Shown here: in pieces, positions 1 through 51,534 of the stretch
Numbering within the stretch: the first letter of the stretch is position 1
How the letters are laid out: each line of letters opens with the position of its first letter
From: Escherichia phage vB_EcoS_ULIM2
Sequence record: OQ850291
Length of the DNA stretch: 51,534 nucleotides
Reading direction: 5' to 3' (one strand)
Program-made: the position numbers and the translations under genes
The notes under the pieces: model-generated
Seen by the model: the letters and a program-made list of their open reading frames with translations, nothing else
Databases searched by the model: none
Told to the model about the DNA's origin: nothing

Positions 1-127
1 GATTGATGGCATTCGTCATGTTGTCGTTGATGCTCGCCCGGTTCAGGCGTCACTGGAACCAATCGCCTATCGTCCAGTATTGCGGAGGGTATCAGTAGGT
101 GGCTAATTATCAAATTCGTAGATTTCA
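1..127. repeat. Terminal direct repeat; 1-127 is identical to 51408-51534 (circular or terminally redundant genome)
   Basis: Exact 127-nt identity between the two window ends, read directly; the upstream extent is unknown because the window begins here. Confidence 0.9.
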
Positions 128-542
128 AGGTGAGATTGATGCGTGGATTAAGGCCGCAGAAAGCACGTTAGAACATGCTATTGAGATATTCGTAAGGGAT
201 GTTCACAACGCTCTTGTTAGTCGATCTCCTGTCGATACAGGTCGTTTCAAGGGCAACTGGCAGATAACCTTTAACGAGATACCTAACCACGCATTAAACC
301 GATACGATAAAACTGGCGGTGTCGTCAGAGGTGAGGAGCAAGCCAAAACTTATGGCATGTTCAGCCGTGGCGGCGCGATAACATCAGTTCACTTTTCAAA
401 CATGTTGATTTATGCAAACGCTCTTGAGTACGGTCATTCACAGCAAGCACCGAGCGGCGTTGTCGGTCTTGTGGCATTAAGGCTGAGATCATATATGGCT
501 GACGCAATCAAGCAGGCAAGGAGACAGCAAAATGCACTATGA
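99..542 (+). CDS. Putative head-tail joining/neck protein (147 aa)
   Basis: GTG start with GGAGGG 9 nt upstream, overlapping the stop of the preceding gene; lies between capsid and major tail genes. Function inferred from position only. Confidence 0.4.
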   Translation: MANYQIRRFQGEIDAWIKAAESTLEHAIEIFVRDVHNALVSRSPVDTGRFKGNWQITFNEIPNHALNRYDKTGGVVRGEEQAKTYGMFSRGGAITSVHFSNMLIYANALEYGHSQQAPSGVVGLVALRLRSYMADAIKQARRQQNAL

Positions 543-930
543 GTTATCAGCGGCGGCGCGATCCGCTTTTCTATCAAAGTACAGAGACTTTCCTCACTAC
601 ATGGAAAACAGAAATTTCACACCGCCTAAGGATGGCGGTATGTGGCTGAGGTTCAACTACATTGAAGGGGACACGCTTTATATATCCATTGACAGAAAGT
701 GTAAATCTTACATCGCAATCGTTCAGATCGGCGTAGTGTTCCCTCCAGGCTCCGGCGTTGACGAGGCAAGATTGAAAGCAAAAGAGATTGCTGATTTTTT
801 CAAAGATGGTAAAATGCTTAACGTTGGTTATATTTTCGAGGGTGCAATCGTGCATCAAATTGTTAAACATGAAAGCGGGTGGATGATTCCGGTTCGCTTT
901 ACAGTACGAGTAGACACAAAGGAGACTTAA
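532..930 (+). CDS. Putative tail terminator/neck protein (132 aa)
   Basis: ATG at 532 with AAGGAG-like RBS; overlaps the upstream stop; immediately precedes the major tail gene. Confidence 0.4.
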   Translation: MHYELSAAARSAFLSKYRDFPHYMENRNFTPPKDGGMWLRFNYIEGDTLYISIDRKCKSYIAIVQIGVVFPPGSGVDEARLKAKEIADFFKDGKMLNVGYIFEGAIVHQIVKHESGWMIPVRFTVRVDTKET

Positions 931-932
931 TT

Positions 933-1601
933 ATGCACTTACCAAATGGCGCACAAATTTTCGTGGAAACCTCTCGCGGAGAAGAGATTGAGGCGACCGC
1001 TATCACTAACGCAAAAAATCCTGTTGCTACAGTTGCATCTAAAGGTGACTTAGTAAAAGGCGATTACGTTATTGTAACTCAGTCAACTTGGGCTAAGATG
1101 GCTAGTCGAGTGCTAATTGTTACTGAAGCTCAGGAAACAAGCATCACCCTTGCTGGAATTGACACCTCTGATACTCTTGTTTTTCCGGCTGGCGGTACGA
1201 TGAGCTTTGCAAAAATTACTGGCTGGACTGAGATTCCTTGCGTTCAGGAGATTGGTCAGGACGGCGGAGAGCAGCAGTATTACACTTATCAGTGTTTGTC
1301 CGACGATAAAGAGCAGCAGATCCCAACGTTTAAATCTGCGGTATCGCTAACGTACACTTTCGCGCACGAATTTGATAACCCTATCTACCCGATTCTGCGC
1401 AAGCTGGATTCGTCTGGTCAGGTAACAGCGGTTCGAATGTACGTTCCGAAAGCGAGCGAAATGCGTATGTGGGCTGGTATCTTGTCGTTTAACGATATTC
1501 CATCCACGCAGGTTAACGAAATGGAAACGGTGGAACTCGCCGTATCCCTGAAAGGTGACTTTACTTTCATTTCCTCCACTCTGGCATCGCCTGGTGCTTA
1601 A
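933..1601 (+). CDS. Major tail (tube) protein (222 aa)
   Basis: ATG at 933 preceded by AGGAG; directly upstream of the chaperone frameshift pair and tape measure gene; followed by a strong terminator. The track ORF starts at 879 inside the previous gene. Confidence 0.55.
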   Translation: MHLPNGAQIFVETSRGEEIEATAITNAKNPVATVASKGDLVKGDYVIVTQSTWAKMASRVLIVTEAQETSITLAGIDTSDTLVFPAGGTMSFAKITGWTEIPCVQEIGQDGGEQQYYTYQCLSDDKEQQIPTFKSAVSLTYTFAHEFDNPIYPILRKLDSSGQVTAVRMYVPKASEMRMWAGILSFNDIPSTQVNEMETVELAVSLKGDFTFISSTLASPGA

Positions 1602-1613
1602 ATCCTATCCATA

Positions 1614-1640
1614 GGGGGCTTGCGCCCCCTTATTCATTTC
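1614..1640 (+). terminator. Rho-independent terminator after the major tail gene
   Basis: GGGGGC-ttgc-GCCCCC hairpin followed by a T-rich tract. Confidence 0.6.
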
Positions 1641-1677
1641 TGTAAAATCATCCTATCAACTTTATTCACTTAACTTT

Positions 1678-1692
1678 TAACAAAAAGTGCTA
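1678..1692 (-). promoter_or_regulatory. Conserved palindromic box (TAGCAC-N4-TGTTA) in leftward orientation
   Basis: Reads TAACAAAAAGTGCTA on the plus strand, 24 nt before the chaperone ATG; a TAGGAT -10 candidate lies 22 bp to the left (1650-1655). Confidence 0.4.
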
Positions 1693-1714
1693 TCAACCAA
1701 TCAGGAGAAACATC

Positions 1715-2032
1715 ATGGCTAAATTCAATTTCGTGTTGGGCCAGCTTCCAGACTTCAAACTTCCGGTGACGTTCACCATGCCAAACGGCGAGGATGCGAC
1801 TATTATTTTTACAGTACGCCACCTTTCCAGTAAAGAAGTGCAAGATATGTATGCGAAGCAGGGCGAAATGAATGATAGCGATTTCATCACTAAGATCGCG
1901 TCAGGCTGGAATCTGGAAGAAGAATTTAACGAAGAGAATGCGCGTAAACTGGTGCAGTATTATCCTTCCGCAGCATACAATCTGACGGCAACTTACATCA
2001 AGGCGCTCGCCGGACACCGCGCAAAAAACTAA
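1715..2032 (+). CDS. Tail assembly chaperone (lambda G-like, 105 aa)
   Basis: ATG at 1715 with AGGAG RBS; located between major tail and tape measure genes; ends at TAA just after a slippery heptamer. Confidence 0.65.
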   Translation: MAKFNFVLGQLPDFKLPVTFTMPNGEDATIIFTVRHLSSKEVQDMYAKQGEMNDSDFITKIASGWNLEEEFNEENARKLVQYYPSAAYNLTATYIKALAGHRAKN

Positions 2033-2349
2033 AAAGGGCGGTTTATCTGTTATATCAGAAACCGCCGACAGAAGAGCAATTGCGATCGGTTGGCCTCAGT
2101 CTTTCTGACTATGAAGACGAGGAGCCGGAAACGATAATCGGCGATGCTGAAATGGTGAAGGCGTGGAATGTTTTTACGTCAATGCTCACTCAGTGGAGAA
2201 GTTCAGGCGCTGGAGCCTATGGTCTTGACTATAATGTTTTGCCTATGTTGTTCAAAATCTATAAAATAGAAGATGAAGAACTGGCATTGCAGGACGTTAG
2301 AATCATGGAAGCGAAAGCGCTTGAAATGATTGCTAAGCAAAACAACTAA
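1715..2349 (+). CDS. Tail assembly chaperone frameshift product (lambda GT-like), -1 shift at 2023-2029
   Basis: After a -1 slip at A_AAA_AAC the reading frame runs without stop into ORF 2080..2349; this is the conserved G/GT arrangement of tailed phages. Confidence 0.55.
2023..2066 (+). other. Programmed -1 ribosomal frameshift signal (slippery heptamer plus hairpin)
   Basis: A_AAA_AAC at 2023-2029 directly before the TAA at 2030-2032; 7-nt spacer; 8-bp stem GGCGGTTT/AAACCGCC at 2037-2044 and 2059-2066 with a 14-nt loop. Confidence 0.6.
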
Positions 2350-2370
2350 GCCGCCGTTTGGCGGTTTTTT
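2350..2370 (+). terminator. Terminator/attenuator hairpin between the chaperone genes and the tape measure gene
   Basis: CCGCC-gttt-GGCGG followed by TTTTTT, directly after the GT stop. Confidence 0.5.
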
Positions 2371-2387
2371 CGTATATAGGGGGTTAT

Positions 2388-5261
2388 ATGGTTGATAAGG
2401 TAGCAGGTCTGTCGCTTGACGTTGATGTGTCAACAGTGCAGCGCGCAGTCAAGTCACTGAAAGAGTTTTCAAAGGCCAACGACCAGGCCGCTGATTCTAT
2501 GGGTTCTTTAATCAATGAGTCAGAGGTTGCAAAACAGAAGGCCAAAGAACACGCTGAGCAACTTAAGCGCCAGCGCAAAGAGTACGAGGCTGTAGAGAAG
2601 GCAATCGATCCTACAGTATCAAAAATGGAAAGGTTGAAGATTGCATCTCAGCAGCTTGATAAACTCTGGCAGCAGGGAGTCGTTCCAGATGAGACTTTTT
2701 TCCGTTTGGGTGAAATGCTGGATCTGCAAAACGCAAAACTTGCTCGCAGCCGGGCTATGCTTACGGAAGAAGGTCAGGCGGCATTGCAGGAAGCGAAAGC
2801 AAAAGAGCAGGCGGCAGCACGAAGCAAGGCGTTCATGGATGCCCTGAATGGTCAAGTTAACGCGATCGGCAAGACTCATGCTGAATTGATGGAACTGAAA
2901 GCGGCTGAGCTTGGTTTATCGAAAGAAGCAGCACCACTAATCGCAAAACTTAAAGATCAAGGCCGGGCTATGAATGCAGCAGGTATTAGCGCCGGGGAAT
3001 ACAGGCAAGCAATGCGAATGCTTCCTGCACAGATTACCGACGTCGTTACATCACTTGCGTCAGGCATGCCAGTTTGGATGGTTGCCATCCAGCAAGGCGG
3101 TCAAATCAAGGACTCGTTCGGCGGGATCGGTAATACGTTTAAAGTGTTGCTGAGTTATATTAATCCAGTCACAGCAGGGGTTGGCGTTCTCGTTGGCTCG
3201 TTAGGTCTTCTGGCGAAAGCTGGTTATGACTCTTACAAGTCAATAACTGATATTCAGAATGCGCTTATTGAGACTGGCGGTTATGCAGGTGTTACGGCTG
3301 AAGATCTTGATTCAGTGTCTAAAAAGATCGCGCAGACAAGCAACTCAACCATTGGGAGTATTCGCGAGATTGTAACGGAGTTGGCGAGTTCTGGTAAGTA
3401 CACCCGCGAGCAGATCCAGAACATCACTAAGGCGACGGCAGAGTGGTCGGCAGCAACTGGAAAATCAGCAAGCCAAATCATTGCTGAGTTCGACAAAATC
3501 GCAAGCGATCCGGTCAAAGGTCTGGAGAAGTTAAACGAACAATATAACTTCCTTGAAAAAGGTCAACTGACCTATATCGACACGTTAAGCCGGACGAAGG
3601 GTGAAACCGAAGCAGTATCTGAAGCAACGAAATTATTCGCCGACGTAATGGAAAAGCGAATGAAGTCGATCGCGGATAACGCCACACCCCTGGAAAAAAT
3701 GTGGAGCGATATTAAACAATGGGCTTCGGACGCGTGGGGATGGGTTGGAGATCATACACTTGGGGCACTAAACCTGATTATCGACGTTGTTCAGGGTACA
3801 GTGATTCAGGTTAAAATGATTCTTGCGAAGGGTGATGAGTACATCTCAAACTTTATCGCCTCAGCCATAAAGGCAACTCAGTCACTGCCTGGAATGAGTG
3901 ATTTCGGCGCTGATATACTGAAGGAGCAGGAGAATATTGTAAAAAGTTCTCGCGACAACTACGATCAGTTGGCTTCAGAGCTTGATGCTATTAACGCTCG
4001 CGTAGAAAAAGGCGAGATGGGATACGTTGAAGCGATGAAGCAGCGTCGCACTCTTGAAAAGCAGTATAGTGAGGAAACTAAGGAGGCAATAAGGAAAGAA
4101 GCGGAGGAGATCGAGAAGCGAAACCGAGAAAGAAATAAGCAGTCGAAAATTGTCCGCTCGCCGACAGAGCAATTCGACAAGGAGTTAATTTCACTCAAGG
4201 CTCAACTTAAGGTACTGCAGGAGCACAAGGAGATCGGGCAAAAACTTTCTGCCCAGAGAAAGGCGCTGTTTACTACTGAGGCTACGATCGCTGTTCTTCG
4301 CGAAGCTAGTTCTAAGCGTCAGTTGTCTGCGGAAGAAAAAGCGTTGCTGGCAAGTCAGGAGAGAGTTGTAGAACTTGCTAAACAGAAGGCTGAGATTGGC
4401 GATCAGATTGTCAAGCAACAGCAGTTGAACGCACTTACCGACAAGTCACTGAAGTTTGTCAATGAGATGACGGCGGCGACGGAACAGCTTAACGCTTCAC
4501 GCGGTCTTAGCACGCGAGAAATGGAGCGACAAGCGGAATTAGCTAAAATAACCACTGATTATATCAATGCTGGCGGCGGTGAAGGAGACGAAAAACTACA
4601 GAACATGATCAAGGCGCAGAATGATTACTACGCTGCGGAAGATGCCAAACGCGCTGACTGGTTGGCTGGCGCTGAAAGCGCATTCGCTGATTACGGCGAC
4701 TCTGCAATGGATATGTACGGAAACGTTAATGAGATCGCATCAAGTGCTCTAAACGGTATGACGGACATGATGGTTCAGTTCCTCACTACCGGGAAAGCAA
4801 ACTTTGCTGACTTTGCTAAAAATATCATCAGCATGATTATAAAGATGATTGCTCAAATGGTAATCTTCAATACGATCTCAGGAATGATGGGCGGTAAGAC
4901 GTGGAGCTTTGCTGGAGGGGCTTCGTCTGGTGCTTCTGCGGCATCACAGGCAACCCCTGCGCCTGCTGCTTCTGTTTTTAGATCTGTATCTTCCGGCGGG
5001 GTCGCTGTATCACTTGCTGCCGCAGCGGGTAGCGTGGCAACATCTGGATTCAACGCATCAAACTCGGCTCCAAAGGTGGTAAACCATTCAGGAGGTGGAA
5101 CGGTCGTTGACGTTAGCGGAATGGAGGTGAAAGTTGACAACGGTTCAGATCCGAGGGGGATTTCTCATGGTGTAGAAATGATGTTCAAAAAAATGATTCG
5201 TGAGTCTTGTTCGCAGGGCGGCGAGGTTTATAATTACATTCAGGAAAAAACAGGAGGTTAA
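2388..5261 (+). CDS. Tail tape measure protein (957 aa)
   Basis: Largest tail-region ORF; long coiled-coil-like E/K/Q-rich middle and Gly/Ala/Ser-rich C-terminal part; ATG at 2388 with AGGGGG RBS. Confidence 0.8.
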
Positions 5262-5263
5262 TA

Positions 5264-5617
5264 ATGGCGACACTTGACACTTTCGGTTGGTGTACGCAGG
5301 TTCAAGGGGGCGGTGGCTCCCTTACCACTACCAATAATGACCGCTCTATCCAGTTCGGTAACGGGTACATGCAGCTTGCGTCATCTGGATTTAACACCAC
5401 GCGGCGTGAGTATTCAGTCGTCTATGCCGGGGAAGATTTCATGGCTGTTTACGACTTCTGCAACTCTCACCGCATAAAGCCGTTCGCATGGACTCCACCG
5501 GACGGTAAGATCGGGGTATGGGTAGTCAAGCCTAACAGCTTGGGTGCTAAGCCAGTATCACGCGACGTGATGGAGATTAACGTCACGTTTATGGAGCAGT
5601 TTACATCTATGGAGTAG
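5264..5617 (+). CDS. Minor tail protein (lambda M-like, 117 aa)
   Basis: Directly follows the tape measure gene; contains FGNGY and WTPPDG motifs like lambda gpM (WTPP). Confidence 0.7.
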   Translation: MATLDTFGWCTQVQGGGGSLTTTNNDRSIQFGNGYMQLASSGFNTTRREYSVVYAGEDFMAVYDFCNSHRIKPFAWTPPDGKIGVWVVKPNSLGAKPVSRDVMEINVTFMEQFTSME

Positions 5618-5633
5618 CACATCATGACAAAAG

Positions 5634-5655
5634 CCCGCCTTGCGCGGGTTTTTTT
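5634..5655 (+). terminator. Terminator hairpin inside the tail gene cluster
   Basis: CCCGC-cttgc-GCGGG followed by 7 T; the same hairpin recurs at 7813-7835; followed by TGTAGAAT -10-like element. Confidence 0.55.
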
Positions 5656-5696
5656 GTAGCTGTAGAATGGTTGCAGGCAAACAAGAGGAAAAATCA

Positions 5697-6479
5697 ATGA
5701 GAGAAAACAAAAAACTGTATGATGAAGAAAGCGGAAAGAGCCTGTTTCATAACTGCCTGCAATCACTGTATCCTGGAGAGATAATCACTCTGATCGAAGT
5801 GGATGGCAGCAAGTTCGGCGCTCAAGTGTACCGATTCCACGGGGAGAATATCCAGTACACTCCAGAAGAAATAATGCAGGCCCAGCAAACAGGAACACTG
5901 CCGCCGAAAGAAATTACATTCCGTGGCGAGCAATATGGGGCGAGGCCGTTCGGTATATCCGGTATCTCGTTCGACAGTTCCGGCAAGGCGACTAAACCAC
6001 AGTTGACAGTGGCAAATATTGATAGCAGAGTGTCGGCAATGATTCGCGCATATAACGGATTGATGCAGGCGAAGGTGACAATCTGGATCACTCAAAAGGA
6101 CTTAATTCAACCTGACGGCTCAATCGCTGATGGAGCTTACCGTAAACTGGTATACTATATCGAACGCCCGAGCTATGTCGATAAGAGTGTCGCTCGTTTC
6201 GATCTCACGTCTCCGTATGATATGGATGGCATCATGATACCATCTCGACTAACGCAAAGCGTTTGCTATTTTGCACAAAGAGGATGGTATAAAACCGGGA
6301 AAGGGTGCGGATACAACGGGCAAAATGGTTACTTCGATAAAGACAATAATCCTGTAGAAGATCCCGCGCTCGACTTCTGCCCGGGAACGGTAACTGCCTG
6401 CCGCCTGCGGTTCGGTGCAAACAATGAATTGGATTTTGGCGGCTGTGCTGTCGCTTCACTACAGAGGAAAAATCAATGA
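5697..6479 (+). CDS. Minor tail protein (lambda L-like, 260 aa)
   Basis: Synteny M-L-K-I-J; Cys-rich C-terminal region; ATG at 5697 with AGAGGA RBS (track ORF starts at TTG 5640 inside the terminator). Confidence 0.6.
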   Translation: MRENKKLYDEESGKSLFHNCLQSLYPGEIITLIEVDGSKFGAQVYRFHGENIQYTPEEIMQAQQTGTLPPKEITFRGEQYGARPFGISGISFDSSGKATKPQLTVANIDSRVSAMIRAYNGLMQAKVTIWITQKDLIQPDGSIADGAYRKLVYYIERPSYVDKSVARFDLTSPYDMDGIMIPSRLTQSVCYFAQRGWYKTGKGCGYNGQNGYFDKDNNPVEDPALDFCPGTVTACRLRFGANNELDFGGCAVASLQRKNQ

Positions 6480-7210
6480 TTAGTGCAAAAATTAAACTTG
6501 AAATCATGACCCACGCTCAAGAAGAATACCCACGAGAATGCTGCGGGGTAGTTACACAAAAGGGCCGTGTGCAAAAATACCACAGAGTCGATAATGTGCA
6601 TCGTGATCCTGAAAATCATTTCATGATGGATGCTGTGCAGTACGCATGCATTGAGGACGATGCGGAATCAACCACGATAGCAATTGTTCATAGTCATACC
6701 GGTGACGGAGCTACAACTCTTCCAAGCGCTCACGATACGTGCATGTGTAATGAGATGGAAGTGACCTGGATTATTGTTAGCGTACCGGAAGGAGATATGC
6801 GATTTGTGAAGCCTGAGAAATTACCTCTGATTGGTCGTCCGTGGTCGTTAGGCTCATTTGACTGTTACGGTCTTGTTATGGCTTGGCACAAAGAGCACGG
6901 CGTAGAATTGCGCGATCGAAGGTTGAATTTTGAATGGTGGAAACCTGAGTACGGAATTAATCTCTATCAGGACTATTACAGGAAAGATGGATTTGTTGAA
7001 ATTCCAGATCAGAATAATCCTTCATTTGGTGATATGGTAATCATGCAAATAGGGCAAAATGTTCCGGTGTGGAACCATGCAGGGATTTACCTGGGTGATA
7101 ATCAGATCTTGCATCACGCATTCGGAAAGCTATCACGTCGTGATATTTATTCCGGCTGGTATCAGGATCACACAGTTTTAATTGTTCGCCATAAGGATCT
7201 TAAATTATGA
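6476..7210 (+). CDS. Tail assembly protein (lambda K-like; JAB/MPN metalloprotease plus NlpC/P60-like domain)
   Basis: HSHTGDGATTLPSAHD matches the JAMM HxH...S..D motif; Cys (DCYGLV) and His (NHAGIY) later in the protein; overlapping starts and stops with neighbours. Confidence 0.75.
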   Translation: MISAKIKLEIMTHAQEEYPRECCGVVTQKGRVQKYHRVDNVHRDPENHFMMDAVQYACIEDDAESTTIAIVHSHTGDGATTLPSAHDTCMCNEMEVTWIIVSVPEGDMRFVKPEKLPLIGRPWSLGSFDCYGLVMAWHKEHGVELRDRRLNFEWWKPEYGINLYQDYYRKDGFVEIPDQNNPSFGDMVIMQIGQNVPVWNHAGIYLGDNQILHHAFGKLSRRDIYSGWYQDHTVLIVRHKDLKL

Positions 7211-7806
7211 ATGATGTAAAAGTAATCAAGTTATCCGGTTCGCTTGGTAGGCGCTTCGGTGTCTTTCACCGCTTTGCTGTTGACTCTTACCCGGAAGCCA
7301 TTCGTGCACTATCCAGTCAGGTAGATGGATTTAAAGAATACATGCAAAGCGAGGTAGGATCGCGCAGCAAGTTTGCAATATTTGTGGATGGCGTTAACGT
7401 GGGCCACCATGAAGAGGAAAAATTCAAGTGCGCGAAAGAGATAAGAATCGTACCGATACCTACTGGCTCTAAGACAGGAGGTCTATTCCAGGTTGTATTG
7501 GGCGCGGCAATAATGGTTGCAGCATTCTATACTGGCGGCGCGTCTCTGGCTTTAATGGGTACAATGTCCTCGTCTCTGTTTATGATGGGCGGCGCTATGG
7601 TGCTGGGCGGCGTGGTGCAGATGATTTCACCGCAGCCGGGTGGCGCAAACTTTGAAGTTCAATCAAGCAAGAATAAACCTTCGTACGCGTTCGGCGGTGC
7701 TGTCAATACGACGGCGGCGGGATACCCTCTCCCGGTCCCGTATGGATATCGCGCCGGAGGTGGCGCAACTTTCTCAGCAGGTTCTTATGCCGAGGATATG
7801 AGTTAA
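7207..7806 (+). CDS. Tail assembly protein (lambda I-like, 199 aa)
   Basis: Position between K-like and J-like genes; Gly/Ala-rich hydrophobic C-terminal half. Confidence 0.55.
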   Translation: MNDVKVIKLSGSLGRRFGVFHRFAVDSYPEAIRALSSQVDGFKEYMQSEVGSRSKFAIFVDGVNVGHHEEEKFKCAKEIRIVPIPTGSKTGGLFQVVLGAAIMVAAFYTGGASLALMGTMSSSLFMMGGAMVLGGVVQMISPQPGGANFEVQSSKNKPSYAFGGAVNTTAAGYPLPVPYGYRAGGGATFSAGSYAEDMS

Positions 7807-7812
7807 AATTAA

Positions 7813-7835
7813 CCCGCCTTGCGCGGGTTTTTTTT
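7813..7835 (+). terminator. Terminator hairpin before the tail tip gene (same sequence as at 5634)
   Basis: CCCGC-cttgc-GCGGG followed by 8 T; followed by TATAAT at 7842-7847 and a TAGCAC half-box at 7863-7868. Confidence 0.55.
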
Positions 7836-7883
7836 CGCCTGTATAATGAGTCCACCGATAAATAGCACAAAAAGGTAAACATC

Positions 7884-10800
7884 ATGATTCAAAAAGTGAT
7901 AAGCGGATCTAAAGGTGGGTCACAGAAGCCTCATAACCCAGTTGAGATGGAAGACAATCTAATCTCAATCAACAAAATCAAGATCCTGTTGGCTGTATCT
8001 GATGGTGAAATTGACGAAACATTCAACCTAAAGCAGTTGATGTTTAACTCAGTTCCGGTGCAAAACGAGGATGGATCGTTCAACTTCGAAGGGGTAAAGG
8101 CTGAATTCAGGCCGGGAACTCAGACGCAGGAATACATCAAGGGAATGGAAGATAGCTCTAGTGAGGTAACTGTAAATCGTGAGGTTACTACCGATAACCC
8201 ATACACGATCTCAGTAACCAACAAAACGCTGTCGGCAATCCGTATCAAGATGTTCATGCCTCGCGGCGTACGAATTGAAAGTAACGGTGATAAAAATGGC
8301 GTAAGAGTTGAGTATGAGGTGCAACAAGCTGTTGATGGCGGCTCGTTTGAGACGGTGCTCACCGATGTAATCGAAGGCAAAACAATGTCAGGTTACGATC
8401 GAAGCAGACGTGTAAACCTACCTAACTTCAACAATCAGGTGATATTCAGAGTGGTTCGGAAAACTCCAGACTCTAACGACTCGAACGTTGTTGACGCGAT
8501 TCAGGTAAAGAGCTATGCCGAGGTGATTGATGCTAAATTCCGTTATCCACTGACTGGTCTTCTTTTTGTCGAGTTTGATTCGAAGATGTTCCCAAACCAG
8601 TTACCTACGATCTCAATTCGTAAGCGCTGGAAGATTGTAAACGTTCCGTCAAACTATGATCCAGAATCACGAACTTATAACGGAAATTGGGATGGAACTT
8701 TTAAGAAGGCATGGACGAATAATCCGGCTTGGGTGCTTTATGACCTGATGATTAATCAGCGTTATGGACTGGATCAGAAAGAGCTTGGTATCGCTGTAGA
8801 CAAATGGGCGCTCTATGAGGCGGCGCAATATTGCGACCAGATGGTCCCTGACGGTAAAGGCGGCACTGAGCCTCGCTACCTTTGCGACGTGATAATTCAG
8901 TCACAGACTGATGCGTACAAGGTGATTCGAGATATTTGCTCAATCTTCCGTGGAATGAGCTTTTGGAATGGTGAAAGCATTTCGGTAATCATCGACAGGC
9001 CGCGTGAACCTGCGTACATCTTCACTAATGACAACGTGGTTAATGGTGACTTCTCCTACACGTTCGCAAGCGAAAAGAGCATGTACACGACGTGTAATGT
9101 GATGTTTGATGATGAACAGAACATGTATCAGCAGGACGTTGAGCCAGTATTCGATCGTGAGGCTACTCTACGGTTTGGTAACAACGTAACGAGCATTACA
9201 GCGATCGGTTGCACACGTCGAAGCGAGGCAAACCGACGCGGGAGGTGGATTCTGAAAACTAACCTCCGCAGCACTACGGTAAACTTCGCTACCGGACTTG
9301 AGGGCATGATCCCGACAATCGGAGATGTTGTGGCAATAGCTGATAATTTCTGGTCAAGTAACTTAACGATGAACCTGTCAGGGCGTTTGCTCGAAGTATC
9401 CGGTAGTCAGATTTTCCTGCCGTTCCGCGTTGATGCTCGCGCAGGTGACTTTATCATCTTAAATAAGCCCGATGGCAAGCCTGTGAAGCGCACAATCTCA
9501 AGTGTTAGTGCGGATGGTAAGACTATAGAGGTTAACATCGGCTTTGGCTTTCCTGTGAAGCCTAACACGGTATTTGCAATCGACCGTACCGACATTGCGT
9601 TGCAGCAGTACGTCGTGACCAAAATCGACAAGGGTGATGATGATGAGGAGTTTACCTACAAGATTACGGCGGTTGAGTACGATCCTAACAAGTATGATGA
9701 GATTGATTACGGAGTTAACATCGACGACCGACCGACGAGCATTGTTGAACCAAATCAGATACCTAGACCGGAAAATGTGCAAGTGTCCTCAGAGTCGAGA
9801 ATCGTTCAGGGGATGAGCGTAGAAACGATGATTGTTAGCTGGGATAAAGTGCCGTACGCAGTTTTCTATGACGTCCAGTGGCGAAAGGATAACGGCAACT
9901 GGCAAAATGTACCGCAGACGGCAAATAAAGAGGTATACGTTGAAGGTATTTACGCTGGCAACTATCAGGTTCGCGTTCGCTCTGTCGCTGGTTCCGGTAC
10001 GACTTCAGGATGGTCAAATATCGTAGCTGCGACGCTGACGGGTAAACAAGGTGAGCCGGGCCGACCGATTAACCTTACAGCTACGGATGATGTTGTTTTT
10101 GGTATCCGTACAAAATGGGGGTTCTCTGATGGTTCTGGAGATACGGCCTATACAGAGTTGCAACAGTCACCGGATGGAACAGTGGATAACGCAAGTTTGC
10201 TTTCTTTGATTCCGTACCCGCAGCATGAGTATTATCACTCACCGATGCCTGGAGGGAATATCGTGTGGTATCGGGTAAGGACGGTTGATAGGATCGGTAA
10301 CGTGTCTCAGTGGACTGATTTTGTCAGAGGTATGGCATCAACAAACGTTGACGATATCATTGGAGAGATTTCTGTCGATATCGAAAACTCGCCGGGTTAC
10401 GAGTGGCTTGTTGATAACGCAACCGACAACGCGGCGCAGAACGCAGCGAACGCAGAGGCAGCAATTGAGAACGCGCTAGCCAATGACAAAGACGCGATCT
10501 ACATGAAGAAGGAGAACGGAAAGCGAAAAGCTGAGTACACGAAATCACTTAAACTTATTGCTGATGAGACGCAGGCGCGAGTGACGTCGATCGAGCAATT
10601 GAAGGCAAGTTTTGGAGATCAGATTAGCGCGAGCAATAGTGAATTGCGCGAGGTTATCGCAACCGAGACTGAGGCACTATCTCGTGAGATTGACCAGCTT
10701 AAGGCTCAGATTGGAGACGATATTCAGGCAAGTTTAACAGATATCCGCAAGGCTATAGCAAACGAGACTGAGGCTAGAACGCAAGCTGATCTTACTTTGA

Positions 10801-11336
10801 GCGCAAAACTTGGGGAAAACGAGGCGGCACTTGCTCAAAAACTTGATTCGTGGAGTAATGCGAGTTCTACCGGGGCGATGTACGGCGTTAAGCTCGGGCT
10901 GAAATACAACGGGCAGGAATACAGCGCAGGAATGGCTATGTCCCTGATTGGTTCAGGCGCGGCTGTTAAGGCTCAGATTCTTTTTGAGGCTTCACGATTT
11001 GCAATCATGACCGGGATGAATGGAAGGACACAATACCCGTTTGTTGTTGAGAATGGTCAGGTTATTTTAAGTAGCGCGATCATTAAAAACGGATTCATCA
11101 CCAACGCAATGATTGGCGAGTTTATCCAGTCGAACAACTTCCAGTCCGGGAAGGAAGGGTGGAGAATCACGAAGAGCGGCGGCTCAGAGTTTAATAACGT
11201 AGTGGTAAGGGGTGAACTTTACGCAGCAGAAGGTAGGTTTGCATTCAACGGAACGGGTAACACCGTTCAGATTAACAATAACGGAATCACGGTAAACTTA
11301 CCCGGCGGCGGGAAAGTTGTAGTGGGGAGGTGGTAA
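7884..11336 (+). CDS. Tail tip / host-specificity protein (lambda J-like, 1150 aa)
   Basis: Size and position after the I-like gene; fibronectin-III-like segment; last gene of the tail block before a terminator. Confidence 0.8.
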   Translation: MIQKVISGSKGGSQKPHNPVEMEDNLISINKIKILLAVSDGEIDETFNLKQLMFNSVPVQNEDGSFNFEGVKAEFRPGTQTQEYIKGMEDSSSEVTVNREVTTDNPYTISVTNKTLSAIRIKMFMPRGVRIESNGDKNGVRVEYEVQQAVDGGSFETVLTDVIEGKTMSGYDRSRRVNLPNFNNQVIFRVVRKTPDSNDSNVVDAIQVKSYAEVIDAKFRYPLTGLLFVEFDSKMFPNQLPTISIRKRWKIVNVPSNYDPESRTYNGNWDGTFKKAWTNNPAWVLYDLMINQRYGLDQKELGIAVDKWALYEAAQYCDQMVPDGKGGTEPRYLCDVIIQSQTDAYKVIRDICSIFRGMSFWNGESISVIIDRPREPAYIFTNDNVVNGDFSYTFASEKSMYTTCNVMFDDEQNMYQQDVEPVFDREATLRFGNNVTSITAIGCTRRSEANRRGRWILKTNLRSTTVNFATGLEGMIPTIGDVVAIADNFWSSNLTMNLSGRLLEVSGSQIFLPFRVDARAGDFIILNKPDGKPVKRTISSVSADGKTIEVNIGFGFPVKPNTVFAIDRTDIALQQYVVTKIDKGDDDEEFTYKITAVEYDPNKYDEIDYGVNIDDRPTSIVEPNQIPRPENVQVSSESRIVQGMSVETMIVSWDKVPYAVFYDVQWRKDNGNWQNVPQTANKEVYVEGIYAGNYQVRVRSVAGSGTTSGWSNIVAATLTGKQGEPGRPINLTATDDVVFGIRTKWGFSDGSGDTAYTELQQSPDGTVDNASLLSLIPYPQHEYYHSPMPGGNIVWYRVRTVDRIGNVSQWTDFVRGMASTNVDDIIGEISVDIENSPGYEWLVDNATDNAAQNAANAEAAIENALANDKDAIYMKKENGKRKAEYTKSLKLIADETQARVTSIEQLKASFGDQISASNSELREVIATETEALSREIDQLKAQIGDDIQASLTDIRKAIANETEARTQADLTLSAKLGENEAALAQKLDSWSNASSTGAMYGVKLGLKYNGQEYSAGMAMSLIGSGAAVKAQILFEASRFAIMTGMNGRTQYPFVVENGQVILSSAIIKNGFITNAMIGEFIQSNNFQSGKEGWRITKSGGSEFNNVVVRGELYAAEGRFAFNGTGNTVQINNNGITVNLPGGGKVVVGRW

Positions 11337-11343
11337 AACATAA

Positions 11344-11365
11344 GGGGCCAATCGGCCCCTTTTTT
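11344..11365. terminator. Terminator between convergent J-like gene and minus-strand gene
   Basis: GGGGCC-aatc-GGCCCC followed by TTTTTT. Confidence 0.6.
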
Positions 11366-12329
11366 AATACATGTTTGGAAGAACTATCAACGGAGATTGA
11401 ATTGCTATGTTCCTGTTAGGCATCACGAATTGCTGGCGAGAGTAGTTGCCAACAACCTTATTTTTAGCAACTCTTACCTTGTTTCCAGCCATTCTGATCC
11501 CGTTCATCCTTACGTGGTTGTATCCTCCATTATTTTCAATAAGCGCTCCACAGTATGATAACTGAATCAAGCTGTTTCCTATATCCTGATCCCCTGTACC
11601 GATATTAATTACGCGATTGTAAACGAATGGTTTATTTACTGTAGAAAAAGTAACCTGACCTTGCTTGTTGGTCATGGTTATACCGTTACCGCCGCGAGGG
11701 GGAGTGTTATTGAATATTACCAAATCCATAGTAACAGAAGCCGTCACATCATCCCTTCCACCGTAGGATGCATTCCTTACTGTGATGTTTGAACCGTCAA
11801 ATCCGACGCTTACATTAGGATCATCCCATCTTGCGAATGGTATACCTCCAACTGGCAATCTCATGTTACCATTAACAGTTATTCGATTTGAATATTGGCA
11901 CGTCATTAATTTTGCCACGTTTGATATGGCGGTGAAATCAGTTGAGTTTGCAACAAGCAGACCCTCATTCCTTGTGCCTACTGGTAATATCTCCATGACA
12001 GTACCAGCCCATTGCGGTAAACCTTCGTAGGCGCTTAGTGCATCATCACCTCTGATTATCACTCCGTTGTTACCATTCCTTGACACTGTAGTAACATAAA
12101 ACGGATCTGGTATGACAAGTGTCTGGTCGAACACCTCAATAACGTCAACAGGCTTTGTGAAGACAACAACAACCTGAGATCCCGGAGTCAATGGAGTATT
12201 TATAGTCAACGTCTTATTTGATTGCGCCCTCTGGTTGAAGTTCGCGCAGAATGAAGGGGCGCGAAGACCAGCCGTGATTTGCATCGCAGGACGCCCGTCA
12301 TTGTAATTTACATATATTCCCTCCCCCAT
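11364..12329 (-). CDS. Hypothetical protein, possibly tail-associated/host-range (321 aa)
   Basis: ATG at 12329 with AAGGAG RBS formed by the last codons of the upstream lipoprotein gene; Gly/Asn-rich repetitive sequence. Function not established. Confidence 0.45.
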   Translation of the reverse strand: MGEGIYVNYNDGRPAMQITAGLRAPSFCANFNQRAQSNKTLTINTPLTPGSQVVVVFTKPVDVIEVFDQTLVIPDPFYVTTVSRNGNNGVIIRGDDALSAYEGLPQWAGTVMEILPVGTRNEGLLVANSTDFTAISNVAKLMTCQYSNRITVNGNMRLPVGGIPFARWDDPNVSVGFDGSNITVRNASYGGRDDVTASVTMDLVIFNNTPPRGGNGITMTNKQGQVTFSTVNKPFVYNRVINIGTGDQDIGNSLIQLSYCGALIENNGGYNHVRMNGIRMAGNKVRVAKNKVVGNYSRQQFVMPNRNIAIQSPLIVLPNMY

Positions 12330-12331
12330 AA

Positions 12332-12562
12332 TTACCACTCCTTAGTTTTAACTGACACCTTACCGCTAAAGTTTCCCTGGTTGTCGTCTGATGAAAGACC
12401 TTTGAATCGCATGTCAATCTCGCCAGACGGAATCTTATTGCCATCAACGAATCGCATCATGCAAGATCCGTAAGCGTAAGTAACGCAGTCTCCATTTTTA
12501 AGATTCTGGGCGCAACCAGTCAGGATGAATGCAGCAGCAATAATGGTGATTAACTTTTTCAT
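12332..12562 (-). CDS. cor: Small outer-membrane lipoprotein, Cor-like superinfection exclusion candidate (76 aa)
   Basis: Signal peptide with lipobox LTGC; placement next to tail genes as for Cor in T1-like and lambdoid phages; identity by analogy only. Confidence 0.45.
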   Translation of the reverse strand: MKKLITIIAAAFILTGCAQNLKNGDCVTYAYGSCMMRFVDGNKIPSGEIDMRFKGLSSDDNQGNFSGKVSVKTKEW

Positions 12563-12591
12563 TTGTATGTCCTCGTCGTTAGTGTGATTGC

Positions 12592-12620
12592 ATTGTATGT
12601 CGCATTTACTTTTATTGCAA
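12592..12620 (-). promoter_or_regulatory. Sigma70-type promoter for the lipoprotein operon (TTGCAA-17-TACAAT)
   Basis: Minus-strand -35 TTGCAA (12615-12620), 17-bp spacer, -10 TACAAT (12592-12597), then GAGGA RBS and ATG at 12562. Confidence 0.5.
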
Positions 12621-12641
12621 TAGCACGATTACAATTTTTTC

Positions 12642-12810
12642 GTGTAACAAGTGTCTATTTTTGTAACCGGAACGGGTGTTACAAAATCCACCCCATCCGA
12701 CCGCAGAGAGATATGATAAAAACTCTATATAATATATATAGATAGATAATATTTAATTTTAGCTTTATATATATAATTATTGTTGTGTAACAGTTGTCTA
12801 CCGTGTAACA
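12642..12810. repeat. Iteron-like repeats in an AT-rich divergent control region
   Basis: GTGTAACAAGTGTCTA (12642-12657) and GTGTAACAGTTGTCTA (12785-12800), further GTGTAACA at 12803, inverted repeat TTGTAAC-N10-GTTACAA (12661-12685), alternating TA tract 12724-12781. Confidence 0.5.
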
Positions 12811-13029
12811 GGTGATTTGATTGATTCGTCAAATTTCTATCACATATGTTCAAAATTTAATCAATCTTGATTCTATTTGTAGGTATCTCTGTATTTCTAA
12901 GAAAAAGCTGTTACAAGTATTACGCAATAGACACCACACAAAAATAGACTTAAGCCATTGATTACGTTGATGCTGGTTGTAACTTGAGCGATATAGACAC
13001 GCAATTACACACAAATTACATGTATCCGA

Positions 13030-13057
13030 TTGACTAAACGCTGTTAATGGCTATAAT
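13030..13057 (+). promoter_or_regulatory. Sigma70-type promoter for the recombination operon (TTGACT-16-TATAAT)
   Basis: TTGACT at 13030-13035 and TATAAT at 13052-13057; leader TTCATCGTAAACGAAGGAGA precedes the ATG at 13089. Confidence 0.6.
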
Positions 13058-13088
13058 GGATTCATCGTAAACGAAGGAGATAAACGCA

Positions 13089-14153
13089 ATGTTCCAAGTA
13101 TTCACGTCAAGCCAGCTTTCCAATGACGAGTATCACAGCAACGAAGGTTGGGCGGCAGAGTATGTAAGCGGATCGAGTCTTGCAGAAATCTATCAGACTT
13201 GTCCGGCTAACTGGCGATTCAAGAAGAACGAGACAACGAAAGCTCTGGAGTTCGGCACTCAGTCACACACCAACTTTGAGAGTCGCGATCTGTTTACTGC
13301 AACGTATGCTCGCTGCCCTGCTCCGTCAGAGTTTAAGGATCTGATTACTTCACAAACCGCTCTGGCTGCAAAATTAAAATCTTTTGGCCTGAAAGGTACA
13401 TCAGGAAAGCAGTACCCGGACCTCATAAAAATGATGGTTGATTGTGGTGAAGAACTCAACGTTCAATACCTCATTGAACTGATTGCTGAGGCTGAGGCGC
13501 GCGCTGAAGGAAAGAAATTGGTTGACGCTGACAAATACGATGCTTGCATGAAGATGAGAGCCATCCTTGAGCAGAATCCCGATCATGAAGCGTGCATTAA
13601 CAGCGAAACAGCTCAGCGTGAAATCTCAATCTTCGGTGAAATATCCGGAGTCAAGGTTAAGGTTCGACTCGATCACCTTGACTACAAAGAGAACGTGCCA
13701 GGTCGTGTGCTGACCGGTTATGATGAAAATGGTGATCCGGTATTCGAAGACGTAATTTTCCCGGAAGCACTAATTATCACAGACTTCAAAACTACGATGA
13801 GCGCCAACCCGTTAGAGTTCCCGAGACTGGCATACAATCACGGCTATTACCTGAAGATGGCATTGCAGCATGACCTGCTACGTCGCGCAATCCAGGCTGG
13901 CGCTTTTGAAGGAAACTTCCCGGAAGATATTCCGATCGTAGTTCGATTGCTTGCGCAGGAGAAAAAAGAGCCTTATATCGCACTGGCTTACCGTATGACA
14001 ATGGAGCAAATCAGGATCGGTCGTAACCAGTACATTAGCGTAGTCCACACTTACAAGGCTTGCTCTGAAATGGATGTTTGGCCTGGATACGCTGGCGACG
14101 CAAGCGAGATCGAACTTGAAACGCCATCATGGGTGCGTTACCAAAATAAGTAA
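13089..14153 (+). CDS. Putative PD-(D/E)XK exonuclease (recombination, 354 aa)
   Basis: IITDFKT nuclease-like motif; located directly upstream of Erf and SSB genes. Confidence 0.5.
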   Translation: MFQVFTSSQLSNDEYHSNEGWAAEYVSGSSLAEIYQTCPANWRFKKNETTKALEFGTQSHTNFESRDLFTATYARCPAPSEFKDLITSQTALAAKLKSFGLKGTSGKQYPDLIKMMVDCGEELNVQYLIELIAEAEARAEGKKLVDADKYDACMKMRAILEQNPDHEACINSETAQREISIFGEISGVKVKVRLDHLDYKENVPGRVLTGYDENGDPVFEDVIFPEALIITDFKTTMSANPLEFPRLAYNHGYYLKMALQHDLLRRAIQAGAFEGNFPEDIPIVVRLLAQEKKEPYIALAYRMTMEQIRIGRNQYISVVHTYKACSEMDVWPGYAGDASEIELETPSWVRYQNK

Positions 14154-14227
14154 ACGGCACAAATAGCTAAACAAATAATTAATGAGGTGTTATAATGCAC
14201 CTCATACACCAATCAGGAGAAGTTAAG

Positions 14228-14875
14228 ATGCAATTATCACCAGAAACAAACGAAATCCTTCCTGCCCTGTTTAACGCTCGCAACAAATTTGCGAAAGCAA
14301 AGAAGGACGCAAAAAACAATCACCTGAAAAATTCATACGCAACTCTTGATGCGATGATGGCAGCGGTTAGTCCGGCGCTAACCGACAACGATATTATGAT
14401 CCTGCAATCAATGCTTGATACAAGCACGGAAACGACCTTCCATCTTGAGACGATGTTGATTCATAAATCCGGGCAGTGGGCCAAATTCTTCATGATGATG
14501 CCGATTGCAAAACGCGATCCGCAAGGCGTAGGTTCCGCAATGACGTATGCTCGACGTTACTCATTAGCCGCAGCGCTGGGGATTAGCCAGAGTGATGACG
14601 ATGCTCAGCTTGCAGTGAAATCTGTCAAGGACTGGAAAAAAGAACTTGATGCGTGTGAAGATATCGAATCACTGAAAGAGGTATGGGCTAACGCTTACCG
14701 CCAGACGGACACGGCGAGCAAGTCAATCATTCAGGATCACTACAACGCATTAAAGGCTAAGTTTGAGATCGGTAAAGCTCGCGGCATTCGACCTGCACAA
14801 CCAGAACAGAAAAAACAGGTTGAAGCAACGAGCGCGAAGCCTGTAAAATCTCAATCAATCACAAACTTCGAATAA
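14228..14875 (+). CDS. erf: Erf-family single-strand annealing protein (215 aa)
   Basis: NARNKFAKAKKD...NSYATLD and GSAMTYARRYSLAAALGISQSDDDA resemble conserved Erf blocks (P22 Erf TSSYARKYCLNGLFGIDDAKD); ATG at 14228 with AGGAG RBS. Confidence 0.7.
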   Translation: MQLSPETNEILPALFNARNKFAKAKKDAKNNHLKNSYATLDAMMAAVSPALTDNDIMILQSMLDTSTETTFHLETMLIHKSGQWAKFFMMMPIAKRDPQGVGSAMTYARRYSLAAALGISQSDDDAQLAVKSVKDWKKELDACEDIESLKEVWANAYRQTDTASKSIIQDHYNALKAKFEIGKARGIRPAQPEQKKQVEATSAKPVKSQSITNFE

Positions 14876-14921
14876 TCATCAGGGCGGCTTCGGTCGCCCA
14901 TAAATTTTAGGAGAGAAAATT

Positions 14922-15347
14922 ATGCATATTATCACTGGCGAGATCCGTAAAGAACCTAAGATTCTTGAGCGTAACGGCGGCAATACTTACATCATTGAGC
15001 TGGCAGAAAGCTACAAACCGCGTGATGGCGATCGTGAATACACCAACTACACATTCTTTTTTAGCGATGGTGGAAAGCATGGCCTTGCTGACTGGTATCG
15101 TGAAGCGTTCCAGGTTGGTCGAGTAATCTCAGTATCGTGCGAGACTTTGAAGATCTCATCAAGAGAGCATAACGGAACGATCTACAATTCTTTGCAGGCG
15201 GCTGATTTCCCTAAGCTGATATTCAGCCAACGAGGCCAAAGCAATCAGCAACAACGAGCACCACAGCAACAGCAGCAGCGCACTCAACATCAGTCACAAC
15301 CTCAACCAAATCCTCAGTCAACATTCGACGACGACATTCCATTCTAA
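14922..15347 (+). CDS. ssb: Single-stranded DNA-binding protein (141 aa)
   Basis: Q/P-rich linker and acidic C-terminal tip DDDIPF, the canonical SSB tail. Confidence 0.8.
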   Translation: MHIITGEIRKEPKILERNGGNTYIIELAESYKPRDGDREYTNYTFFFSDGGKHGLADWYREAFQVGRVISVSCETLKISSREHNGTIYNSLQAADFPKLIFSQRGQSNQQQRAPQQQQQRTQHQSQPQPNPQSTFDDDIPF

Positions 15348-15353
15348 TAAAAA

Positions 15354-15380
15354 GCCCCGCATCAGCGGGGCATATTTTTA
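15354..15380. terminator. Bidirectional terminator between SSB and the convergent tail fibre gene
   Basis: GCCCCGC-atca-GCGGGGC with A-rich and T-rich flanks on either side. Confidence 0.6.
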
Positions 15381-17738
15381 CTTGCTCTCAAGTAATGATT
15401 TTACAATCAACTTCAATTCCTCAACATCATTCCTTAATGAAATAATTTCTTCCTCCTGCTCTTTACACACTTGCACCGCGTATGCGGCAATAGCACCATA
15501 ATCCACCTGGAAGAAGCGCTGACGCCCTACCAGTTCCTCGCCGTCTTGCGTTGGCCCCGCAAGGTGTTCGTAGTCTTCGAACGTACTCACCGCTTCCGGC
15601 ACAACGTCCATTACTTCCTGCGCAATAACCCCGGCGTAAGGCATGCCGTCTTTTTTCATGGTGTAGGTATAACCGCCCATCTTAGCAAGGCCAGCGCGGG
15701 CGTTCTCGATCGGCTTGATGTTATCCTTCAACTCGCGGTCAGACGACTGGTTTACCGTCGTACAGTTTACCGTTCCGTTAACGTTCATCTGTCTAGTGCC
15801 GTTGCCGTTATACTGGGCGTAAAAAAGCCACCCCGGACCATCTTCAAGCCCAAACTCAATAACCGACGCTCGATCTGACCCGTTGCCCCACAATTTGAAG
15901 GTTGCAGGGTGTGACGAGTTGCCGTCGTTAAGCATTTTGAAATACTTGCCACTTGGTCGACTGATCTCCAAGCTCGTCGCTTGAACGTATGCTTTTCCCG
16001 CGAAATTCTTAGTTCCGAGTACGACGCCGTCAGTTATCAATTCAACTTTAGAAGACGTTATATCGTTCAGGAATATCGCGCTCGTCCCGGTGTCCTTCCC
16101 TAAAAACCAAAGACGTTTTCCTGCGGAGTTGTACCCTGTTACGTGCAGTGGTTGGTTGTTTGTTGCGGCGGTGCCGTCGATACGAAATCCTCCATTGACT
16201 GTCGTAACTTTAATGCTAGGTACGGTCATAGCAAAAGTGCCACTGGCGGCAAGTCCATTATACGCGATCAGCTTGTTGTCATATGCAAGCTCACCATTGT
16301 CCCTTAATTGCAAGAATTTATTAGATGCCGAGTTGTGAATAACTACATCATTGGCGCCAGGTTCAATAGTTATGATCTTTCCGTCAACGGAAGCTCGCAC
16401 CGCAGGTCCAGTAATTACTCCGGAAAAAGTCGGCGACGACCCCGCGTTATACAATTCGTACCACTCTGACCAATTTCCAGTTGCCCCATTACTAATCCAG
16501 CGCATCCACCGACGCCCGTCTAAGTATGTTGTGTAAGTCTGCACGCAGCTTGTCACGACGTTAGCACCAGTACGCTGCACCAGCAAGCAACCAGCCGAGG
16601 CGACTGGATAGTTACGCTCAGGGGTGGCGTTCGACGACATGGACTGAAAGTAAAATCCAGCCTTATCCCCTTTCAATACGTTAAGGTCTTCGCTTACCAA
16701 CGTCGCCCGTCTTTCATGCATTGCCTGAAGGTTGGCGCGCGCTCCCTGGTCGTTAGATGCTCCCGTCCCGCCGTCCGCGATCGCCACGTCCCCGTTTGAC
16801 CCCAGCTTAGCCAGCTCGATAGCGCTCACATTCCCCGAGGAGCCGTTGATAGCGTTATTGTTTCCCGAGAAAACCTTCACGCGAGAGGTCTGGAAGTCAA
16901 CGTTAAACGCAAAAAATGTGTCACCAGCGCCACCGCAAATACCCGGACCGTATTTGAACGGGGTCATTTGCCCGGATGGAAACTGACTTATATCGTCAAC
17001 TCGCCAAAAACCGCCTTTGACCGAATCGCGCAACCTTTTTAGCATATCAGCAACGCTTGTTGGGGCGTTGATAGTGGCTCCAACTTTATCAACCTTTTTT
17101 GACGCATCAGCGCTATTCGCGAATTGCTCAGCTTCGTCTCGAAATCCTTTAGCCTGGTCTTTCGCGGTTATGGCCTGCGATCTAGCTGTCTCAGCGGCGG
17201 TCTTTGCGCTGTTGGCGTTCGTCTCACTGGTCTTTGCTGCATTCTTGCTTTGCTCTGCCGATGTTGCAAATTGACTTGCGGCATCACGGCTTGCAGCGGA
17301 TGCGTCGCGAGCAAGCTCAGCTTGATTCTGCGCAGCTTCTGCGGCTGATTTGTTCGCCTTAATTTCCTCAACGATACGGTTAAGGTTATCCATATCCAGA
17401 CTCGCAATGATATCCATTGCCCCGGCAATCTCAGTCTCTTTGCTCTGGTAGTACCGAAGCGTCTCAGCAACGTTTTGAGCCAACCCGTTAACGGTCAATG
17501 AATCGTTAAGCAAGATTACATACTTACCGTCAGCGGCAGTCTGACCATCCGTAGAGATAGCCTTTAACTCTGTGTCGCTCACAATATCGCTGATTACCGC
17601 CAGCTTAATTGGTTGCTCCAGGAATACGATAGTTGCACCGACTCGAATCAAAGCAAGCTGATCTTTCCATTTTGTGTCGGTTCCGTGAACCGTGCCGTCT
17701 GCATCCATTGATGCTGTACCGCGTCTATATAAAGCCAT
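15378..17738 (-). CDS. Tail fibre protein with C-terminal intramolecular chaperone domain (786 aa)
   Basis: Ala/Ser/Gln-rich coiled N-terminal region; C-terminal SSDRELKDNIKPIENARAGLAKMGGYTYTMK resembles the peptidase S74 autocleaving chaperone domain; ATG at 17738 with AAGGAG. Confidence 0.65.
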   Translation of the reverse strand: MALYRRGTASMDADGTVHGTDTKWKDQLALIRVGATIVFLEQPIKLAVISDIVSDTELKAISTDGQTAADGKYVILLNDSLTVNGLAQNVAETLRYYQSKETEIAGAMDIIASLDMDNLNRIVEEIKANKSAAEAAQNQAELARDASAASRDAASQFATSAEQSKNAAKTSETNANSAKTAAETARSQAITAKDQAKGFRDEAEQFANSADASKKVDKVGATINAPTSVADMLKRLRDSVKGGFWRVDDISQFPSGQMTPFKYGPGICGGAGDTFFAFNVDFQTSRVKVFSGNNNAINGSSGNVSAIELAKLGSNGDVAIADGGTGASNDQGARANLQAMHERRATLVSEDLNVLKGDKAGFYFQSMSSNATPERNYPVASAGCLLVQRTGANVVTSCVQTYTTYLDGRRWMRWISNGATGNWSEWYELYNAGSSPTFSGVITGPAVRASVDGKIITIEPGANDVVIHNSASNKFLQLRDNGELAYDNKLIAYNGLAASGTFAMTVPSIKVTTVNGGFRIDGTAATNNQPLHVTGYNSAGKRLWFLGKDTGTSAIFLNDITSSKVELITDGVVLGTKNFAGKAYVQATSLEISRPSGKYFKMLNDGNSSHPATFKLWGNGSDRASVIEFGLEDGPGWLFYAQYNGNGTRQMNVNGTVNCTTVNQSSDRELKDNIKPIENARAGLAKMGGYTYTMKKDGMPYAGVIAQEVMDVVPEAVSTFEDYEHLAGPTQDGEELVGRQRFFQVDYGAIAAYAVQVCKEQEEEIISLRNDVEELKLIVKSLLESK

Positions 17739-17814
17739 AGTATAAACTCCTTAAGTAAATAGCACGAATTGCTAAGCACTGATTTTATCATTGTGCTATG
17801 AGTCTTGCAATGGT

Positions 17815-17840
17815 CAACAAAAAACCGCCCGAAGGCGGTT
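17815..17840 (-). terminator. Leftward terminator after the primase-like gene
   Basis: CCGCC-cgaa-GGCGG hairpin with a U-run on the minus strand, immediately after the stop at 17839. Confidence 0.55.
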
Positions 17841-18774
17841 AGAGCAGGTCACTTGCTGAGAATAATTTGGCCTGCATTCCTGAACGGTATCCTCCAGGAT
17901 TCGGTATGATTATTTTTAATTGTCGGTCGTCTGCCATGTACAAGGTATCCTTGTCTGAAGGTTCGCACGCCACCCTTACTTCTCGATCACCTTTATACCT
18001 GTATGCAACCATTTCGAGGTTTTCAGGGGTGAAGCAGGCCCATACCTCTTGCTTTGTGTGAAATGCAATATGCTGAGCATCAATCCAGTTAAGGCATAAG
18101 TAGATCGCCTTTTCAGTTTTACCAGTCACGGCAACCGAACAACTCGTATATTTCTTCGCGTAAAATGACTCCCTCCCTTCCTCATCAATAATCAAAATAT
18201 TGCAAAACTCGTCATCAAGCCCATCCTCATGCACAAGTTGACACGGTATAGTGTGAAATACCGACTCACCGCCATCCTCGCTACGTTTTACGCCAACGTC
18301 GAACGATTCAGTGGGTAGAGACTCAAATATGCTTAGAGGCGTGTTTACGCGCTTCTCTGTGCGCTCCATAACTTTCATCACTGCTTCATGGTCTGCCATC
18401 ATAACATTGACGCCAGACACCGGAGTTCGGCGCGCTTTTTCATTGGCCTTGACAATGTATTCCTGCGGAACCTTTCCGAGAAATCTCCCCAGGATGTTTA
18501 TACATTCTCTGTACGGCATACCAGTTAATTTCATCAGCCAGCCAATACCAGAGTCGTTACCGCATGAGTTGCAGATCGCACCGCCGTCGCCCGGGGTGTT
18601 CAGGTTATCAGTCCAGCGAAAGCGGTCTTTACCGCCGCAGTTTGGGCAGGGTTGGTGCTTCTTATTAAAAACATCATTCGGCAATCCGCAGATTGATTGG
18701 AAAGCCTCGCGCCATAACCCCTTCATGTACGGTAAAACGTCCTCTTTCTGAAACATCATAAATTCTTCGTTCAC
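17839..18774 (-). CDS. Putative DNA primase-like protein with zinc ribbon (311 aa)
   Basis: CPNCGG-(16)-CNSCG Cys4 motif near the N-terminus; GTG start; adjacent to helicase. Catalytic motifs not confirmed. Confidence 0.4.
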   Translation of the reverse strand: MNEEFMMFQKEDVLPYMKGLWREAFQSICGLPNDVFNKKHQPCPNCGGKDRFRWTDNLNTPGDGGAICNSCGNDSGIGWLMKLTGMPYRECINILGRFLGKVPQEYIVKANEKARRTPVSGVNVMMADHEAVMKVMERTEKRVNTPLSIFESLPTESFDVGVKRSEDGGESVFHTIPCQLVHEDGLDDEFCNILIIDEEGRESFYAKKYTSCSVAVTGKTEKAIYLCLNWIDAQHIAFHTKQEVWACFTPENLEMVAYRYKGDREVRVACEPSDKDTLYMADDRQLKIIIPNPGGYRSGMQAKLFSASDLL

Positions 18775-18797
18775 TTCCAGATCTCCAAAATAAAAAA

Positions 18798-18826
18798 CGC
18801 GTAGAAGGATGTTAACCCGCTACGCG
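18798..18826 (-). terminator. Leftward terminator/attenuator between the HTH gene and the primase-like gene
   Basis: 7-bp stem CGCGTAG/CTACGCG with 15-nt loop, U-run on the minus strand. Confidence 0.45.
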
Positions 18827-18835
18827 TCGTTTGTT

Positions 18836-19288
18836 TTAACTAAAAATGCTATTGGTCGTTCCGATATCTTCCTTCTTCACAACCCGCATGAATTTCTTGT
18901 TCTTGCATCGCTTCTCAAGGCACTTGCCGTTACCATCAAACTTGAGGTCGAATCTCAGCCATGCTGCGCGGTATCCTTTACACCCCTGTCGGCGGTAAGC
19001 GCGATGCGCAGCCTCAGCACCTTGCCACGAAATCATGTTGCGTTCTTTCCAGCCTTGCACCGTCTGATTTGTTACTTTTAGTGCCTTTGCGCATGCCGCA
19101 GGGCCACCATAATATTCGATAAGCGCATCAAGTCGTGCTCGCAATCCAGCGCGTGTTTCTTCTTTATGAATATAGAATCCGCAGCGCTGTCGTGGCTTTT
19201 TGTCTTTACCGCGTCGAGTTCCGTTGTTACCATTGATGTGACGTTTATCGATTTCACCAGTTGACTCCGCGATGCGTTGAATACTCAT
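18836..19288 (-). CDS. Putative DNA-binding protein with Cro/YdaS-like helix-turn-helix (150 aa)
   Basis: AKALKVTNQTVQGWKERN resembles Cro/YdaS-type HTH; basic termini; a palindromic box lies in its leader. Confidence 0.45.
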   Translation of the reverse strand: MSIQRIAESTGEIDKRHINGNNGTRRGKDKKPRQRCGFYIHKEETRAGLRARLDALIEYYGGPAACAKALKVTNQTVQGWKERNMISWQGAEAAHRAYRRQGCKGYRAAWLRFDLKFDGNGKCLEKRCKNKKFMRVVKKEDIGTTNSIFS

Positions 19289-19301
19289 CTTGATTCTCCT
19301 A

Positions 19302-19344
19302 TAGCACTTTTTGCTAAAAACGTTTACTGTATGCCGTGTATTAT
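19302..19344 (+). promoter_or_regulatory. Box-type promoter for the helicase operon
   Basis: TAGCAC (19302-19307), TTGCTA (19311-19316), 22-bp spacer, TATTAT (19339-19344), enclosed by inverted repeat CGTTTAC/GTAAACG. Confidence 0.5.
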
Positions 19345-19368
19345 AGCGTAAACGCTACAATGATTCAA
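19340..19368 (-). promoter_or_regulatory. Sigma70-type promoter for the HTH gene, face-to-face with the helicase promoter
   Basis: Minus strand TTGAAT (19363-19368), 17-bp spacer, TATAAT (19340-19345); the -10 overlaps the plus-strand -10 by 5 bp. Confidence 0.5.
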
Positions 19369-19381
19369 AGGATTAATAGCC

Positions 19382-21400
19382 GTGACAATGAACATTAAAA
19401 AACAGATCGCATTACTTGGCGAGGACTACATAAAGCGAACTCAGGAGCGATTCACTGTCGGTGAGGTTGTTCCGTATCCGTATCAGGTTGTTGCTTACGC
19501 TGAGATCGCAAAACGCCTATCAAATTACGAGCATCCATTCTTTGTTAAAGCGTCAGTGTCTGCGGGTAAGACCATCATTTTTGCTATGGTTGCAAAGCAG
19601 TGTCAAAAAATGGGATTGAAAATGCTTGTGCTGGCACGTCAGGGTGAGATTGTCGATCAGGATAGCGAAGAGATCGACAACTTCGGGGTAACTAACTCCA
19701 TCTTCTCGGCGTCACTTGGAATAAAATCTTGCTACTTCCCGATCGTTGTCGGCTCTGAGGGTACTGTTGCAAATGGCTTAAACAATGAGTTGGCTGATTT
19801 TGTCCCGCACGTAATCGGAATCGATGAATGTCATCAGGTAGATTGGGAAGACCTTGCGCAAGCCATCGAAGGCAAGGAAACGATGGAACAGATGAGGGGC
19901 GAGAAAGGGAAAATTATCATGGACGGGGAGATTCCTCTGATTGGTAATGATGGAAAGCCTCTTCTTGGAACAAAGCGAAGCCAGTACACGATCGTAATCA
20001 TGGAGATGATGCGTCGATGTAAAGAGGTTCACGGGCATGACCTCAGAATATTTGGAATGACGGGATCTGAATTTAGGGGAGTTGTTCCAATCCTGGTTGA
20101 AAATCCAAAAGCATTGGGATTCTGGCGTGAGCGCGTAACTGATATCGACACAAACTATCTGATTGAGTTCGGCTCTGTTGTGCCGACGATATTCGGTTCA
20201 ACTGACGGCGTACACTACGATCTGGATAAGTTCAAGGCATCAAGCGAGGACGGCGTACAGGACTTTACAGAGAAAGATATGAAGGCAATGGAAGATGAGA
20301 TCCTTCATGATAAATCTCTTACTCAGCGAATCATGCAAATGGTCGCCAAAAAGGCTGAAGAACGTAACGCGGTTCTGATTACATGCGCTGGGGTGCGTCA
20401 CTGTAAAGAGGCGGCGGCGGCACTACCTCCAGGAAGCACCTATGCAATAATCACTGGCGACACAGACAACAAATCGCGCAAGAAGATTCTTGACGATGTA
20501 AGGGCCGGAAAAATTAAATACACCTTTCAGGTAATGGCGCTCACTACTGGTGTTAACGTTCCAAATTGGGATTTCAGTGTCATACTCCGCAAAATAGGGT
20601 CGCTCACACTGTTGATTCAACTTTTGGGTAGGGGTATGCGTCTGCTTAAATCCTGGCAGGTTGCTGAGGGAATGGTTAAGCAGGACCATCTTGTATGGGA
20701 TTTTGCAGGTACGATGGATGAGCTGGGTCAGCTTTATTTCGATCCGATACTTGAGCAGGCGCAATTCCAGAAGCGTTTTGAAAACGGCAAAGATCCGAAA
20801 ACATGTCCGAAATGCGGTTGCGTAAATAGCTTCTATGCTCGACGATGCGTTAATGTCATTGATGGTGAGCGTTGCGATCACTTCTGGACTTCTCAGATTT
20901 GCGAGGACCAGGTTGATGAGCGTACAGGAAAAATCCTTGTTAAAGGGTGTGGTGCAGAGAATGATGTTGTGGCACGAGTCTGTCGTTGCTGTGATGTTTC
21001 TCTTGTCGATCCTAACCTGAAGTTATCCGGTAAGGCGTACACTAAGAATGACTGGTATGAAGTAAAGAATTTTGAAGTTACTCTAACGAAGAACCAGAAA
21101 GGCATAATATACAAATACACGCTGATTAACGACGAAGGTGATGAGTTTAAGGCGTATGAAAAATTCTTCCCTGAGTCCGACTCTAAGATTTGCGGTACAC
21201 TATGGAAAACGAAAGGCGTACTTCCTCATGTGTCAGATCCTAAAATGCGTCGCTACTTTATCGGAATGAAGAATGCCATCAAGATCGTGCAGTACGCACA
21301 TCATATTGCTCACCCGGTGCGCGTAACTCATCGTCGCAACCAGAAGAAAGAGGATATTATCTCACGCAAAGATTTCGGCATGGAGGATATACCGCAATGA
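19382..21400 (+). CDS. SF2 (DEAH-type) DNA helicase with C-terminal Cys-rich zinc-binding region (672 aa)
   Basis: Motif I SVSAGKT, motif II GIDECH, motif III TGS, motif VI QLLGRGMR; several CxxC pairs near the C-terminus. Confidence 0.7.
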   Translation: MTMNIKKQIALLGEDYIKRTQERFTVGEVVPYPYQVVAYAEIAKRLSNYEHPFFVKASVSAGKTIIFAMVAKQCQKMGLKMLVLARQGEIVDQDSEEIDNFGVTNSIFSASLGIKSCYFPIVVGSEGTVANGLNNELADFVPHVIGIDECHQVDWEDLAQAIEGKETMEQMRGEKGKIIMDGEIPLIGNDGKPLLGTKRSQYTIVIMEMMRRCKEVHGHDLRIFGMTGSEFRGVVPILVENPKALGFWRERVTDIDTNYLIEFGSVVPTIFGSTDGVHYDLDKFKASSEDGVQDFTEKDMKAMEDEILHDKSLTQRIMQMVAKKAEERNAVLITCAGVRHCKEAAAALPPGSTYAIITGDTDNKSRKKILDDVRAGKIKYTFQVMALTTGVNVPNWDFSVILRKIGSLTLLIQLLGRGMRLLKSWQVAEGMVKQDHLVWDFAGTMDELGQLYFDPILEQAQFQKRFENGKDPKTCPKCGCVNSFYARRCVNVIDGERCDHFWTSQICEDQVDERTGKILVKGCGAENDVVARVCRCCDVSLVDPNLKLSGKAYTKNDWYEVKNFEVTLTKNQKGIIYKYTLINDEGDEFKAYEKFFPESDSKICGTLWKTKGVLPHVSDPKMRRYFIGMKNAIKIVQYAHHIAHPVRVTHRRNQKKEDIISRKDFGMEDIPQ

Positions 21401-21813
21401 TTACAGACAAAGGTGATTATTTAGAGTTTTACGAACGAGATCCTAGCGATACGAGAAAGGAGGATGCTCATCAAGTTGATTGTGTGTCTTGGCTGAAATA
21501 CAATTTCCCTCACCTTCTATTTTGGCACACAGTTAATGAAGGTGAAAAAACAATCACGTCGGCGCTCAGGGATGAGCAGGCCGGATTACTTAAAGGCGTG
21601 TCAGACTTCGTTATCCTGATTGGCGTCAACTCACGATACCCGTTTGCAGCAATCGAACTCAAGCGGGTTAATAAGTCAGGCAAAGGAAAGGCGTCACCAG
21701 TCAGCGACAAGCAAAGGGAATTTCTCCGAAAGGTCCGGGAGCGTGGCGGCTTCTCTGCCGTCGCATACGGATTCGAGCAATTCAAGATCGCAATTTACGA
21801 AATTATGAAATAG
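21397..21813 (+). CDS. VRR-NUC-like nuclease domain protein (138 aa)
   Basis: SDFVILIG ... AIELKR resembles the D..E.K core of VRR-NUC/PD-(D/E)XK domains; follows the helicase gene. Confidence 0.5.
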   Translation: MITDKGDYLEFYERDPSDTRKEDAHQVDCVSWLKYNFPHLLFWHTVNEGEKTITSALRDEQAGLLKGVSDFVILIGVNSRYPFAAIELKRVNKSGKGKASPVSDKQREFLRKVRERGGFSAVAYGFEQFKIAIYEIMK

Positions 21814-21853
21814 CACTTTTTGTTAAAACTGCCGGAATGGAATCTGGCATTAT
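21811..21853 (+). promoter_or_regulatory. Box-type promoter for the methyltransferase gene
   Basis: TAGCAC (21811-21816), TTGTTA (21820-21825), 22 bp, CATTAT (21848-21853). Confidence 0.45.
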
Positions 21854-21880
21854 TATTTCACCAAAACGAGAGGAATAAAA

Positions 21881-22594
21881 ATGAAAGACTTTAATGATAT
21901 CGAAACTGTCGACTTTGCAGAAACAGGTTGCTCATTCACTCGCGAAGCAATAGCGTCAGGCGGTTATTATCAAGCATTGAAAACGCCAACCTGCAAAGAG
22001 ATTTCAGGCCGTCGATACAAGGGAACCAATACACCTGACGCCGTTCGTGATTTATGGTCAACTCCACGCGAGGTTATTGCATACCTTGAGGGGCGTTATG
22101 GGAAATATGATCTCGACGCTGCTGCAAGCGAGGAAAATAAAGTTTGCGAGAAGTTTTACTCCCAGGAAACAAACTGCTTAAAGCGTTGGTGGGGAAAGAA
22201 TAAGCACGTTTGGTTAAATCCTCCTTATAGCCGACCTGATATATTCGTCAAGAAGGCCATTGAGCAAATGGAGCACAACAATCAGATCGATATGCTTTTA
22301 CCCGCAGATAACTCTACGGCGTGGTTTACTGAGGCGCGACAGAACGCAGCTGAAATCATCTGGATTGAAGCGGACTTGACTGAAGATATCGACGGGAATG
22401 AATACGCACGATCCGGTCGCCTGTCTTTCATATCCGGTGAAACTGGAAAGGCCGTAGATGGTAATAACAAAGGTTCGGTAATTTTTATCATGCGCGAACT
22501 TAAAGAGGGTGAGGTACAGCAAACTCACTATATCCCAATCACAAGCATTTGCCCTTCGGTTAAAAACAAACGAGCAAAGGTAAGGAAAGTATGA
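21881..22594 (+). CDS. dam: DNA N6-adenine methyltransferase (Dam-like, 237 aa)
   Basis: WLNPPY catalytic motif IV (NPPY) typical of phage N6-adenine methyltransferases. Confidence 0.7.
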   Translation: MKDFNDIETVDFAETGCSFTREAIASGGYYQALKTPTCKEISGRRYKGTNTPDAVRDLWSTPREVIAYLEGRYGKYDLDAAASEENKVCEKFYSQETNCLKRWWGKNKHVWLNPPYSRPDIFVKKAIEQMEHNNQIDMLLPADNSTAWFTEARQNAAEIIWIEADLTEDIDGNEYARSGRLSFISGETGKAVDGNNKGSVIFIMRELKEGEVQQTHYIPITSICPSVKNKRAKVRKV

Positions 22595-22842
22595 TGAGCG
22601 AAAAAATGGTTCCTGTTAAATTAACTGAGCAAGGTTTATGGCTTCTTTATCGCGCTACGTGCTGCGAAATTATGGAGCAAAACGGATTGACTCAGGATGT
22701 TATTGGTTGCGATCTGTGGGAGTTCACTATTTCTCTTGATATGTCTTTCGATGAGATAAAAAATGAATATATCGAGCGTTGGCCTTCAATTATCCAGAAA
22801 GACGTAGAGGAACTTAAAGCAGATACGATCGTACAGCACTAA
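22591..22842 (+). CDS. Hypothetical protein (83 aa)
   Basis: ATGA overlap with the methyltransferase stop; AAGGAAAG RBS. Confidence 0.5.
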   Translation: MMSEKMVPVKLTEQGLWLLYRATCCEIMEQNGLTQDVIGCDLWEFTISLDMSFDEIKNEYIERWPSIIQKDVEELKADTIVQH

Positions 22843-22876
22843 TTGCTAAAAATACCCGGCGAAAGTCGGGTATAGT
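22835..22876 (+). promoter_or_regulatory. Box-type promoter
   Basis: CAGCAC-N3-TTGCTA (22835-22848), 22 bp, TATAGT (22871-22876), leader CATCGAAACGAAATGAGGAA. Confidence 0.5.
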
Positions 22877-22908
22877 TATTTCATCGAAACGAAATGAGGA
22901 ATCAGAAG

Positions 22909-23118
22909 ATGGCACGCATTAACGCAAACTTTTTCAATATCGCTCAACAGTCCGCAAAAATGGCTGTTCACATTACGAACAAGCAAGGCGGCAACTTCGA
23001 TTGGGATATTGCTATGAACTTCCTTAAAATGTCTTATTACCGTTGCTCAGTTGAAGAAGTCGAAGGATTCATCTCTGACGTGGAGAAATTAACTAATGCT
23101 GATAAAAAAGCAAGGTAA
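22909..23118 (+). CDS. Hypothetical protein (69 aa)
   Basis: ATG at 22909 follows the conserved leader and GAGGAA RBS; the track ORF starts upstream in the leader. Confidence 0.5.
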   Translation: MARINANFFNIAQQSAKMAVHITNKQGGNFDWDIAMNFLKMSYYRCSVEEVEGFISDVEKLTNADKKAR

Positions 23119-23368
23119 GCGCGAAGTGTGGGAGCACGCAAAGGAATGCGGCATCTCAGACGATATAGCATTAATTGCTAAATACTTTGATATAAAGGAT
23201 GTTAGCATTATCTCAAACGGCAAGATTTCATTTATGGAAGATATGCCGAGAAAAATGCATAGAGTTCCAGCAACTCCATCACTTGAGTTTTACCGCGAAG
23301 AGGGAAAGAGAATTGAGAGAGAAAGAAAATCCACAAAAAACGGAAAGTCTTCCAGGCTTAAATATTAA
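23096..23368 (+). CDS. Hypothetical protein (90 aa), overlapping the next ORF
   Basis: ORF-track ORF; N-terminal half looks protein-like, C-terminal half is purine-rich low complexity. Confidence 0.3.
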   Translation: MLIKKQGKREVWEHAKECGISDDIALIAKYFDIKDVSIISNGKISFMEDMPRKMHRVPATPSLEFYREEGKRIERERKSTKNGKSSRLKY

Positions 23369-23600
23369 TGCGGACGACTACCAGACGATCTGGATTGGGA
23401 AAAAACAGGTTAAGCAAATCCCTTTCTCTGACTGGTTGCCACCTGACTTTGTTAATGTGCTTTGCACTATCGGTATTGAGCAGGAGTTGCATATAGGTTA
23501 CTACTCACCAGGCCGAAACAGTATGATGCTTGAGGTTGACGGAAAACTTGTTGAGCTTAAATCTTCGGATCTAGGATTCTGGTTAAAGGCTGTGGCATGA
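23199..23600 (+). CDS. Hypothetical protein (133 aa), overlapping the previous ORF in another frame
   Basis: ORF-track ORF; C-terminal half looks protein-like; true start unresolved. Confidence 0.35.
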   Translation: MLALSQTARFHLWKICREKCIEFQQLHHLSFTAKRERELREKENPQKTESLPGLNINADDYQTIWIGKKQVKQIPFSDWLPPDFVNVLCTIGIEQELHIGYYSPGRNSMMLEVDGKLVELKSSDLGFWLKAVA

Positions 23601-23678
23601 AACTTTATTTTGCTGTAGTATTAACACCGCTAATTTCATTTTCAGTAATGTATTTCATTATCATTTAAGGATTAAAAT

Positions 23679-24830
23679 ATGTCACAAGCTAAAATCACTA
23701 CCGAGCAACTCGTCGAAGAGCGCATGAACGGCCTTACACTTCGAGAGATCGCGGAAAAGTACGGTATGCACATTCGCACTGTCGAGGCGCGTCACGCAAA
23801 ACTTGCAAAAGAAGGCCACTTCCACGGTAACGAGCATGTTGCTAAAAACGTGCCGGAAGGATTCATGGTAAAAGGTACATCAACGATGATTCGCGGAGAT
23901 GGGACCGAGGTAGTTCGCTGGGTTAAGACCGATCAGGACCGTGAGAAGATTGCGGCAATGATGGAAGCGGCGCGTATTGCATTCTGTGAAGACCTGCCTC
24001 GAGCAAAACCAACTGAGCTACTAACATCGCAAGGACTTACGACAGCGATGGGTAAGCTGGCGCTCTATCCGGTATTCGATCTCCATATTGGCGCGCTTGC
24101 TCATAAGCATGAGTGCGGAGAGAACTACTCTACCGACGTAGCGGAAAAAGTGCTTGGCGACTTCTTCAATTATGCGATCGATATTGCGCCGAACGCAGAG
24201 AAGGCTGTTCTGTTAATCGGCGGCGACTTCCTTCACTCTGACGGCCTTGACGCTGTTACCCCGGCAAGTGGTCACGTTCTAGATCAGGATTCACGATATG
24301 CGAAATTAGTGCATGTTGCGATTCGTTCGGTACGCCGAGCCATCGACAAAATGCTTATGAAACACAAAGAAGTCGAGGTTCAGGTTATCGAAGGGAACCA
24401 CGATCAGTCTGGGATGATTTGGCTGCGCGCTGCAATGTCGGCATATTATGAAGACGAGCCGCGAGTATTCGTTGACGTTAGTCCTATGATTCTGCATAAG
24501 ACTCGTTGGGGAAATACCTTGTTGGGATACACTCACGGTCACACTATGAAAAAGGCAGACACGCGACTTGCGGCAATGGCGGCAGATTTCCGATCAGACT
24601 TCGGTGAGAGCAAGTATGTGTATACTCATAGCGGTCACTGGCATCACCAGACAATCACTGAGCACTCACTCGGTATTGATGAGGTTCACGGCCAGTTAGG
24701 CGCGAAAGATGCATACGCAGCACGCGGAGGGTGGCGCTCATATCGCCAGGCGGCTGTAATTGTTTACGATAAGCAGTTTGGGGAAATCGGTCGTTTCATC
24801 TATCGTCCAGAAATGACAGGATCGCACTAA
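23679..24830 (+). CDS. Calcineurin-like metallophosphoesterase (383 aa)
   Basis: Phosphoesterase motifs in order: DLH, GDFLHSDG, GNHD, GHT, GHWHH. Confidence 0.6.
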   Translation: MSQAKITTEQLVEERMNGLTLREIAEKYGMHIRTVEARHAKLAKEGHFHGNEHVAKNVPEGFMVKGTSTMIRGDGTEVVRWVKTDQDREKIAAMMEAARIAFCEDLPRAKPTELLTSQGLTTAMGKLALYPVFDLHIGALAHKHECGENYSTDVAEKVLGDFFNYAIDIAPNAEKAVLLIGGDFLHSDGLDAVTPASGHVLDQDSRYAKLVHVAIRSVRRAIDKMLMKHKEVEVQVIEGNHDQSGMIWLRAAMSAYYEDEPRVFVDVSPMILHKTRWGNTLLGYTHGHTMKKADTRLAAMAADFRSDFGESKYVYTHSGHWHHQTITEHSLGIDEVHGQLGAKDAYAARGGWRSYRQAAVIVYDKQFGEIGRFIYRPEMTGSH

Positions 24831-24864
24831 TTGATAAAAACGCCCGAATGGATTCGGGCATAGT
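24823..24864 (+). promoter_or_regulatory. Box-type promoter
   Basis: TCGCAC-N3-TTGATA (24823-24836), 22 bp, CATAGT (24859-24864) within inverted repeat CGCCCGAATGG/GATTCGGGC; leader CATCGAAAACGAAGAGG. Confidence 0.45.
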
Positions 24865-24893
24865 AACCACATCGAAAACGAAGAGGCTATATC

Positions 24894-24995
24894 ATGAAGC
24901 TAGTTAAGTGCATCCGAAATGACTCCCAAACACTTCCATTCCGCGTAAATCAGATCTATAGTGTTGGTTATGATTTCGGTGGGGGATTATTTTAG
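24894..24995 (+). CDS. Small ORF (33 aa), not in the ORF track
   Basis: ATG 7 nt after GAGG in the conserved leader; followed by a terminator at 25093. Confidence 0.3.
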   Translation: MKLVKCIRNDSQTLPFRVNQIYSVGYDFGGGLF

Positions 24996-25092
24996 ATTTA
25001 CGACGGTCGAGGTTCAGCAATCCAGGCTCCTCTGAACGGTAGCTATCTGGAATTTATTGAGATAGATTAATAATATCATTCATCACCTTACA

Positions 25093-25122
25093 GGCTGGCA
25101 TGATTTACATGCTGGCCTTTTT
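25093..25122 (+). terminator. Rho-independent terminator before the lysis cassette
   Basis: 10-bp stem (GGCTGGCATG/CATGCTGGCC with two G-U pairs) followed by TTTTT. Confidence 0.6.
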
Positions 25123-25188
25123 GCGTTGTATCAAGTAAATTTGAAGGTTAAAATCGACTCACTTGTTCAAAAAATATATGGTGAGATT

Positions 25189-25404
25189 ATGAAAGAATTT
25201 TTAACAGCAGCTACGTCAAGCACTGGCGGTGCTTCGTTGGTAGGGGCGGCGACAGGGCAACTTTATATTGCTGGCGCTACATTCATTTGCTTTTTGCTTT
25301 TTGGCGCCTGGGGCGCATACTGGAAGTATCGTGATAGTAAGGCAATTCAGGAAGCGTTAAACGATGGCGATCTAAATAAGGCACTTAAGATCAGGGGGAG
25401 ATAA
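25189..25404 (+). CDS. Holin, pinholin-like (71 aa)
   Basis: Small membrane protein with a Gly/Ala-rich first hydrophobic segment and a second TMD ([15 protein letters not shown]); directly upstream of the endolysin; ATG at 25189 with GGTGAG RBS. Confidence 0.55.
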
Positions 25405-25892
25405 TGAGTTTAAAAAATAACGTTATAGGCGCATCAATCGGGGCCGCTTTGACGTTGACACCTACCCTACTTGAACGAATCGAAGGTATAGAATACGAGG
25501 TGTATTACGATATCGCCGGAGTCCCTACCGTATGCAGCGGAATAACCGGGCCTGACGTCATACCTGGTAAGAAATACACTAAGCGAGAATGCGATGCATT
25601 GTTGATAAAACATATCGGCGTCGCTCAGCGATACGTAGACAAAAAGGTGAAGGTTGATATCCCGGTAACTATGCGCGCATCACTGTACAGCTTCACTTTC
25701 AACGTTGGTACTGGCGCGTTCGGATCTTCTACAATGCTTAAGCTAATAAATCAGAGTAAGCACAGGGAAGCGTGCAATCAGTTATGGCGATGGGTATACT
25801 ACTACAATCCAAAAACCAAAAAGCGCGAAGTGTCTAGAGGACTCAAGAACAGACGCGCTGAAGAATACGCGTATTGCGTTAAGGAATTATGA
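25404..25892 (+). CDS. Endolysin, T4-type lysozyme (GH24) with possible N-terminal SAR segment (162 aa)
   Basis: Catalytic E-x8-D-x5-T spacing in [19 protein letters not shown]; N-terminal [17 protein letters not shown] is a weakly hydrophobic Gly/Ala-rich stretch. Confidence 0.75.
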
Positions 25893-26293
25893 TGAAACTT
25901 AAGAAAACGTGCATTGCAATTACGGTTGCTGTTGGTGTGATTTCTCTATCCGGTTGCTCGACGGCATCTGCTCTGAGTGGTTTACTTTCTGACTCCCCGG
26001 ATGTTACGGCGCAGGTTGGCGCTGAGAACACAAAACAACTAGCAGGAGTCACAGCAAAGGCAGATGATAAGCGAGAAGTGAAGGTGAGTGATTCAAATAT
26101 TGGAAAGATTGACTCATCTGTCAAGAAGTCTGTGGAGGTATCAACCATTCAGGCCAATACGGTTAACGCTGAAAGCATCACAGTAACAAAACCGGAAAAC
26201 TGGTACGATGCAATTGTAGGATGGACTCTCGTTTTCATTGGCCTATTGCTGGTTTATTTTTCAATTCGTAAGGACGAAAAAAAGGAGGCGTAA
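25889..26293 (+). CDS. Unimolecular spanin candidate (134 aa)
   Basis: N-terminal lipoprotein signal with lipobox LSGC plus C-terminal TMD ([13 protein letters not shown]); last gene of the lysis cassette. Confidence 0.55.
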
Positions 26294-26307
26294 GCCTCCT
26301 TTCTTTT
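26284..26307. terminator. Bidirectional terminator between the lysis cassette and the minus-strand accessory block
   Basis: GGAGGC-gtaa-GCCTCC with A-run upstream and T-rich run downstream. Confidence 0.6.
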
Positions 26308-26521
26308 ATGCATCAGCCCACATGTAACTTTCGTTAGTGAGTTTTTCGTATTCGCGAACTTCAATTTCACAGGTGTCTCCGTACATCTCAGCTACCTTTT
26401 TCTCATTCGCTACCGCTGATTCCTCGGTCCATCCATCAGCCTTGCTGTAAAGGGTAGGAATCTCACTGCTAGTGCCGTTAGAGTGGTTGTAAACGCGAAC
26501 TACTAAAAATTTGTTAGCCAT
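26306..26521 (-). CDS. Hypothetical protein (71 aa)
   Basis: ATG at 26521 preceded by AAGGAAAG RBS and conserved leader; the track ORF (to 26647) runs through its own promoter. Confidence 0.5.
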   Translation of the reverse strand: MANKFLVVRVYNHSNGTSSEIPTLYSKADGWTEESAVANEKKVAEMYGDTCEIEVREYEKLTNESYMWADA

Positions 26522-26558
26522 GATGCTTTCCTTCATGTCGTTTCGTTTCGATGAAACA

Positions 26559-26601
26559 AATATACCCGATACGAGATCGGGTGTTTTAACAAAAAGTGCT
26601 A
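26559..26601 (-). promoter_or_regulatory. Box-type promoter (leftward)
   Basis: Minus strand TAGCAC-N4-TGTTA (26587-26601), 22 bp, TATATT (26559-26564) inside inverted repeat CCCGAT/ATCGGG. Confidence 0.5.
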
Positions 26602-26710
26602 TTTGTATCTTTTGACATGGAGAAGCAACTCCCCCTCCTGGTCGCAAAGATTATGCTCTCTGTCGCCGTTGGCCCTCATTGAAGTGAGCAGCAGACTCAA
26701 CAATCCTTGT

Positions 26711-27118
26711 TCAAATTCCTCTTTCGTAAGCTGGAGTCTTGCGCACAATTCGACGTTCCGATCTATCAATGTTTCTACGTTCGCCAAACAATTCTTCATC
26801 ACTCATTTCTCCAATGTGCATCATCTCCCACGTATACCGATTGTTGTAGCCATCAATACACATCAGCTTCATCATTACCGGGCGTTTGATCTTTCCCTTG
26901 CACCAGTAAAATCCATCCTTGCAATCAAGATACCCCTCAGTTACACAGCGTGAGCAAAACTCCTTAGATAGCGCACTTGTAAATTCACGGCGAGTCATCC
27001 CGGCGGCCTTAGCAAATCGCTCACTTTCCTTGTGGGCGTATATAAATTTCGCTATGTGCTGCCGAGTGTATTTGTCGTAACCTTCGCAGAACCGGAACAG
27101 ATCTAAAAGAAGAAGCAT
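26711..27118 (-). CDS. Hypothetical Cys-rich protein, possible zinc ribbon (135 aa)
   Basis: First ATG at 27118 just after the upstream stop; CSRC ... CKDGFYWC Cys pairs. Confidence 0.45.
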   Translation of the reverse strand: MLLLLDLFRFCEGYDKYTRQHIAKFIYAHKESERFAKAAGMTRREFTSALSKEFCSRCVTEGYLDCKDGFYWCKGKIKRPVMMKLMCIDGYNNRYTWEMMHIGEMSDEELFGERRNIDRSERRIVRKTPAYERGI

Positions 27119-27122
27119 ATTA

Positions 27123-28691
27123 TTAACCAATCAGTCGAGGATTGATGAAAACAATATCATCAATTCGGCAAGTGTAGTTCATCTCTTCGAGCGTTATAAG
27201 AAGGCTGTCGATTCTCTCAGCGACCTTCTGTTGCCCGTTGAACGGAGTAACGTTACGACACTTCGCTACAATGCTATGAATCGGTGCGCGGCCTTTGTTC
27301 TTCTTCGCGATCTCAGTGATAACATCAATCAGCTTACGAGATTCAGCCTCATCACCAGCATACCCGGCAGCGCTGGCAGACGACAGATAAGTCCTGGAAA
27401 GCTCATTGAAGATCATGATCGCTTCCTGCATTGTTTCAAGGTCAATCTCGCGATTTGCGCGGTTCGGTGATTCACCCTCCCAATTCTTGATCGTGTGAAG
27501 AACTGAAGCAATACGCAATGCGTGCTTATCGAACTTACCGAGATGACCGCGAAGCATTGAGTGAGAGTATTTCCCCCCAGCGGCGAAATCCGGTTCCATC
27601 GCCTGTCGTGCAAGGTTTAATTCACGCATAGCGTTACGGCTTACAGAGAGAACAACGTTATCCTCCTTCATGATGTTATGCACGAGTCTGTAATATTTGC
27701 TAACCAGTCCGCGATCGACTTCTTTATACAGTGCATCACCATTTTCATCACAAAGAATACGAGTACCTAAAAGCGGTTCCTCACGAACCAGAAGGAAGCG
27801 CTCAGATACACCGATACCGCGCTGGCCTGCGTCCATGATACCCTTGATTGTTTCATCCTGCGCAATGACGCAGATCGAACCGACCGGACACAGAGACAAG
27901 TTATTATCCTGGTTGGAACGCGCGACCTCCATATGGTTTTTATCCCAAGCCTTAAGGATAAGCTCACTGTTAGATTTCTTATCTGAGCCGCCATACGTAA
28001 GCCCGAGCAATGTATTGATTGCCGTTGCCTCGTCAGATATTACGGAAAAGTGACCTTGCACTGCCGCCACTTTCGCAAGACCTTCAGGTGTAGGATCTGA
28101 TACCGCGAAAACAATATCAGCCATCTTCTTGATCTTCTCTTCCAGTTTTTCTTTGTCCTCGTACAGAGCCGCCGTCGTGTTGCCTTTAGGATCGTTTTTT
28201 ATTTCCTTCTCGACCTGACGTAGCTGACTGGTTAAACGGATGCGTTCCTTTTTACGCTCTTCATTCAGTCGCTGAATCTCCGCACGCATAGGTGTAATCG
28301 CCGCTGAGTTAATCGCTGATTTACCTGTTGATGGTGGCTGACTGATTACCATGTAAAGCGCTGTCGGCTGTTCTTCTCCATGATATTGCACCCAAAACTT
28401 CCCGAGCATCGCGGCTGAGATGCAACCGATAAAATGAGCATACGCGGATGAAACCGGGAACTGGACTGATTCAGCTTTTGCTTTTGCATATTCGAATACC
28501 AGGTTATCGCCACCTAACGAAATCAGAGGGAACTTATCGTTTCCGCTGTTGATATCGATCGGATCTTGCCAAAAAGAAACTGAATCCCCATAACTGTTTT
28601 CACGAATTGCGATCGCCACCGGATTAACTCCAGTGCTATTTGCGATCTCAATAATCTGTTGGTAATTCAGTTTTGGCTTAATATTAAACAT
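27123..28691 (-). CDS. P-loop ATPase, possibly DUF3987-like replication-associated protein (522 aa)
   Basis: Walker A-like QPPSTGKSA and Walker B-like FSVISDEAT; ATG at 28691 with AAGGAG RBS. Family assignment is from memory. Confidence 0.45.
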   Translation of the reverse strand: MFNIKPKLNYQQIIEIANSTGVNPVAIAIRENSYGDSVSFWQDPIDINSGNDKFPLISLGGDNLVFEYAKAKAESVQFPVSSAYAHFIGCISAAMLGKFWVQYHGEEQPTALYMVISQPPSTGKSAINSAAITPMRAEIQRLNEERKKERIRLTSQLRQVEKEIKNDPKGNTTAALYEDKEKLEEKIKKMADIVFAVSDPTPEGLAKVAAVQGHFSVISDEATAINTLLGLTYGGSDKKSNSELILKAWDKNHMEVARSNQDNNLSLCPVGSICVIAQDETIKGIMDAGQRGIGVSERFLLVREEPLLGTRILCDENGDALYKEVDRGLVSKYYRLVHNIMKEDNVVLSVSRNAMRELNLARQAMEPDFAAGGKYSHSMLRGHLGKFDKHALRIASVLHTIKNWEGESPNRANREIDLETMQEAIMIFNELSRTYLSSASAAGYAGDEAESRKLIDVITEIAKKNKGRAPIHSIVAKCRNVTPFNGQQKVAERIDSLLITLEEMNYTCRIDDIVFINPRLIG

Positions 28692-28720
28692 CACAATAAA
28701 CTCCTTAGTTGACGGTGTGA

Positions 28721-28763
28721 ATGATACACCGCCAATGGTACACGCGTTTTGCAAAAAGTGCTA
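28721..28763 (-). promoter_or_regulatory. Box-type promoter (leftward) for the ATPase gene
   Basis: Minus strand TAGCAC-N3-TTGCAA (28749-28763), 22 bp, TATCAT (28721-28726). Confidence 0.45.
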
Positions 28764-28767
28764 TTGG

Positions 28768-29184
28768 TTATAAGTATTTGGCCTCAAAGGTTGTGCCGTC
28801 AGCAATACTAAAACCCACCTCTTCGCGGAATAAGGTCCAGCGGCAACCATCCTCATCAAAGATGTAACCAGCCACTCCACCGAGAGCGCGACCGCTTTCC
28901 ACCTGGTAGCGTTTGCCAACTTTGAATGATTTTTTCATTGGGTTGCGATGGTCAAGCCCGGTGCATTTTAGTGTCTTCGTTTTCAGTTCTACGAATGTTG
29001 CATTAAGCGGATTACCCAATGAGTCTTCACCATGTGCGGTCATTTTATCAAGCACATGCCAATGCTTAGGCGCGAACTGAACTGAGATATTACCCCCATC
29101 GTCTATGCGTCCTTTATAAAGTTTGTTTGCTTCAAAGAATAATTTCATGGTGGATGAGGTGCATTTGAGTTTGATACTTTTCAT
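28768..29184 (-). CDS. Hypothetical protein (138 aa)
   Basis: ATG at 29184 preceded by the conserved AACCAATCAGGAGA leader. Confidence 0.5.
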   Translation of the reverse strand: MKSIKLKCTSSTMKLFFEANKLYKGRIDDGGNISVQFAPKHWHVLDKMTAHGEDSLGNPLNATFVELKTKTLKCTGLDHRNPMKKSFKVGKRYQVESGRALGGVAGYIFDEDGCRWTLFREEVGFSIADGTTFEAKYL

Positions 29185-29263
29185 TGAATATCTCCTGATT
29201 GGTTATCTTGAACAAGGCCACTTTAACAAATGACCTTGCGGCAATATTAACAAATCGTGCTAT

Positions 29264-29476
29264 TTACCACGGGATATAATCGTCGTCTAAATCTTCGTTT
29301 TTTGGTTCTTCTGGTAATTCAAAGTCAGGATCAAACTCACTTTCTTCGTCCATATTCATATCACCCAAAGCCTCTTCAAGCGTTATTTCTTTATACGCTA
29401 CCTTGATACACCATTCAGCACTAAGACCAGCATCAAGAGCGCCAAAATAACGAGTCCAGAAATTATCCCGTTCCAT
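29264..29476 (-). CDS. Small highly acidic protein with SSB-tail-like C-terminus (70 aa)
   Basis: ATG at 29476 with GGAG 9 nt upstream, coupled to the upstream gene; C-terminal 35 residues are rich in D/E and end DDDYIPW. Confidence 0.5.
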   Translation of the reverse strand: MERDNFWTRYFGALDAGLSAEWCIKVAYKEITLEEALGDMNMDEESEFDPDFELPEEPKNEDLDDDYIPW

Positions 29477-29480
29477 TAAA

Positions 29481-29705
29481 TTAACTCCATGAATTAATGT
29501 AAATTGAGTTAGCCTCAAGAGTAGCGCGCACATCCGCATCTGTTGCATTTACTAAGCGCGAGCCTGGCGTGCTGCCAATAACGTTATTACCGTTACGAAC
29601 CTTAGTTACCGTCATTGAAACAAAACCGGAAGACTTATCCATTTTGATAACTACACGTCCTTTCGCGTTCAGGTGCTTGATGATATTCTCAGCTTTAATG
29701 CTCAT
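29481..29705 (-). CDS. Hypothetical basic protein (74 aa)
   Basis: ATG at 29705 with AAGGAA RBS downstream of a box-type promoter. Confidence 0.5.
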   Translation of the reverse strand: MSIKAENIIKHLNAKGRVVIKMDKSSGFVSMTVTKVRNGNNVIGSTPGSRLVNATDADVRATLEANSIYINSWS

Positions 29706-29738
29706 TTTTAATTCCTTTATTTCGTTTGGTGTAGGAGT

Positions 29739-29782
29739 AATATACCTTACTCCATATTTATTGTCTTTAGCAATTAGTGCTA
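29739..29782 (-). promoter_or_regulatory. Box-type promoter (leftward)
   Basis: Minus strand TAGCAC-N3-TTGCTA (29768-29782), then TATATT (29739-29744) within inverted repeat GGAGTA/TACTCC. Confidence 0.45.
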
Positions 29783-29922
29783 TCAGTACTCGGAAATTAC
29801 TTTACACTCTTTGATTGTTCCACCTAGAACTACTTTCTGCATCATTGCTTTTTGGTGGCTATCGTAAACGCGAACATTTTTTACGCTGTTAAATTTGCCA
29901 GTATAGAAAGTGTGAATATAAA

Positions 29923-30246
29923 TCATTTTTTACCGTCCCAGGTTTGATACGCCGTTACAAGGTTAATGCTATGGTCGAACTCGTCAATGCTAAGCGATCC
30001 GATTCGAACCAGTTCTTTGTCATGCTTGATATCAATCATCCGACTGTACGGATGGCCTGGCACGTATTTGAACAGTCGTTTGCTGTCGGCAATATCAGCG
30101 TTTATTCCGTAGAATCGGCCCACCGCCGCCTTAACGCGCTCCATGATGTTTTTTTCGTGGATTGCTGCCGCGTTATTCAGTGCGACTACCGTACTTCCGT
30201 TAATCTTCGGTGATTTCGTTGTGATTTTGTAAGTGTGGTTCATCAT
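29923..30246 (-). CDS. Hypothetical protein (107 aa)
   Basis: Tandem ATG ATG at 30246 preceded by AGGGGG RBS just after the upstream stop. Confidence 0.45.
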   Translation of the reverse strand: MMNHTYKITTKSPKINGSTVVALNNAAAIHEKNIMERVKAAVGRFYGINADIADSKRLFKYVPGHPYSRMIDIKHDKELVRIGSLSIDEFDHSINLVTAYQTWDGKK

Positions 30247-30259
30247 TCCCCCTAACCAG

Positions 30260-30460
30260 TCAGGATAGATTTCGCGCTTCATCAATGATAACAGGCTCAA
30301 GGCGTTCAAGTCGAACGCGGAACGAGTTCATAAATCCTTCGTTGTTCCTCAGTAGTTCGAATGCGTCTGTAGCTTCAATTGCGCTATTTCCCATGTAGGC
30401 AACTACGCTCTTTTGCGTCTTGCGTGAGATCGCCACAACGCGGTAAATATTATCACTCAT
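30260..30460 (-). CDS. Hypothetical protein (66 aa)
   Basis: ATG at 30460 overlaps the upstream gene's stop by 8 nt. Confidence 0.4.
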   Translation of the reverse strand: MSDNIYRVVAISRKTQKSVVAYMGNSAIEATDAFELLRNNEGFMNSFRVRLERLEPVIIDEARNLS

Positions 30461-30824
30461 ACAATGCCTCCTTGACTCGATCCGCAATGCGGGAGTTGAC
30501 GGTGATTGAGTAGTTAGCCACGCCCCATAATGCAATATTGCCAAGCTCGGTACGCATAGATGGATTGTTAAGTTGAATGATTGTCTCGCCAGTATCGTCA
30601 TCTACGAAACGAGACACGCCAAAACGGTCCACCACGCGCGTTACACGGTTCACGCACTCCATTGCATCACTTACGCCGTAATAAGCGCTCAGAGCGGCTC
30701 TCACGGCCTTCTCTTGCTTGTTGTAAATCTTGCGCGCGATGTTCTCGATCGCCACGCTTTCTTTCTCGTCAGTCTGGATTGCAGTGCTGGCTGAAAAGTC
30801 CAGATCTGTGAACTGATTAAACAT
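30453..30824 (-). CDS. Hypothetical protein (123 aa)
   Basis: ATG at 30824 preceded by leader CCATCAACAGCGAGCGAGGAAAG and a box-type promoter. Confidence 0.5.
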   Translation of the reverse strand: MFNQFTDLDFSASTAIQTDEKESVAIENIARKIYNKQEKAVRAALSAYYGVSDAMECVNRVTRVVDRFGVSRFVDDDTGETIIQLNNPSMRTELGNIALWGVANYSITVNSRIADRVKEALYE

Positions 30825-30855
30825 GATTCTTTCCTCGCTCGCTGTTGATGGGGTG

Positions 30856-30898
30856 ACTATACCAGCCATCCCGGATGCGCGTTTAGCAAAAAGTGCTA
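30856..30898 (-). promoter_or_regulatory. Box-type promoter (leftward)
   Basis: Minus strand TAGCAC-N3-TTGCTA (30884-30898), 22 bp, TATAGT (30856-30861). Confidence 0.5.
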
Positions 30899-31060
30899 TT
30901 CGATAACTTCCTTTGGAACGACCTTGATCTCATCAAAGAAGTTAGTCCTGTCATTCTCAGTGAGATTCTTGATCTCGTTAGCTTTGCTCTCGGTCGAGCA
31001 TATCTCGATCAGTTCGTCACCTTCATAGTAGATTGCTCCCACCACGCAATATACGATCAT
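30896..31060 (-). CDS. Hypothetical protein (54 aa)
   Basis: ATG at 31060 with AGGAG RBS; start uncertain because the predicted -10 of the box at 31085-31099 would overlap it. Confidence 0.35.
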   Translation of the reverse strand: MIVYCVVGAIYYEGDELIEICSTESKANEIKNLTENDRTNFFDEIKVVPKEVIE

Positions 31061-31102
31061 AAACTTTTCTCCTGGGTTAGTTATTAACAAAAAGTGCTAT
31101 AC

Positions 31103-31207
31103 TCAGCGACCAACTGCATCCATAATGATTAAGAACATGATCGCGACCAGGCATCCTGACAGAGAGAAAAGCACCGATCCCATTGCATAATTAAAAAACT
31201 TTGTCAT
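31103..31207 (-). CDS. Small hydrophobic membrane peptide (34 aa), not in the ORF track
   Basis: ATG at 31207 five nt after AGGTGG; translation MTKFFNYAMGSVLFSLSGCLVAIMFLIIMDAVGR; coupled to the upstream gene. Confidence 0.45.
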   Translation of the reverse strand: MTKFFNYAMGSVLFSLSGCLVAIMFLIIMDAVGR

Positions 31208-31209
31208 AA

Positions 31210-31440
31210 TTACCACCTGAAACTATCGATAGTGTCATTAATGTACTTCACCTGGGCCTCTACGTCGGACGTGGCAATGTACTGGAAAGTGTCGTAATCT
31301 TCCCAAAGGTCGACAATCTCAACCTTAGTATGATGCTCTTTCAAGCCTCCCATGTGACCATAATGCGTACGGTAGACGATGAATCCCTCATTACTTGCTC
31401 GCTGGATTGCTTTCTTTAAACCTGGGTGCTTTATTGCCAT
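31210..31440 (-). CDS. Hypothetical protein (76 aa)
   Basis: ATG at 31440 preceded by the AACCAATCAGGAGAA leader. Confidence 0.5.
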   Translation of the reverse strand: MAIKHPGLKKAIQRASNEGFIVYRTHYGHMGGLKEHHTKVEIVDLWEDYDTFQYIATSDVEAQVKYINDTIDSFRW

Positions 31441-31471
31441 CCTGTCATTCTCCTGATTGGTTGATGTGTTC

Positions 31472-31514
31472 ACTATACCCCGATTCCCTTCGGGGAGTTT
31501 AGCAATTCGTGCTA
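31472..31514 (-). promoter_or_regulatory. Box-type promoter (leftward)
   Basis: Minus strand TAGCAC-N3-TTGCTA (31500-31514), 22 bp, TATAGT (31472-31477) within inverted repeat CCCCGAAGGG/AATCGGGG. Confidence 0.5.
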
Positions 31515-31850
31515 TTAAGCAATGTCGAACTCAGCGGCATATGCTTCCTTGATGCCAGCTTCACGCATGGTGCGCTTGCTGATTTTGCGCGGGAATTTGT
31601 ACTGACTGTTAGGCATAACCCACCAGAAGCAGGCAGTTTCACGAACGATTTCATATTTACCGTAACGGGTGAATATATCGCGTTCTGAATCCGGCTGATT
31701 AACACAGGTCAGGAATTTAGCTGCCTTGTCTTCAGTTTTGATTTCTTCCCATACGAAAGAATCCATACCGTTAACATTGCAAGCTACCATGATGTACTCA
31801 ACGCCGTTTTCGATTTTGATGATTTCGTTACCGCGATTTTCGTATTTCAT
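31515..31850 (-). CDS. Hypothetical protein (111 aa)
   Basis: ATG at 31850 preceded by CAGGAGCAGGAAA RBS region and leader CATCGAAACGAG. Confidence 0.5.
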   Translation of the reverse strand: MKYENRGNEIIKIENGVEYIMVACNVNGMDSFVWEEIKTEDKAAKFLTCVNQPDSERDIFTRYGKYEIVRETACFWWVMPNSQYKFPRKISKRTMREAGIKEAYAAEFDIA

Positions 31851-31888
31851 TTTCCTGCTCCTGATGTTTATCTCGTTTCGATGAAGTA

Positions 31889-31931
31889 ATAATACCCCAT
31901 CGTGAGATCTGGCGTTTAGCAATTCGTGCTA
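31889..31931 (-). promoter_or_regulatory. Box-type promoter (leftward)
   Basis: Minus strand TAGCAC-N3-TTGCTA (31917-31931), 22 bp, TATTAT (31889-31894). Confidence 0.5.
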
Positions 31932-31932
31932 T

Positions 31933-32019
31933 TTAACCCATCCTTTCAATTACAAGGAGCATTACCCAAACCGCTAAGACTAACTGCATCATCATAGCTA
32001 ACAAAAAGAACTTATTCAT
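31933..32019 (-). CDS. Small hydrophobic membrane peptide (28 aa), not in the ORF track
   Basis: ATG overlaps the TGA of the upstream gene (ATGA); GAGGAA RBS 7 nt upstream; translation MNKFFLLAMMMQLVLAVWVMLLVIERMG. Confidence 0.4.
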   Translation of the reverse strand: MNKFFLLAMMMQLVLAVWVMLLVIERMG

Positions 32020-32831
32020 ACTGATTCCTCACTGGCGAATACCTCGCAAGATTCACTGCATGAGCCTGTGTCGAATGATTTTGCCCCACGAACCCTTGCG
32101 GCTACCTCATCCCTCGACTGTGGAAACATCTGTATAATGTCACCGAGTGAGCGCCTTCCTCTGTACATGTCAGATGAAGACTCTTTCTTGTTGTGCTCAC
32201 TGATTGTGTTAATGAATAGCCTTGCAAGCTCCGGCTCATCCTTACAAGCAAGAGCTAGCTTGAGTTCTGACTTCTTGATGCAGAAAACGCAGTTACCAAG
32301 GTGTTCATCAATCCCAAGATCGAAAGGCATGTCACGCCAGAAGTTGATAACGTCCTGCTTATCAAAGTCAGATATGTCTGCAAGGTAACTGAACCCATCA
32401 GCTGCCTTTAATCTCTTTGGCTCATCCGCACGAATGCCAATCCATCGCTGATAATTACCCTTGCCATACTTCTTCTCGCAATACTTTTCAAATGGCTTAG
32501 TCTTCATCCTGTTTGTACAGAATGCACCTCCCTGGTATGGATTTCCGTACTTCCTTAGCATTCTTATCCACCCAACAAGATCGTGATGAATATCGTCCAC
32601 GCTTACAACTTCGAATGATGGGGTTCCGCGGAACTTATCGCTTGGCAAGCATCTTAAGCAAGTTATACCCCTGGGAATCATTGACGATACATTTCGAATA
32701 AACTCATAAGTCATTGGATGTTCTGCGCCAGTGTCCATGTAAATAACCTCAGCGTCAGGATAAATCTTGAGAACCTCAAGTGTCATGTATGCCGAAGTCC
32801 TGCCACCACTAAAACTAATTACCTGATTCAT
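32016..32831 (-). CDS. PP-loop ATPase of the PAPS-reductase-like family (271 aa)
   Basis: N-terminal ISFSGGRTSAYM PP-loop (SGGxxS) motif; ATG at 32831 with AGGGG RBS; the track ORF (to 32900) runs through its promoter. Confidence 0.55.
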   Translation of the reverse strand: MNQVISFSGGRTSAYMTLEVLKIYPDAEVIYMDTGAEHPMTYEFIRNVSSMIPRGITCLRCLPSDKFRGTPSFEVVSVDDIHHDLVGWIRMLRKYGNPYQGGAFCTNRMKTKPFEKYCEKKYGKGNYQRWIGIRADEPKRLKAADGFSYLADISDFDKQDVINFWRDMPFDLGIDEHLGNCVFCIKKSELKLALACKDEPELARLFINTISEHNKKESSSDMYRGRRSLGDIIQMFPQSRDEVAARVRGAKSFDTGSCSESCEVFASEESV

Positions 32832-32865
32832 TTCGACCCCTATCTGTGAGCTAAATAACAACTGC

Positions 32866-32909
32866 ATAATAGCCAATCCTCCGCTACTGGTCGTTAGCAA
32901 AAAATGCTA
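32866..32909 (-). promoter_or_regulatory. Box-type promoter (leftward) for the PP-loop gene
   Basis: Minus strand TAGCAT-N4-TTGCTA (32895-32909), 23 bp, TATTAT (32866-32871). Confidence 0.45.
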
Positions 32910-33099
32910 TTCCAATAATTGCTCATTATTCCATCAATTGTGGAATATGTGGAATAATTCTGATTGTTATTGATTGCGAATGACGAAACGTGATTATTGC
33001 ATGATGTGCAACAGTTGGTTGATTTGTTGATGAGAACGCAATGATTGTTAGAGGGAGGATCTGGTGTTGCCCGGCTCGCCTGGTAGTCATCTCCATTTT

Positions 33100-33114
33100 T
33101 AGCAAAAAGTGCTA
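33100..33114 (-). promoter_or_regulatory. Second palindromic box upstream of the PP-loop gene, no obvious -10
   Basis: TAGCAC-N3-TTGCTA on the minus strand; the position 22 bp downstream is not -10-like. Confidence 0.35.
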
Positions 33115-33391
33115 TCGATTACGATTATGCTTGATTGTGTGTTAATCCATGTATATGATTTGCATAAATCGCAATCGTAGACAAAATTACACCAAATTAC
33201 GCCCTATAATATACATATAGATATATGTATATATATAATATATAAGTGTTTTTTTATTTATATATATAGATACTATTATTTGTAATATGGCTGTATAGCG
33301 TGTCTACTATGTTAATCGTTGGATGCTCTGGTTATGATATTCATGTTTATATATACAGTAGTTTTATCGGCTCATATTTATATGGGAAAAG

Positions 33392-33418
33392 CGATTAACA
33401 CGATTAACACGATTAACC
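33392..33418. repeat. Three tandem copies of a 9-bp unit (CGATTAACA)
   Basis: CGATTAACA CGATTAACA CGATTAACC read directly, inside the AT-rich divergent region. Confidence 0.6.
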
Positions 33419-33442
33419 ACACTTAAAATCGGCTCGCGAGCA

Positions 33443-33494
33443 TTGACACAAGCGGGTCGCCGTGTAACACTACGATTAGAGACACAGTGTTACA
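33443..33494 (+). promoter_or_regulatory. Candidate rightward promoter with operator-like inverted repeat
   Basis: TTGACA at 33443-33448; perfect inverted repeat TGTAACACT (33463-33471) / AGTGTTACA (33486-33494); the -10 is weak (TAACAC), so the promoter call is tentative. Confidence 0.35.
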
Positions 33495-33532
33495 TGTTAA
33501 TCATGGTGTATATTGAAAATGAGGAGAAAGAT

Positions 33533-34108
33533 ATGAGTTCTTACCAATCAGACGCAGTGCAGGCAGCAATTCAGGCGGCTTACGAGAAATCTGGCGTGAC
33601 CGTTGAGAAGCGCCAGGAGGCAAAAGTGACCGATGTTATCCGTGCCGCTTGCGATCAGCTTTATGGTGATGGCGAGAATACCGAGTTCACATTCGATGCT
33701 ATTCAGATGGCTGAGGCAGCAGTAAGAAAGTCAGTCCCTGACGCTGATGATGATACCGTTAGCGGATATGCCGAATCCTGGTTGCTCGGGAAGACGGAAG
33801 AGATTAACGAGAAGTTTAAATCATCATTCATCACCCCGATCGTATCGCGCCACTTCTCCAAGATCGGCAAGTCGGTCAAGGTGAGCGTAACCATGAACGA
33901 TGAGAAGTTGCGAGTCGTTACTATCTCAGTGAGTGACGAAGAAGTTCCGGTGAAGAAGCGCCGCAGTCGGAAAAAAGTTAGCCTGGCTGATTGCCTGGAT
34001 TCGTTTGTGGTTGATGTGGGTAAACTGGCTGATAGCGAATTGATGACTCGTGACGTAAACGAGATCGTTCGCCAGATGAAGGCGCATATCGAAAAATGTG
34101 GATTATAA
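33533..34108 (+). CDS. Hypothetical protein, first gene of the rightward accessory block (191 aa)
   Basis: ATG at 33533 with GAGGAG RBS; the track ORF (from 33443) overlaps the promoter region. Confidence 0.5.
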   Translation: MSSYQSDAVQAAIQAAYEKSGVTVEKRQEAKVTDVIRAACDQLYGDGENTEFTFDAIQMAEAAVRKSVPDADDDTVSGYAESWLLGKTEEINEKFKSSFITPIVSRHFSKIGKSVKVSVTMNDEKLRVVTISVSDEEVPVKKRRSRKKVSLADCLDSFVVDVGKLADSELMTRDVNEIVRQMKAHIEKCGL

Positions 34109-34120
34109 GGAGAGGTGACT

Positions 34121-34450
34121 ATGTTTACTAATATGTTTGATCCGAAGGTGATGGAAAGACGAAAACTGGAAAGTGAGAAGCAGGAAGAGAACATCAAGAA
34201 GATAGCTGATGCCGTGACTGGTAAAAAATTAATCAAAGTAAACCTTAATACCATTGGCTCAGCGTACGACGTAAGAGGTCTTGGCAAGAAAGAGGCGTCA
34301 GTGAAGGTTCTTAGGCTTATTCACGAAATTAAGAATCAGTACAAGATAACCCTAAAGATGAAAAGCCTTGAGGTTCCGCACTGTGAGCTTGTGAACATCA
34401 CGGAGCCGGAAGGGTGGGAAATAACCGACGTCGAGTTTATCGTAGAATAG
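34121..34450 (+). CDS. Hypothetical protein (110 aa)
   Basis: ATG at 34121 with AAGGAGAGG RBS. Confidence 0.5.
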   Translation: MFTNMFDPKVMERRKLESEKQEENIKKIADAVTGKKLIKVNLNTIGSAYDVRGLGKKEASVKVLRLIHEIKNQYKITLKMKSLEVPHCELVNITEPEGWEITDVEFIVE

Positions 34451-34490
34451 CACTTTTTGTTAAAACCGGATCGGGATAACCTGGTATAGT
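34448..34490 (+). promoter_or_regulatory. Box-type promoter
   Basis: TAGCAC (34448-34453), TTGTTA (34457-34462), 22 bp, TATAGT (34485-34490); perfect 8-bp inverted repeat GGGATAAC/GTTATCCC (34473-34496) around the -10. Confidence 0.55.
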
Positions 34491-34521
34491 TATCCCATCA
34501 ACAACGAATGAGGAAGCGAAG

Positions 34522-34716
34522 ATGGAAACGCAAATTGACGTAGTGGTTGTTCAGCGCGATTCAACTCACGAAAAGGGTCTGTTCAAGAAAGGAACCGAAA
34601 TCACGATCGACCTTGAGGACATGGTTGCGTATCACTCGGGTCTGACCTGGAATGTGGTGCGAGTTGGCAGCGACTACAAACTCAAAGGCTTTAACACTTA
34701 CTTTGCTGAGGCTTAA
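34522..34716 (+). CDS. Hypothetical protein (64 aa)
   Basis: ATG after leader CATCAACAACGAATGAGGAAGCGAAG. Confidence 0.5.
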   Translation: METQIDVVVVQRDSTHEKGLFKKGTEITIDLEDMVAYHSGLTWNVVRVGSDYKLKGFNTYFAEA

Positions 34717-34718
34717 TC

Positions 34719-35189
34719 ATGACGACCATTACCGTATTTCTGGCTAAAGATAATGTTGATGGCGCTATGTCATTCTTCGCGTTCGAGCATGAAGCCGGAT
34801 CGCACTGGCATATGTACACTCATTACACGGTCATCTCAATTGAGGCTTACGACGGCGATTTGCTCACTGACAAGCTGAGTAATTTTATTGATGTGGTTAA
34901 GGATAACGACGGCTGCGAATGGAAAGAAGATAACGAAGTTATGCGAATGTTTGATATGGTCAATCCGGTTCGCCTTGTATCTTTTGAGCTTGGTTCTGAT
35001 GTGACCGTTGAGGTGAGAAAGGCTGGTGAGTTATTGCCAGGAATGCGTGTGCTGACTGGTTACTCAGGTCGTAAGGTATGGCGCACTGTATCTAAGGTTC
35101 GCCAGCGTTCGGCAACTTGCTATAGCATACACTTTGAGGATGGTTGGAACGAGGTCGCCGGAAGCGGCGTGAAGTATCTCACCAAATAG
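34719..35189 (+). CDS. Hypothetical protein (156 aa)
   Basis: ATG 3 nt after the upstream stop. Confidence 0.5.
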   Translation: MTTITVFLAKDNVDGAMSFFAFEHEAGSHWHMYTHYTVISIEAYDGDLLTDKLSNFIDVVKDNDGCEWKEDNEVMRMFDMVNPVRLVSFELGSDVTVEVRKAGELLPGMRVLTGYSGRKVWRTVSKVRQRSATCYSIHFEDGWNEVAGSGVKYLTK

Positions 35190-35229
35190 CACGAATTGTT
35201 AAAACCGGATCGTGGCATCTTGATATAGT
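35187..35229 (+). promoter_or_regulatory. Box-type promoter with an unusually long leader
   Basis: TAGCAC (35187-35192), TTGTTA (35196-35201), 22 bp, TATAGT (35224-35229); about 170 nt of repeat-containing leader before the ATG at 35408. Confidence 0.5.
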
Positions 35230-35263
35230 TACTCCATCGAAACGCTTCGGGGCAAACCCAAAA

Positions 35264-35362
35264 GAAGGAAGCGGCAAACGTAGACCGGAGCCGTGCAAAC
35301 CTCGAAGCAAATTGACTTGGGAAAACCCATTAGGAAGGAAGGGGCAAACGTAGACCGGAGCC
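35264..35362 (+). repeat. Two direct repeats of about 29 bp in the leader
   Basis: GAAGGAAGCGGCAAACGTAGACCGGAGCC (35264-35292) and GAAGGAAGGGGCAAACGTAGACCGGAGCC (35334-35362); further GCAAAC copies at 35252 and 35295. Confidence 0.6.
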
Positions 35363-35407
35363 TCGTAACCCCAAGTTAAAAATGATGTACCAATCAGAGG
35401 AATCACC

Positions 35408-35671
35408 ATGTCAATCGTCAAGAACCGTAACGCAATAGAAGCAACACGCCACAACAAGCAACACGCGATATTCATTGCTCGCTACTGCTCAAACATCAAT
35501 GGTGGCGTGCAGTATCGCCGCTATGCAGTGATTGAGATTTCACCATACATTTACAAGGAGTATCTCGAAGAAAACGGTAAGTGGGTTGAGATCGAAGGTG
35601 TAACGAGCTTCTTGATCTGGAACGGTGAATTTCAGGGTTATGACGATATCAGCACTTTAATTGAGGAGTAA
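35408..35671 (+). CDS. Hypothetical protein (87 aa)
   Basis: ATG preceded by the ACCAATCAGAGGAATCA leader. Confidence 0.5.
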   Translation: MSIVKNRNAIEATRHNKQHAIFIARYCSNINGGVQYRRYAVIEISPYIYKEYLEENGKWVEIEGVTSFLIWNGEFQGYDDISTLIEE

Positions 35672-35676
35672 TAATC

Positions 35677-35904
35677 ATGCCACGTTACAGCAACCTAACT
35701 CAACTAACCCGCGTCAACGGGCACATGATTCCGGCAAAATCCACTCACTACGCAATTGGCGCAAAACACGGATTATATTTCAAGTGGCGCGGTCAATGGA
35801 ACTTCACAGCGGTGAGTAATTTCTACATGCGCGTTCCTGGCGATGACCCGCAATCGGTAGTAGAAAACTCAATCGGTGACAACAAGATCGAGGTGATGAA
35901 ATGA
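35677..35904 (+). CDS. Hypothetical protein (75 aa)
   Basis: ATG with GAGGAG RBS. Confidence 0.5.
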   Translation: MPRYSNLTQLTRVNGHMIPAKSTHYAIGAKHGLYFKWRGQWNFTAVSNFYMRVPGDDPQSVVENSIGDNKIEVMK

Positions 35905-36011
35905 ACTTCAATACAATTGCCTTATGGTCTGCCGTCTGGTTCTTCTGCATGGGTCATGCCATTGTTGGGATCGTAATCATGTTACTACTGTGTGCCGGAG
36001 CGTTTGAATGA
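35901..36011 (+). CDS. Small hydrophobic membrane peptide (36 aa), not in the ORF track
   Basis: ATGA overlap with the upstream stop; translation MNFNTIALWSAVWFFCMGHAIVGIVIMLLLCAGAFE. Confidence 0.4.
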   Translation: MNFNTIALWSAVWFFCMGHAIVGIVIMLLLCAGAFE

Positions 36012-36181
36012 TGCGCATTCTAATTTGCATGATGGCGGCAGTCGCCATAACTATCCTGGTTGTGTCCGGCTGCGGAGAGGTAAAAGAGCGATGTCATGAA
36101 ACCGGGAACCAGGTTACTACGTTCGTGATGGTCGGCAACGTATTGCTACCAATCACATCAAATGAAATCACTTGCGAATAG
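36008..36181 (+). CDS. Small putative lipoprotein (57 aa), not in the ORF track
   Basis: Overlaps the upstream stop; signal-like N-terminus MMRILICMMAAVAITILVVSGC with lipobox VSGC. Confidence 0.4.
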   Translation: MMRILICMMAAVAITILVVSGCGEVKERCHETGNQVTTFVMVGNVLLPITSNEITCE

Positions 36182-36221
36182 CACCTTTTGTTAAAACTCA
36201 ATTCCGGGGTTGCGATATAGT
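36179..36221 (+). promoter_or_regulatory. Box-type promoter
   Basis: TAGCAC (36179-36184), TTGTTA (36188-36193), 22 bp, TATAGT (36216-36221) within inverted repeat GGGGTT/AACCCC. Confidence 0.5.
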
Positions 36222-36252
36222 AACCCCATCGACAACGAACGAGGATACAAAC

Positions 36253-36741
36253 ATGAAAATCAAATTACTTTGCACTGGCGGTTACAAAGGCTTTACTCGC
36301 GACCTGGAAGCTGACCCTATCGTGGTTGACGCTGTGAAATGTGATGATAGCCTCGGCGGCTACCGTGTCAAAGTGGAAGACCTGGTGAAAGCTGGCGTGT
36401 ACGATCTGGACTATGGCCTATCGATTAGCCCGGTATTCGGTCCGGCAGACTTCAACGAGAAGGACGGAACTATGTTCTTTTTTGAATGGGAAGTTCAAGC
36501 GAACGTCAAGCCGCGCAAGGTTCGACTTCTCAACAATGGCGGCTACCCGATGATACCAGGTTATGAGAATCGCACGTTCCCAGTTATTGTGGACTTCACC
36601 GAAATCACTAACAACCTGGTCCGCGTCAGCAATGAGCATCTCAAGGCTGTAGGATTCACTGGCGGTATACATAAAGAGGGTTTGTGCTTCGTTCTCGAAG
36701 AAATGCACGGTTACTATCCTGAGTGCGAGTTAGTTTACTAA
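36253..36741 (+). CDS. Hypothetical protein (162 aa)
   Basis: ATG at 36253 after leader CATCGACAACGAACGAGGA. Confidence 0.5.
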   Translation: MKIKLLCTGGYKGFTRDLEADPIVVDAVKCDDSLGGYRVKVEDLVKAGVYDLDYGLSISPVFGPADFNEKDGTMFFFEWEVQANVKPRKVRLLNNGGYPMIPGYENRTFPVIVDFTEITNNLVRVSNEHLKAVGFTGGIHKEGLCFVLEEMHGYYPECELVY

Positions 36742-36782
36742 GCACGAATTGTTAAAAGGGGATTTGGCCTGACTGGTATAAT
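36740..36782 (+). promoter_or_regulatory. Box-type promoter
   Basis: AAGCAC-N3-TTGTTA (36740-36754), 22 bp, TATAAT (36777-36782) within inverted repeat GGGGAT/ATCCCC. Confidence 0.5.
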
Positions 36783-36812
36783 CCCCACATCAACCACTAA
36801 TAGGAAATCATC

Positions 36813-37319
36813 ATGTTAAAATTAGAAGACGTAAAATTCCCGATTAAGTTTATCAGCAATGGTTGCGGTGAAATTACATTCGCCAGTGAAGATAAGGGCA
36901 AATGGGCCACTGATGAGGTGTCTGAGCTTAAGTTGGATTGGTTTATCGCCAGACATAACGAAGTGAATCAAGAAAATTCACCCAATAAGGACTACTACTA
37001 CATTATGAGTGGCGGTCAGGGTGTGAAAGGCATGTTTGATGGCTGGAAGATTGAAGGCTCTGTTTTCCGTTCTGAAAAGCCAGAAATCAAGCCAATGCTA
37101 CAGTGTACTCAGATCGAGAACATGCCATTGAGCGCCACGATAAAAGGCGTTCAGATTAGCGATGAATCATGGATCGAGATTACCGCCACGCCTAAAACTA
37201 TTGAGGTACATGATGATGTGGTGATTCTCCTGTTGCATTACGGCAGCTTTAAGCACAAGACTGTATCAGGTGAAATCAGCATTAAGCGCGGAACGCTTGT
37301 ACGATACGAGGTGAAATAA
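36813..37319 (+). CDS. Hypothetical protein (168 aa)
   Basis: ATG with AGGAAA RBS. Confidence 0.5.
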   Translation: MLKLEDVKFPIKFISNGCGEITFASEDKGKWATDEVSELKLDWFIARHNEVNQENSPNKDYYYIMSGGQGVKGMFDGWKIEGSVFRSEKPEIKPMLQCTQIENMPLSATIKGVQISDESWIEITATPKTIEVHDDVVILLLHYGSFKHKTVSGEISIKRGTLVRYEVK

Positions 37320-37468
37320 TGACGGCGTGGATTTTGATTATCTTGATGAGTACCGGGGCGGATCACGTATACATGAACAGCCAGCAATCATGCAACGAGG
37401 CTCAGGCAGTTATTGCAGAGAATAAGCCGTTCGGGTACGAAGTGAAAACGATGTGTGTTAAAAAATAG
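37319..37468 (+). CDS. Small protein with hydrophobic N-terminus (49 aa), not in the ORF track
   Basis: TAATG overlap with the upstream stop; translation begins MTAWILIILMSTG. Confidence 0.35.
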   Translation: MTAWILIILMSTGADHVYMNSQQSCNEAQAVIAENKPFGYEVKTMCVKK

Positions 37469-37508
37469 CACGAATTGCTAAACCTTCCGCAAGGCCATTT
37501 GATACAGT
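37466..37508 (+). promoter_or_regulatory. Box-type promoter
   Basis: TAGCAC (37466-37471), TTGCTA (37475-37480), 22 bp, TACAGT (37503-37508) within inverted repeat GGCCA/TGGCC. Confidence 0.5.
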
Positions 37509-37548
37509 GGCCTTATTGAAGCAGAGCAACCAATCAGAGGAATCAGCT

Positions 37549-37836
37549 ATGAGAAAAACTCATAAGTTAAAAATCGCTCCGGTACATTTCATCGGAGTAA
37601 TGAACGGAACAAAAACGGCAGAGTTCCGCATCAATGACCGCAACTTCCAGGTTGGTGATATCCTTGAGCTACGCGAGTTCGATCGTGACGAGTTTACCGG
37701 GTGGGAAGTTCACGCCAGGGTGTCCGATGTTACAGACGTGACGCCATACATCAATCGCGGTTATGACGAGCAAGAATGCGACTTCACGCAATACGTGATG
37801 TTATCAATCAAGCCTTACAGGAAGGTTGGACCATGA
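37549..37836 (+). CDS. ASCH/PUA-like domain protein (DUF3850-like, 95 aa)
   Basis: KTHKLKIAPVHF...EFRINDRNFQVGDILELRE matches the pattern of small phage ASCH-like proteins from memory; ATG after the CCAATCAGAGGAATCA leader. Confidence 0.45.
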   Translation: MRKTHKLKIAPVHFIGVMNGTKTAEFRINDRNFQVGDILELREFDRDEFTGWEVHARVSDVTDVTPYINRGYDEQECDFTQYVMLSIKPYRKVGP

Positions 37837-38471
37837 AATTTGAGTGCGTATCAAGTAGCGGATCTGGTTTTAAGTTGGGAAAAACTTACAAAGGTGTTCG
37901 CGTAAATGATGACAGCTTCATCATTACTGATGAGAACGGTTGCAACGTGAACGTTGTACGGCGTCACGAATATCAGGAAATTTTCCTGCCTTATGGCGGT
38001 AGCTCAAAATATATCTTCCATCGAATCGTGGATGGTGTTAAATTTAACGACGTAATCGAAGCAATCAACCAACTGCATAATAAAGAGGTAAAATTTATGA
38101 AATTCGAATGTATCAGTGATAACACTAAAAAATTTACCGTTGGCAAAATCTACGACGTGCCTACTGAGCACGCAAAGCACACTGTAGCGCTGACCGACGA
38201 CACGGGCCGCCACCGAATTGCAACCGTAACGCATAATGGCGAAGGTCTTCGCTGGAACAGTGGTGGCACTAAGTTCGCAACGTTCGGCAAGAAGCGCAAG
38301 CGCACTTTCAGCGTCAATGGCAATGTTGCAGCTAACAAGATCCACAACGTCAAGCCGTCGGAAGTTGACCGTAAGCCAGCGCTGAAGTTTGAAGAGAAGG
38401 CAGATTTGTCTGGTCTAGCTATCGCTCTTGTTCTCCTGGTCGCTTCGATTTCGCTGTTGTTCATCATGTAA
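37833..38471 (+). CDS. Hypothetical protein with internal tandem duplication and C-terminal transmembrane anchor (212 aa)
   Basis: Two repeats beginning MKFECVSSSGSGFKLGKTYKG and MKFECISDNTKKFTVGKIYDV; C-terminal LSGLAIALVLLVASISLLFIM; the second repeat has its own in-frame AAGAGG RBS and ATG at 38097. Confidence 0.5.
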   Translation: MKFECVSSSGSGFKLGKTYKGVRVNDDSFIITDENGCNVNVVRRHEYQEIFLPYGGSSKYIFHRIVDGVKFNDVIEAINQLHNKEVKFMKFECISDNTKKFTVGKIYDVPTEHAKHTVALTDDTGRHRIATVTHNGEGLRWNSGGTKFATFGKKRKRTFSVNGNVAANKIHNVKPSEVDRKPALKFEEKADLSGLAIALVLLVASISLLFIM

Positions 38472-38478
38472 TGCTAAT

Positions 38479-38512
38479 GGGGAATCGGCTCTGAACGGTT
38501 CCCCTTTCTTTT
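38479..38512 (+). terminator. Rho-independent terminator
   Basis: GGGGAA-N14-TTCCCC followed by TTTCTTTT. Confidence 0.5.
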
Positions 38513-38524
38513 GGAGAAAACACT

Positions 38525-38635
38525 ATGCCAGACTTTTCTAATTGGAAAAACGAACCTCCATCATTTCAGGAGTTGTTATTCTGCCTCCTGGTTCTGACGC
38601 TATCTCTTAAGGGGGTGTTATGGCTACTATCATGA
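38525..38635 (+). CDS. Small peptide with hydrophobic C-terminus (36 aa), not in the ORF track
   Basis: ATG 7 nt after GGAG; translation MPDFSNWKNEPPSFQELLFCLLVLTLSLKGVLWLLS; overlaps the start of the next gene. Confidence 0.3.
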   Translation: MPDFSNWKNEPPSFQELLFCLLVLTLSLKGVLWLLS

Positions 38636-38838
38636 CCGCAGAAGATGCAGCACGTGACGCAGTGGAAGGAATGCGACCAAATACGTCCAGAATCGCCCAC
38701 TGCTACAAATTTGATGTGTCGGCAGTGCAGTTGGTACACGAAATTTTAAGGCTCCCACAAGTCGATTCAGCGCGCGTGGTGACGTGCTTAAAAAATTATT
38801 TTTGCATCACTATTAAAACGAATAGCACGAATTGCTAA
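38620..38838 (+). CDS. Hypothetical protein (72 aa)
   Basis: ORF-track ORF with GGGGG RBS; its 3' end runs into a box-type promoter. Confidence 0.4.
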   Translation: MATIMTAEDAARDAVEGMRPNTSRIAHCYKFDVSAVQLVHEILRLPQVDSARVVTCLKNYFCITIKTNSTNC

Positions 38839-38865
38839 AACTTACTCAAGGGTATTTGATAGAAT
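38823..38865 (+). promoter_or_regulatory. Box-type promoter
   Basis: TAGCAC (38823-38828), TTGCTA (38832-38837), 22 bp, TAGAAT (38860-38865). Confidence 0.5.
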
Positions 38866-38904
38866 GCCCTTCGTTGAGTTAAGCAACCAATCAGAGGAAT
38901 CACT

Positions 38905-39108
38905 ATGAAAACTATTACCGGAATGAGCGACGAAACGAGAACGCAGATCGTTAGCATGCTAATCGGCATGGCTGACGATATTCAGAATAGCCAAGTCGTT
39001 ATTGATTCATGCAATCAGACTCGTGAGAGTAAATTTGAATCATCCGGCTACAAAATTGTTGAAGAAGAATTAACCATCAAAATCATTCGCGTACAGGAGA
39101 AAGCATAA
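38905..39108 (+). CDS. Hypothetical protein (67 aa)
   Basis: ATG after the CAACCAATCAGAGGAATCA leader. Confidence 0.5.
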   Translation: MKTITGMSDETRTQIVSMLIGMADDIQNSQVVIDSCNQTRESKFESSGYKIVEEELTIKIIRVQEKA

Positions 39109-39641
39109 TGGATAAAATTACCATTTGGGGCCAGGCAATCAACCTATTTCTCGGCACGCGCCGCGTAGCAATCTTTGACTTTGACGGAACACTTAGCGAT
39201 GGATCTGGTCGACTTCACCTGCTACCTACAAAGGATTTGCACTTAACTGAAAGCTGGTCCGAGTTTAACCGCGCGGCAATATTTGACAACCCTATCCAAA
39301 GCACGATCGATGTGATGAACTCTATGTTTGCCGCTGGGTATCATGTAATAATTTTAACCGGGCGAAGTGATGAGGTGCGTTACGCATCTGAGTTATGGCT
39401 TAAGCATCACGGCGCTCGATATGATTACTTAGTCATGCGACCGCACACCGATAACCGCAAAGACACGGTAATGAAAGAAGAGGCGGTGCGCGCTATCGGC
39501 ATTGATAACATTCTGGCGGCCTGGGATGACTCACCGCAAATTATTCCATTATTCCGCTCGCTTGGAATAACCACTTACGCTGTAGTTGACTATGGCGATA
39601 AAGTTCACGAACATTTAAAATCTCACGGGGTAGATGAATGA
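39108..39641 (+). CDS. HAD-family phosphatase, nucleotidase-like (177 aa)
   Basis: FDFDGTL (HAD motif I, DxDGT) near the N-terminus; next to a nucleotide kinase gene. Confidence 0.55.
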   Translation: MDKITIWGQAINLFLGTRRVAIFDFDGTLSDGSGRLHLLPTKDLHLTESWSEFNRAAIFDNPIQSTIDVMNSMFAAGYHVIILTGRSDEVRYASELWLKHHGARYDYLVMRPHTDNRKDTVMKEEAVRAIGIDNILAAWDDSPQIIPLFRSLGITTYAVVDYGDKVHEHLKSHGVDE

Positions 39642-39748
39642 ACCTTTACGAATTTATTGCAGCACATCCGGTATTGACGGTTATCATCCTGTTAATCATC
39701 AATCACACAATCATCAATGTGGCAAAATTATTTTTAGGGAGATACTAA
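39638..39748 (+). CDS. Small hydrophobic membrane peptide (36 aa), not in the ORF track
   Basis: ATGA overlap with the phosphatase stop; translation MNLYEFIAAHPVLTVIILLIINHTIINVAKLFLGRY; stops 1 nt before the kinase ATG. Confidence 0.35.
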   Translation: MNLYEFIAAHPVLTVIILLIINHTIINVAKLFLGRY

Positions 39749-39749
39749 C

Positions 39750-40322
39750 ATGAAAACAGCTATCATTTTAAACGGCGCACCAGGAGTGGGTAAGGACACT
39801 ATCGGATGCATCCTGGCCGATACTTACGAGCACGTAGCGCTCCGCAGCTTCAAGGCTCCGATGTTTGATATTGCCCGAGCAATATTGGGTGAGGCTAATT
39901 TCGAATATTTCATGTTCTTGTATGAGGACCGTCGCTATAAAGAAGAACCAGCATCAATCCTGAACGGTAAAAGCCCGCGCCAGTTTATGATCTGGATTAG
40001 CGAAGAAGTCATCAAGCCGCAGTTCGGAAATCGCTTCTTCGGCATGCGAGCGGAAAGCAAGGTGAAAGAGTCTCACTCTCTTTCGGTATTTACTGACGGT
40101 GGATTCAAAGACGAAGTTTTGCAGATGATTGAAGGTGATATCCAGGTCAAGCTATGTCGAATCCATCGCAACGGTTGCAACTTTGACAACGACAGCCGCG
40201 ACTATATCTATCTTGACGATATGATTGGGGTCAACGGTTATCAGGAATGTGACTTCTTTTCTGTCGAAGGCCATCCAGAAATTACCGCTCAGCACATAGC
40301 CGCCACGTTCATCAATAAATAG
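39750..40322 (+). CDS. P-loop nucleotide kinase, dNMP kinase-like (190 aa)
   Basis: N-terminal GAPGVGKDT P-loop, as in phage deoxynucleoside monophosphate kinases (T4 gp1 has SGKDT). Confidence 0.5.
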   Translation: MKTAIILNGAPGVGKDTIGCILADTYEHVALRSFKAPMFDIARAILGEANFEYFMFLYEDRRYKEEPASILNGKSPRQFMIWISEEVIKPQFGNRFFGMRAESKVKESHSLSVFTDGGFKDEVLQMIEGDIQVKLCRIHRNGCNFDNDSRDYIYLDDMIGVNGYQECDFFSVEGHPEITAQHIAATFINK

Positions 40323-40362
40323 CACGAATTGCTAAAACGTCGGTGGGGTGATTTGATATAGT
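40320..40362 (+). promoter_or_regulatory. Box-type promoter
   Basis: TAGCAC (40320-40325), TTGCTA (40329-40334), 22 bp, TGATATAGT ending at 40362. Confidence 0.55.
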
Positions 40363-40394
40363 TACCTCATCGACAACGAAGAGAGAAAATCGAA

Positions 40395-40604
40395 ATGATG
40401 GTATCAACTGGTAAGTTTTTCACTTGCACCAAAACTTCTGAGGTATTCGAGCTGATTCATACTGACAACGGTGATTTCATGCATGACGGTTGCGATGTTT
40501 TCATTGAAGTGAAAGAAAGCGACTATGACGACGGAGTTTATTATAACCCGGCAGTGAACACTCAGTTTTTTACCCCGATCGAAGAGGAAGGAGAGGAAGC
40601 ATGA
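40395..40604 (+). CDS. Hypothetical acidic protein (69 aa)
   Basis: ATG after leader CATCGACAACGAAGAGAGAAA. Confidence 0.5.
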   Translation: MMVSTGKFFTCTKTSEVFELIHTDNGDFMHDGCDVFIEVKESDYDDGVYYNPAVNTQFFTPIEEEGEEA

Positions 40605-40924
40605 TAACGATTAACCTGTCAGATAAACAAGCGCGTGAAATCCTTGATACGATTGGCGATCAATTACACATCAAAGGCGCCACCTCTGAGCTGCTTAACC
40701 AGATCGAAAGGCAGCTTACCCCGACATCAACGAATCAATCTGAGTTTGCAGCCTGGAAGAGCGAGCGAACCCTGCCAAATATCATCAAGGCATGGAAGCG
40801 CAAGCATAAAAAAGAAATCAACGTGGAAGACAAGTTGACAGAGGTTTTGAATAACTTCACGCAATATCAGATCGCATACATGGAAAGAGTAACGGGATTT
40901 CATTTAATCAGTGGGGATAAATAA
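40601..40924 (+). CDS. Hypothetical protein (107 aa)
   Basis: ATGA overlap with the upstream stop. Confidence 0.5.
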   Translation: MITINLSDKQAREILDTIGDQLHIKGATSELLNQIERQLTPTSTNQSEFAAWKSERTLPNIIKAWKRKHKKEINVEDKLTEVLNNFTQYQIAYMERVTGFHLISGDK

Positions 40925-41154
40925 TGTTCGGTTTAAGCGAAGCGGAGTGGAATGTGGTAAAGCGTGCCGCGAAAGAATTAAACAAATTCGTTAGCGGAAT
41001 GAAGAAAGAAGATCGAAAAAACGACAAGATTATGATTGACGTAATATCGACTCACCACAAAAAGGTCGAGCTACTCATCGACCGCTACAAATTTGTCTGG
41101 ACTGCCGGGTATATTGCAGGGCGCGTAGGAAACAAAGAAGGGGATTACGAATAA
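40924..41154 (+). CDS. Hypothetical protein (76 aa)
   Basis: Overlapping stop/start with neighbours. Confidence 0.5.
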   Translation: MFGLSEAEWNVVKRAAKELNKFVSGMKKEDRKNDKIMIDVISTHHKKVELLIDRYKFVWTAGYIAGRVGNKEGDYE

Positions 41155-41357
41155 TGGCTAATTTACCGAAGAAAGGCGATCAGGTTCGGTGTGTCACCTC
41201 ACGCAATGGCGATGCTTTCTCAGCCGGGTGCGCGTACGACGTAGAAAAGGTTAGTAAATCAAAGAGACTTGTATTCGTGTACGGGGATGATGGAAATCTG
41301 CATGAGATTGACTACCCGCAGGATGTAACTAATGGTCAATTCGAAATTAATGATTGA
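41154..41357 (+). CDS. Hypothetical protein (67 aa)
   Basis: TAATG overlap with the upstream gene. Confidence 0.5.
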   Translation: MANLPKKGDQVRCVTSRNGDAFSAGCAYDVEKVSKSKRLVFVYGDDGNLHEIDYPQDVTNGQFEIND

Positions 41358-41522
41358 CCTACGTCACTGAGCGGTGATAGTATTAATCCCGTAGACAGAC
41401 GAGGCGCAATTAAGCGCAACGCGTGAGACGACTCTCACACTTCCAGCTAACAAGCTCGGTTGCATAGTGGTTAAGCAACGCCGCAGACCCGTAAGCGGCA
41501 ACAATTTAAAGAGGATTGCATA
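41358..41522 (+). other. GC-rich structured noncoding element with short palindromes and repeated motifs
   Basis: Palindromes GCGCAATTAAGCGC (41404-41417), GTGAGA-cgac-TCTCAC (41423-41438), GTTGC-N11-GCAAC (41459-41479), CCGC-N10-GCGG (41481-41498); repeated TTAAGC..CAAC at 41409, 41471, 41491; no ORF or promoter box. Confidence 0.4.
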
Positions 41523-41684
41523 ATGCAAAACACTAAAGACGAATCAGTTAAAATTGAAATTAAAGTAACTCGCAACGGTGAAACCACTCGTTATAAAAAA
41601 CGATTAAATCTTGGCGAGGCTGTTATTGGTCGCATTGCTGGCGTTATGATTAAGGCGCAGGAAGATGAAGCGATTCAAAGTTAA
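41523..41684 (+). CDS. Small protein (53 aa), not in the ORF track
   Basis: ATG 8 nt after AAGAGG. Confidence 0.35.
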   Translation: MQNTKDESVKIEIKVTRNGETTRYKKRLNLGEAVIGRIAGVMIKAQEDEAIQS

Positions 41685-41850
41685 ATTAATTATTCGAAAG
41701 ATGGGAATGTTTTGCCAGTCGTGCAAGCAATCTTTCGAAGCTGAATTATCAGCAACCAGTCAGGCAGAAGCCATCATGAAAGCAAAAAAACTTTCCGGCG
41801 CTAACCTTGACACTCACAAAATAAATATTGAATTAATCAAGGAGATTTAA
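41665..41850 (+). CDS. Hypothetical small protein (61 aa), start uncertain
   Basis: ORF-track ORF; overlaps the previous small ORF in another frame. Confidence 0.35.
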   Translation: MKRFKVKLIIRKMGMFCQSCKQSFEAELSATSQAEAIMKAKKLSGANLDTHKINIELIKEI

Positions 41851-41851
41851 C

Positions 41852-42079
41852 ATGACCATTTTTTTATTGATTATCGCTGGTATCGTTATTTTTGGTGCTG
41901 GTTTGTTTGCTGGGTTCGCACTTGTTGCGGCAGCGATTGCGATGGACGCGAAGGATAAAACTGGTGTATGGCTGACCTACTCACCTAAGAAGGACCAATG
42001 GGAAATGATTGGCGACCTTGCTCACTGCTACTCTAAAGCCAAGACCCACCCTAAAGGCATTAAACGACGATTATCGTGA
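41852..42079 (+). CDS. Small membrane protein (75 aa)
   Basis: AAGGAG RBS; N-terminal hydrophobic stretch IFLLIIAGIVIFGAGLFAGFALVAAAIA. Confidence 0.5.
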   Translation: MTIFLLIIAGIVIFGAGLFAGFALVAAAIAMDAKDKTGVWLTYSPKKDQWEMIGDLAHCYSKAKTHPKGIKRRLS

Positions 42080-42088
42080 TAAATACTA

Positions 42089-42109
42089 ACCCGCTTCGGC
42101 GGGTTTTTT
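42089..42109 (+). terminator. Rho-independent terminator before the packaging module
   Basis: CCCGC-ttcg-GCGGG followed by 7 T. Confidence 0.6.
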
Positions 42110-42122
42110 TATGTCTGCAATA

Positions 42123-42146
42123 TGGTAAAATAGCACTAAATGTTAA
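42123..42146 (+). promoter_or_regulatory. Late promoter candidate with the palindromic box downstream of the -10
   Basis: TGgTAAAAT at 42123-42131 followed immediately by TAGCAC-N4-TGTTA (42131-42146); TerS ATG at 42164. Confidence 0.4.
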
Positions 42147-42163
42147 ACAAAGAGGATGGATTT

Positions 42164-42688
42164 ATGAGTGAACCTAAGAACGCTCCCGTAGTCCAGGGTG
42201 GTAATTTCAAAGAGCTATACAAGAAAAAATTCGGCACTGTTCTTGCGAAGAACCGGGCAATGACGCCTGAACAATTGTTCGATCTGTCAGTGAAGTACTT
42301 TGAATGGGCCGAGGACAACGCGATCAAGGCGTCAGAATCAGCCAGCTTTCAGGGTGGCGTTTATGAATCGCTTGTTCATAAACCGCGCGTCTTCACCTGG
42401 ACCGGGTATCGACTATTTATCGGTGCAAGCGAGGCCGCAATCATTAAGTGGAAGCGTGAGGAAGAATACAGTGAGGTTATGGAGTTCGTGGAATCCGTAA
42501 TCAACGAGCAAAAATTTCAGCTTGCCGCAAACGGCGTTATTAACGCCTCATTTATCGGCAAAGATCTCGGAATAGACAAGCCAGCTTCAATCAACATCGA
42601 AAACTCAGCAGCTTCAGCGTCGACCACAGTCGCCACTACTGAGGACGCAATGAAAGAGGCTGTAAACAGTATTCTTGAAATGCTTTAA
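42164..42688 (+). CDS. Terminase small subunit candidate (174 aa)
   Basis: Immediately upstream of the large terminase gene; AAGAGGA RBS. Function from position only. Confidence 0.5.
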   Translation: MSEPKNAPVVQGGNFKELYKKKFGTVLAKNRAMTPEQLFDLSVKYFEWAEDNAIKASESASFQGGVYESLVHKPRVFTWTGYRLFIGASEAAIIKWKREEEYSEVMEFVESVINEQKFQLAANGVINASFIGKDLGIDKPASINIENSAASASTTVATTEDAMKEAVNSILEML

Positions 42689-42726
42689 CGTTACGGGCGC
42701 GCAAGCACCCATACAGGAGAATTGAT

Positions 42727-44295
42727 ATGATTCAATGGGAAGAACTCGACGCAACTCAGAAGTTGGCGATCAAAAAAATGAGCGAGGCCAATTTTGAAAA
42801 AATGATTCGGATCTGGTTCCAGCTTATGCAGGCGCAGCAGTTCCAGCCTAACTGGCATCACCTTTACCTCTGTCACGAAGTGGAGGAAATTATTGCAGGC
42901 CGACGCGGCAACACTATCTTTAACGTCACGCCAGGCTCCGGTAAAACTGAGGTGTTCTCAATTCACCTTCCGGTGTACGCAATGCTCAAGTGTAAAAAGG
43001 TGAGAAACCTTAACGTGTCGTTTGCCGACAGCTTAGTTAAGCGTAACAGTAAGCGTGTCCGTGAGATTATCAGCAGCAACGAATTTCAAGAGCTATGGCC
43101 TTGCAAGTTCGGTACATCGAAAGATGAGGAGATGCAGGTTCTTAACGAAGATGGAAAGGTTTGGTTTGAGTTGATATCCGCAGCGGCTGGCGGTCGTATT
43201 ACTGGTTCGCGTGGTGGCTACATGATGCCGGGATTCTCAGGGATGGTAATGCTCGACGACATCGACAAGCCTGATGATATGTTCTCAAAGGTTAAGCGTG
43301 AGCGTACGCACATGCTATTGAAAAACACCATCCGTTCCCGTCGTATGCATAACGAGACGCCTATTATTGCAATTCAGCAGCGACTACATGCCCAGGACTC
43401 AACCTGGTTCATGATGAATGGCGGCATGGGTATCGATTTCGACCAAATATCAATCCCGGCGCTTGTTACTGAAGAATACGGAAAGACGCTTCCTGACTGG
43501 TTGCAGCCTTACTTTGAGCGCGACGTTTTGTCGTCTGAGTATGTTGAATTGGACGGTGTTAAGCATTACTCTTTTTGGCCCAGCAAGGAAAGTGTGCACG
43601 ACCTGCTAGCTTTACGAGAAGCAGATCAGTATACCTTTGATTCTCAGTATCAGCAGAAGCCGATCGCGCTGGGTGGCTCCGTGTTTAACTCAGAGTGGTG
43701 GACTTATTACGGCAACAGCCTTGACGCTGACGAGCCAGATCCTGGTAAATATGATTACCGATTCATCACTGCCGATACCGCTCAGAAGACAGGCGAGCTA
43801 AACGACTACACGGTATTTTGTTTGTGGGGCAAGAAGAATGATAAGGTTTACTTTATCGACGGCATTCGCGGAAAGTGGGAAGCGCCGGATATGGAGAGGC
43901 AATTTACAGCTTTCGTCAATCAGGCATGGAGGCACAATAAATCAATGGGGGTACTTCGTAAAATCTATGTGGAAGATAAGGCGAGCGGTACGGGCTTAAT
44001 CCAGAACCTAAGGAAAAAGACTCCGATATCCATCACTCCATTGCAGCGTAACAAAGACAAAGTTACCCGAGCTATGGATGCTCAGCCAGTTATTAAAGCC
44101 GGGCGTGTGGTTCTGCCAGAAGAGCACCCTATGCTTGCTGAAATTATCGCTGAGCACAGCGCCTTTACTTACGATGACACCCACCCGCATGATGATATCG
44201 TCGATAACTTCATGGATGCGGCGAACATCGAATTGCTGACCATTGATGATCCTATCGAGAGAATGAAGCGACTCGCCGGGATGGTTAAGCGGTAA
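42727..44295 (+). CDS. Terminase large subunit (522 aa)
   Basis: Walker A VTPGSGKTEV near the N-terminus, acidic nuclease-type C-terminal half, followed by the portal gene. Confidence 0.8.
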   Translation: MIQWEELDATQKLAIKKMSEANFEKMIRIWFQLMQAQQFQPNWHHLYLCHEVEEIIAGRRGNTIFNVTPGSGKTEVFSIHLPVYAMLKCKKVRNLNVSFADSLVKRNSKRVREIISSNEFQELWPCKFGTSKDEEMQVLNEDGKVWFELISAAAGGRITGSRGGYMMPGFSGMVMLDDIDKPDDMFSKVKRERTHMLLKNTIRSRRMHNETPIIAIQQRLHAQDSTWFMMNGGMGIDFDQISIPALVTEEYGKTLPDWLQPYFERDVLSSEYVELDGVKHYSFWPSKESVHDLLALREADQYTFDSQYQQKPIALGGSVFNSEWWTYYGNSLDADEPDPGKYDYRFITADTAQKTGELNDYTVFCLWGKKNDKVYFIDGIRGKWEAPDMERQFTAFVNQAWRHNKSMGVLRKIYVEDKASGTGLIQNLRKKTPISITPLQRNKDKVTRAMDAQPVIKAGRVVLPEEHPMLAEIIAEHSAFTYDDTHPHDDIVDNFMDAANIELLTIDDPIERMKRLAGMVKR

Positions 44296-44312
44296 TAAAT
44301 GAGATATAATTA

Positions 44313-44337
44313 GGGCTGTCAATTGACGGCCCTTTTT
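44313..44337 (+). terminator. Terminator/attenuator between terminase and portal genes
   Basis: GGCTGTCAA/TTGACGGCC palindromic stem followed by TTTTT. Confidence 0.5.
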
Positions 44338-44349
44338 ATTGGAGGAAAC

Positions 44350-45633
44350 ATGAAAATTGTTAAGCATGATGGATATAACGATATCTTTAACGGCGGCGCG
44401 GACGGATCGCCTAAGCCATTCTTTATGTCTGATGCATCATATCACGTCGGTTCTTTCTACAACGACAACGCAACCGCTAAGCGAATTGTGGATGTTATCC
44501 CGGAAGAGATGGTGACGGCTGGTTTTAAAATGTCAGGCGTTAAGGATGAAAAAGAGTTCAAGTCTTTATGGGATAGCTACAAGCTTGATTCAAGTCTGGT
44601 GGATCTTCTTTGTTGGGCGCGACTTTACGGTGGCGCGGCGATGGTGGCAATCATCAAAGACAACCGGATGTTAACCAGTCAGGCAAAGCCTGGAGCCAAA
44701 CTTGAAGGCGTACGAGTTTACGATCGATTTGCTATCACTGTTGAAAAGCGAGTCACTAATGCAAGATCCCCTCGCTATGGTGAGCCTGAAATTTACAAGG
44801 TATCCCCTGGCGACAATATGCAGCCGTATCTGATTCATCACTCAAGAGTCTTTATTGCTGATGGTGAACGAGTAACGCAACAAGCAAGAAAGCAGAATCA
44901 AGGATGGGGAGCTTCGGTATTGAACAAGTCACTGATTGATGCAATCTGTGACTATGATTACTGTGAATCTCTGGCTACTCAGATCTTGCGACGTAAGCAA
45001 CAGGCTGTATGGAAGGTCAAAGGTCTTGCCGAAATGTGCGATGATGACGACGCTCAGTATGCGGCGCGCCTGCGACTTGCTCAGGTTGATGATAACTCCG
45101 GTGTAGGTCGCGCGATCGGTATCGACGCTGAGACGGAAGAATACGACGTTCTCAACTCTGATATCAGCGGAGTCCCTGAGTTCTTATCAAGCAAGATGGA
45201 CCGCATTGTCTCCCTATCCGGGATTCATGAGATTATCATCAAGAATAAGAACGTAGGCGGCGTATCAGCGAGCCAAAACACGGCGCTTGAGACTTTCTAT
45301 AAGTTAGTCGATCGCAAGCGCGAGGAAGATTACAGGCCGCTTCTTGAGTTCTTGTTGCCGTTCATTGTTGATGAGGAAGAGTGGTCGATCGAGTTTGAGC
45401 CTTTGTCTGTTCCTAGTAAGAAAGAGGAATCAGAGATCACGAAGAATAACGTTGAGTCAGTCACGAAGGCTATCACTGAGCAAATCATCGATCTGGAAGA
45501 AGCTCGCGACACATTGCGATCCATTGCCCCTGAGTTCAAACTCAAGGATGGTAATAACATCAACATTCGCGAACCGGAAGAAACAACCGAGCCGGAACCG
45601 GGGTTAGGGGAGAAGTTAGAAGATGAAAATTAA
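44350..45633 (+). CDS. Portal protein (427 aa)
   Basis: Size and position directly after TerL; GGAGG RBS and ATG at 44350; acidic C-terminus. Confidence 0.65.
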   Translation: MKIVKHDGYNDIFNGGADGSPKPFFMSDASYHVGSFYNDNATAKRIVDVIPEEMVTAGFKMSGVKDEKEFKSLWDSYKLDSSLVDLLCWARLYGGAAMVAIIKDNRMLTSQAKPGAKLEGVRVYDRFAITVEKRVTNARSPRYGEPEIYKVSPGDNMQPYLIHHSRVFIADGERVTQQARKQNQGWGASVLNKSLIDAICDYDYCESLATQILRRKQQAVWKVKGLAEMCDDDDAQYAARLRLAQVDDNSGVGRAIGIDAETEEYDVLNSDISGVPEFLSSKMDRIVSLSGIHEIIIKNKNVGGVSASQNTALETFYKLVDRKREEDYRPLLEFLLPFIVDEEEWSIEFEPLSVPSKKEESEITKNNVESVTKAITEQIIDLEEARDTLRSIAPEFKLKDGNNINIREPEETTEPEPGLGEKLEDEN

Positions 45634-46375
45634 TGGCGTTGCAACACAGTGGCGCTATCCTGAAATGAGCGAGCGCGCAATGTCGCGCTCCCTACAGGAT
45701 GTTGCAGCCAAACTAACTGAAAAAATGCGTGACGAATTAAAGCCGATGAAATTTGACGCTACCGACGAAGAGATAGATCAGGCAGAAAGGTCATTGCTTG
45801 ATTACGTTGAATCACTCATCGCTCCGATTATTGGTTCTCTATCATCCGTTGCGCTCACGATCTATAAATTCAACTCTAAGCAGTGGCTGCGTATCGCTCG
45901 CAATGCTGGAGGTAAGAAGAATCAAGCCGTGATGCTACTTTCCCTGATTGGTCCTACCGCTGCCGAAAGCTGGTACTCAGGACAATATAATCTGTGGCGA
46001 TCGCAGGTGACTACTTCTATCAGGAAATTTGCCGCCAACATGGTTACTGATTTCACTGATAAACTTCGTGCAGCATCCGGTCAGGGTAAAAGCAAGGATT
46101 TTGTTGTTGAACTGGCTAAGGAGCGATTTGGTATTTACCGAAGCTGGGCCAAAAACAGGGCGTCGGGAATTGTCGGAACATGGAACAGTAGACTGATGCG
46201 GCAGCGCATAAAAGACGCTGGTGTATCTTACTATTTCTGGCGCGGGGTGATGGATTTACGCGAACGTGAAAAACATGTAAGATGGGAAGGTAAGCGCATA
46301 GCGGTAGATTCCGATCATGTATTCCCGGGTGAGGAATACAATTGCCGCTGTTGGGCTGTTCCATCGTTCACATAA
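45623..46375 (+). CDS. Head morphogenesis protein (250 aa)
   Basis: Position after the portal gene with overlapping start; C-terminal CRCW motif. Family not verified. Confidence 0.45.
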   Translation: MKINGVATQWRYPEMSERAMSRSLQDVAAKLTEKMRDELKPMKFDATDEEIDQAERSLLDYVESLIAPIIGSLSSVALTIYKFNSKQWLRIARNAGGKKNQAVMLLSLIGPTAAESWYSGQYNLWRSQVTTSIRKFAANMVTDFTDKLRAASGQGKSKDFVVELAKERFGIYRSWAKNRASGIVGTWNSRLMRQRIKDAGVSYYFWRGVMDLREREKHVRWEGKRIAVDSDHVFPGEEYNCRCWAVPSFT

Positions 46376-46390
46376 AGGAGGTGATGAATA

Positions 46391-46873
46391 GTGAATTTTA
46401 ATGATTTGTTTTACCATGAAGGAAAGGATCTCATATGGAAGGTTAGCACATCAAGAAGGGTAAAGGTTGGTGATGTAGCAGGATGGAAGGATGAGCTAGG
46501 GTATGTTTATGTAAGAGTTAACGGTAAGCTAATTCCTGCTCATAGGATAATATGGGAGATGCACTACGGAAAAATTCCAGAAGGTATGGAGATAGACCAC
46601 ATAAATCATATAACCGACGATAACAGGATTGAAAACTTAAGACTGGTAACGAGGAAAGATAACTGCAAAAACGTATCCATGAGCAAATCTAACAAGAGCG
46701 GAGTGGTTGGAGTTAGCTGGTGCAAAAGGACTTGCAAATGGTTTGCATCAATTAGAGTTGATAGAAAGGAAAAGTTTTTGGGTAGATATGATAAAATTGA
46801 GGATGCAGCAGCAGCAAGAAAGGCGGCTGAGTTAAAATACAATTTTCACAAAAATCACGGGAGTAAAAAATGA
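46391..46873 (+). CDS. HNH homing endonuclease with AP2-type DNA-binding domain (160 aa)
   Basis: IDHINHITDDNRIENLRLVTRKDN HNH motif, then AP2-like SGVVGVSWCKRTCKWFASIRV...AAAARKAAE; AT-rich gene with AGG/AGA/ATA codons unlike its neighbours. Confidence 0.75.
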   Translation: MNFNDLFYHEGKDLIWKVSTSRRVKVGDVAGWKDELGYVYVRVNGKLIPAHRIIWEMHYGKIPEGMEIDHINHITDDNRIENLRLVTRKDNCKNVSMSKSNKSGVVGVSWCKRTCKWFASIRVDRKEKFLGRYDKIEDAAAARKAAELKYNFHKNHGSKK

Positions 46874-47982
46874 AGGCAAAGCAAAGATTCGATTCAGTAA
46901 AAATCAAGGCGCACTTTGATGATAACGGTTTTTTAGTTGACCGCCCAATCGTGGCGCGAATCGGCGCTCAGGTTTACAAAACGCCGCACGGCGATCGAGT
47001 TGAGTTCCGTCCGGCGTCCGAAGTTTTCAAGCAAGATTCCTTGCAAAGTTTTGCAGGCAAGCCGATCACAGTCGGTCACGTAACGGTAACTCCGCAGAAT
47101 GCTAAGGACGTTGTTGTCGGATCGTGTGCTGGCGCTGGTATTGCTTCAGGGGTTGGCGTTGAAGTTCCTTTGAGTATTTACAGCGACTACGCGATCAGCA
47201 AGGCTAAAGCAAAAGAAGCAGGTGAATTATCTGTTGGTTATACTTCGGTTGACATTGATAAGCCTGGTTGGGGTTCAAATGAGACTGGAGAATATATCTT
47301 CGAAGAGGATATGAAGCAGGACGAAGCGCCGCCTGAAGGCTGGGTGAAATTTGACGCGGTACAGACCAATATCAAGGTCAACCATATTGCCCTAGTTTTT
47401 AAAGGTCGTGCGGGAATTGCTAAATTAAATCTTGATGCCGAACAGGAGTTCCCGTATGATAATAACGTTCAATTAACTAACGAGGACAAGCAAATGAAAA
47501 AAATTAAGATCGACTCAGTTGATGTGGAAGTAACCGAAGACGTTGCGAACCATATCGAAAAATTAACCGCGCAGATTGCCACCATTCAGGGGAAAGCTGA
47601 TGGCTTCGAAGCTGAGCGCGATGCGCTGAAGGTTAAGGTTGACTCCCTGCCGGAACTGGTTAAGGCCGAGGTAGAGAAGCAAAAAGCCGATGCCGCCGCA
47701 CGCGCAGAAGTTACCGCAGTAGCAGAAACCGCAGGTGTCAAACATGATGGTCTTGATATCAAAGACGTCAAGATTGCCGTGGTTAAAGCCATGCTTGATA
47801 AAGATGTTAGTGAAAAATCAGACGCATATATCGACGCTATGTTTGATGTTGCTAAAGATTCTGATATCATGGCTATTCAGCGTAAAGCAGTAAAAGGCGA
47901 CTCTATCGAAGGCGGCAAGCCGGAAGAGAAAAACGACGCCGCTCCTGTTACGCCAAATTCACGTTTAAGCAAAGTAATGTAA
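46870..47982 (+). CDS. Putative head scaffolding protein (370 aa)
   Basis: Position between portal/morphogenesis and capsid genes; C-terminal half is a long E/K/A-rich coiled-coil-like region. Confidence 0.45.
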   Translation: MKAKQRFDSVKIKAHFDDNGFLVDRPIVARIGAQVYKTPHGDRVEFRPASEVFKQDSLQSFAGKPITVGHVTVTPQNAKDVVVGSCAGAGIASGVGVEVPLSIYSDYAISKAKAKEAGELSVGYTSVDIDKPGWGSNETGEYIFEEDMKQDEAPPEGWVKFDAVQTNIKVNHIALVFKGRAGIAKLNLDAEQEFPYDNNVQLTNEDKQMKKIKIDSVDVEVTEDVANHIEKLTAQIATIQGKADGFEAERDALKVKVDSLPELVKAEVEKQKADAAARAEVTAVAETAGVKHDGLDIKDVKIAVVKAMLDKDVSEKSDAYIDAMFDVAKDSDIMAIQRKAVKGDSIEGGKPEEKNDAAPVTPNSRLSKVM

Positions 47983-47993
47983 GGAGAAATATC

Positions 47994-48470
47994 ATGGCAC
48001 AGATTAACGCATCTTATCAGCGCGATATGGCGATCGCCCTTCCGGGTATGGTTGCCGATACTTCCAAGTACAATATTGACGGCGCCTGCGTCGTTAATGA
48101 AGGAGATGTTTTTGTTGGCGCTGCCGTACAGGTTGTTCAAGCTCAGGCGGTTGATGGTCATAAGTTAGTTAAGGCTCTTACTACCGGAACCACTCCTTAC
48201 GGCGTGGCAATCCGATCTCACTGGCAGACTGTTAATGCTCAAAATCAGATGGTTTACGAAGATGGCGGCGCTATCAACGTGATGACTTCAGGCCGAGTAT
48301 GGATGCTTTCCAAATCTACCGAAGCACCAACTTTCGGCTCTGCCGTTAAACTTGATGTTGATGGTCAAGAGAAATCTGATGGCACGATCGAAACAACCTG
48401 GACCTACGCTGGCGGCTGGACTAAATACAAAGATATTCAGCTTGTAGAGGTTCAGTTGCATCAACTGTAA
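47994..48470 (+). CDS. Capsid-associated protein, paralog A (158 aa), putative decoration protein
   Basis: N-terminal 100 residues align by eye with the next gene (ADTSKYNIDGACV / SDTSTYNIDGSCV; TTPYGVAIRS / GTPYGIAFRS). Confidence 0.45.
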   Translation: MAQINASYQRDMAIALPGMVADTSKYNIDGACVVNEGDVFVGAAVQVVQAQAVDGHKLVKALTTGTTPYGVAIRSHWQTVNAQNQMVYEDGGAINVMTSGRVWMLSKSTEAPTFGSAVKLDVDGQEKSDGTIETTWTYAGGWTKYKDIQLVEVQLHQL

Positions 48471-48485
48471 TTAGCATTTAATATA

Positions 48486-48515
48486 AGGACTATCCTTTTG
48501 GATAGTCCTTTTTTT
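48486..48515 (+). terminator. Strong rho-independent terminator between the two paralogs
   Basis: Perfect 10-bp stem AGGACTATCC/GGATAGTCCT followed by 7 T. Confidence 0.7.
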
Positions 48516-48529
48516 ATGGAGAAATTATT

Positions 48530-49297
48530 ATGGCTTACGAAAATTTGTTCTTGCGCCCAGCGTGTCCTGGCAATCTTTCTGATACTTCAACCTACAATAT
48601 TGATGGATCTTGTGTTGCTCAGGGTGATATTGAGTTCGGCGCTGCGGTTCAGGTTGCCGGGATCGTTGATGGAGTGAAGGTTGTAAAGGCTCTTGATGAT
48701 GGTGGAACTCCTTACGGTATCGCTTTCCGTTCTCAATATGAACACCTGAGCGGTAAAATCTTAGACGGTGAAGTTTGCAACGTCGTTTCTCATGGTCGCA
48801 TGTGGACCCTCACTTCTCTTGATGAATCTCCGGCCTTATTCTCAAAGTTACAATTTGGATCTGGTGGAGTTGTTACTGGTGGATCTGGTTCCGCAGGATG
48901 GACCTTTGCGGGTGGCTTTGTTAAGCACGAAGACGGTCACATTATTGAGGTTCAGGTGAAACAAAATGCTTTCATCGTTCCACCGCCGCCGCCCCCTGTC
49001 GTTCTTGTTGAATCCGCTACAATCACCACTAACAAGGAAAGTCCTCAGCCAAACAATGTTACGATCCAGTGTGTAGCTAATGTTCTTCCGGTTAATGCAA
49101 CTGACAAGACTGGTAAGTGGTCAATCGATGCCACCAATATCGCCACCATCGATCCGGACTCAGGTCTTGTGACTCCTGTTGGTGGAGAAACAGTCGGTGA
49201 TTTCAATATCACATGGACGGCTAACGATGACAGCAAGACGACGGCGACCATTGCTTATCGCGTAGAAGCAGTGCCAACGCCAGAGGTTGATGTATAA
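48530..49297 (+). CDS. Capsid-associated protein, paralog B, with poly-proline linker and Ig-like (Big_2-type) C-terminal domain (255 aa)
   Basis: Shared N-terminal domain with paralog A; PPPPPPVVLV linker; C-terminal region with alternating beta-like pattern typical of bacterial Ig-like domains. Confidence 0.45.
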   Translation: MAYENLFLRPACPGNLSDTSTYNIDGSCVAQGDIEFGAAVQVAGIVDGVKVVKALDDGGTPYGIAFRSQYEHLSGKILDGEVCNVVSHGRMWTLTSLDESPALFSKLQFGSGGVVTGGSGSAGWTFAGGFVKHEDGHIIEVQVKQNAFIVPPPPPPVVLVESATITTNKESPQPNNVTIQCVANVLPVNATDKTGKWSIDATNIATIDPDSGLVTPVGGETVGDFNITWTANDDSKTTATIAYRVEAVPTPEVDV

Positions 49298-49318
49298 CAT
49301 AAAAACACTTTAACGCTT

Positions 49319-49333
49319 TAACAAAAAGTGCTA
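49319..49333 (-). promoter_or_regulatory. Palindromic box in leftward orientation at the end of paralog B
   Basis: Reads TAACAAAAAGTGCTA on the plus strand; candidate -10 TATACA 22 bp to the left. Confidence 0.35.
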
Positions 49334-49341
49334 TTATTGAA

Positions 49342-49367
49342 GCCGTGAACATAATCACGGCTTTTTT
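49342..49367 (+). terminator. Rho-independent terminator before the major capsid gene
   Basis: GCCGTGA-acataa-TCACGGC followed by TTTTTT. Confidence 0.6.
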
Positions 49368-49388
49368 ATTAACTACGGAGAAGTAATC

Positions 49389-50348
49389 ATGACTACTAAA
49401 AAATTTGATGAAGCAGATAAAAGCAATGTTGAAATGTATCTGATCCAGGCTGGCGTAAAACAGGATGCAGCCGCAACGATGGGTATTTGGACCGCTCAGG
49501 AACTACACCGCATCAAAAGCCAGTCCTATGAAGAAGACTACCCGGTCGGCTCCGCTCTACGCGTATTCCCGGTTACAACCGATCTTTCTCCGACTGATAA
49601 GACGTTTGAATACATGACCTTTGATAAGGTTGGTACTGCGCAGATTATCGCGGACTACACTGACGACCTGCCGCTTGTTGATGCCCTGGGTACTTCTGAG
49701 TTCGGTAAAGTGTTCCGCCTGGGTAACGCGTACCTGATTTCAATTGACGAAATCAAAGCAGGTCAGGCAACTGGTCGTCCGCTGTCAACTCGTAAGGCAA
49801 GCGCATGTCAGTTAGCACACGACCAACTGGTTAACCGCCTGGTGTTCAAAGGTTCAGCGCCGCACAAGATCGTGTCCGTGTTCAATCATCCGAACATCAC
49901 CAAAATTACCTCCGGTAAGTGGATGGATGGCGCAACTCAGAAACCGGAAACGGCTGAAGCTGAATTGACTCAAGCGATCGAAACCATCGAGACGATTACT
50001 CGGGGCCAACACCGAGCAACCAACATCCTGATTCCGCCTTCCATGCGTAAGGTTTTGGCGATTCGTATGCCTGAGACTACTATGTCTTATCTGGACTATT
50101 TCAAGTCTCAGAACTCCGGTATCGAAATCGACTCTATCGCAGAGCTTGAGGATATCGACGGCGCAGGCACTAAAGGTGTGCTGGTGTACGAAAAGAATCC
50201 GATGAACATGTCCATCGAGATCCCGGAAGCATTTAACATGCTGCCAGCGCAGCCGAAAGACTTGCACTTTAAAGTGCCTTGCACCTCTAAATGTACTGGT
50301 CTTACAATTTATCGCCCGATGACTATTGTCTTAATCACTGGCGTGTAA
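49389..50348 (+). CDS. Major capsid protein (319 aa)
   Basis: Position in the head module, flanked by terminators on both sides, GGAG RBS; size typical of HK97-fold capsid proteins. Confidence 0.6.
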   Translation: MTTKKFDEADKSNVEMYLIQAGVKQDAAATMGIWTAQELHRIKSQSYEEDYPVGSALRVFPVTTDLSPTDKTFEYMTFDKVGTAQIIADYTDDLPLVDALGTSEFGKVFRLGNAYLISIDEIKAGQATGRPLSTRKASACQLAHDQLVNRLVFKGSAPHKIVSVFNHPNITKITSGKWMDGATQKPETAEAELTQAIETIETITRGQHRATNILIPPSMRKVLAIRMPETTMSYLDYFKSQNSGIEIDSIAELEDIDGAGTKGVLVYEKNPMNMSIEIPEAFNMLPAQPKDLHFKVPCTSKCTGLTIYRPMTIVLITGV

Positions 50349-50354
50349 TATTAT

Positions 50355-50383
50355 AGGGGCTAACTTAGTTAGTCCCTTTTTTT
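50355..50383 (+). terminator. Rho-independent terminator after the major capsid gene
   Basis: 10-bp stem AGGGGCTAAC/GTTAGTCCCT followed by 7 T. Confidence 0.7.
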
Positions 50384-50398
50384 ATTGGAGAAATCAAA

Positions 50399-50689
50399 AT
50401 GGCTAAAGAAAAAACTGTTGTTATCGTAAACGTTGGTGTAGCTCTTCAGATGTTCCGCATGGAAGATGGAACTTTCGCAAAGGTTCTCCCTGATCAGGAA
50501 ATCACCTTGCCTGCAAGTGTTCTTGATCTTCCAGGCATTCGGTGCTTGATTCACCGCGAAGAGTTGGAAGTAAAAGACAACAGTGCGCTAAACCGTGAGA
50601 TTCGTCAGGAAATGGAGAAGGCTAAAAAACCTGATCCGTGGGATAAGATGAGCGTAAAAGAGCTTGAAGACGGCGGCGAATACTATTAA
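50399..50689 (+). CDS. Hypothetical structural-module protein (96 aa)
   Basis: GGAG RBS; bracketed by two terminators. Confidence 0.45.
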   Translation: MAKEKTVVIVNVGVALQMFRMEDGTFAKVLPDQEITLPASVLDLPGIRCLIHREELEVKDNSALNREIRQEMEKAKKPDPWDKMSVKELEDGGEYY

Positions 50690-50695
50690 TCAACA

Positions 50696-50718
50696 AGGCG
50701 CTTAATGCGCCTTTTTTT
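50696..50718 (+). terminator. Rho-independent terminator
   Basis: AGGCGC-ttaat-GCGCCT followed by 7 T. Confidence 0.65.
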
Positions 50719-50731
50719 ATAGGTGGAAATT

Positions 50732-51142
50732 ATGGATCAAGAAACATTAAACAAAGTGGTTGAGCAAATGCGAAAGCTGGTTCCGGCACTTCGTAAGGTT
50801 CCAGACGAAACGCTTTATGCGTGGGTAGAAATGGCTGAGCTATTTGTATGTCAGAAGACCTTTAAAGATGCATACGTCAAGGCGCTTGCTCTTTATGCAT
50901 TGCACCTTGCTTTCCTTGATGGGGCGCTAAAAGGTGAAGATGAGGATCTTGAATCGTACTCACGACGCGTTACGTCATTCTCCCTGAACGGTGAATTTAG
51001 CCAGACTTTCGGAGAGGTGACGAAGAACCAGTCAGGAAACATGATGCTTTCGACGCCGTGGGGTAAGATGTTCGAACAGCTTAAAGCGCGACGCCGTGGT
51101 CGATTCGCATTAATGACAGGACTCCGTGGAGGATGCCACTAA
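50732..51142 (+). CDS. Putative head-tail connector/head completion protein (136 aa)
   Basis: ATG at 50732 with AGGTGG RBS; position after the capsid genes. Confidence 0.4.
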   Translation: MDQETLNKVVEQMRKLVPALRKVPDETLYAWVEMAELFVCQKTFKDAYVKALALYALHLAFLDGALKGEDEDLESYSRRVTSFSLNGEFSQTFGEVTKNQSGNMMLSTPWGKMFEQLKARRRGRFALMTGLRGGCH

Positions 51143-51513
51143 TGAACTACTCACAGATTGAAAGGATGGCTCGCAAAGGCGTTGCTTTCTTCACCGATCC
51201 GTCAAGACCTATGAACCTGATAAAACAAGGTGAATACGGATATGATGAAAACGGATTTGAGATCCCACCAATGGAACAGGTTATTCCAATATCCGGCGCG
51301 ACGCGAAGACCTAACGCGCGTGAGATTGACGGTGAAACTATCCGCGCCTCAGATATTTTGGGGATCTTCAATAATGATCATGAAATAAACGAAGGTGACT
51401 ATATAGAGATTGATGGCATTCGTCATGTTGTCGTTGATGCTCGCCCGGTTCAGGCGTCACTGGAACCAATCGCCTATCGTCCAGTATTGCGGAGGGTATC
51501 AGTAGGTGGCTAA
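51142..51513 (+). CDS. Putative head-tail adaptor protein (123 aa), crosses the repeat junction
   Basis: ATG at 51142 with GGAGG RBS; its last 106 nt lie inside the terminal repeat and are duplicated at positions 1-106. Confidence 0.4.
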   Translation: MNYSQIERMARKGVAFFTDPSRPMNLIKQGEYGYDENGFEIPPMEQVIPISGATRRPNAREIDGETIRASDILGIFNNDHEINEGDYIEIDGIRHVVVDARPVQASLEPIAYRPVLRRVSVGG

Positions 51514-51534
51514 TTATCAAATTCGTAGATTTCA

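Follow-up and report, generated by a model that had tools for sequence, protein, structure and literature searches.

A 165-bp gap in the genome of Escherichia phage vB_EcoS_ULIM2 (OQ850291), a T1-like coliphage of the genus Tunavirus, very probably holds a sigma-70 promoter and, directly behind it, a transcribed and structured RNA. From sequence comparison we infer that the two form a previously undescribed element, a promoter with a structured leader or small RNA, that is found family-wide in the Drexlerviridae; its function, the firing of the promoter and the stability of the RNA are deduced in the same way. Our computational searches indicate that the element is single-copy and restricted to this family. 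The window is the whole 51,534-nucleotide stretch of DNA that was analysed, and the features described below lie on its + strand unless stated otherwise.

Genomic setting and promoter

The gap (41358-41522) corresponds to T1 7591-7754, which carries no annotation in T1. It contains no + strand ORF and lies between two small, tightly packed genes, ORF58 (41154-41357) and ORF57 (41523-41684). The original prediction had described an ORF-less gap in a packed operon, about 640 bp upstream of the gene for the small terminase subunit, and both descriptions are accurate: the gap measures 165 bp between these ORFs, and the terminase gene (42140/42164-42688; identified by PHROG 606 and Pfam GP3_package) is 642 bp away.

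The same prediction saw no promoter box, which is mistaken. The sequence TTGACC-18-TGaTAGTAT is present at 41354-41383 and is kept in every relative examined. Its -35 hexamer, TTGACC (41354-41359), overlaps the TGA stop codon of ORF58, and an 18-nt spacer leads to the extended -10 element TGa-TAGTAT (41375-41383); the stretch thus has a TTGACA-like -35 and a TAnnnT -10 within 16-18 bp of each other, together with the optional TGn, as a sigma-70 promoter does. Within the spacer is the motif CTGAGCGG (41367-41374; family consensus CTGAnnGG), which could be a protein site. Neither this motif nor the 5′ motif of the RNA has a further copy in the window.

We compared 16 promoter loci from at least 12 genera, all reached via protein homology or accession and not by the DNA motif. 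They span Tunavirus, Sertoctavirus, Vilniusvirus, Nouzillyvirus, Eclunavirus, Rtpvirus and another member of the Braunvirinae, as well as Tlsvirus, Warwickvirus, Wilsonroadvirus and Jhansiroadvirus. The -35 box reads TTGAC(N) in 15 of the 16 (Rtp has TTGCAT), the -10 box reads TAnnnT in all of them, and TGn precedes it in 12. In every locus the two boxes are 17-18 nt apart and the pair ends 6-7 nt 5′ of the G of GUARAC, the beginning of the predicted RNA. Within Tunavirus the diversity of the -10 element is 0.000.

The promoter would serve three small genes: ORF57, the first in line; ORF56 (41665-41850), which encodes an HMA-like GMxCxxC motif and has homologues in 789 phage records in GenBank; and ORF55 (41852-42079), which encodes a membrane protein. 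An intrinsic terminator at 42088-42112, where T1 annotates a rho-independent terminator, ends the unit just 5′ of the small terminase gene, and that gene has a repeat element of its own upstream (42130-42147). No terminator is present upstream of the promoter, so the element would also be included in read-through transcripts and the promoter may add little to them.

Structure of the RNA element

Taken alone, the gap is unremarkable in composition and symmetry. It had been called GC-rich, yet its GC content is 50%, compared with 46% for the window. At least four short perfect palindromes had been reported; palindromes do exist, but only three are of 6 bp (ATTAAT at 41382, ACGCGT at 41419 and TTTAAA at 41505), none is of 8 bp, and they are at chance frequency (expectation 2.97 ± 1.7 in dinucleotide shuffles of the gap, P = 0.57; as many in 25% of 165-nt tiles across the window). 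Perfect hairpins of at least 5 bp are weakly enriched (4 versus 1.4 in shuffles, P = 0.09), and the single-sequence fold is marginally better than shuffles, with a z-score of about -1.4 to -2.1. The signal emerges only through the comparison of relatives, in which low diversity coincides with compensatory stem changes.

Pairing was assessed in two alignments: A4, a structure-blind MAFFT alignment of 17 lineages, and A3, a model-based alignment of 34 long-form elements that is fitted to the model's own structure. The putative transcript starts at G41391, a position derived from promoter geometry (6-7 nt past the -10 box), and opens with a single-stranded 13-nt motif, GUAGACAGACGAG (41391-41403; consensus GUA(G/A)ACnnA(A/C)GAG). 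Four hairpins, HP1-HP4, follow, and all four are also present in the minimum-energy fold of the window transcript.

HP1 (GCGC-AAUUAA-GCGC, 41404-41417) has compensatory changes in all four pairs in A4, with the stem variants GCGC/GCGC, CCAC/GUGG, GCGG/CCGC, CCCG/CGGG and GCUC/GAGC, and is followed by a conserved AAC(G) at 41418-41421. For HP2 (GUGAGA-CGAC-UCUCAC, 41423-41438), five of six pairs are compensatory in A4 and six of six in A3; its stem also occurs as GCAGCA/UGCUGC, GCAUC/GAUGC, GCCAG/CUGGC, GCGG/CCGC and GCCCC/GGGGC. A variable linker (41439-41458), 12 to about 150 nt long among genera, ends in a conserved UCGG (41456-41459) and contains, in Tunavirus only, the mini-hairpin AGCU-AACA-AGCU (41445-41455). 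HP3 (GUUGC-AUAGUGGUUAA-GCAAC, 41459-41479), which resembles a tRNA D-arm in shape only, aligns poorly in distant genera; in A3, 89% of its cells are paired and all five pairs have compensatory changes, with the stems UUGC/GCAA, GGGC/GCCC, GUGC/GCAC, UUGG/CCAA, CUAU/AUAG and UCGAG/CUCGA. HP4 (GCCGC-AGACCCGUAA-GCGGC, 41480-41499) has 99% of cells paired and three of five pairs compensatory in A3, with the stem variants GCCGU/ACGGC, GCGGG/CCCGC, GUGGG/CCCAC, GCCGG/CCGGC, GGGGG/CCCCC, GCUGG/CCAGC and CCCGG/CCGGG; the 3′ end of its loop is the family-invariant CGUAA. The 3′ tail, AACAAUUU (41500-41522; consensus A(A/C)C(C/A)AUUC), runs into the Shine-Dalgarno sequence AAGAGGA (41509-41515) of ORF57; what comes next in relatives is either a tRNA gene or the ribosome-binding site.

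These hairpins account for the repeated word reported in the gap. Three copies of TTAAGC..CAAC had been claimed; a word of this kind is indeed repeated, as TAAGC(N0-3)AAC at 41411, 41472 and 41492, but the strict TTAAGC occurs just twice and the third copy reads GTAAGC. The copies are the 3′ halves of HP1, HP3 and HP4, each comprising the UAA at the end of the loop, the G-C-closed stem and then AAC, and a protein-binding array, one of the candidates proposed for the gap, finds no support in them.

Two further pairings were considered and dropped. A helix between the 5′ GUAGAC and a GUCU after HP1 in short forms occurs in one minimum-energy fold, and its variants with GCCU or with GUCG are uncompensated. 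The other would join UCGG to the loop of HP4 in a CGG/CCG pseudoknot and shows no compensation where the loop varies (UCG, GCG).

Conservation and selection

Compensatory changes exceed both shuffled and slid controls in both alignments: A4 has 91.8% of cells paired, nine of ten pairs compensatory and 37 double-change cells (11.5 ± 3.0 in shuffles, 0 of 500 reaching the observed count; slid controls ≤9), and the structure-fitted A3 has 95.5% paired, 16 of 20 pairs compensatory and 105 double-change cells (31 ± 4.8 in shuffles, again 0 of 500; slid controls ≤13), all of these being cell counts that overstate independent events because many sequences are close relatives. RNAalifold recovers three of the four helices, HP1, HP2 and HP4, and thereby predicts HP4 independently of the model. 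G.U pairs outnumber A.C pairs by 10:1 in A4 and 25:5 in A3, an excess that points to an RNA fold of the + strand.

Among 17 distinct Tunavirus sequences, the nucleotide diversity of the gap is 0.049, comparable to that of codon positions 1-2 in the flanking genes (0.014-0.065; position 3, 0.16-0.26), and the variation is concentrated in the promoter spacer and the HP1 loop. Computationally, these values place the gap under purifying selection. A lack of conservation among relatives had been named as an outcome that would count against the original prediction; the region is strongly conserved. Of the candidates offered for the gap, a structured noncoding RNA is supported, by the sigma-70 promoter just upstream, by four covarying helices across at least 12 genera and by the strand-specific G.U excess.

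Distribution and the 3′ end of the element

A pattern that combines the promoter and the 5′ motif identified 69 loci in IMG/VR, one per contig, and the complete contigs are 43-53 kb in length. An exact 18-mer from the HP4 region returned three additional IMG/VR loci (L026, L028 and L035), which are chance matches in unrelated contexts. The element pattern had no match in 185,579 bacterial and archaeal genomes in two pattern scans. A covariance model built here (R1) has a single match in the window, at 41391-41503 with 119.5 bits, and also matches Rtp, LL5, TLS, Sd1, tiwna and Vc1, all of which are outside the seed alignment. At gathering thresholds, none of the 4,227 models of Rfam 15 matches anywhere in the window, and none matches in 41358-41522 at E values up to 10; the sole weak match, to RT-2 with 14 bits, falls within the ORF57 coding sequence and is due to chance. 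The only Rfam matches in NBD2 and ESCO41 are tRNAs. Short forms of the element keep two hairpins only, and those of the Webervirus-like type are 55-60 nt in length.

The element ends in three ways: at a tRNA gene in five lineages, at an intrinsic terminator in three, or, as in the window, at a ribosome-binding site. The tRNA genes start 5-32 nt past the element and encode Ser-GCU in Vilniusvirus, Arg-UCU in ESCO41 (its congener 50EP has none), Arg-UCU in Rtp, Arg-CCU in AN_ECEAS, and Trp and Arg-CCU in Sd1. The slot behind the element is a recurrent tRNA insertion slot. Terminators with a stem and a U-tract close the element in tiwna, in the loci L049/L066 and in the Webervirus-like short forms. 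Owing to these tRNAs and terminators, the first ribosome-binding site can be as near as about 10 nt or more than 200 nt away, with the element itself intact. In the window, HP4 is followed by AACAAUUUAAAG with no U-tract, so the GC-rich stem and U-tract before the first gene that are expected of an attenuator leader are not present. With neither terminator nor tRNA at the 3′ end here, a discrete small RNA would have to be released by RNase cleavage.

Proposed mechanism and a cis-acting alternative

We propose that the host's sigma-70 RNA polymerase recognises TTGACC-18-TGaTAGTAT (41354-41383) and initiates at about G41391. The first 113-115 nt or so (41391-41503) would remain untranslated and would comprise the 5′ 13-mer, HP1-HP4, the AAC and UCGG joints and the CGUAA of the HP4 loop. 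Transcription would then proceed through ORF57, ORF56 and ORF55 to the terminator before the terminase genes. The folded RNA would be the selected product, a stable leader or small RNA that binds a protein or RNA partner via its conserved unpaired motifs; at the 5′ end of the operon mRNA it may also set how much transcription gets to the downstream genes. In this phage it would stay the 5′ leader of the mRNA unless a host RNase cuts it out. That the RNA itself is the functional unit is a tentative view, to which we give slightly less than even odds. Our literature search yielded neither a transcriptome nor a mapping of transcription starts for any phage of the Drexlerviridae, and the reverse complement of the 5′ motif, a possible trans target, has no match above chance in the phage genome.

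A second reading, which we consider possible but doubtful, is that the leader acts only in cis, as an attenuator or antiterminator on its own transcript or as the binding site through which a phage protein autoregulates ORF57-55, after the model of the HK022 put RNAs or of lambda PR′ and tR′ under Q antitermination. The element is directly 3′ of the promoter and 5′ of conserved small genes in every genus, its 5′ domain is conserved and its 3′ end variable, as is typical of cis-regulatory leaders, and the terminase genes are set apart from the unit by the terminator at 42088-42112. Between the conserved 5′ module and the first ribosome-binding site, tiwna, L049/L066 and the Webervirus-like forms have an intrinsic terminator and no room for a second promoter; downstream expression there would need read-through. 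But inspection by eye revealed no alternative pairing of the terminator stems that would act as an antiterminator, the ribosome-binding site lies at varying distances, and we identified neither a Q-like nor an N-like protein. One or two tRNA genes stand between the element and the ORFs in five lineages. RNase P cleavage at tRNAs is established tRNA biology, and such cleavage would sever the tether that a put-like RNA needs. Moreover, with a repeat element of its own in front of the small terminase gene, expression of the late genes need not depend on this promoter.

Relation to known phage RNAs

The closest known systems each share some features with the element. HK022 putL and putR are cis-acting, promoter-proximal antiterminator RNAs of a coliphage, with two stems. 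Like the element, they are phage-encoded, untranslated and just past a host-type promoter, with short stem-loops in which pairing matters more than sequence and which lie 5′ of intrinsic terminators. The element differs in having two to four stems and a conserved 13-nt single-stranded 5′ end, and in the tRNA genes that intervene in five of its lineages.

The small stable RNAs of the T4 tRNA cluster (species 1 and 2, RNA C and RNA D) are structured, co-transcribed with tRNAs and released by tRNA processing. The position of the element directly 5′ of tRNA genes in five lineages is similar, whereas the window and all Tunavirus genomes lack tRNAs and the element is always promoter-proximal. The T4 RNAs were not detected as Rfam matches in the analysed sequences.

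The lambdoid PR′/6S RNA/tR′/Q system, whose sigma-70 promoter is strong and constitutive, likewise has a conserved element between -35 and -10, a transcript that is short and structured, a terminator near the promoter (for the element, in some lineages) and a site just upstream of morphogenesis genes. In contrast to that system, no Q homologue is known and we found none, the GTAGAC start of the element lacks a -10-like TAnnnT pause signal, the leader in the window has no terminator, and a separate repeat element precedes the terminase gene. The Webervirus-like short forms combine a conserved unpaired 5′ end with one hairpin and a GC-rich, U-tailed terminator hairpin, and in this they resemble enterobacterial Hfq-type small RNAs, which consist of a 5′ seed, a hairpin and a rho-independent terminator; unlike these, the element has no target that we could find, and the Tunavirus form has no terminator and continues into mRNA.

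Other identities considered

It is very improbable that the gap is a tRNA remnant, the leftover of a tRNA cluster in which HP3 and HP4 represent the D-arm and anticodon arm. In Vilniusvirus, ESCO41, Rtp, AN_ECEAS and Sd1 this slot does hold tRNA genes, and by eye the geometry of HP3 and HP4 (a 4-5-bp stem, a linker of 0-1 base and a 5-bp stem) and the loop AUAGUGGUUAA recall the 5′ half of a tRNA. But ARAGORN (tRNA and tmRNA) finds nothing in the window, the Rfam tRNA model RF00005 has no match even at E values up to 10, and the T-arm and acceptor stem of a cloverleaf are absent. In other genera HP3 is unlike a D-arm (CUAU-GCAUGGCG-AUAG, UCGAG-AAA-CUCGA), and the HP4 loop has 8-10 nt rather than 7. 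A decaying gene would not be expected to show such low diversity and compensatory changes. Where intact tRNAs are present, the element stands beside them, always upstream, and is therefore not their remnant.

A packaging (pac) region had been one of the candidates for the gap: the small terminase would bind the repeats or palindromes as double-stranded DNA, and a headful series would start there. In P22, Sf6 and SPP1, pac lies in or beside the small terminase gene. The gap resembles pac sites such as those of P22, Sf6, SPP1 and P1 in being near that gene and in having short repeated words (TAAGC..AAC in three copies), and the region is conserved. Yet packaging in relatives initiates elsewhere, as judged from T1 annotation and TLS mapping, with ends 7.6-8.4 kb upstream (7.6-7.8 kb in the T1 and TLS records themselves); in these relatives the element does not adjoin the end of the chromosome that is packaged first. 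In a T1 record, the 2.8-kb terminal repeat is annotated as 1-2800; the first position of T1 falls at about 32997 in the window, 8.4 kb upstream of the gap. In TLS, a submolar pac fragment was located by restriction digests of virion DNA (PMC11447400); AGATTT, the sequence assigned as pac, opens the TLS record, in which the homologous element occupies 7824-7930. Sites that we checked in the TLS sequence (HindIII 5876 and EcoRV 2733) agree with that study (PMC11447400), and the SU57 paper places an end in the corresponding left-end region. Stem sequences vary freely with pairing kept and G.U far exceeds A.C, which is the signature of an RNA fold and unlike a protein site in duplex DNA; the palindromes, as noted, are at chance frequency. 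We hold a pac site here to be highly unlikely. A cluster of GATT(G/T) repeats at the equivalent of the T1 left end, considered as a pac candidate, is not above background.

Also highly unlikely is a transcription-primed replication origin or single-stranded DNA hairpin element, acting at the DNA level or through a primer RNA as ColE1 RNA II and the promoter-associated origins of T4 and T7 do. A promoter combined with a conserved folded transcript would suit an origin; but there is no AT-rich unwinding region, a ribosome-binding site follows about 10 nt past HP4, short forms retain just two hairpins, and GC skew does not turn at 41.4 kb, its only switches tracking gene orientation (for example, near 33 kb).

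Hardly credible at all is that a minus-strand gene explains the conservation, a 54-codon ORF at 41364-41528 with a TTG start: a stop-free frame does cross the gap in Tunavirus and several other genera, and some GenBank records annotate a hypothetical protein (for example, ESCO41 gp18), but, counted from the conserved GAGGC anchor, the frame that stays open is 0 in Tunavirus and 1 in Nouzillyvirus, the Webervirus-like forms, L048, L058 and L062, every frame is closed in Sertoctavirus, Eclunavirus, Vilniusvirus, L049, L051 and L086, PHROG and Pfam have no match, the ORF is antisense to all of its neighbours and overlaps the promoter and the ORF57 start codon, and substitutions are compensatory in stems rather than codon-periodic.

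Implications

T1 belongs to the seven classical T phages. The control of transcription in T1 is listed as an open question in the description of TLS (PMC11447400), and a precisely delimited noncoding element with a predicted start at T1 7624 provides a handle on gene regulation in T1. Drexlerviridae are very common, and many Klebsiella and E. coli therapy isolates are among the 789 GenBank records with homologues of the neighbouring gene. Annotators leave this stretch blank or place a spurious antisense ORF in it, and for phage engineering the gap is not neutral for insertions.

Beyond a promoter with a structured transcript, it is conceivable, although we think it unlikely, that the element represents a new Drexlerviridae-specific class of regulatory RNA that would be produced early from a host-type promoter and would act, via its invariant unpaired motifs (5′ GUAGACnnAAGAGG, AAC, UCGG and the loop CGUAA), on a host or phage machine. 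Such an RNA might modify RNA polymerase and so enable it to pass the numerous intrinsic terminators by which the T1 genome is divided into short units, or might titrate a host RNA-binding or defence protein, and the slot behind it would be a preferred landing site for tRNA genes. Should its target prove to be RNA polymerase or a host factor, the element would count as a phage RNA of a new kind.

Conservation of the intergenic gap

A 701-bp query around the gap matched 64 phage records at 85–96% identity, all T1-like and from Escherichia and Shigella. The gap (41358–41522) corresponds to positions 7591–7754 of T1 (AY216660), between T1 ORF58 and ORF57, and the sole annotation inside this interval in the curated T1 record is a ribosome-binding site. 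Its position and its distance from the small terminase gene (42140–42688; PHROG 606, Pfam GP3_package) are as originally predicted, and its neighbours encode small uncharacterized proteins (PHROGs 4927, 6666, 2919 and 5976). ORF56 (41665–41850) encodes a 61-amino-acid protein, conserved in 789 phage records, that has a GMxCxxC motif and resembles the heavy-metal-associated (HMA) domains of copper ATPases (PDB 7si3, E = 1e-6); its Pfam HMA match falls below the cutoff of that model. A homologue is labelled ‘bacterial RNA polymerase inhibitor’ in two Klebsiella phage records, a label that could not be substantiated. An inverted repeat, TTGCAT-A-ATGCAA (41516–41528), spans the start codon of ORF57, and a hairpin there would contain the AUG. 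Bases 1–127 of the window are identical to the last 127 (51408–51534), and the window is therefore a circularly assembled genome; the repeat resembles the overlap left by assembly of a genome that is circular or terminally redundant, and the unique length would be 51,407 bp.

Contrary to one outcome that the original prediction had allowed for, the region is conserved among relatives, with 90–97% identity across about 62 Tunavirus records. Among 17 distinct Tunavirus sequences, the nucleotide diversity of the gap is 0.049, and that of the flanking genes is 0.014–0.065 at codon positions 1–2 and 0.16–0.26 at third positions. The −10 box is invariant in this set; the sites that vary are in the 5′ portion of the promoter spacer and in the first hairpin loop (HP1). 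The gap is thus noncoding sequence under selection as strong as that on amino-acid-determining positions, and not a neutral spacer.

The original prediction picked out a genuine feature on the wrong grounds. Its palindromes carry no signal: three of 6 bp are present where dinucleotide shuffles give 2.97 ± 1.7, and 8-bp ones are absent. The gap is hardly GC-rich, at 50% compared with 46% for the window. The word TAAGC(N0–3)AAC does occur three times, at 41411, 41472 and 41492, each time as the 3′ half of a different hairpin.

A conserved promoter

Although the gap was thought to have no promoter box, TTGACC-18 nt-TAGTAT with a preceding TG is present at 41354–41383. We compared 16 promoter loci found by way of protein similarity or accession, and hence not picked for the motif. 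The −35 box is TTGAC(N) in all of them except Rtp (TTGCAT), the spacer is 17–18 nt, the −10 box is TAnnnT and TGn precedes it in 12 of the 16 loci; the distance from the end of the −10 box to the G of GUARAC is always 6–7 nt. The spacer bears a conserved CTGAnnGG. No second copy of this promoter type or of the 5′ motif (41391–41403) was found elsewhere in the window.

A TLS-type 21-nt repeat, ATAGCACnnnTTGnTAAA, has 33 matches in the window at ≤3 mismatches, compared with 5.7 expected; this repeat has been described for TLS, with unknown function (PMC11447400). Copies run with the local direction of transcription, on the plus strand at, for example, 19301, 21810, 34447, 35186, 37465, 38822, 40319 and 42130, and on the minus strand across 26585–33115. 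The copy at 42130–42147 lies between a terminator and the small terminase gene. The repeat may be a promoter or enhancer type of the phage itself.

Covariation supports a folded RNA

Single-sequence folding of the gap gave z-scores no better than −1.4 to −2.1; when the predicted window transcript is folded to minimum energy, the same four hairpins (HP1–HP4) appear as in the comparative model. In a structure-blind MAFFT alignment covering the 5′ module in 17 lineages, which has no gaps across HP2, 91.8% of cells are paired and 9 of 10 pairs show changes on both sides. Double-change cells number 37, compared with 11.5 ± 3.0 in shuffled alignments (0/500) and ≤9 with the 3′ partners slid. A covariance model seeded with nine sequences from Tunavirus, Sertoctavirus, Vilniusvirus and one further locus (L051) finds exactly one match in the window (41391–41503, 119.5 bits) and one per locus elsewhere, including genera outside its seed (E-values 1e-5 to 1e-12). 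When 34 long forms (29 distinct) were aligned through this model, 95.5% of cells were paired, compensatory changes occurred in 16 of 20 pairs and double-change cells numbered 105, compared with 31 ± 4.8 in shuffles (0/500) and ≤13 in slid controls; this alignment leans towards the model’s own structure and places HP3 imperfectly in distant genera. RNAalifold on its own recovers HP1, HP2 and HP4. The HP4 stem occurs as GCCGC/GCGGC, GCCGU/ACGGC, GCGGG/CCCGC, GUGGG/CCCAC, GCCGG/CCGGC, GGGGG/CCCCC, GCUGG/CCAGC and CCCGG/CCGGG. G·U pairs outnumber A·C pairs by 10:1 in the structure-blind alignment and 25:5 in the model-based one, and the folding molecule is therefore the plus strand, the one transcribed from the promoter. 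Among the candidates originally offered, a structured noncoding RNA is the one borne out, with a conserved plus-strand fold that starts at the expected start site and carries compensatory stem changes.

Distribution across genera

In Vilniusvirus phages, a 45–50-nt core of the gap matches at 87–88% identity, in the same genomic position as in the window and directly upstream of a tRNA-Ser(GCU) gene. More-distant loci were gathered as the gap after the ORF58 homologue or before the ORF56 homologue, from Sertoctavirus, a Braunvirinae phage, Eclunavirus, Nouzillyvirus, SXFY507, Rtp, Tlsvirus (LL5 and TLS), Wilsonroadvirus Sd1, Warwickvirus tiwna and Jhansiroadvirus Vc1. All share a layout of −35/−10 promoter, GUA(G/A)ACnnA(A/C)GAGGC 6–7 nt on, HP1, AAC(G), HP2, a linker of variable length, (A)AUCGG, HP3, HP4 with a loop ending in CGUAA, and a tail A(A/C)C(C/A)AUUC. 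The DNA pattern of promoter plus 5′ motif occurs at 69 loci in IMG/VR, one per contig, in 15 sequence clusters; the complete contigs among them are 43–53 kb. In 185,579 bacterial and archaeal genomes scanned by two patterns, no copy was found.

The 3′ ends vary. A short form, made of the 5′ motif, HP1 and a GC-rich HP2 that runs into a U-rich tract, is found in the Webervirus-like clusters and SXFY507. In L049/L066 and tiwna, HP1 and HP2 precede a long stem with a run of U’s behind it, four to six in L049/L066 and six in tiwna. In three lineages (tiwna, L049/L066 and the Webervirus-like short forms), it is such a stem and U-tract that end the element, immediately ahead of the first ribosome-binding site. 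Five lineages have one or two tRNA genes 5–32 nt behind the element: Ser-GCU in Vilniusvirus, Arg-UCU in ESCO41 (without one in its congener 50EP), tRNA-Arg(TCT) in Rtp (NC_007603, 607–683), tRNA-Arg(CCT) in AN_ECEAS (PP944860, 1887–1962), and Trp and Arg-CCU in Sd1. The Rtp and AN_ECEAS genes were called by ARAGORN and are without annotation in their records. As is established for tRNA processing, cleavage by RNase P would free the element as a separate RNA in these lineages.

Three loci have further peculiarities. ESCO41 (NC_047820) has a second tRNA-like sequence at 1973–2032, downstream of tRNA-Arg(TCT), with a good acceptor stem and T-arm and a middle portion that is too large; the Rfam tRNA model gives it 26 bits (threshold 29), and ARAGORN makes no call. 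In HazelMika (OL539457, 1577–1834), the annotated CDS HAZELMIKA_86 overlaps the tRNA-Ser gene, and its start codon is probably miscalled. Sd1 (NC_047847, 533–588 and 599–723) has an apparent partial duplication of the 5′ module, with promoter, GUAGAC, a hairpin and an HP2-like hairpin, then a second sequence like the 5′ motif, GUAAAGAUACGAGGC, ahead of the HP3/HP4 module.

Proposed function and alternatives

Computation establishes a conserved promoter, strong purifying selection, a single copy and restriction to this phage family. We propose that host RNA polymerase would start at about G41391, that the first ~113 nt would fold co-transcriptionally and that transcription would pass through ORF57, ORF56 and ORF55 to the terminator at 42088–42112. 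Our tentative preference is for a stable leader or small RNA whose invariant unpaired motifs may engage a partner, either protein or RNA. Second, and more doubtful, is a role confined to attenuation or antitermination in cis. The promoter-proximal terminators of some lineages lend it weight, as they leave no space for a further promoter, and the one role need not exclude the other. Between the element and the first translated gene lie anything from about 10 nt to >200 nt, yet the element is preserved throughout. It is therefore the RNA itself, and not a fixed relation to the downstream start codon, that selection acts on, which speaks against sequestration of the ribosome-binding site as its mechanism.

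The gap was also put forward as a packaging site. RNA-type covariation is not predicted by a site recognized as duplex DNA. A T1 record annotates a 2.8-kb terminal repeat at 1–2800, and T1 position 1 aligns to window position ~32997, which is AT-rich, between divergently oriented genes and 8.4 kb upstream of the gap. In TLS, restriction digests of virion DNA mapped pac to the start of the record (PMC11447400), which opens with AGATTT, the assigned pac sequence. In agreement with that paper, the HindIII site at 5876 is the only one in the first 10.5 kb and an EcoRV site lies at 2733; the homologue of the element is at 7824–7930. Packaging therefore starts 7.6–8.4 kb away in these two relatives, the two with information, which contradicts the proposal; the SU57 end is likewise placed in the left-end region (PMC7718038). 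Window 32900–33460 is a better place than the gap to look for pac or an origin. GC content there is about 0.41 and GC skew changes sign; a long TATATA-type tract lies at 33205–33275 and three CACGATTAA repeats at 33389–33417. GATT(G/T) words show no excess over background in this interval.

A tRNA is rejected, as the tRNA and Rfam searches of the gap were negative (no Rfam family matched, even at E up to 10), and the element is not a tRNA remnant because intact tRNAs sit alongside it in relatives. A 54-codon minus-strand ORF is rejected as a gene, its open frame being shifted between genera or missing and without a protein family match, and no sign of a replication origin is seen in the GC skew at the gap.

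Beside the negative Rfam search, several known systems invite comparison. In position and build the element is similar to the HK022 put RNAs, and in being associated with tRNA genes it is similar to the small stable RNAs of the T4 tRNA cluster. The promoter–leader–terminator layout of some lineages is reminiscent of lambda PR′/6S, and the short forms are reminiscent of Hfq-type small RNAs. No description of the element was found in the literature searched; the T1 genome paper may predict a promoter here. On the comparative evidence, we interpret the element as an undescribed promoter with a structured leader RNA, found across the family.

Follow-up and report, generated by a model that had tools for sequence, protein, structure and literature searches.

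Consensus-like marboxes in two positions relative to the early and late promoters of a T1-like Escherichia phage

The window considered here is a 51,534-nucleotide stretch of DNA from Escherichia phage vB_EcoS_ULIM2 (sequence record OQ850291), a T1-like siphophage (Tunavirus, Drexlerviridae). It shares 94% identity with phage T1 over region 41000-44000, and the gene order is that of the T1 record, circularly permuted. Tail genes occupy positions 1 to ~11.3 kb and replication and lysis genes ~13-26 kb, followed by a leftward early arm (26.3-33.1 kb) and a rightward early arm (33.4-42.1 kb), while the late genes begin at terS (42164). To our knowledge, T1 encodes neither an RNA polymerase nor a sigma factor of its own.

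The rightward early block is closed by an intrinsic terminator (42088-42110, + strand) lying just 5' of the promoter of terS, the gene for the terminase small subunit (42164-42688, + strand; 94% DNA identity to T1 terS; Pfam GP3_package, E = 7e-10). This promoter, P_terS, carries the extended -10 element TGgTAAAAT (42123-42131, + strand), adjoined by the box TAGCACTAAATGTTA (42131-42145, + strand), with the T at 42131 shared between the two; the ATG follows at 42164. The positions of the -10 and the box agree with those given in a first-pass annotation of the letters. The terminator is kept in all Drexlerviridae loci examined, and the order of terminator, ~12 nt and extended -10 recurs in ~35 diverse lineages. 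Across ~35 diverse Drexlerviridae loci the -10 is conserved as TGnTA(t/a/c)A(A/C)T, where n is variable (TGgTAAAAT, TGcTAAAAT, TGgTATAAT, TGtTATAAT, TGaTATACT and TGgTACAAT; gcTATAAT in TLS). Judged by this conservation, TGgTAAAAT before terS is a real promoter element of the whole family.

The terS box matches TAGCACnnnnTGYTA without mismatch. With up to one mismatch allowed, this pattern gives 37 strand matches (~26 sites) in the window, against 1.4 expected, while the bare TAGCAC hexamer is not enriched (33 in the window, against 24 +/- 5 in shuffles). A survey of every copy of the box in five genomes (the window, T1, TLS, Rtp and Klebsiella phage Sushi; n = 108) finds a [T/C]AnnnT hexamer exactly 22 nt 3' of the box in 78 of the 108 copies (next offset, 12), and ~72-80% of boxes lie at exactly -49..-35, in one orientation. 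The earlier placing of the box at about -42 in the accessory blocks thus holds, with an exact spacing to the -10. The module consensus from -52 to -31 reads aaA-TAGCAC-(t/g)ww-TTG(c/t)TA-AAac. Promoter marks that are independent of how the modules were selected, namely G-14, T-12 and 'cA' at -1/+1, are prominent among the 78 aligned modules (G-14 in 64, T-12 in 68 and A+1 in 67). These canonical modules have a -10 and no -35 hexamer (-35..-30 reads AAAacn); they stand before genes of the early, replication and accessory classes, in many cases overlapping the stop codon of the gene before. About half have the full TG of an extended -10, and those could therefore fire without an activator. A stem-loop or variable inverted repeat lies between the box and the start site.

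The box corresponds to a known host element. The marbox is defined as 5'-gcannwwntgnnaaa-3', non-palindromic and oriented (2025 PLoS Genetics, PMC12052159), and the same group has given a 15-mer consensus, 5'-gcactaattgctaaa-3' (Sharma et al., PMC5684230). The pattern GCAnnWWnTGnnAAA, which is published and was derived independently of the window, is matched exactly at 23 places in it (1.02 expected; shuffle maximum 4), 22 of which are boxes. The 15-mer consensus is matched exactly at 22836 (+) and 29766 (-), both reading GCACTAATTGCTAAA, and with one mismatch at 7 more sites. Positions -42 and -41 of the phage box, which correspond to the marbox 'ww', are exclusively A or T, and both marbox sub-sites (A site GCAC, B site YAAA) are present. 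The phage consensus lacks symmetry (C at -44, Y at -37, AAA at -35..-33), and all canonical copies share one orientation with respect to the -10 and gene that follow them. By sequence, the phage box is a consensus marbox, that is, an asymmetric site of the host AraC-family proteins MarA, SoxS and Rob, which are predicted to bind it. The terS copy contains the forward marbox GCACTAAATGTTAAA (42133-42147, + strand; no mismatch to GCAnnWWnTGnnAAA).

In ~20 promoters the forward 15-mer occupies -47..-33, ending 20 nt from a (TG)n-TAtaaT -10, and takes the place of the -35. This is the class II position of Mar/Sox/Rob activation, in which a forward marbox overlaps the -35 and its distance to the -10 is fixed, with its centre within -36 to -55. 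On the + strand such modules include one before dam (21813-21827, with the -10 20 nt after the 15-mer), the exact 15-mer consensus copy GCACTAATTGCTAAA (22836-22850) and a pattern match at 24824-24838. In the leftward early arm, on the - strand, pattern matches occur at 26585-26599, 28747-28761, 30882-30896, 31498-31512 and 31915-31929, together with a class II-like module with an exact consensus marbox and its -10 at 21 nt (29766-29780). Those of the rightward early arm, all pattern matches on the + strand, are at 34450-34464, 35189-35203, 36181-36195, 36742-36756, 37468-37482, 38825-38839 and 40322-40336.

The E. coli class II promoters nearest to these modules are micF, lpxCP2, lpxLP1 and rfaYP1, which are alike in consensus, forward orientation and overlap with, or replacement of, the -35. 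In the structure of Rob and RNA polymerase on micF, Rob contacts -47G and -45A through the GCAC A site (PMC9178005), and the phage GCAC likewise places its G at -47 and its A at -45. The spacings of the phage modules are also identical to those of micF in E. coli K-12 (cAGCACTGAATGTCAAAAc), where the distance to the -10 is 35 nt for the G of GCAC and 20 nt for the last position of the 15-mer. Unlike the E. coli promoters, the phage sites are on a virulent genome, at 20-25 copies per 50 kb, and a variable inverted repeat is added between marbox and start; the phage marboxes, whose binding is predicted, also vary less and lie much nearer to consensus than the degenerate marboxes of the chromosome.

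The element itself has been described before. A 2024 paper on TLS reports 18 intergenic 21-nt direct repeats (aaATAGCACnnnTTGnTAAAA) ~76 nt 5' of start codons, also present in T1, Rtp and Rogue1; it left their function open, suggesting a stoperator, enhancer or UP element (PMC11447400). Among the entries in Table S1 of that paper are DR7, which precedes the major head gene in reverse orientation, and DR8, which precedes J (PMC11447400). These repeats are the same element, and DR7 and DR8 are the late-region copies seen in the window. The TLS paper does not note that the repeats keep a fixed distance to a -10, that they match the marbox or how they are placed at late promoters (PMC11447400), and our literature search found no paper equating the 21-nt repeat with the marbox or linking marboxes to phage promoters, nor any transcriptome, start-site map, binding or regulator study for T1-like phages. 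The repeat is thus already published; what appears to be new is its equation with the marbox, together with the fixed class II geometry and the class of late promoters. In a scan of viral contigs with a 19-mer, multi-copy loci occurred only on T1-like contigs of ~50 kb.

Several other identities for the repeat were rejected. A UP element does not fit the conserved G and C positions, and an L5-type stoperator (one orientation, no fixed relation to promoters) does not fit the ~72% of copies at exactly 22 nt from a -10; no L5 gp71-like repressor was identified, and the phage is virulent. A sigma54 promoter (TGGCAC-N5-TTGC, with GG and GC 10 nt apart) differs from the box (TAGCAC-N3-TTGC), in which the spacing falls 2 nt short and AG takes the place of GG. 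TTGYTA cannot serve as a long-spacer -35, as 22 nt exceeds the sigma70 range and the hairpins are too variable in size for extrusion to correct the distance, and ~25 copies do not fit a pac site or packaging signal. The PeSL cassettes of T4-like phages (PMC2839356, PMC4122927) are similar in that a promoter and a stem-loop are repeated before small accessory genes. They have ordinary sigma70 -35 and -10 elements, whereas in the window modules the marbox replaces the -35 and the stem-loop lies between marbox and start; although a stem-loop is present, membership of the PeSL class was rejected on the distance from TTGYTA to the -10 (22 nt, not 17). The promoter and stem-loop cassette of the phage may be a substrate for module shuffling.

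In the late region the box is placed differently. At P_terS the marbox spans ~-5..+10, with its centre at ~+3. In the leader of J, the J-like tail tip gene, a terminator (7811-7835, + strand) is followed by the TATAAT -10 of P_J (7842-7847, + strand; TATAAT or TACAAT across lineages), the box TAGCACAAAAAGGTAAA (7863-7879, + strand) and the ATG at 7884. Only the TAGCAC at 7863-7868 had been picked out in the first-pass annotation, as a half-box; its coordinates, and those of the -10 and ATG, stand, and it proves to be part of a forward marbox with one mismatch (7865-7879). As the TAGCAC hexamer alone is neither enriched nor significant, this half-box called for comparative support, which comes from its recurrence in the same place in ~25 distinct lineages, with the layout terminator, TATAAT/TACAAT, 15 nt, (T/C)AGCACAAAAGGTTAAAA, 4-6 nt, ATG. 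Rtp-like phages have a degenerate copy adjoining the -10, and Webervirus has none. The J marbox spans ~+12..+26 (centre ~+19), a stretch of the leader that includes the ribosome-binding site.

The major capsid protein (MCP) promoter, P_mcp (49310-49337, + strand), consists of TTAACG, a 16-nt spacer and TGcTATTAT. A reversed marbox lies within its spacer (49317-49331; -27..-13, centre ~-20) and provides the TG of the extended -10. Of 35 distinct lineage contexts with an MCP identity of 55-100%, 27 have the full reversed box in the same register; the promoters there have TTGCAC, TTGACC or TTGAAC followed by TGcTATCAT, TATTAT or TATATT. The promoter of the side tail fibre gene, P_stf (17760-17790, - strand), has TGaTAAAAT (17790-17782), 7 nt and a reversed box (17774-17760), so that the marbox spans ~-1..+14 (centre ~+7); this layout also occurs in T1 and Rtp (TGcTACAAT, 6 nt, box) and is absent from TLS and Sushi. 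An antisense class II promoter for the reversed MCP and stf boxes was rejected, as there is no -10 at the right offset. In the leader of the tape-measure chaperone gene (1643-1690, + strand), TAAAAT (1643-1648) is followed by a reversed marbox (1676-1690) at ~+22..+36 (centre +29); on the minus strand this site has class II geometry, with TGaTAGGAT 20 nt after the marbox, and among four reference genomes it occurs in T1 only.

One further site belongs to both positional classes. In a divergent region (19302-19368), a marbox (19304-19318) has class II placement with respect to the helicase promoter P_hel (TATTAT 19339-19344, + strand), and is at +16..+30 (centre ~+23) of P_reg (TTGAAT-17-TATAAT, 19368-19340, - strand), a strong sigma70 promoter that corresponds to P57 in Table S1 of the TLS paper (PMC11447400). 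The -10 hexamers of the two promoters overlap, and the arrangement is kept in ~60 distinct loci (helicase identity 50-99%). P_reg serves a gene for a Cro-like HTH regulator (18836-19288, - strand; phrog_2856, T1 gp23 homologue).

Taking the range of core-promoter marboxes as centres at -35..+25 (PMC12052159), the sites at terS, MCP, stf, J and P_reg fall within it, and the chaperone site (+29) lies just outside. The late-region boxes vary in orientation and position, and all are in or just 3' of the core promoter. The two positional classes proposed from terS and J alone therefore exist, and more widely than first noted, the late class also including MCP, stf and the tape-measure chaperone. 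In placement these boxes resemble the core-promoter marboxes of pbpG and lpxCP1 (PMC12052159), lying in the spacer (MCP) or at the start (terS, stf), and core-promoter marboxes in either orientation are a class treated as repressive in the E. coli literature. Repression of the marbox type is also reportedly described by Schneiders and Levy at rob, purA and hdeA. Compared with pbpG and lpxCP1, the J and chaperone sites are farther downstream (+12..+36). Sites at +12..+36 are poor places to repress initiation.

As to which protein binds, the first-pass annotation had envisaged a candidate phage protein; a host protein (Rob, MarA or SoxS) is the likelier factor, the box being the published marbox. 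That the box is asymmetric, points one way in the canonical modules and matches the marbox exactly speaks for a binder of the host MarA/SoxS/Rob type. Rob is the only marbox protein known to be abundant in unstressed cells, and in Klebsiella and Salmonella RamA is a further marbox regulator. Without stress MarA and SoxS are scarce, and most Rob is reported to be in a sequestered, inactive state (PMC5684230). A phage-encoded MarA-like protein was rejected: a phmmer search for a MarA/SoxS homologue among the six-frame ORFs of the window gave noise only, the hhalign probabilities of the three phage HTH families with MarA/SoxS did not exceed 2.8%, and the AF2 model of a gp10-like protein, searched with Foldseek, has a winged helix and no AraC fold. 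Two unknown HTH proteins had no match in Pfam at E <= 10.

The second candidate binder is the Cro-like regulator. The phage box is stricter than the marbox (T-49, A-48, T-40, T-39 and T-36 are near-invariant) and is also a pseudo-palindrome, TAGCA-N5-TGCTA; these features keep the regulator in contention. A dimer of it might bind TAGCA-N5-TGCTA, activate from -42 and repress the late promoters and its own leader, the resemblance to the marbox then being coincidental or secondary. Its AF2 model (pLDDT 84) has a core resembling the dimeric Cro proteins of Xfaso1 and N15 (prob 1.0, TM 0.72), although a PDB sequence search found no match. The regulator family is universally conserved together with the box, which is centred at -42 like the site from which lambda cI activates PRM. 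At the divergent switch with its overlapping -10s, conserved in the ~60 loci, the box lies 1-2 nt 5' of the Shine-Dalgarno (SD) sequence of the regulator, which has its own strong sigma70 promoter. This box is, however, already accounted for as the class II site of the helicase gene. The asymmetry of the box (one orientation in ~80 modules, C6, Y13, AAA tail) is typical of a monomeric binder with two HTH motifs, unlike a symmetric dimer, and the published marbox is matched exactly in both sequence and spacing. Covariation of regulator and box cannot be shown, since the box never varies. We regard the Cro-like regulator as a rather doubtful candidate.

Returning to the host proteins, the reading that we propose, at about even chances and on the strength of site sequence and position, is that a host factor acting at consensus marboxes activates the early class II promoters and interferes at the late ones. 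Host Rob, or stress-induced MarA or SoxS, would switch on or boost the ~20 class II promoters. At P_terS, P_mcp, P_stf and P_J the same site overlaps the RNA polymerase footprint or the leader, where a bound factor would most likely hinder initiation, and the late structural promoters would be damped while the factor is free and the early promoters are active. We infer binding by host proteins in vivo, the sign of the effect at the late promoters and the timing mechanism considered below. Both class II activation from the upstream position and repression from the core promoter are experimentally documented in E. coli (PMC12052159, PMC9178005). The idea that one factor has opposite effects according to position, already advanced in the first-pass annotation, is thus upheld as regards the positional dichotomy and the marbox precedents. 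It is weakened in that the terS case is clade-specific and that the sign cannot be read from position: a marbox in the spacer of pbpG goes with repression (PMC12052159), whereas at flgBP2, a sigma28 promoter, MarA bound at -16..-30 activates by distorting the base pairing at -11 (PMC12781870).

Position-dependent activation or repression by one regulator is familiar from lambda cI at PRM/PR and from phi29 p4. The T1-like system is similar in having an activating site near -42 with a weak -35, the same site as an operator elsewhere, and a divergent P_reg/P_hel switch. It differs in that its factor is probably a monomeric host protein of the AraC family and in its many more sites.

How far the late boxes have a regulatory role depends on their conservation, which differs among the sites. 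At terS the flanking sequence diverges among three lineages (70-75% TerS identity) that all keep 22 of the 23 nt of TAAAATAGCACnAAATGTTAAAC unchanged. This box is nevertheless confined to the Tunavirus clade (in TLS, Rtp and Webervirus the promoter is kept and the box is absent), and in one natural genome it is mutated to TAACAC. Given this clade restriction and natural mutant, the terS box is not a general late switch, and it is evidently dispensable. Such observations would suit late boxes with no regulatory role of their own, left as scars of PeSL-like cassette shuffling or kept for their overlap with -10 and SD elements: the terS promoter works without the box in other genera, the GTGCTA end of the reversed box supplies TGcTA of the MCP -10, the 3' half of the J box (GGTTA) is also the SD, the chaperone box is found in T1 only, and repeated promoter and stem-loop cassettes do drive shuffling in T4-like phages (PMC2839356, PMC4122927). 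However, at MCP the entire 15-nt box, and not the TGcTA end alone, is conserved over 55-100% MCP identity. Promoter spacers are normally unconstrained. At J, lineages with a separate SD retain the canonical TGTTA, and the distal TAGCAC half, which is unnecessary for the SD, is the best conserved part. With the terS invariance amid diverging flanks, this makes boxes without a role an unlikely explanation of the late class.

It might also be that the sign is reversed, such that a marbox protein at or near the -10 aids opening and the late promoters too are activated, with no opposition between the classes. The precedent is flgBP2 (PMC12781870), and the MCP marbox at -27..-13 similarly adjoins the -10. 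The flgBP2 promoter, however, is a sigma28 promoter defective in opening, whereas P_mcp has near-consensus sigma70 elements; the terS (-5..+10) and stf (-1..+14) sites cover the start, where RNA polymerase must bind, and the spacer marbox of pbpG represses. Activation of both classes is accordingly a distinctly improbable outcome. That the box acts instead as an RNA hairpin (5-bp stem UAGCA/UGCUA, 5-nt loop), recognised by a protein that controls translation or brings about antitermination, is barely credible: position 13 is only C or T, so that a G-U pair would keep the stem, late boxes lie in 5' leaders beside the SD and structured hairpins occur 3' of the box, but the stem is weak, the exact 22-nt spacing to the -10 with G-14 and A+1 is a constraint at the DNA level (which also disfavours a boxB-like antitermination site or translational operator), the canonical box is 5' of the predicted start and so missing from the transcript, and the terS transcript would begin inside the box.

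If a host marbox protein does act at both classes, a fixed pool of Rob (or induced MarA/SoxS) might serve as a developmental timer of T1-like phages, a speculative extension to which we give little credence. At infection the factor would activate the ~20 class II promoters and occupy the MCP, terS, stf and J sites. Host synthesis would then halt while replication multiplies the marboxes, at ~25 per genome copy, and the factor would be titrated off, such that the early promoters fade and the late promoters are freed. Through such a timer the change from early to late expression would be coupled to replication as well as to signals of the gut, for example the bile salts that activate Rob.

Recognition of the repeat as a marbox makes its function directly testable with existing reagents, among them mutants of rob, marA and soxS, the purified proteins, and salicylate, paraquat and bile salts as inducers. 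If the proposed reading is true, a family of virulent enterobacterial phages, which includes therapy candidates against Klebsiella and E. coli, wires its transcription to the antibiotic and stress resistance regulators of its host. The mar/sox/rob status of the host, often altered in clinical isolates, would then be tied to phage productivity, and the family would offer ~20 natural, near-consensus marbox promoters for studies of these activators.

In the switch region (19302-19368), the helicase gene and the gene for the Cro-like HTH regulator are served by divergent promoters. The helicase promoter P_hel has its -10 element, TATTAT, at 19339-19344 (+), while the regulator promoter P_reg (TTGAAT-17-TATAAT) lies at 19368-19340 (-). 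The two -10 hexamers overlap, and RNA polymerase should therefore be able to occupy only one of the promoters at a time. This divergent arrangement is kept in about 60 distinct related loci. The best-conserved part of the regulator family is not the HTH but an N-terminal stretch (residues 5-35 of the product of 18836-19288 (-)), which reads RIAxSTGEIDKRxxNGNNGTRRGKDKKxRKR and has many positions invariant across the family; it is modeled with low confidence (pLDDT about 60). Conserved cysteines are present in the C-terminal region.

The exonuclease VIII gene is preceded by a near-consensus sigma70 promoter (TTGACT-17-TATAAT, 13030-13057) that lacks a marbox, the repeated box matching the E. coli MarA/SoxS/Rob site. 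It is followed by the cATCGtAAACGAAGGAG leader that also occurs in marbox modules, and is a third, activator-independent promoter class.

Among the late promoters, the box at the terminase small-subunit gene terS contains an ATG at 42140, in frame with terS (42140-42163). Starting the reading frame there extends it mechanically by 8 codons (42140-42688); no recognisable ribosome-binding site accompanies this ATG. In Rtp-like phages (L229-L235 and L244, loci from related viral contigs), the promoter of the J-like tail tip gene is TGtAGAATGGCACAAATGaTCAAAA, in which a degenerate marbox adjoins the -10, with the same geometry as in the T1 terS promoter. Directly 3' of the promoter of the major capsid gene (P_mcp) is a terminator-like hairpin (49339-49364), and the predicted transcription start (∼49344) falls inside its 5' arm. 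RNA made from P_mcp would thus begin with an incomplete stem and not be terminated, and the hairpin would stop read-through arriving from upstream.

In the leader of the tape-measure chaperone gene, the reversed marbox (1676-1690, -), read on the minus strand, fits class II geometry exactly, with a -10 (TGaTAGGAT) 20 nt downstream, which T1 keeps as TGaTAAGAT. This putative minus-strand promoter would produce a short antisense transcript running into the major tail gene terminator.

A perfect marbox, GCACTTTTTGCTAAA (33098-33112, -), occupies the region that separates the early arms, close to the T1 genome ends, and T1 has the same site at position ∼105. Neither a -10 at class II distance nor an obvious downstream gene was found for it. 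Nearby is an extremely AT-rich stretch (33190-33300) composed of alternating TA tracts and palindromes (tatatacatatagatatatgtatatatataatatata...), followed at 33391-33418, just 5' of the rightward early genes, by three tandem repeats of the GATTAACAC type (gcgattaacacgattaacacgattaacc). The AT-rich stretch and the repeats are candidates for an origin, a pac site or early control elements.

Nearly all canonical modules, in which a forward marbox precedes the -10, contain an inverted repeat within the interval (-34 to +6) that separates the marbox from the predicted start (in the window, 34465-34505, 40337-40376, 22851-22880 and those of the remaining modules). Complementarity is kept while the sequence varies, with a mean MFE of -11.5 kcal/mol and a mean z of -3.1 against shuffles (z < -1.5 in 77% of modules). 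Two layouts occur: a GC-rich, terminator-like stem ending at the -10, and a loop containing the -10, flanked by the stem arms. The inverted repeat may define the upstream transcript's 3' end or, alternatively, form a DNA cruciform.

Follow-up and report, generated by a model that had tools for sequence, protein, structure and literature searches.

The open reading frame at positions 46391-46873 (+ strand) of the window, i.e., the whole stretch of 51,534 nucleotides from Escherichia phage vB_EcoS_ULIM2 that was analysed, is very probably a free-standing HNH(N)-AP2 homing-endonuclease gene, which a T1-like phage carries in its late head operon as an optional passenger. As judged from the distribution and sequence of the gene and its relatives, it is best explained as a homing-endonuclease gene that would be active or recently active, and that would represent neutral cargo of the late operon. 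HNH-AP2 proteins are already known as a homing-endonuclease family in phages, with a lifestyle in which the genes are clustered beside essential genes (PMC10448857, PMC2248197), and homologs at the junction described here are annotated in GenBank as HNH endonuclease or AP2 domain protein. A literature search retrieved neither a biochemical study of an HNH-AP2 enzyme from Drexlerviridae nor an account of the head-morphogenesis/protease junction. New are the presence of the window lineage in Tunavirus, the dissection of the inserted cassette, the lineage-specific codon replacements that accompany it, and a rare-codon signature that is shared by the family as a whole.

Context, domains and composition of the HNH-AP2 gene

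The window represents a T1-like phage (genus Tunavirus, family Drexlerviridae) and for most of its length shares approximately 94% identity with T1. Its first 127 bases are the same as its last 127 bases, indicating a complete genome of 51,407 bp that was assembled as a circle. The late head operon encodes, in this order, the large terminase, the portal, a Mu F-like head-morphogenesis protein, the HNH protein, a DUF2213 protease/scaffold protein, two cement or decoration proteins, and the major capsid protein. The HNH gene is located two genes downstream of the large terminase gene and not beside the small terminase gene. A preliminary description of this DNA had recognized a genuine HNH reading frame between the head-morphogenesis gene and the following head gene, which was confirmed; the designation of that following gene as scaffolding needs refinement, in that it encodes a fusion of a DUF2213 head-maturation protease and a scaffold. 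The HNH gene is free-standing, with its own ribosome-binding site and a position between two complete genes, neither of which it interrupts. Rfam searches of positions 45600-48000, including the group I and group II introns, returned no family at E≤1, which indicates that no intron is present there. No promoter-like or terminator-like sites were detected within the insert, promoter-like matches being at chance level, and the nearest downstream terminator-like hairpin is found at 48485-48510. A tblastn search revealed no HNH paralogs elsewhere in the window.

The gene starts with GTG and encodes a protein of 160 amino acids, for which 583 homologs were retrieved at E≤1e-3. An HNH_3 beta-beta-alpha-metal nuclease core, encoded at 46538-46663 (+ strand; residues 50-91), was recognized by Pfam (PF13392, E=5.5e-23, 80.8 bits versus a cut-off of 24.8), phmmer, and Foldseek. 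An AP2-type DNA-binding domain, consisting of a three-stranded sheet and a helix, is predicted at 46697-46828 (+ strand; residues 103-146) on basis of the structural model and a Pfam match below threshold (PF00847, E=1.1e-3, 19.7 bits versus a curated cut-off of 33.3); several homologs have a precomputed PF00847 match. The protein was assigned to phrog_99 'HNH endonuclease' in PHROGs (E=1e-66), and an NCBIfam search with the 160-residue protein gave no match. Among solved structures, phmmer identified the nicking enzyme I-HmuI (1u3e) as the best match (E=0.005), followed by weak AP2 matches (3igm and 7wq5). In the phmmer alignment to 1u3e, D69-H70, N82, and N91 were placed opposite D74-H75, N87, and N96 of I-HmuI, of which the catalytic roles are reportedly those given by Shen et al. 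in 2004. Across 40 homologs D69, H70, and N82 are invariant, and N91 is conserved in at least 90%. The protein contains only three cysteines and no CxxC pairs.

An AlphaFold2 model that was generated from the 40 homologs had a mean pLDDT of 90.1. The N-terminus of the model is composed of beta-hairpins, the nuclease core of strands 66-70 and 83-87 with helix 88-92, and the C-terminus of a three-stranded sheet (108-133) packed against a helix (136-149). The top Foldseek match in the PDB was I-HmuI 1u3e (probability 1.00), covering 95 columns within approximately the N-terminal 100 residues. The C-terminal part matched the AP2 domains of TEM1 (7et5), WRI1 (7wq5), and AtERF1 (1gcc) with probabilities of 0.99-1.00 and E-values of only 0.05-0.24; AtERF1 superimposed on the model with an rmsd of 1.8 A over 53 columns and a TM-score of 0.68, normalised to the target. 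According to these alignments and the model, the protein is predicted to combine an I-HmuI-like HNH_3 nuclease core, with an intact catalytic set, and a C-terminal AP2 fold. Both domain assignments of the preliminary description are thereby upheld. In the AP2 assignment, which is weak by sequence alone, the predicted structure carries more weight than the sequence.

Statistics of GC content and codon use per gene agreed with the foreign, AT-rich composition that had been noted in the preliminary description. The GC content of the HNH gene is 0.381 versus 0.457 for the window, which is the minimum among the window genes of at least 100 amino acids and belongs to the lowest 2.1% of all stretches of 483 nt. 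All 12 of its arginine codons are AGA or AGG (AGR), versus 163 of 754 in all other genes (Fisher p=1.5e-8), and ATA is used for 6 of its 11 isoleucine codons, versus 147 of 1043 elsewhere (p=2e-3). The enrichment of AGG, AGA, and ATA was thereby upheld, whereas the additional statement that flanking genes avoid these codons was not: in the seven head-module neighbours they are rare rather than absent (AGR 15/102, ATA 6/150). The same bias was encountered in nine Drexlerviridae HNH-AP2 genes from four different sites, which use AGR for 113 of their 133 arginine codons at a GC content of 0.38-0.42; the head genes of their host genomes have a GC content of 0.46-0.52 and approximately 10% AGR. The rare-codon, low-GC signature is a trait of the whole HNH-AP2 family, and drift of the HNH gene composition towards that of the host genome was not seen in any lineage. 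Three other AGR- and ATA-rich genes of the window (11364-12338, 32016-32900, and 99-542) were considered as endonuclease candidates and rejected, as they encode a DUF6453 protein, a PAPS-reductase-like protein, and a tail component, respectively.

Occupied and empty alleles of the head-morphogenesis/protease junction

The gene is missing from T1 and from 58 of 58 close relatives, i.e., phage-collection records with a coverage of 80% or more of a 3.5-kb query that surrounds the site. These genomes match the query in two pieces, with approximately 0.49 kb absent and the head genes abutting. This comparison with relatives had been proposed in the preliminary description, and its outcome supports the suggested insertion of a mobile homing endonuclease in a conserved head operon. 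The best full-length DNA match to the HNH gene in the phage collection was 78.6% identical. Four independent metagenomic contigs of T1-like phages have a 98-99% identical (98.4-99.4%) copy at the same junction; such near-identical copies were encountered only on unannotated contigs, which originate from several sequencing projects, and always at the T1-like head-module junction. Besides this junction, T1 has three positions at which the family is represented, since it encodes the paralogs ST63, ST15, and ST8, which are 39-49% identical to the HNH protein, adjoin the pnk, exonuclease, and helicase genes, and are all absent from the window; T1 and the window together display four polymorphic sites for one endonuclease family.

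Among the HNH-bearing T1-like genomes the insert differs by 0.6-1.6%, versus 1-5% for the 1-kb flanks, which are mosaic. For example, the window and one of the contigs have 6 mismatches in 508 nt of the insert, versus 19.6 expected from the flank rate (Poisson p=3.5e-4). The lower divergence of the insert as compared to its mosaic flanks indicates a common ancestor that is younger than the surrounding DNA, and residence in differing backgrounds. This pattern fits homing with very short co-conversion; the insert could also have reached mosaic backgrounds through ordinary homologous recombination alone, when T1-like phages co-infect a cell. A long co-conversion tract was not found, and the flank identity profiles are without a step at the junction. 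Besides the replaced codons, the sole flank polymorphism that is exclusive to HNH-bearing Tunavirus is a T for C at 46342, 21 nt upstream of the junction. A further contig (L095) that was considered to contain a different insert at a T1-type junction was rejected, as the segment is a frame-shifted protease region.

The junctions were compared by motif anchoring; a MAFFT alignment of the window with the empty site of T1 misplaces the left flank. The insert is a 0.49-kb cassette that takes the place of the last few codons of the head-morphogenesis gene, and BLAST against the whole T1 genome delimited the segment that is absent from T1 to 46364-46856, which replaces 9 nt of T1. The T1 junction reads TGG GCT GTT CCA GAC TTT TCT ACA GGA GAT TAA AA ATG AAG, encoding W-A-V-P-D-F-S-T-G-D-stop, followed by the protease start. 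In the window, the left junction reads TGG GCT GTT CCA TCG TTC ACA TAA AGGAGGTGATGAATA GTG, followed by the HNH gene, which in turn ends at the right junction in CAC GGG AGT AAA AAA TGA AGG. At the left cassette edge (46364-46375, + strand), the head-morphogenesis gene ends in replaced codons, TCG TTC ACA TAA (S-F-T-stop), of which the T1 counterpart is GAC TTT TCT ACA GGA GAT TAA (D-F-S-T-G-D-stop). A spacer of 15 nt lies between this stop and the HNH start codon, and includes a Shine-Dalgarno sequence, AGGAGG, that was read from the sequence at 46376-46381 (+ strand), 9 nt upstream of the GTG.

At the right cassette edge (46859-46873, + strand), the ribosome-binding site of the protease is formed by GGGAG (46859-46863) within the last HNH codons, and the protease start (46870) overlaps the HNH stop TGA in the sequence ATGA (46870-46873). 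This edge imitates the native T1 junction GGAGATTAAAAATGA, and all occupants of the junction end in ...NHG(S/D/RL)KK-stop over the same nucleotides. The tight overlaps that had been described for the gene exist at this 3' end only, the 5' end being set off by the 15-nt spacer. The HNH start codon is GTG in the window and two metagenomic copies, TTG in the two other metagenomic copies, and ATG in the copies of ESCO41, Klebsiella phi1, and the HZJ32 type. As the cassette provides a new upstream stop, its own ribosome-binding site, and a rebuilt protease ribosome-binding site and start, the operon stays intact.

Polymorphism for presence and absence at this junction extends to other Drexlerviridae genera, in agreement with the mobile character assigned to the gene. 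The identical junction is occupied by the gene for an 81-82% identical protein in Escherichia phage ESCO41 (Nouzillyvirus) and, among Klebsiella phages, in a minority. With a Klebsiella query, 18 of 351 records of Klebsiella phages (mostly Webervirus) were found to carry the gene, and most others had an empty junction. All 24 full-length DNA matches that lie in annotated regions of the phage collection are positioned between head-morphogenesis and protease genes. Moreover, two further HNH-AP2 lineages, 49-54% identical to the window lineage, occupy the same junction. The first is the type of HZJ32 and PhiKpNIH-2 gp08, which is 49-51% identical and no closer to the window lineage than paralogs from other sites; the second, on IMG/VR contig L031, has 54% identity to the window lineage over the whole protein and 62% within the AP2 part. 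In PhiKpNIH-2 a further family member separates the portal gene from the head-morphogenesis gene, and in one metagenomic T1-like contig a member is located just 5' of the large terminase gene. Occupation of several positions in the head module marks this module as a hot spot, as in other phages (PMC10448857).

The codons directly left of the insertion point (46343-46363, + strand) are the last conserved ones of the head-morphogenesis gene and encode C-R-C-W-A-V-P; on basis of a survey of 96 loci and the table of polymorphisms they are proposed as the recognition region. In this survey, C-R-C-W-x-x-P was one of two search patterns, and it was present in 96 of the 96 loci. The window lineage always adjoins W-A-V-P-S-F, in Tunavirus, Nouzillyvirus, and Klebsiella phage backgrounds alike, and the HZJ32 lineage always adjoins W-A-C-P-D/E-F. 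Empty sites read P-D/E-F in most cases, and P-A-F, P-K-F/W, P-D-W, or P-Y-W in others. Both replacements, GAY to TCN (Asp-to-Ser) and GTT to TGC (Val-to-Cys), alter several codon positions. The empty alleles of different genera have a common homologous tail, P-D-F-x-x-x-G-D/E-stop, which makes it simplest to regard the empty state as ancestral, independent precise deletions being unlikely. Lg3 and IMG/VR contig L026 are Tunavirus members with an empty site that reads P-A-F-T-stop followed by a 14-nt spacer, and resemble the occupied allele minus the reading frame; this allele may be either a recipient allele or a loss product. A simple deletion between two ribosome-binding-site-like repeats of the occupied allele was considered as the origin of Lg3 and rejected, as the predicted product mismatches the Lg3 spacer.

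Proposed mode of spread and alternative explanations

The distribution of alleles suggests that the enzymes would recognize the conserved coding sequence directly left of the insertion point, and that the codon replacements would protect their carriers. In a mixed infection, the enzyme would nick or cut the DNA of a related phage at the empty junction, in or beside the C-R-C-W-A-V-P-D-F coding sequence; the candidate position, predicted from the alleles, is within or near TGGGCTGTTCCAGACTTT at the T1 junction. I-HmuI is a strand-specific nicking enzyme, which makes nicking the most likely chemistry of the HNH-AP2 protein, and by analogy the enzyme probably nicks. Recombinational repair from the HNH-bearing genome would then copy the cassette together with a very short flank, of at most approximately 21 nt on the left and none detectable on the right. 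The Asp-to-Ser replacement (GAY to TCN), which accompanies the window lineage in every background, would render the site of the carrier itself resistant. Alternatively, the codon replacement may be due to a 6-nt donor flank that hitch-hiked with the insert. Finally, the rare codons, the low GC content, and the non-ATG start could keep expression of the nuclease low.

A wider reading of the same alleles, which is tentative and on balance unlikely, portrays the junction as a contested landing pad for at least three competing HNH-AP2 lineages, each with its own 'immunity' codon replacement that alters several nucleotides of the C-R-C-W-A-V-P-D-F motif, which is otherwise invariant, in an essential gene, i.e., Asp to Ser for the window lineage and Val to Cys for the HZJ32 lineage. 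Under this reading, the dN/dS of approximately 0.06 that is discussed below, in a protein that is better conserved than portal and capsid, would be the outcome of selection that acts on the phage in competition with other phages, beyond parasitism; empty altered alleles such as the P-A-F-T of Lg3 would be resistant survivors, and the AGA/AGG/ATA signature would have been selected to throttle a toxic nuclease.

The proposal of a homing endonuclease as neutral cargo has to account for the strong constraint on the protein. Between genera, the HNH gene has a dN of approximately 0.12 and a dN/dS of approximately 0.06, and its product remains 81-82% identical; the adjacent portal, head-morphogenesis, protease, and capsid genes have a dN of 0.26-0.48, with 48-71% protein identity between genera and 48-62% in comparison with the window. 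The nuclease core is the best-conserved part of the HNH protein, with 91% identity across genera versus 71-82% elsewhere. These substitution patterns argue that the protein is clearly kept functional by purifying selection, and that the constraint appears to exceed that usually credited to a purely parasitic gene. This leaves room for an alternative explanation, in which the gene is a resident, beneficial nuclease that was ancestral to several Drexlerviridae genera, has been kept by selection, and was lost many times; its benefit could be, e.g., cutting of the DNA of co-infecting relatives (marker exclusion), or of host or satellite DNA. The use of one and the same junction by the gene in three or more genera speaks for this, as does the saturation of synonymous sites among these copies (dS approximately 1.8 or not computable), by which they would be old. 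The flanks are saturated as well, the saturation implies that transfer between genera cannot be dated, and old vertical residence with many losses may apply in the three genera.

Several observations nevertheless render a resident nuclease improbable. The gene is the minority state everywhere examined (0/58 close Tunavirus and 18/351 Klebsiella phage records), and the homologous native tail of the empty alleles argues that these are ancestral. Moreover, within Tunavirus the insert diverges less than its flanks, and the base composition has not drifted towards that of the host genome in any lineage. Marker exclusion is in addition a known consequence of homing endonucleases, by which this alternative overlaps with the preferred explanation of a mobile homing-endonuclease gene.

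Recruitment of the HNH protein for packaging or head morphogenesis, which the preliminary description had mentioned as a possibility, was not supported and is very improbable. HK97 gp74 stimulates terminase cleavage at cos, and there is published work on packaging-associated HNH proteins. The window gene does share its location and its transcript with the terminase-portal-head module, the closest terminator-like site being the one at 48485-48510, but T1 and most relatives are viable, and assemble and package, without it. It is also not beside the small terminase gene, and its product is of the HNH_3 rather than the PF01844 type of HK97 gp74 and has no zinc CxxC pairs. T1 is a headful (pac) packaging phage and not a cos phage, and its record annotates a 2800-bp terminal repeat. 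Moreover, the T1 paralogs adjoin pnk, exonuclease, and helicase genes. Equally improbable is a regulator with a dead nuclease, in which AP2 would control late gene expression and HNH would be a relic: AP2 is a transcription-factor domain in plants and apicomplexans, and DNA-binding domains of homing endonucleases became repressors in other phage systems (PMC10448857), but among the 40 homologs the catalytic D69, H70, and N82 do not vary and N91 is retained in at least 90%, and no other part of the protein is as well conserved as the HNH core (91% versus 71-82%).

The importance of these findings is modest. For annotation, the gene should be labelled as an optional homing endonuclease and not as a head or packaging component, and phylogenies and comparative maps of T1-like phages are best made with the junction masked. 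The locus represents a natural experiment, in which one junction is found empty or occupied by any of three endonuclease lineages, with changes in the invariant motif of an essential gene that are specific to the lineage. The combined junction data predict a target sequence, and could lead to a site-specific nicking enzyme that is new. As rare codons mark the whole family, the question arises how phages restrain the expression of such nucleases.

Comparison with known systems

Packaging-associated HNH proteins of the HK97 gp74 type have the classical PF01844 domain with Cys/His zinc pairs, whereas the window protein matches only PF13392 and AP2 at E≤0.01 and lacks CxxC; the gp74-type genes are located beside the small terminase gene of cos-type phages and present in all relatives, whereas the window gene is absent from most. 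The Seg and Mob enzymes of T4 (e.g., SegG and MobE) are similar in that they are encoded by optional intergenic genes, which spread by cleaving the allele without the gene, with co-conversion (PMC10448857). In contrast to the window protein, Seg proteins are GIY-YIG enzymes and Mob proteins belong to a different HNH subgroup that lacks AP2, and their co-conversion tracts are usually longer than the approximately 21 nt at the window locus. I-HmuI of Bacillus phage SPO1 (1U3E) shares the N-terminal beta-hairpins and the nuclease core, with aligned catalytic Asp-His and two Asn residues; it differs in that its gene lies within a group I intron in the gene for DNA polymerase, and that its C-terminal DNA-binding modules are other than AP2.

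The HNH(N)-AP2 family was reportedly defined by Magnani et al. in 2004. Examples are T1 ST63, ST15, and ST8, group I genes of the Xanthomonas phages Xp10, OP1, and Xop411, and members in RB49 and Felix O1; the 'IPA-HNH' genes of ICP1 represent a divergent relative of the family. The window protein resembles this family in its two-domain layout, its length of approximately 160 amino acids, the absence of zinc Cys pairs, and the D-H...N...N active site. Likewise, the gene stands free between other genes, has essential genes as neighbours, and varies in presence among close relatives (PMC2248197, PMC10448857). It differs from the three copies of T1 itself in belonging to a distinct lineage (39-49% identical) with its own fixed site, the head-morphogenesis/protease junction.

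The copies of ESCO41 (gp72, YP_009789936.1) and of Klebsiella phages such as phi1_146005, KpS4, Roth87, and MMBB have the same junction and length and are 81-82% identical. They have in common with the window the C-terminus ...FHKNHG(S/D)KK over the protease start, the upstream change to Pro-Ser-Phe, the low GC content, and the use of AGR and ATA codons. These copies differ from the window gene in residing in another genus background (flanking proteins 48-62% identical) and in starting with ATG, whereas the window has a shorter upstream gene (S-F-T-stop), a 15-nt spacer with a strong ribosome-binding site, and a GTG start.

Codon usage and GC content of the HNH-AP2 genes

Codon usage was counted in nine HNH-AP2 genes, comprising the window gene (46391-46873), five genes from other surveyed records (L002 3000-3482, L003 3012-3497, L013 1270-1755, L014 [phage PhiKpNIH-2] 7-501, and L031 [an IMG/VR contig] about 3252-3734), and the three genes of phage T1 (L096 5465-5959, 42028-42510, and 46085-46624). 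AGA or AGG accounted for 113 of the 133 Arg codons across this set, and in all nine genes ATA was frequent and the GC content was 0.38-0.42, while the head genes of the host genomes ranged from 0.46 to 0.52. This signature persists despite saturated synonymous divergence, and may result either from continual exchange with a low-GC gene pool or from selection for rare codons that limit expression.

Occupied and empty states of the head-gene junction

Besides the lineage present in the window, the junction between the head-morphogenesis and protease genes also holds two other HNH-AP2 lineages, with proteins that are 49-54% identical to the window protein (L013 1270-1755, L014 1245-1730, L031 about 3252-3734, and loci L057, L063, and L070). 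A Val-to-Cys change in the invariant motif of the upstream gene (W-A-C-P) always accompanies one of the lineages at this junction, HZJ32. Moreover, in PhiKpNIH-2 the family member gp10 (L014 7-501) separates the portal gene from the head-morphogenesis gene, and one metagenomic T1-like contig carries an HNH_3 gene directly upstream of the large terminase gene (L005 1-368). The head module of these relatives thus looks like an endonuclease hot spot.

A second type of empty junction within Tunavirus was encountered in phage Lg3 (L008 2850-2895) and in the IMG/VR contig L026, where the upstream gene ends in W-A-V-P-A-F-T-stop, followed by the 14-nt spacer AAGAGAGGTTAAAA. This junction is similar to the occupied allele minus the ORF and may represent a recipient allele, a product of insert loss, or a cleavage-resistant variant. 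In three other empty sites (L089-L091) the head-morphogenesis gene ends in P-Y-W-G-D-K-K-stop, approximately 40 nt past the C-R-C-W motif, encoded by GGAGATAA(A/G)AAATGA. In L090 and L091 this stretch is identical to the final codons of the Klebsiella-phage HNH genes (H-G-D-K-K-stop), and in L089 it differs from them by one base; the tail may be the scar of a lost insert or native sequence mimicked by the insert. Finally, in the IMG/VR T1-like contig L095 (3170-3740) the junction is of the T1 type and the protease gene after it is split into short frames, which probably reflect a sequencing or assembly error rather than a different insert.

Genome ends and segments without a T1 match

Comparison of the window ends revealed that positions 1-127 and 51408-51534 are identical, with an exact match at length 127 only; the window is therefore a complete, circularly assembled phage genome of 51,407 bp, and the repeat is an assembler k-mer overlap.

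Several segments of this genome have no T1 match. Segment 11140-12511, which stands in place of the T1 region around ST32, ST31, and cor, contains a DUF6453 gene on the minus strand (11364-12338, 324 aa, E=4e-124) that is likewise rich in AGA/AGG (12/18) and ATA (13/24). The window-only segment 30902-32996 includes a minus-strand PAPS-reductase-like gene (32016-32900, 294 aa; AGA/AGG 12/19), and the stretch following this gene (32901-33383) has a GC content of 0.315, one of the two lowest in the genome. Segment 15392-17300 probably represents a host-range difference from T1, because it lies within a large minus-strand ORF (15378-17738) that is the counterpart of the T1 tail-fibre gene. The remaining segments (26306-26599, 34508-35566, 37534-38084, 38853-39104, and 39534-39746) consist of small early-region genes.

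Comparison with the HNH-AP2 genes of T1

Comparison of the window with the T1 genome detected none of the T1 genes ST63 (5465-5959), ST15 (42028-42510), and ST8 (46085-46624) in the window, and the two phages have zero endonuclease sites in common. The three T1 sites correspond to window positions about 39534-39746, 24815/24857, and 28765/28770. The T1 genes have a GC content of 0.40-0.42, and their proteins share 39-49% identity with the window HNH-AP2 protein.

Follow-up and report, generated by a model that had tools for sequence, protein, structure and literature searches.

The closest described counterpart of the locus studied here is the head-gene block of phage T1 (AY216660.1, 13744-16470: gp49, gp48, gp47 and gp46). 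In this block the T1 record already has four matching terminators, the two decoration proteins and a promoter upstream of the capsid gene; in total it lists 17 terminators, of which these are four, and only four promoters, of which the capsid-gene promoter is one. The record of phage SA30RD annotates the terminators and the same capsid-gene promoter in a similar manner. According to PMC11447400, the 2004 T1 genome paper (Roberts et al.) described late "transcriptons" that are flanked by terminators and contain promoters. The products of the block are also known in structural detail, since cryo-EM of the T1 capsid (Chen 2025, PMC11945409; PDB 9kzj, 9kmg and 9kmh) found the orthologs of both decoration paralogs on a T=7 shell of 415 gp47 copies, where they make up 80 homotrimers of gp49 and 60 heterotrimers, each with one gp48 and two gp49 subunits.

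The window, that is, the whole 51,534-nucleotide stretch of Escherichia phage vB_EcoS_ULIM2 that was analyzed, belongs to a Tunavirus with ~92% nucleotide identity to T1 and the T1-group phages. Its head region is a T1-type block in which four terminators lie between two cement genes, the capsid gene and a 96-aa gene, and it is largely ordinary: gene order is the same as in T1, with ~91% nucleotide identity over the block. As the T1 record carries all of this arrangement, it is already known and is not a new discovery. The window differs from T1 in having TTAACG instead of TTGACG as the -35 element before the capsid gene, an extra HNH endonuclease gene (inserted between the MuF-like and protease genes, upstream of the cement genes) and small differences in hairpin sequence. 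The features discussed below are as follows.

44312-44338, plus strand: terminator after the large terminase gene; 9-bp stem, -18.6 kcal/mol, z -5.2
47994-48470, plus strand: paralog A, cement/decoration protein of 158 aa, ortholog of T1 gp49; PF22758, 104.8 bits
48485-48510 (stem), T-run to 48515, plus strand: T_A, the strongest of the four terminators; 11 bp, -17.9 kcal/mol, z -4.9
48530-49297, plus strand: paralog B, cement protein of 255 aa, ortholog of T1 gp48; PF22758, 65.3 bits
49301-49337, plus strand: P_MCP, predicted σ70 promoter; A-tract, TTAACG, 16-nt spacer, extended -10 TGcTATTAT
49316-49334, no strand assigned: repeat copy with the palindrome TAACA-N5-TGCTA, forming the P_MCP spacer and inverted relative to most other copies
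49339-49364 (stem), Ts to 49367, plus strand: hairpin 2 (T_B); 10 bp, -15.0 kcal/mol, z -7.0
49389-50348, plus strand: major capsid protein, HK97 fold, ortholog of T1 gp47; PF09950, 213 bits
50355-50377 (stem), Ts to 50383, plus strand: T_MCP, directly 3' of the capsid gene; 10 bp, -13.8 kcal/mol, z -3.8
50399-50689, plus strand: 96-aa DUF7444 protein, ortholog of T1 gp46; PF24231, 110 bits; phrog_2716
50695-50713 (stem), Ts to 50718, plus strand: T_g46, before the head-tail connector genes; 7 bp, -12.0 kcal/mol, z -3.6

The four hairpin-plus-T-run terminators proposed in the initial annotation were recovered at coordinates agreeing within 1-3 nt. All four belong to the coding strand; the gaps between genes that hold them measure 33-91 nt, and each hairpin is immediately upstream of the next ribosome-binding site; that of paralog B, for example, directly follows T_A. 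Each is a stable, G+C-containing stem-loop (-12.0 to -17.9 kcal/mol, z -3.6 to -7.0), and the G·U pairs confined to the plus-strand fold numbered 16, 9, 14 and 1 in the four hairpins, versus 0. T_A, T_MCP and T_g46 have 5-6 Ts after the stem. Hairpin 2 has three Ts past its stem, which together with the last three of the stem itself make a run of six. The density of the arrangement, which had been called unusual, was borne out by a strict scan (hairpin of 30 nt or less, dG of -11 or below, TTTT within 2 nt): across the whole window it returned 11 plus-strand sites, against 0.9 in shuffled sequences, and 4 of the 11 fall in the 2.7-kb block, which is 5.3% of the window. A permissive scan (dG of -9 or below, hairpins up to 46 nt) did not discriminate, with 76 sites on each strand, and was set aside for the strict one. 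The statement that every gene is bracketed by terminators holds for the 3' side, where each gene is followed by one, but not for the 5' side of paralog A, which starts 11 nt downstream of the protease/scaffold gene. A is the last gene of an operon (portal, MuF-like protein, HNH endonuclease, protease/scaffold, A) whose start lies past the terminator at 44312-44338.

Comparison with related loci separated these hairpins into two kinds. A hairpin-plus-T-run occupies the T_A junction in 52 of 53 loci (29 distinct sequences), the T_MCP junction in 51 of 52 (26 distinct hairpins) and the T_g46 junction in 43 of 51 (20 distinct hairpins), while at tightly packed junctions it was seen in 0/63, 1/63 and 1/62 loci; none was found at the MuF-protease or protease-C1 junctions (63 loci). 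The T_A, T_MCP and T_g46 terminators (14237-14269, 16107-16137 and 16445-16470 in the T1 record) thus hold their position across the Drexlerviridae while their sequence turns over, and the keeping of T-runs next to very different hairpins is as expected of true intrinsic terminators. Hairpin 2 differs in kind from these three, being homologous and covarying across genera. In a MAFFT alignment, 90.5% of its cells were paired and 6 of 10 pairs showed compensatory changes, a result reached in 0 of 500 shuffles, with 23-61% pairing in slid controls; one misaligned row (L020) was kept in and slightly lowers the paired fraction. The outer pairs covary as well (columns 9/32 and 10/31). Its T-run is strong only in the T1 group and is weak or absent in many genera (e.g., loci L048, L039 and L020), so termination cannot be its sole conserved role. 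A DNA-level palindromic operator is disfavored as an explanation of hairpin 2, because the hairpin shows compensatory changes and its G·U pairs are valid only on the plus-strand RNA.

The gene products were assigned by homology. Paralogs A and B are 43% identical over 143 aa (E 5e-33) and both exceed the 27-bit cut-off of the Pfam family Phage_cement (PF22758), in agreement with the proposal, here followed up by pairwise alignment, that the two genes preceding the capsid gene share an N-terminal domain. B consists of a cement N-domain (residues ~1-150), a PPPPPP linker (151-156; nt 48980-48997) and an Ig-like Big_2 domain at ~164-240 (PF02368, 31.3 bits against a cut-off of 22.8 over residues 164-240); A has no PPPPPP and gave no Big_2 match, as the initial annotation had noted for these two features. 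This C-terminal module is exchangeable, the Ig domain being absent or replaced in sister genera. The suggestion that both are decoration-type proteins is likewise upheld by PF22758 and by the presence of their T1 orthologs in the virion. A matches PDB 9kmg_a/9kzj over all 158 residues (two differences in the alignment, E 1.5e-102) and B matches 9kzj_H and 9kmh_ak over its full length (E ~1e-158). By this near-identity to the T1 chains, both are predicted to form trimers that occupy the 3-fold and quasi-3-fold axes of the capsid. The major capsid protein matches 9kmg_A (E 7.7e-211) and 9kzj_A (E ~1e-210). The 96-aa DUF7444 protein had no relative in a PDB sequence search, its single-sequence AF2 model had a pLDDT of 44, too low to be of use, and the proteins built into the T1 virion model do not include gp46.

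From the trimer counts in PMC11945409, the ratio of A to B to capsid protein is 360:60:415 per T1 capsid. Judging from Figure 2A of Chen et al., and not from a statement in their text, the heterotrimers probably occupy the penton-adjacent sites. These authors also reported that the N terminus of gp49 inserts into the inner capsid surface. B would contribute one subunit to each of the 60 heterotrimers, its N terminus, unlike that of A, staying out of the shell, and would display an exchangeable outward-facing module, the Ig domain. The second paralog may exist because each heterotrimer takes one such subunit without shell insertion while displaying the Ig module.

T4 Hoc and T5 pb10 are Ig-like capsid display proteins. 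Such displays, for which a role in weak adherence or adsorption has been proposed, are known from T5 and phicrAss001 (PMC11945409), and share with B an outward-projecting Big_2/Ig-like domain. Elsewhere the domain belongs to a separate protein at the capsomer center, whereas here it is fused by a poly-proline linker to a cement paralog, is present in only 60 copies and is absent or replaced in sister genera. The cement proteins themselves resemble the beta-tulip proteins lambda gpD, TW1 gp56, Pam3 gp6 and E217 gp24 in forming trimers on the axes of HK97-fold capsids, a fold comparison made by Chen et al. (PMC11945409). Unlike those, the T1-type system has two paralogs, both homo- and heterotrimers, and the exchangeable C-terminal module on the second.

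The predicted strong promoter in front of the capsid gene has the hexamers and spacing of a σ70 promoter, with the -35 TTAACG at 49310-49315 and the -10 at 49332-49337, and is conserved in relatives. Its consensus there (A-tract, TTGACn, 16-17 nt, TGcTATnAT) is kept in all 45 distinct junction sequences, drawn from 62 loci: the TTG of the -35 is present in 44, the TG extension in 43, and TATnnT and the upstream A-run in 45, always with a spacer of 16-17 nt. The TTAACG of this window is weaker than the TTGnnn of the other 44 sequences. Hairpin 2 starts 1 nt after the -10 in this window, and in all lineages with the hairpin its stem begins 0-2 nt past the -10. With the -10 abutting the hairpin, transcription from P_MCP is expected to begin within the stem, so that most of this RNA would evade the hairpin. 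In the single-copy clade the order is the canonical one of terminator, promoter and gene. The capsid gene, with its promoter, gene and terminator, is thus the clearest case of the T1 transcripton organization, which is found in this block; for the other modules, including the operon ending with A, the terminators are present and no promoter was identified. Comparable are the phi10 - gene 10 - T-phi cassette of T7 and, more generally, other single-gene capsid units, with a strong promoter dedicated to the most abundant structural gene and a terminator right behind that gene. The T1-type unit differs in using a promoter for the host σ70 instead of one for a phage RNA polymerase, and in the overlap of that promoter with an upstream-facing terminator hairpin.

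Taken together, we consider it probable (about 0.6) that intrinsic terminators cut the head region into small transcription units that roughly match the needs for capsid proteins. RNA arriving from upstream would cover the portal, the MuF-like protein, HNH, the protease/scaffold and A, and would mostly end at T_A, leaving B to be encoded only by read-through, in keeping with an A:B ratio of 6:1; A has, in addition, the stronger Shine-Dalgarno sequence. Hairpin 2 may then stop the residual read-through or provide a protected 3' end. The capsid gene would be transcribed mainly from P_MCP, with initiation ~7 nt past the -10 landing in the 5' arm of hairpin 2, so that the RNA would keep only ~-5 kcal/mol of stem and escape termination. 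T_MCP would yield an abundant, short, hairpin-ended capsid mRNA and limit flow into the 96-aa gene, and T_g46 would restrict flow into the low-copy connector genes. The low-copy portal and A, with 360 copies, lie in one terminator-free unit, so protein ratios must depend in part on translation or RNA stability. That the hairpins terminate, how efficiently they do so and where P_MCP transcripts start are predictions; our literature searches found no mapping of transcript 5' or 3' ends, Term-seq or Northern results for T1-like phages.

The initial annotation had proposed that successive partial termination sets a graded expression ratio. Spelled out as a model, a single upstream promoter and four leaky terminators would give steadily falling amounts of A, B, capsid protein and the 96-aa protein. 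The succession of four strong coding-strand terminators and the drop from 360 copies of A to 60 of B fit this proposal, but the capsid protein, with 415 copies, is encoded downstream of B and of two terminators. Abundance falls 6-fold and then rises ~7-fold across hairpin 2, and since a terminator cannot raise expression, this argues against monotonic attenuation, as does the canonical promoter immediately before the capsid gene in 45 of 45 lineages, annotated in T1. Neither observation favors the claim in this form, and we regard it as very improbable. A somewhat better, if still doubtful, candidate is that the hairpins serve mainly as 3'-end stabilizers or processing boundaries against 3' exonucleases, with attenuation secondary and with mRNA half-life and translation initiation as the chief determinants of the ratios. 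The genes of three abundant products, A, the capsid protein and the major tail protein (hairpin 1613-1630), do have a terminator behind them, hairpin 2 is conserved and covarying even where it has no T-run, and the Shine-Dalgarno of A (AAGGAG) is stronger than that of B (GGAG); that T-runs are conserved at three of the four junctions, next to hairpins of very different sequence, speaks against it. The two readings are nonetheless compatible, because a terminator hairpin also stabilizes the RNA that it ends.

Hairpin 2 might instead act on the RNA of P_MCP itself, either as an antiterminator-dependent terminator, of the PR'-QBE-tR' type of lambda, or as an mRNA-stabilizing 5' stem. In lambda, the Q-binding element lies between the -35 and the -10, and here a palindromic repeat of a protein-binding type has the same position, with the terminator directly after it. 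The outcome would depend on the start site, as the residual stem energies for starts from 49342 to 49346 are -11.9, -7.7, -5.3, -3.3 and 0 kcal/mol; an RNA started at 49342 would retain the -11.9 kcal/mol hairpin plus the U-run, and could self-terminate. However, with a stem that begins 0-2 nt past the -10, promoter-derived RNA cannot hold the outer 4-6 base pairs. These pairs covary nevertheless, which points to selection on RNA arriving from upstream and disfavors a promoter-proximal terminator like the lambda tR'. The repeat has ~29 copies, mostly at early genes, unlike the single Q site, and no Q-like gene was identified in a non-systematic look. We therefore judge an action on the promoter's own RNA unlikely, and retain as the preferred reading that hairpin 2 acts on upstream RNA while P_MCP supplies the capsid mRNA.

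The repeat that forms the P_MCP spacer is the most interesting lead of the region. It occurs in 29 copies in the window against 1.9 expected, mostly at early genes, and in 18 of the 29 it stands at a fixed 19-nt spacing from a TATAGT-like hexamer. The motif is the same as that of the direct repeats of phage TLS, aaATAGCACnnnTTGnTAAAA, which PMC11447400 places ~76 nt from start codons, notes also in T1, Rtp and Rogue1, and leaves open as to function (stoperator, enhancer or UP-like element). Additional to that description are the fixed TATAGT spacing, the internal palindrome and the inverted copy serving as the capsid-promoter spacer. The repeat was rejected as a general plus-strand promoter, as only the capsid-gene copy is flanked by TTGnnn and TATnnT. 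At ~18 putative TATAGT-type promoters of early or middle genes it would be centered near -42, the position of a class II activator.

Tentatively, and with low confidence, 49301-49367 could be viewed as a self-insulating switch, with the P_MCP spacer as its operator and one dimeric HTH protein of the phage able to bind the palindrome TAnCA-N5-TGCTA. The hairpin would stop upstream RNA, while P_MCP would start its own RNA inside the stem and so bypass the hairpin. Such a protein could activate early or middle promoters while keeping the capsid promoter in check, in the manner of lambda cI at PRM and PR. The P22 C2/Cro-like ORF on the minus strand (18836-19288) is one candidate for it, and there are two further small HTH candidates. 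Late in infection the protein would be released, for example through titration by the replicated genomes, and this would set the timing of capsid synthesis.

For the most part, the present findings restate the T1 annotation and the 2025 capsid structure, and they serve chiefly as a positive control for the scan. What exceeds the earlier descriptions that we found is two points, namely the stoichiometry as a target and the geometry of promoter, hairpin and repeat. The ratio of 360:60:415 is a quantitative target against which to explain the setting of structural-protein ratios by terminators, ribosome-binding sites and a nested promoter in a compact phage that uses only the host polymerase. The conserved way in which promoter and hairpin overlap and the fixed geometry of the repeat point to a possible uncharacterized regulator of T1-type transcription, which would bear on how T1 times early versus late expression without a polymerase or sigma factor of its own.

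The nucleotide sequence of vB_EcoS_ULIM2 is 90-92% identical to those of the T1-group coliphages Eco_BIFF, SH6, pSf-2, ADB-2, and T1 (Drexlerviridae, genus Tunavirus) across 2.9 kb around the capsid block. The genes and predicted signals of the region are listed below, with the z-score of each hairpin energy calculated against dinucleotide shuffles.

44323-45633, portal
45623-46375, MuF-like protein
46391-46873 (+), HNH endonuclease
46870-47982, protease/scaffold (DUF2213)
47994-48470, paralog A (first cement protein, T1 gp49)
48485-48515, predicted terminator T_A, -17.9 kcal/mol, z -4.9
48530-49297, paralog B (second cement protein, T1 gp48)
49301-49337, predicted σ70 capsid promoter
49339-49367, hairpin 2 (T_B), -15.0 kcal/mol, z -7.0
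49389-50348, major capsid protein (MCP, T1 gp47)
50355-50383, predicted terminator T_MCP, -13.8 kcal/mol, z -3.8
50399-50689 (+), DUF7444 protein (g46)
50695-50718, predicted terminator T_g46, -12.0 kcal/mol, z -3.6
50723-51142, DUF4054 adaptor
51133-51513, head-closure protein

The features of the capsid block are already known for T1. The same four terminators are marked in its curated GenBank record, as is a promoter lying between gp48 and the hairpin that precedes the capsid gene. Two products are named "capsid decoration protein" and "IgG-domain-containing decoration protein". The whole record holds 17 terminators, four of which fall in the capsid block, and just four promoters, the capsid promoter included. 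Phage SA30RD is annotated as T1 is. According to PMC11447400, the T1 genome paper of 2004 had already reported late "transcriptons" bounded by terminators and with promoters inside them. The HNH endonuclease gene (HNH_3, 80.8 bits; AP2, weak match) sits as an insertion between the MuF-like and protease genes, a junction with a gap of only 2 nt in T1, 477 nt in the related locus L024, and 300 nt in L050.

All four hairpin-plus-T-run elements of the initial annotation were found, at positions agreeing to 1-3 nt. A strict hairpin scan of the + strand of the whole window, used instead of a permissive scan that was dropped as uninformative, returned 11 sites (0.9 in shuffles), 4 of which fall within the 2.7-kb capsid block. 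The idea that every gene has its own terminator on each side did not hold for paralog A, which lies 11 nt after the protease gene with no hairpin between them, the nearest upstream terminator being at 44312. Elsewhere, the hairpins at 11342-11361, 15354-15371, and 26281-26302 score as terminators on both strands. Our literature search found no transcript-mapping data for T1-like phages.

Genes and junction hairpins were then mapped in each of 63 related loci, with MCP identities from 57% to 100%.

Hairpin-plus-T-run elements at gene junctions of the related loci
Paralog A to paralog B: 52/53 loci, 29 distinct hairpin sequences
MCP to g46: 51/52 loci, 26 distinct hairpin sequences
g46 to g45: 43/51 loci, 20 distinct hairpin sequences
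MuF-like to protease: 1/63 loci
Protease to paralog A: 0/63 loci
g45 to Hc1: 1/62 loci

Because their position is fixed while their sequences turn over, and because their G·U pairs are seen in the + strand fold only, the junction hairpins argue for RNA-level terminators under selection.

The junction preceding the capsid gene is organized differently. In every lineage its + strand carries an A-tract, a -35 element (TTGACG, TTGCAC, TTGAAC, or TTGACC), a spacer of 16-17 nt, and an extended -10, TGcTATnAT. Among 45 distinct sequences from 62 loci, the upstream A-run and TATnnT are present in all 45, TTG at -35 in 44, and the TG extension in 43. The exception at -35 is the window itself, with TTAACG (49310-49315) where the other 44 sequences have TTG and the T1 group TTGACG, so that the capsid promoter may be weaker in vB_EcoS_ULIM2. 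Hairpin 2 begins 0-2 nt past the -10 in all lineages having it, and is homologous across genera, with the core GCCGTTA..TAACGGC. In the covariation analysis, 90.5% of the cells were paired (23-61% in slid controls) and 6 of 10 pairs had changes on both sides, a score reached by none of 500 shuffles. Its T-run is strong in the T1 group only, being weak or absent elsewhere. In the clade with a single cement gene, terminator, promoter, and gene succeed one another in the usual way, and no hairpin follows the promoter.

Since the outer pairs covary, yet cannot occur in RNA started at the promoter, we infer that selection on hairpin 2 acts through RNA coming from gene B, with the hairpin serving as a terminator or a 3'-end protector. 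For transcripts starting at 49342, 49343, 49344, 49345, and 49346, the residual stem is worth -11.9, -7.7, -5.3, -3.3, and 0 kcal/mol, respectively. RNA begun at the canonical, predicted position, 49344, would keep only the -5.3 kcal/mol stem and should mostly escape termination, a step that would fail with initiation at 49342. The capsid gene would thus be an insulated, near-monocistronic cassette of predicted promoter, ribosome-binding site, ORF, and T_MCP.

Protein stoichiometry bears on the earlier proposal that partial termination sets a graded expression ratio. The T1 head (T=7) contains 415 gp47 and carries, as decoration, 80 homotrimers of gp49 plus 60 heterotrimers, each of one gp48 and two gp49 (Chen et al. 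2025, PMC11945409), from which we computed copy numbers of 360 for A, 60 for B, and 415 for MCP. The sixfold drop from A to B is compatible with a strong terminator after A; the Shine-Dalgarno sequence of A (AAGGAG) is also better than that of B (GGAG). The monotonic model fails at the capsid gene, because MCP is about sevenfold above B and terminators in series cannot raise expression.

The tandem duplication was borne out by pairwise alignment (143 aligned residues, 43% identical, E 5e-33). The assignment of two decoration-type proteins is also right: both belong to Phage_cement (PF22758), with PPPPPP (residues 151-156) and an Ig-like domain (Big_2) in B only. Both paralogs match solved components of the T1 virion: A over its full 158 residues (PDB 9kmg_a/9kzj, 2 differences in the printed alignment) and B at full length (9kzj_H and 9kmh_ak). 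The T1 decoration proteins have a beta-tulip fold like that of lambda gpD; the N-terminus of gp49 is inserted into the shell, while gp48 is on the surface only, its Ig domain appearing as weak protruding density and being proposed to aid adsorption (PMC11945409). The tandem pair occurs in the 53 loci with a scorable junction between the two genes. In the second paralog the C-terminal module varies and is exchangeable (loci L015-L063).

C-terminal module of the second cement protein
One Big_2: T1 group, L063
Two Big_2: L044 (338 aa)
Unassigned domain of about 110 aa: L018, L022, L045
No extra domain: L016, L017, L020

The clade L053-L062 (MCP 57% identical) has a single cement gene, of 167-170 aa, and may represent the state before duplication. 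It has no DUF7444 homolog, and about 440 nt of other sequence lie between its capsid and adaptor genes. The 96-aa DUF7444 protein (phrog_2716; family and group both of unknown function) has no relative in the PDB by sequence search, and its single-sequence structure model was unusable (pLDDT 44). The set of proteins modelled in the T1 virion does not include it, so it could help in assembly or packaging without being structural; its gene occupies the capsid-to-adaptor gap, which we take by positional analogy to be the place of lambda FI.

The spacer of the capsid promoter is a copy of a 19-nt genome-wide repeat, TTTTAnCAAnnnGTGCTAT, the reverse complement of the "DR" of phage TLS (PMC11447400). 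It holds the palindrome TAnCA-N5-TGCTA and is present in 29 copies at ≤3 mismatches in the window (1.9 expected), for example at 31497-31515, 34447-34465, and 40319-40337. Read in the direction of the genes, 18 of the 29 are followed at exactly 19 nt by a TAnnnT hexamer, in most cases TATAGT, and the repeat is 70-84 nt from the start codon. In T1, 15 of 24 copies are arranged in this way, none of them annotated as a promoter. The sites look like the real early or middle promoters of the phage. If TATAGT is the -10, the palindrome centre falls near -42. The copy at the capsid promoter is inverted and lies at about -25 to -11.

Another late-region copy (1675-1693, +), also inverted relative to the genes, follows a hairpin (1613-1630) located 3' of the gene for the major tail protein (879-1601); about 20 nt further on comes the ribosome-binding site for the tape-measure chaperone (gene at 1715-2032). 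This terminator-to-repeat order resembles that at the capsid gene of the single-cement clade, and the flanking hexamers are poor (-10 TATCAA). Past the terminator at 42088-42105 (+), an extended -10-like TGgTAAAAT runs directly into a copy at 42130-42148. That copy stops some 15 nt short of the start codon of the small terminase gene (42164, placed by homology to T1) and would cover the start site rather than -42.

The T1 record annotates a P22 C2-like transcriptional regulator, whose counterpart in the window is the 150-aa ORF at 18836-19288 (-). Its P22_Cro HTH match is sub-threshold (24.4 bits, cut-off 30.2), and its product is a candidate for binding the repeat. Only the overlap of the capsid promoter with hairpin 2 and the geometry of the repeat go beyond the descriptions we found. 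As a candidate reading, the repeat positions suggest a single dimeric regulator that may act in opposite ways at the -42 sites and at the capsid promoter.
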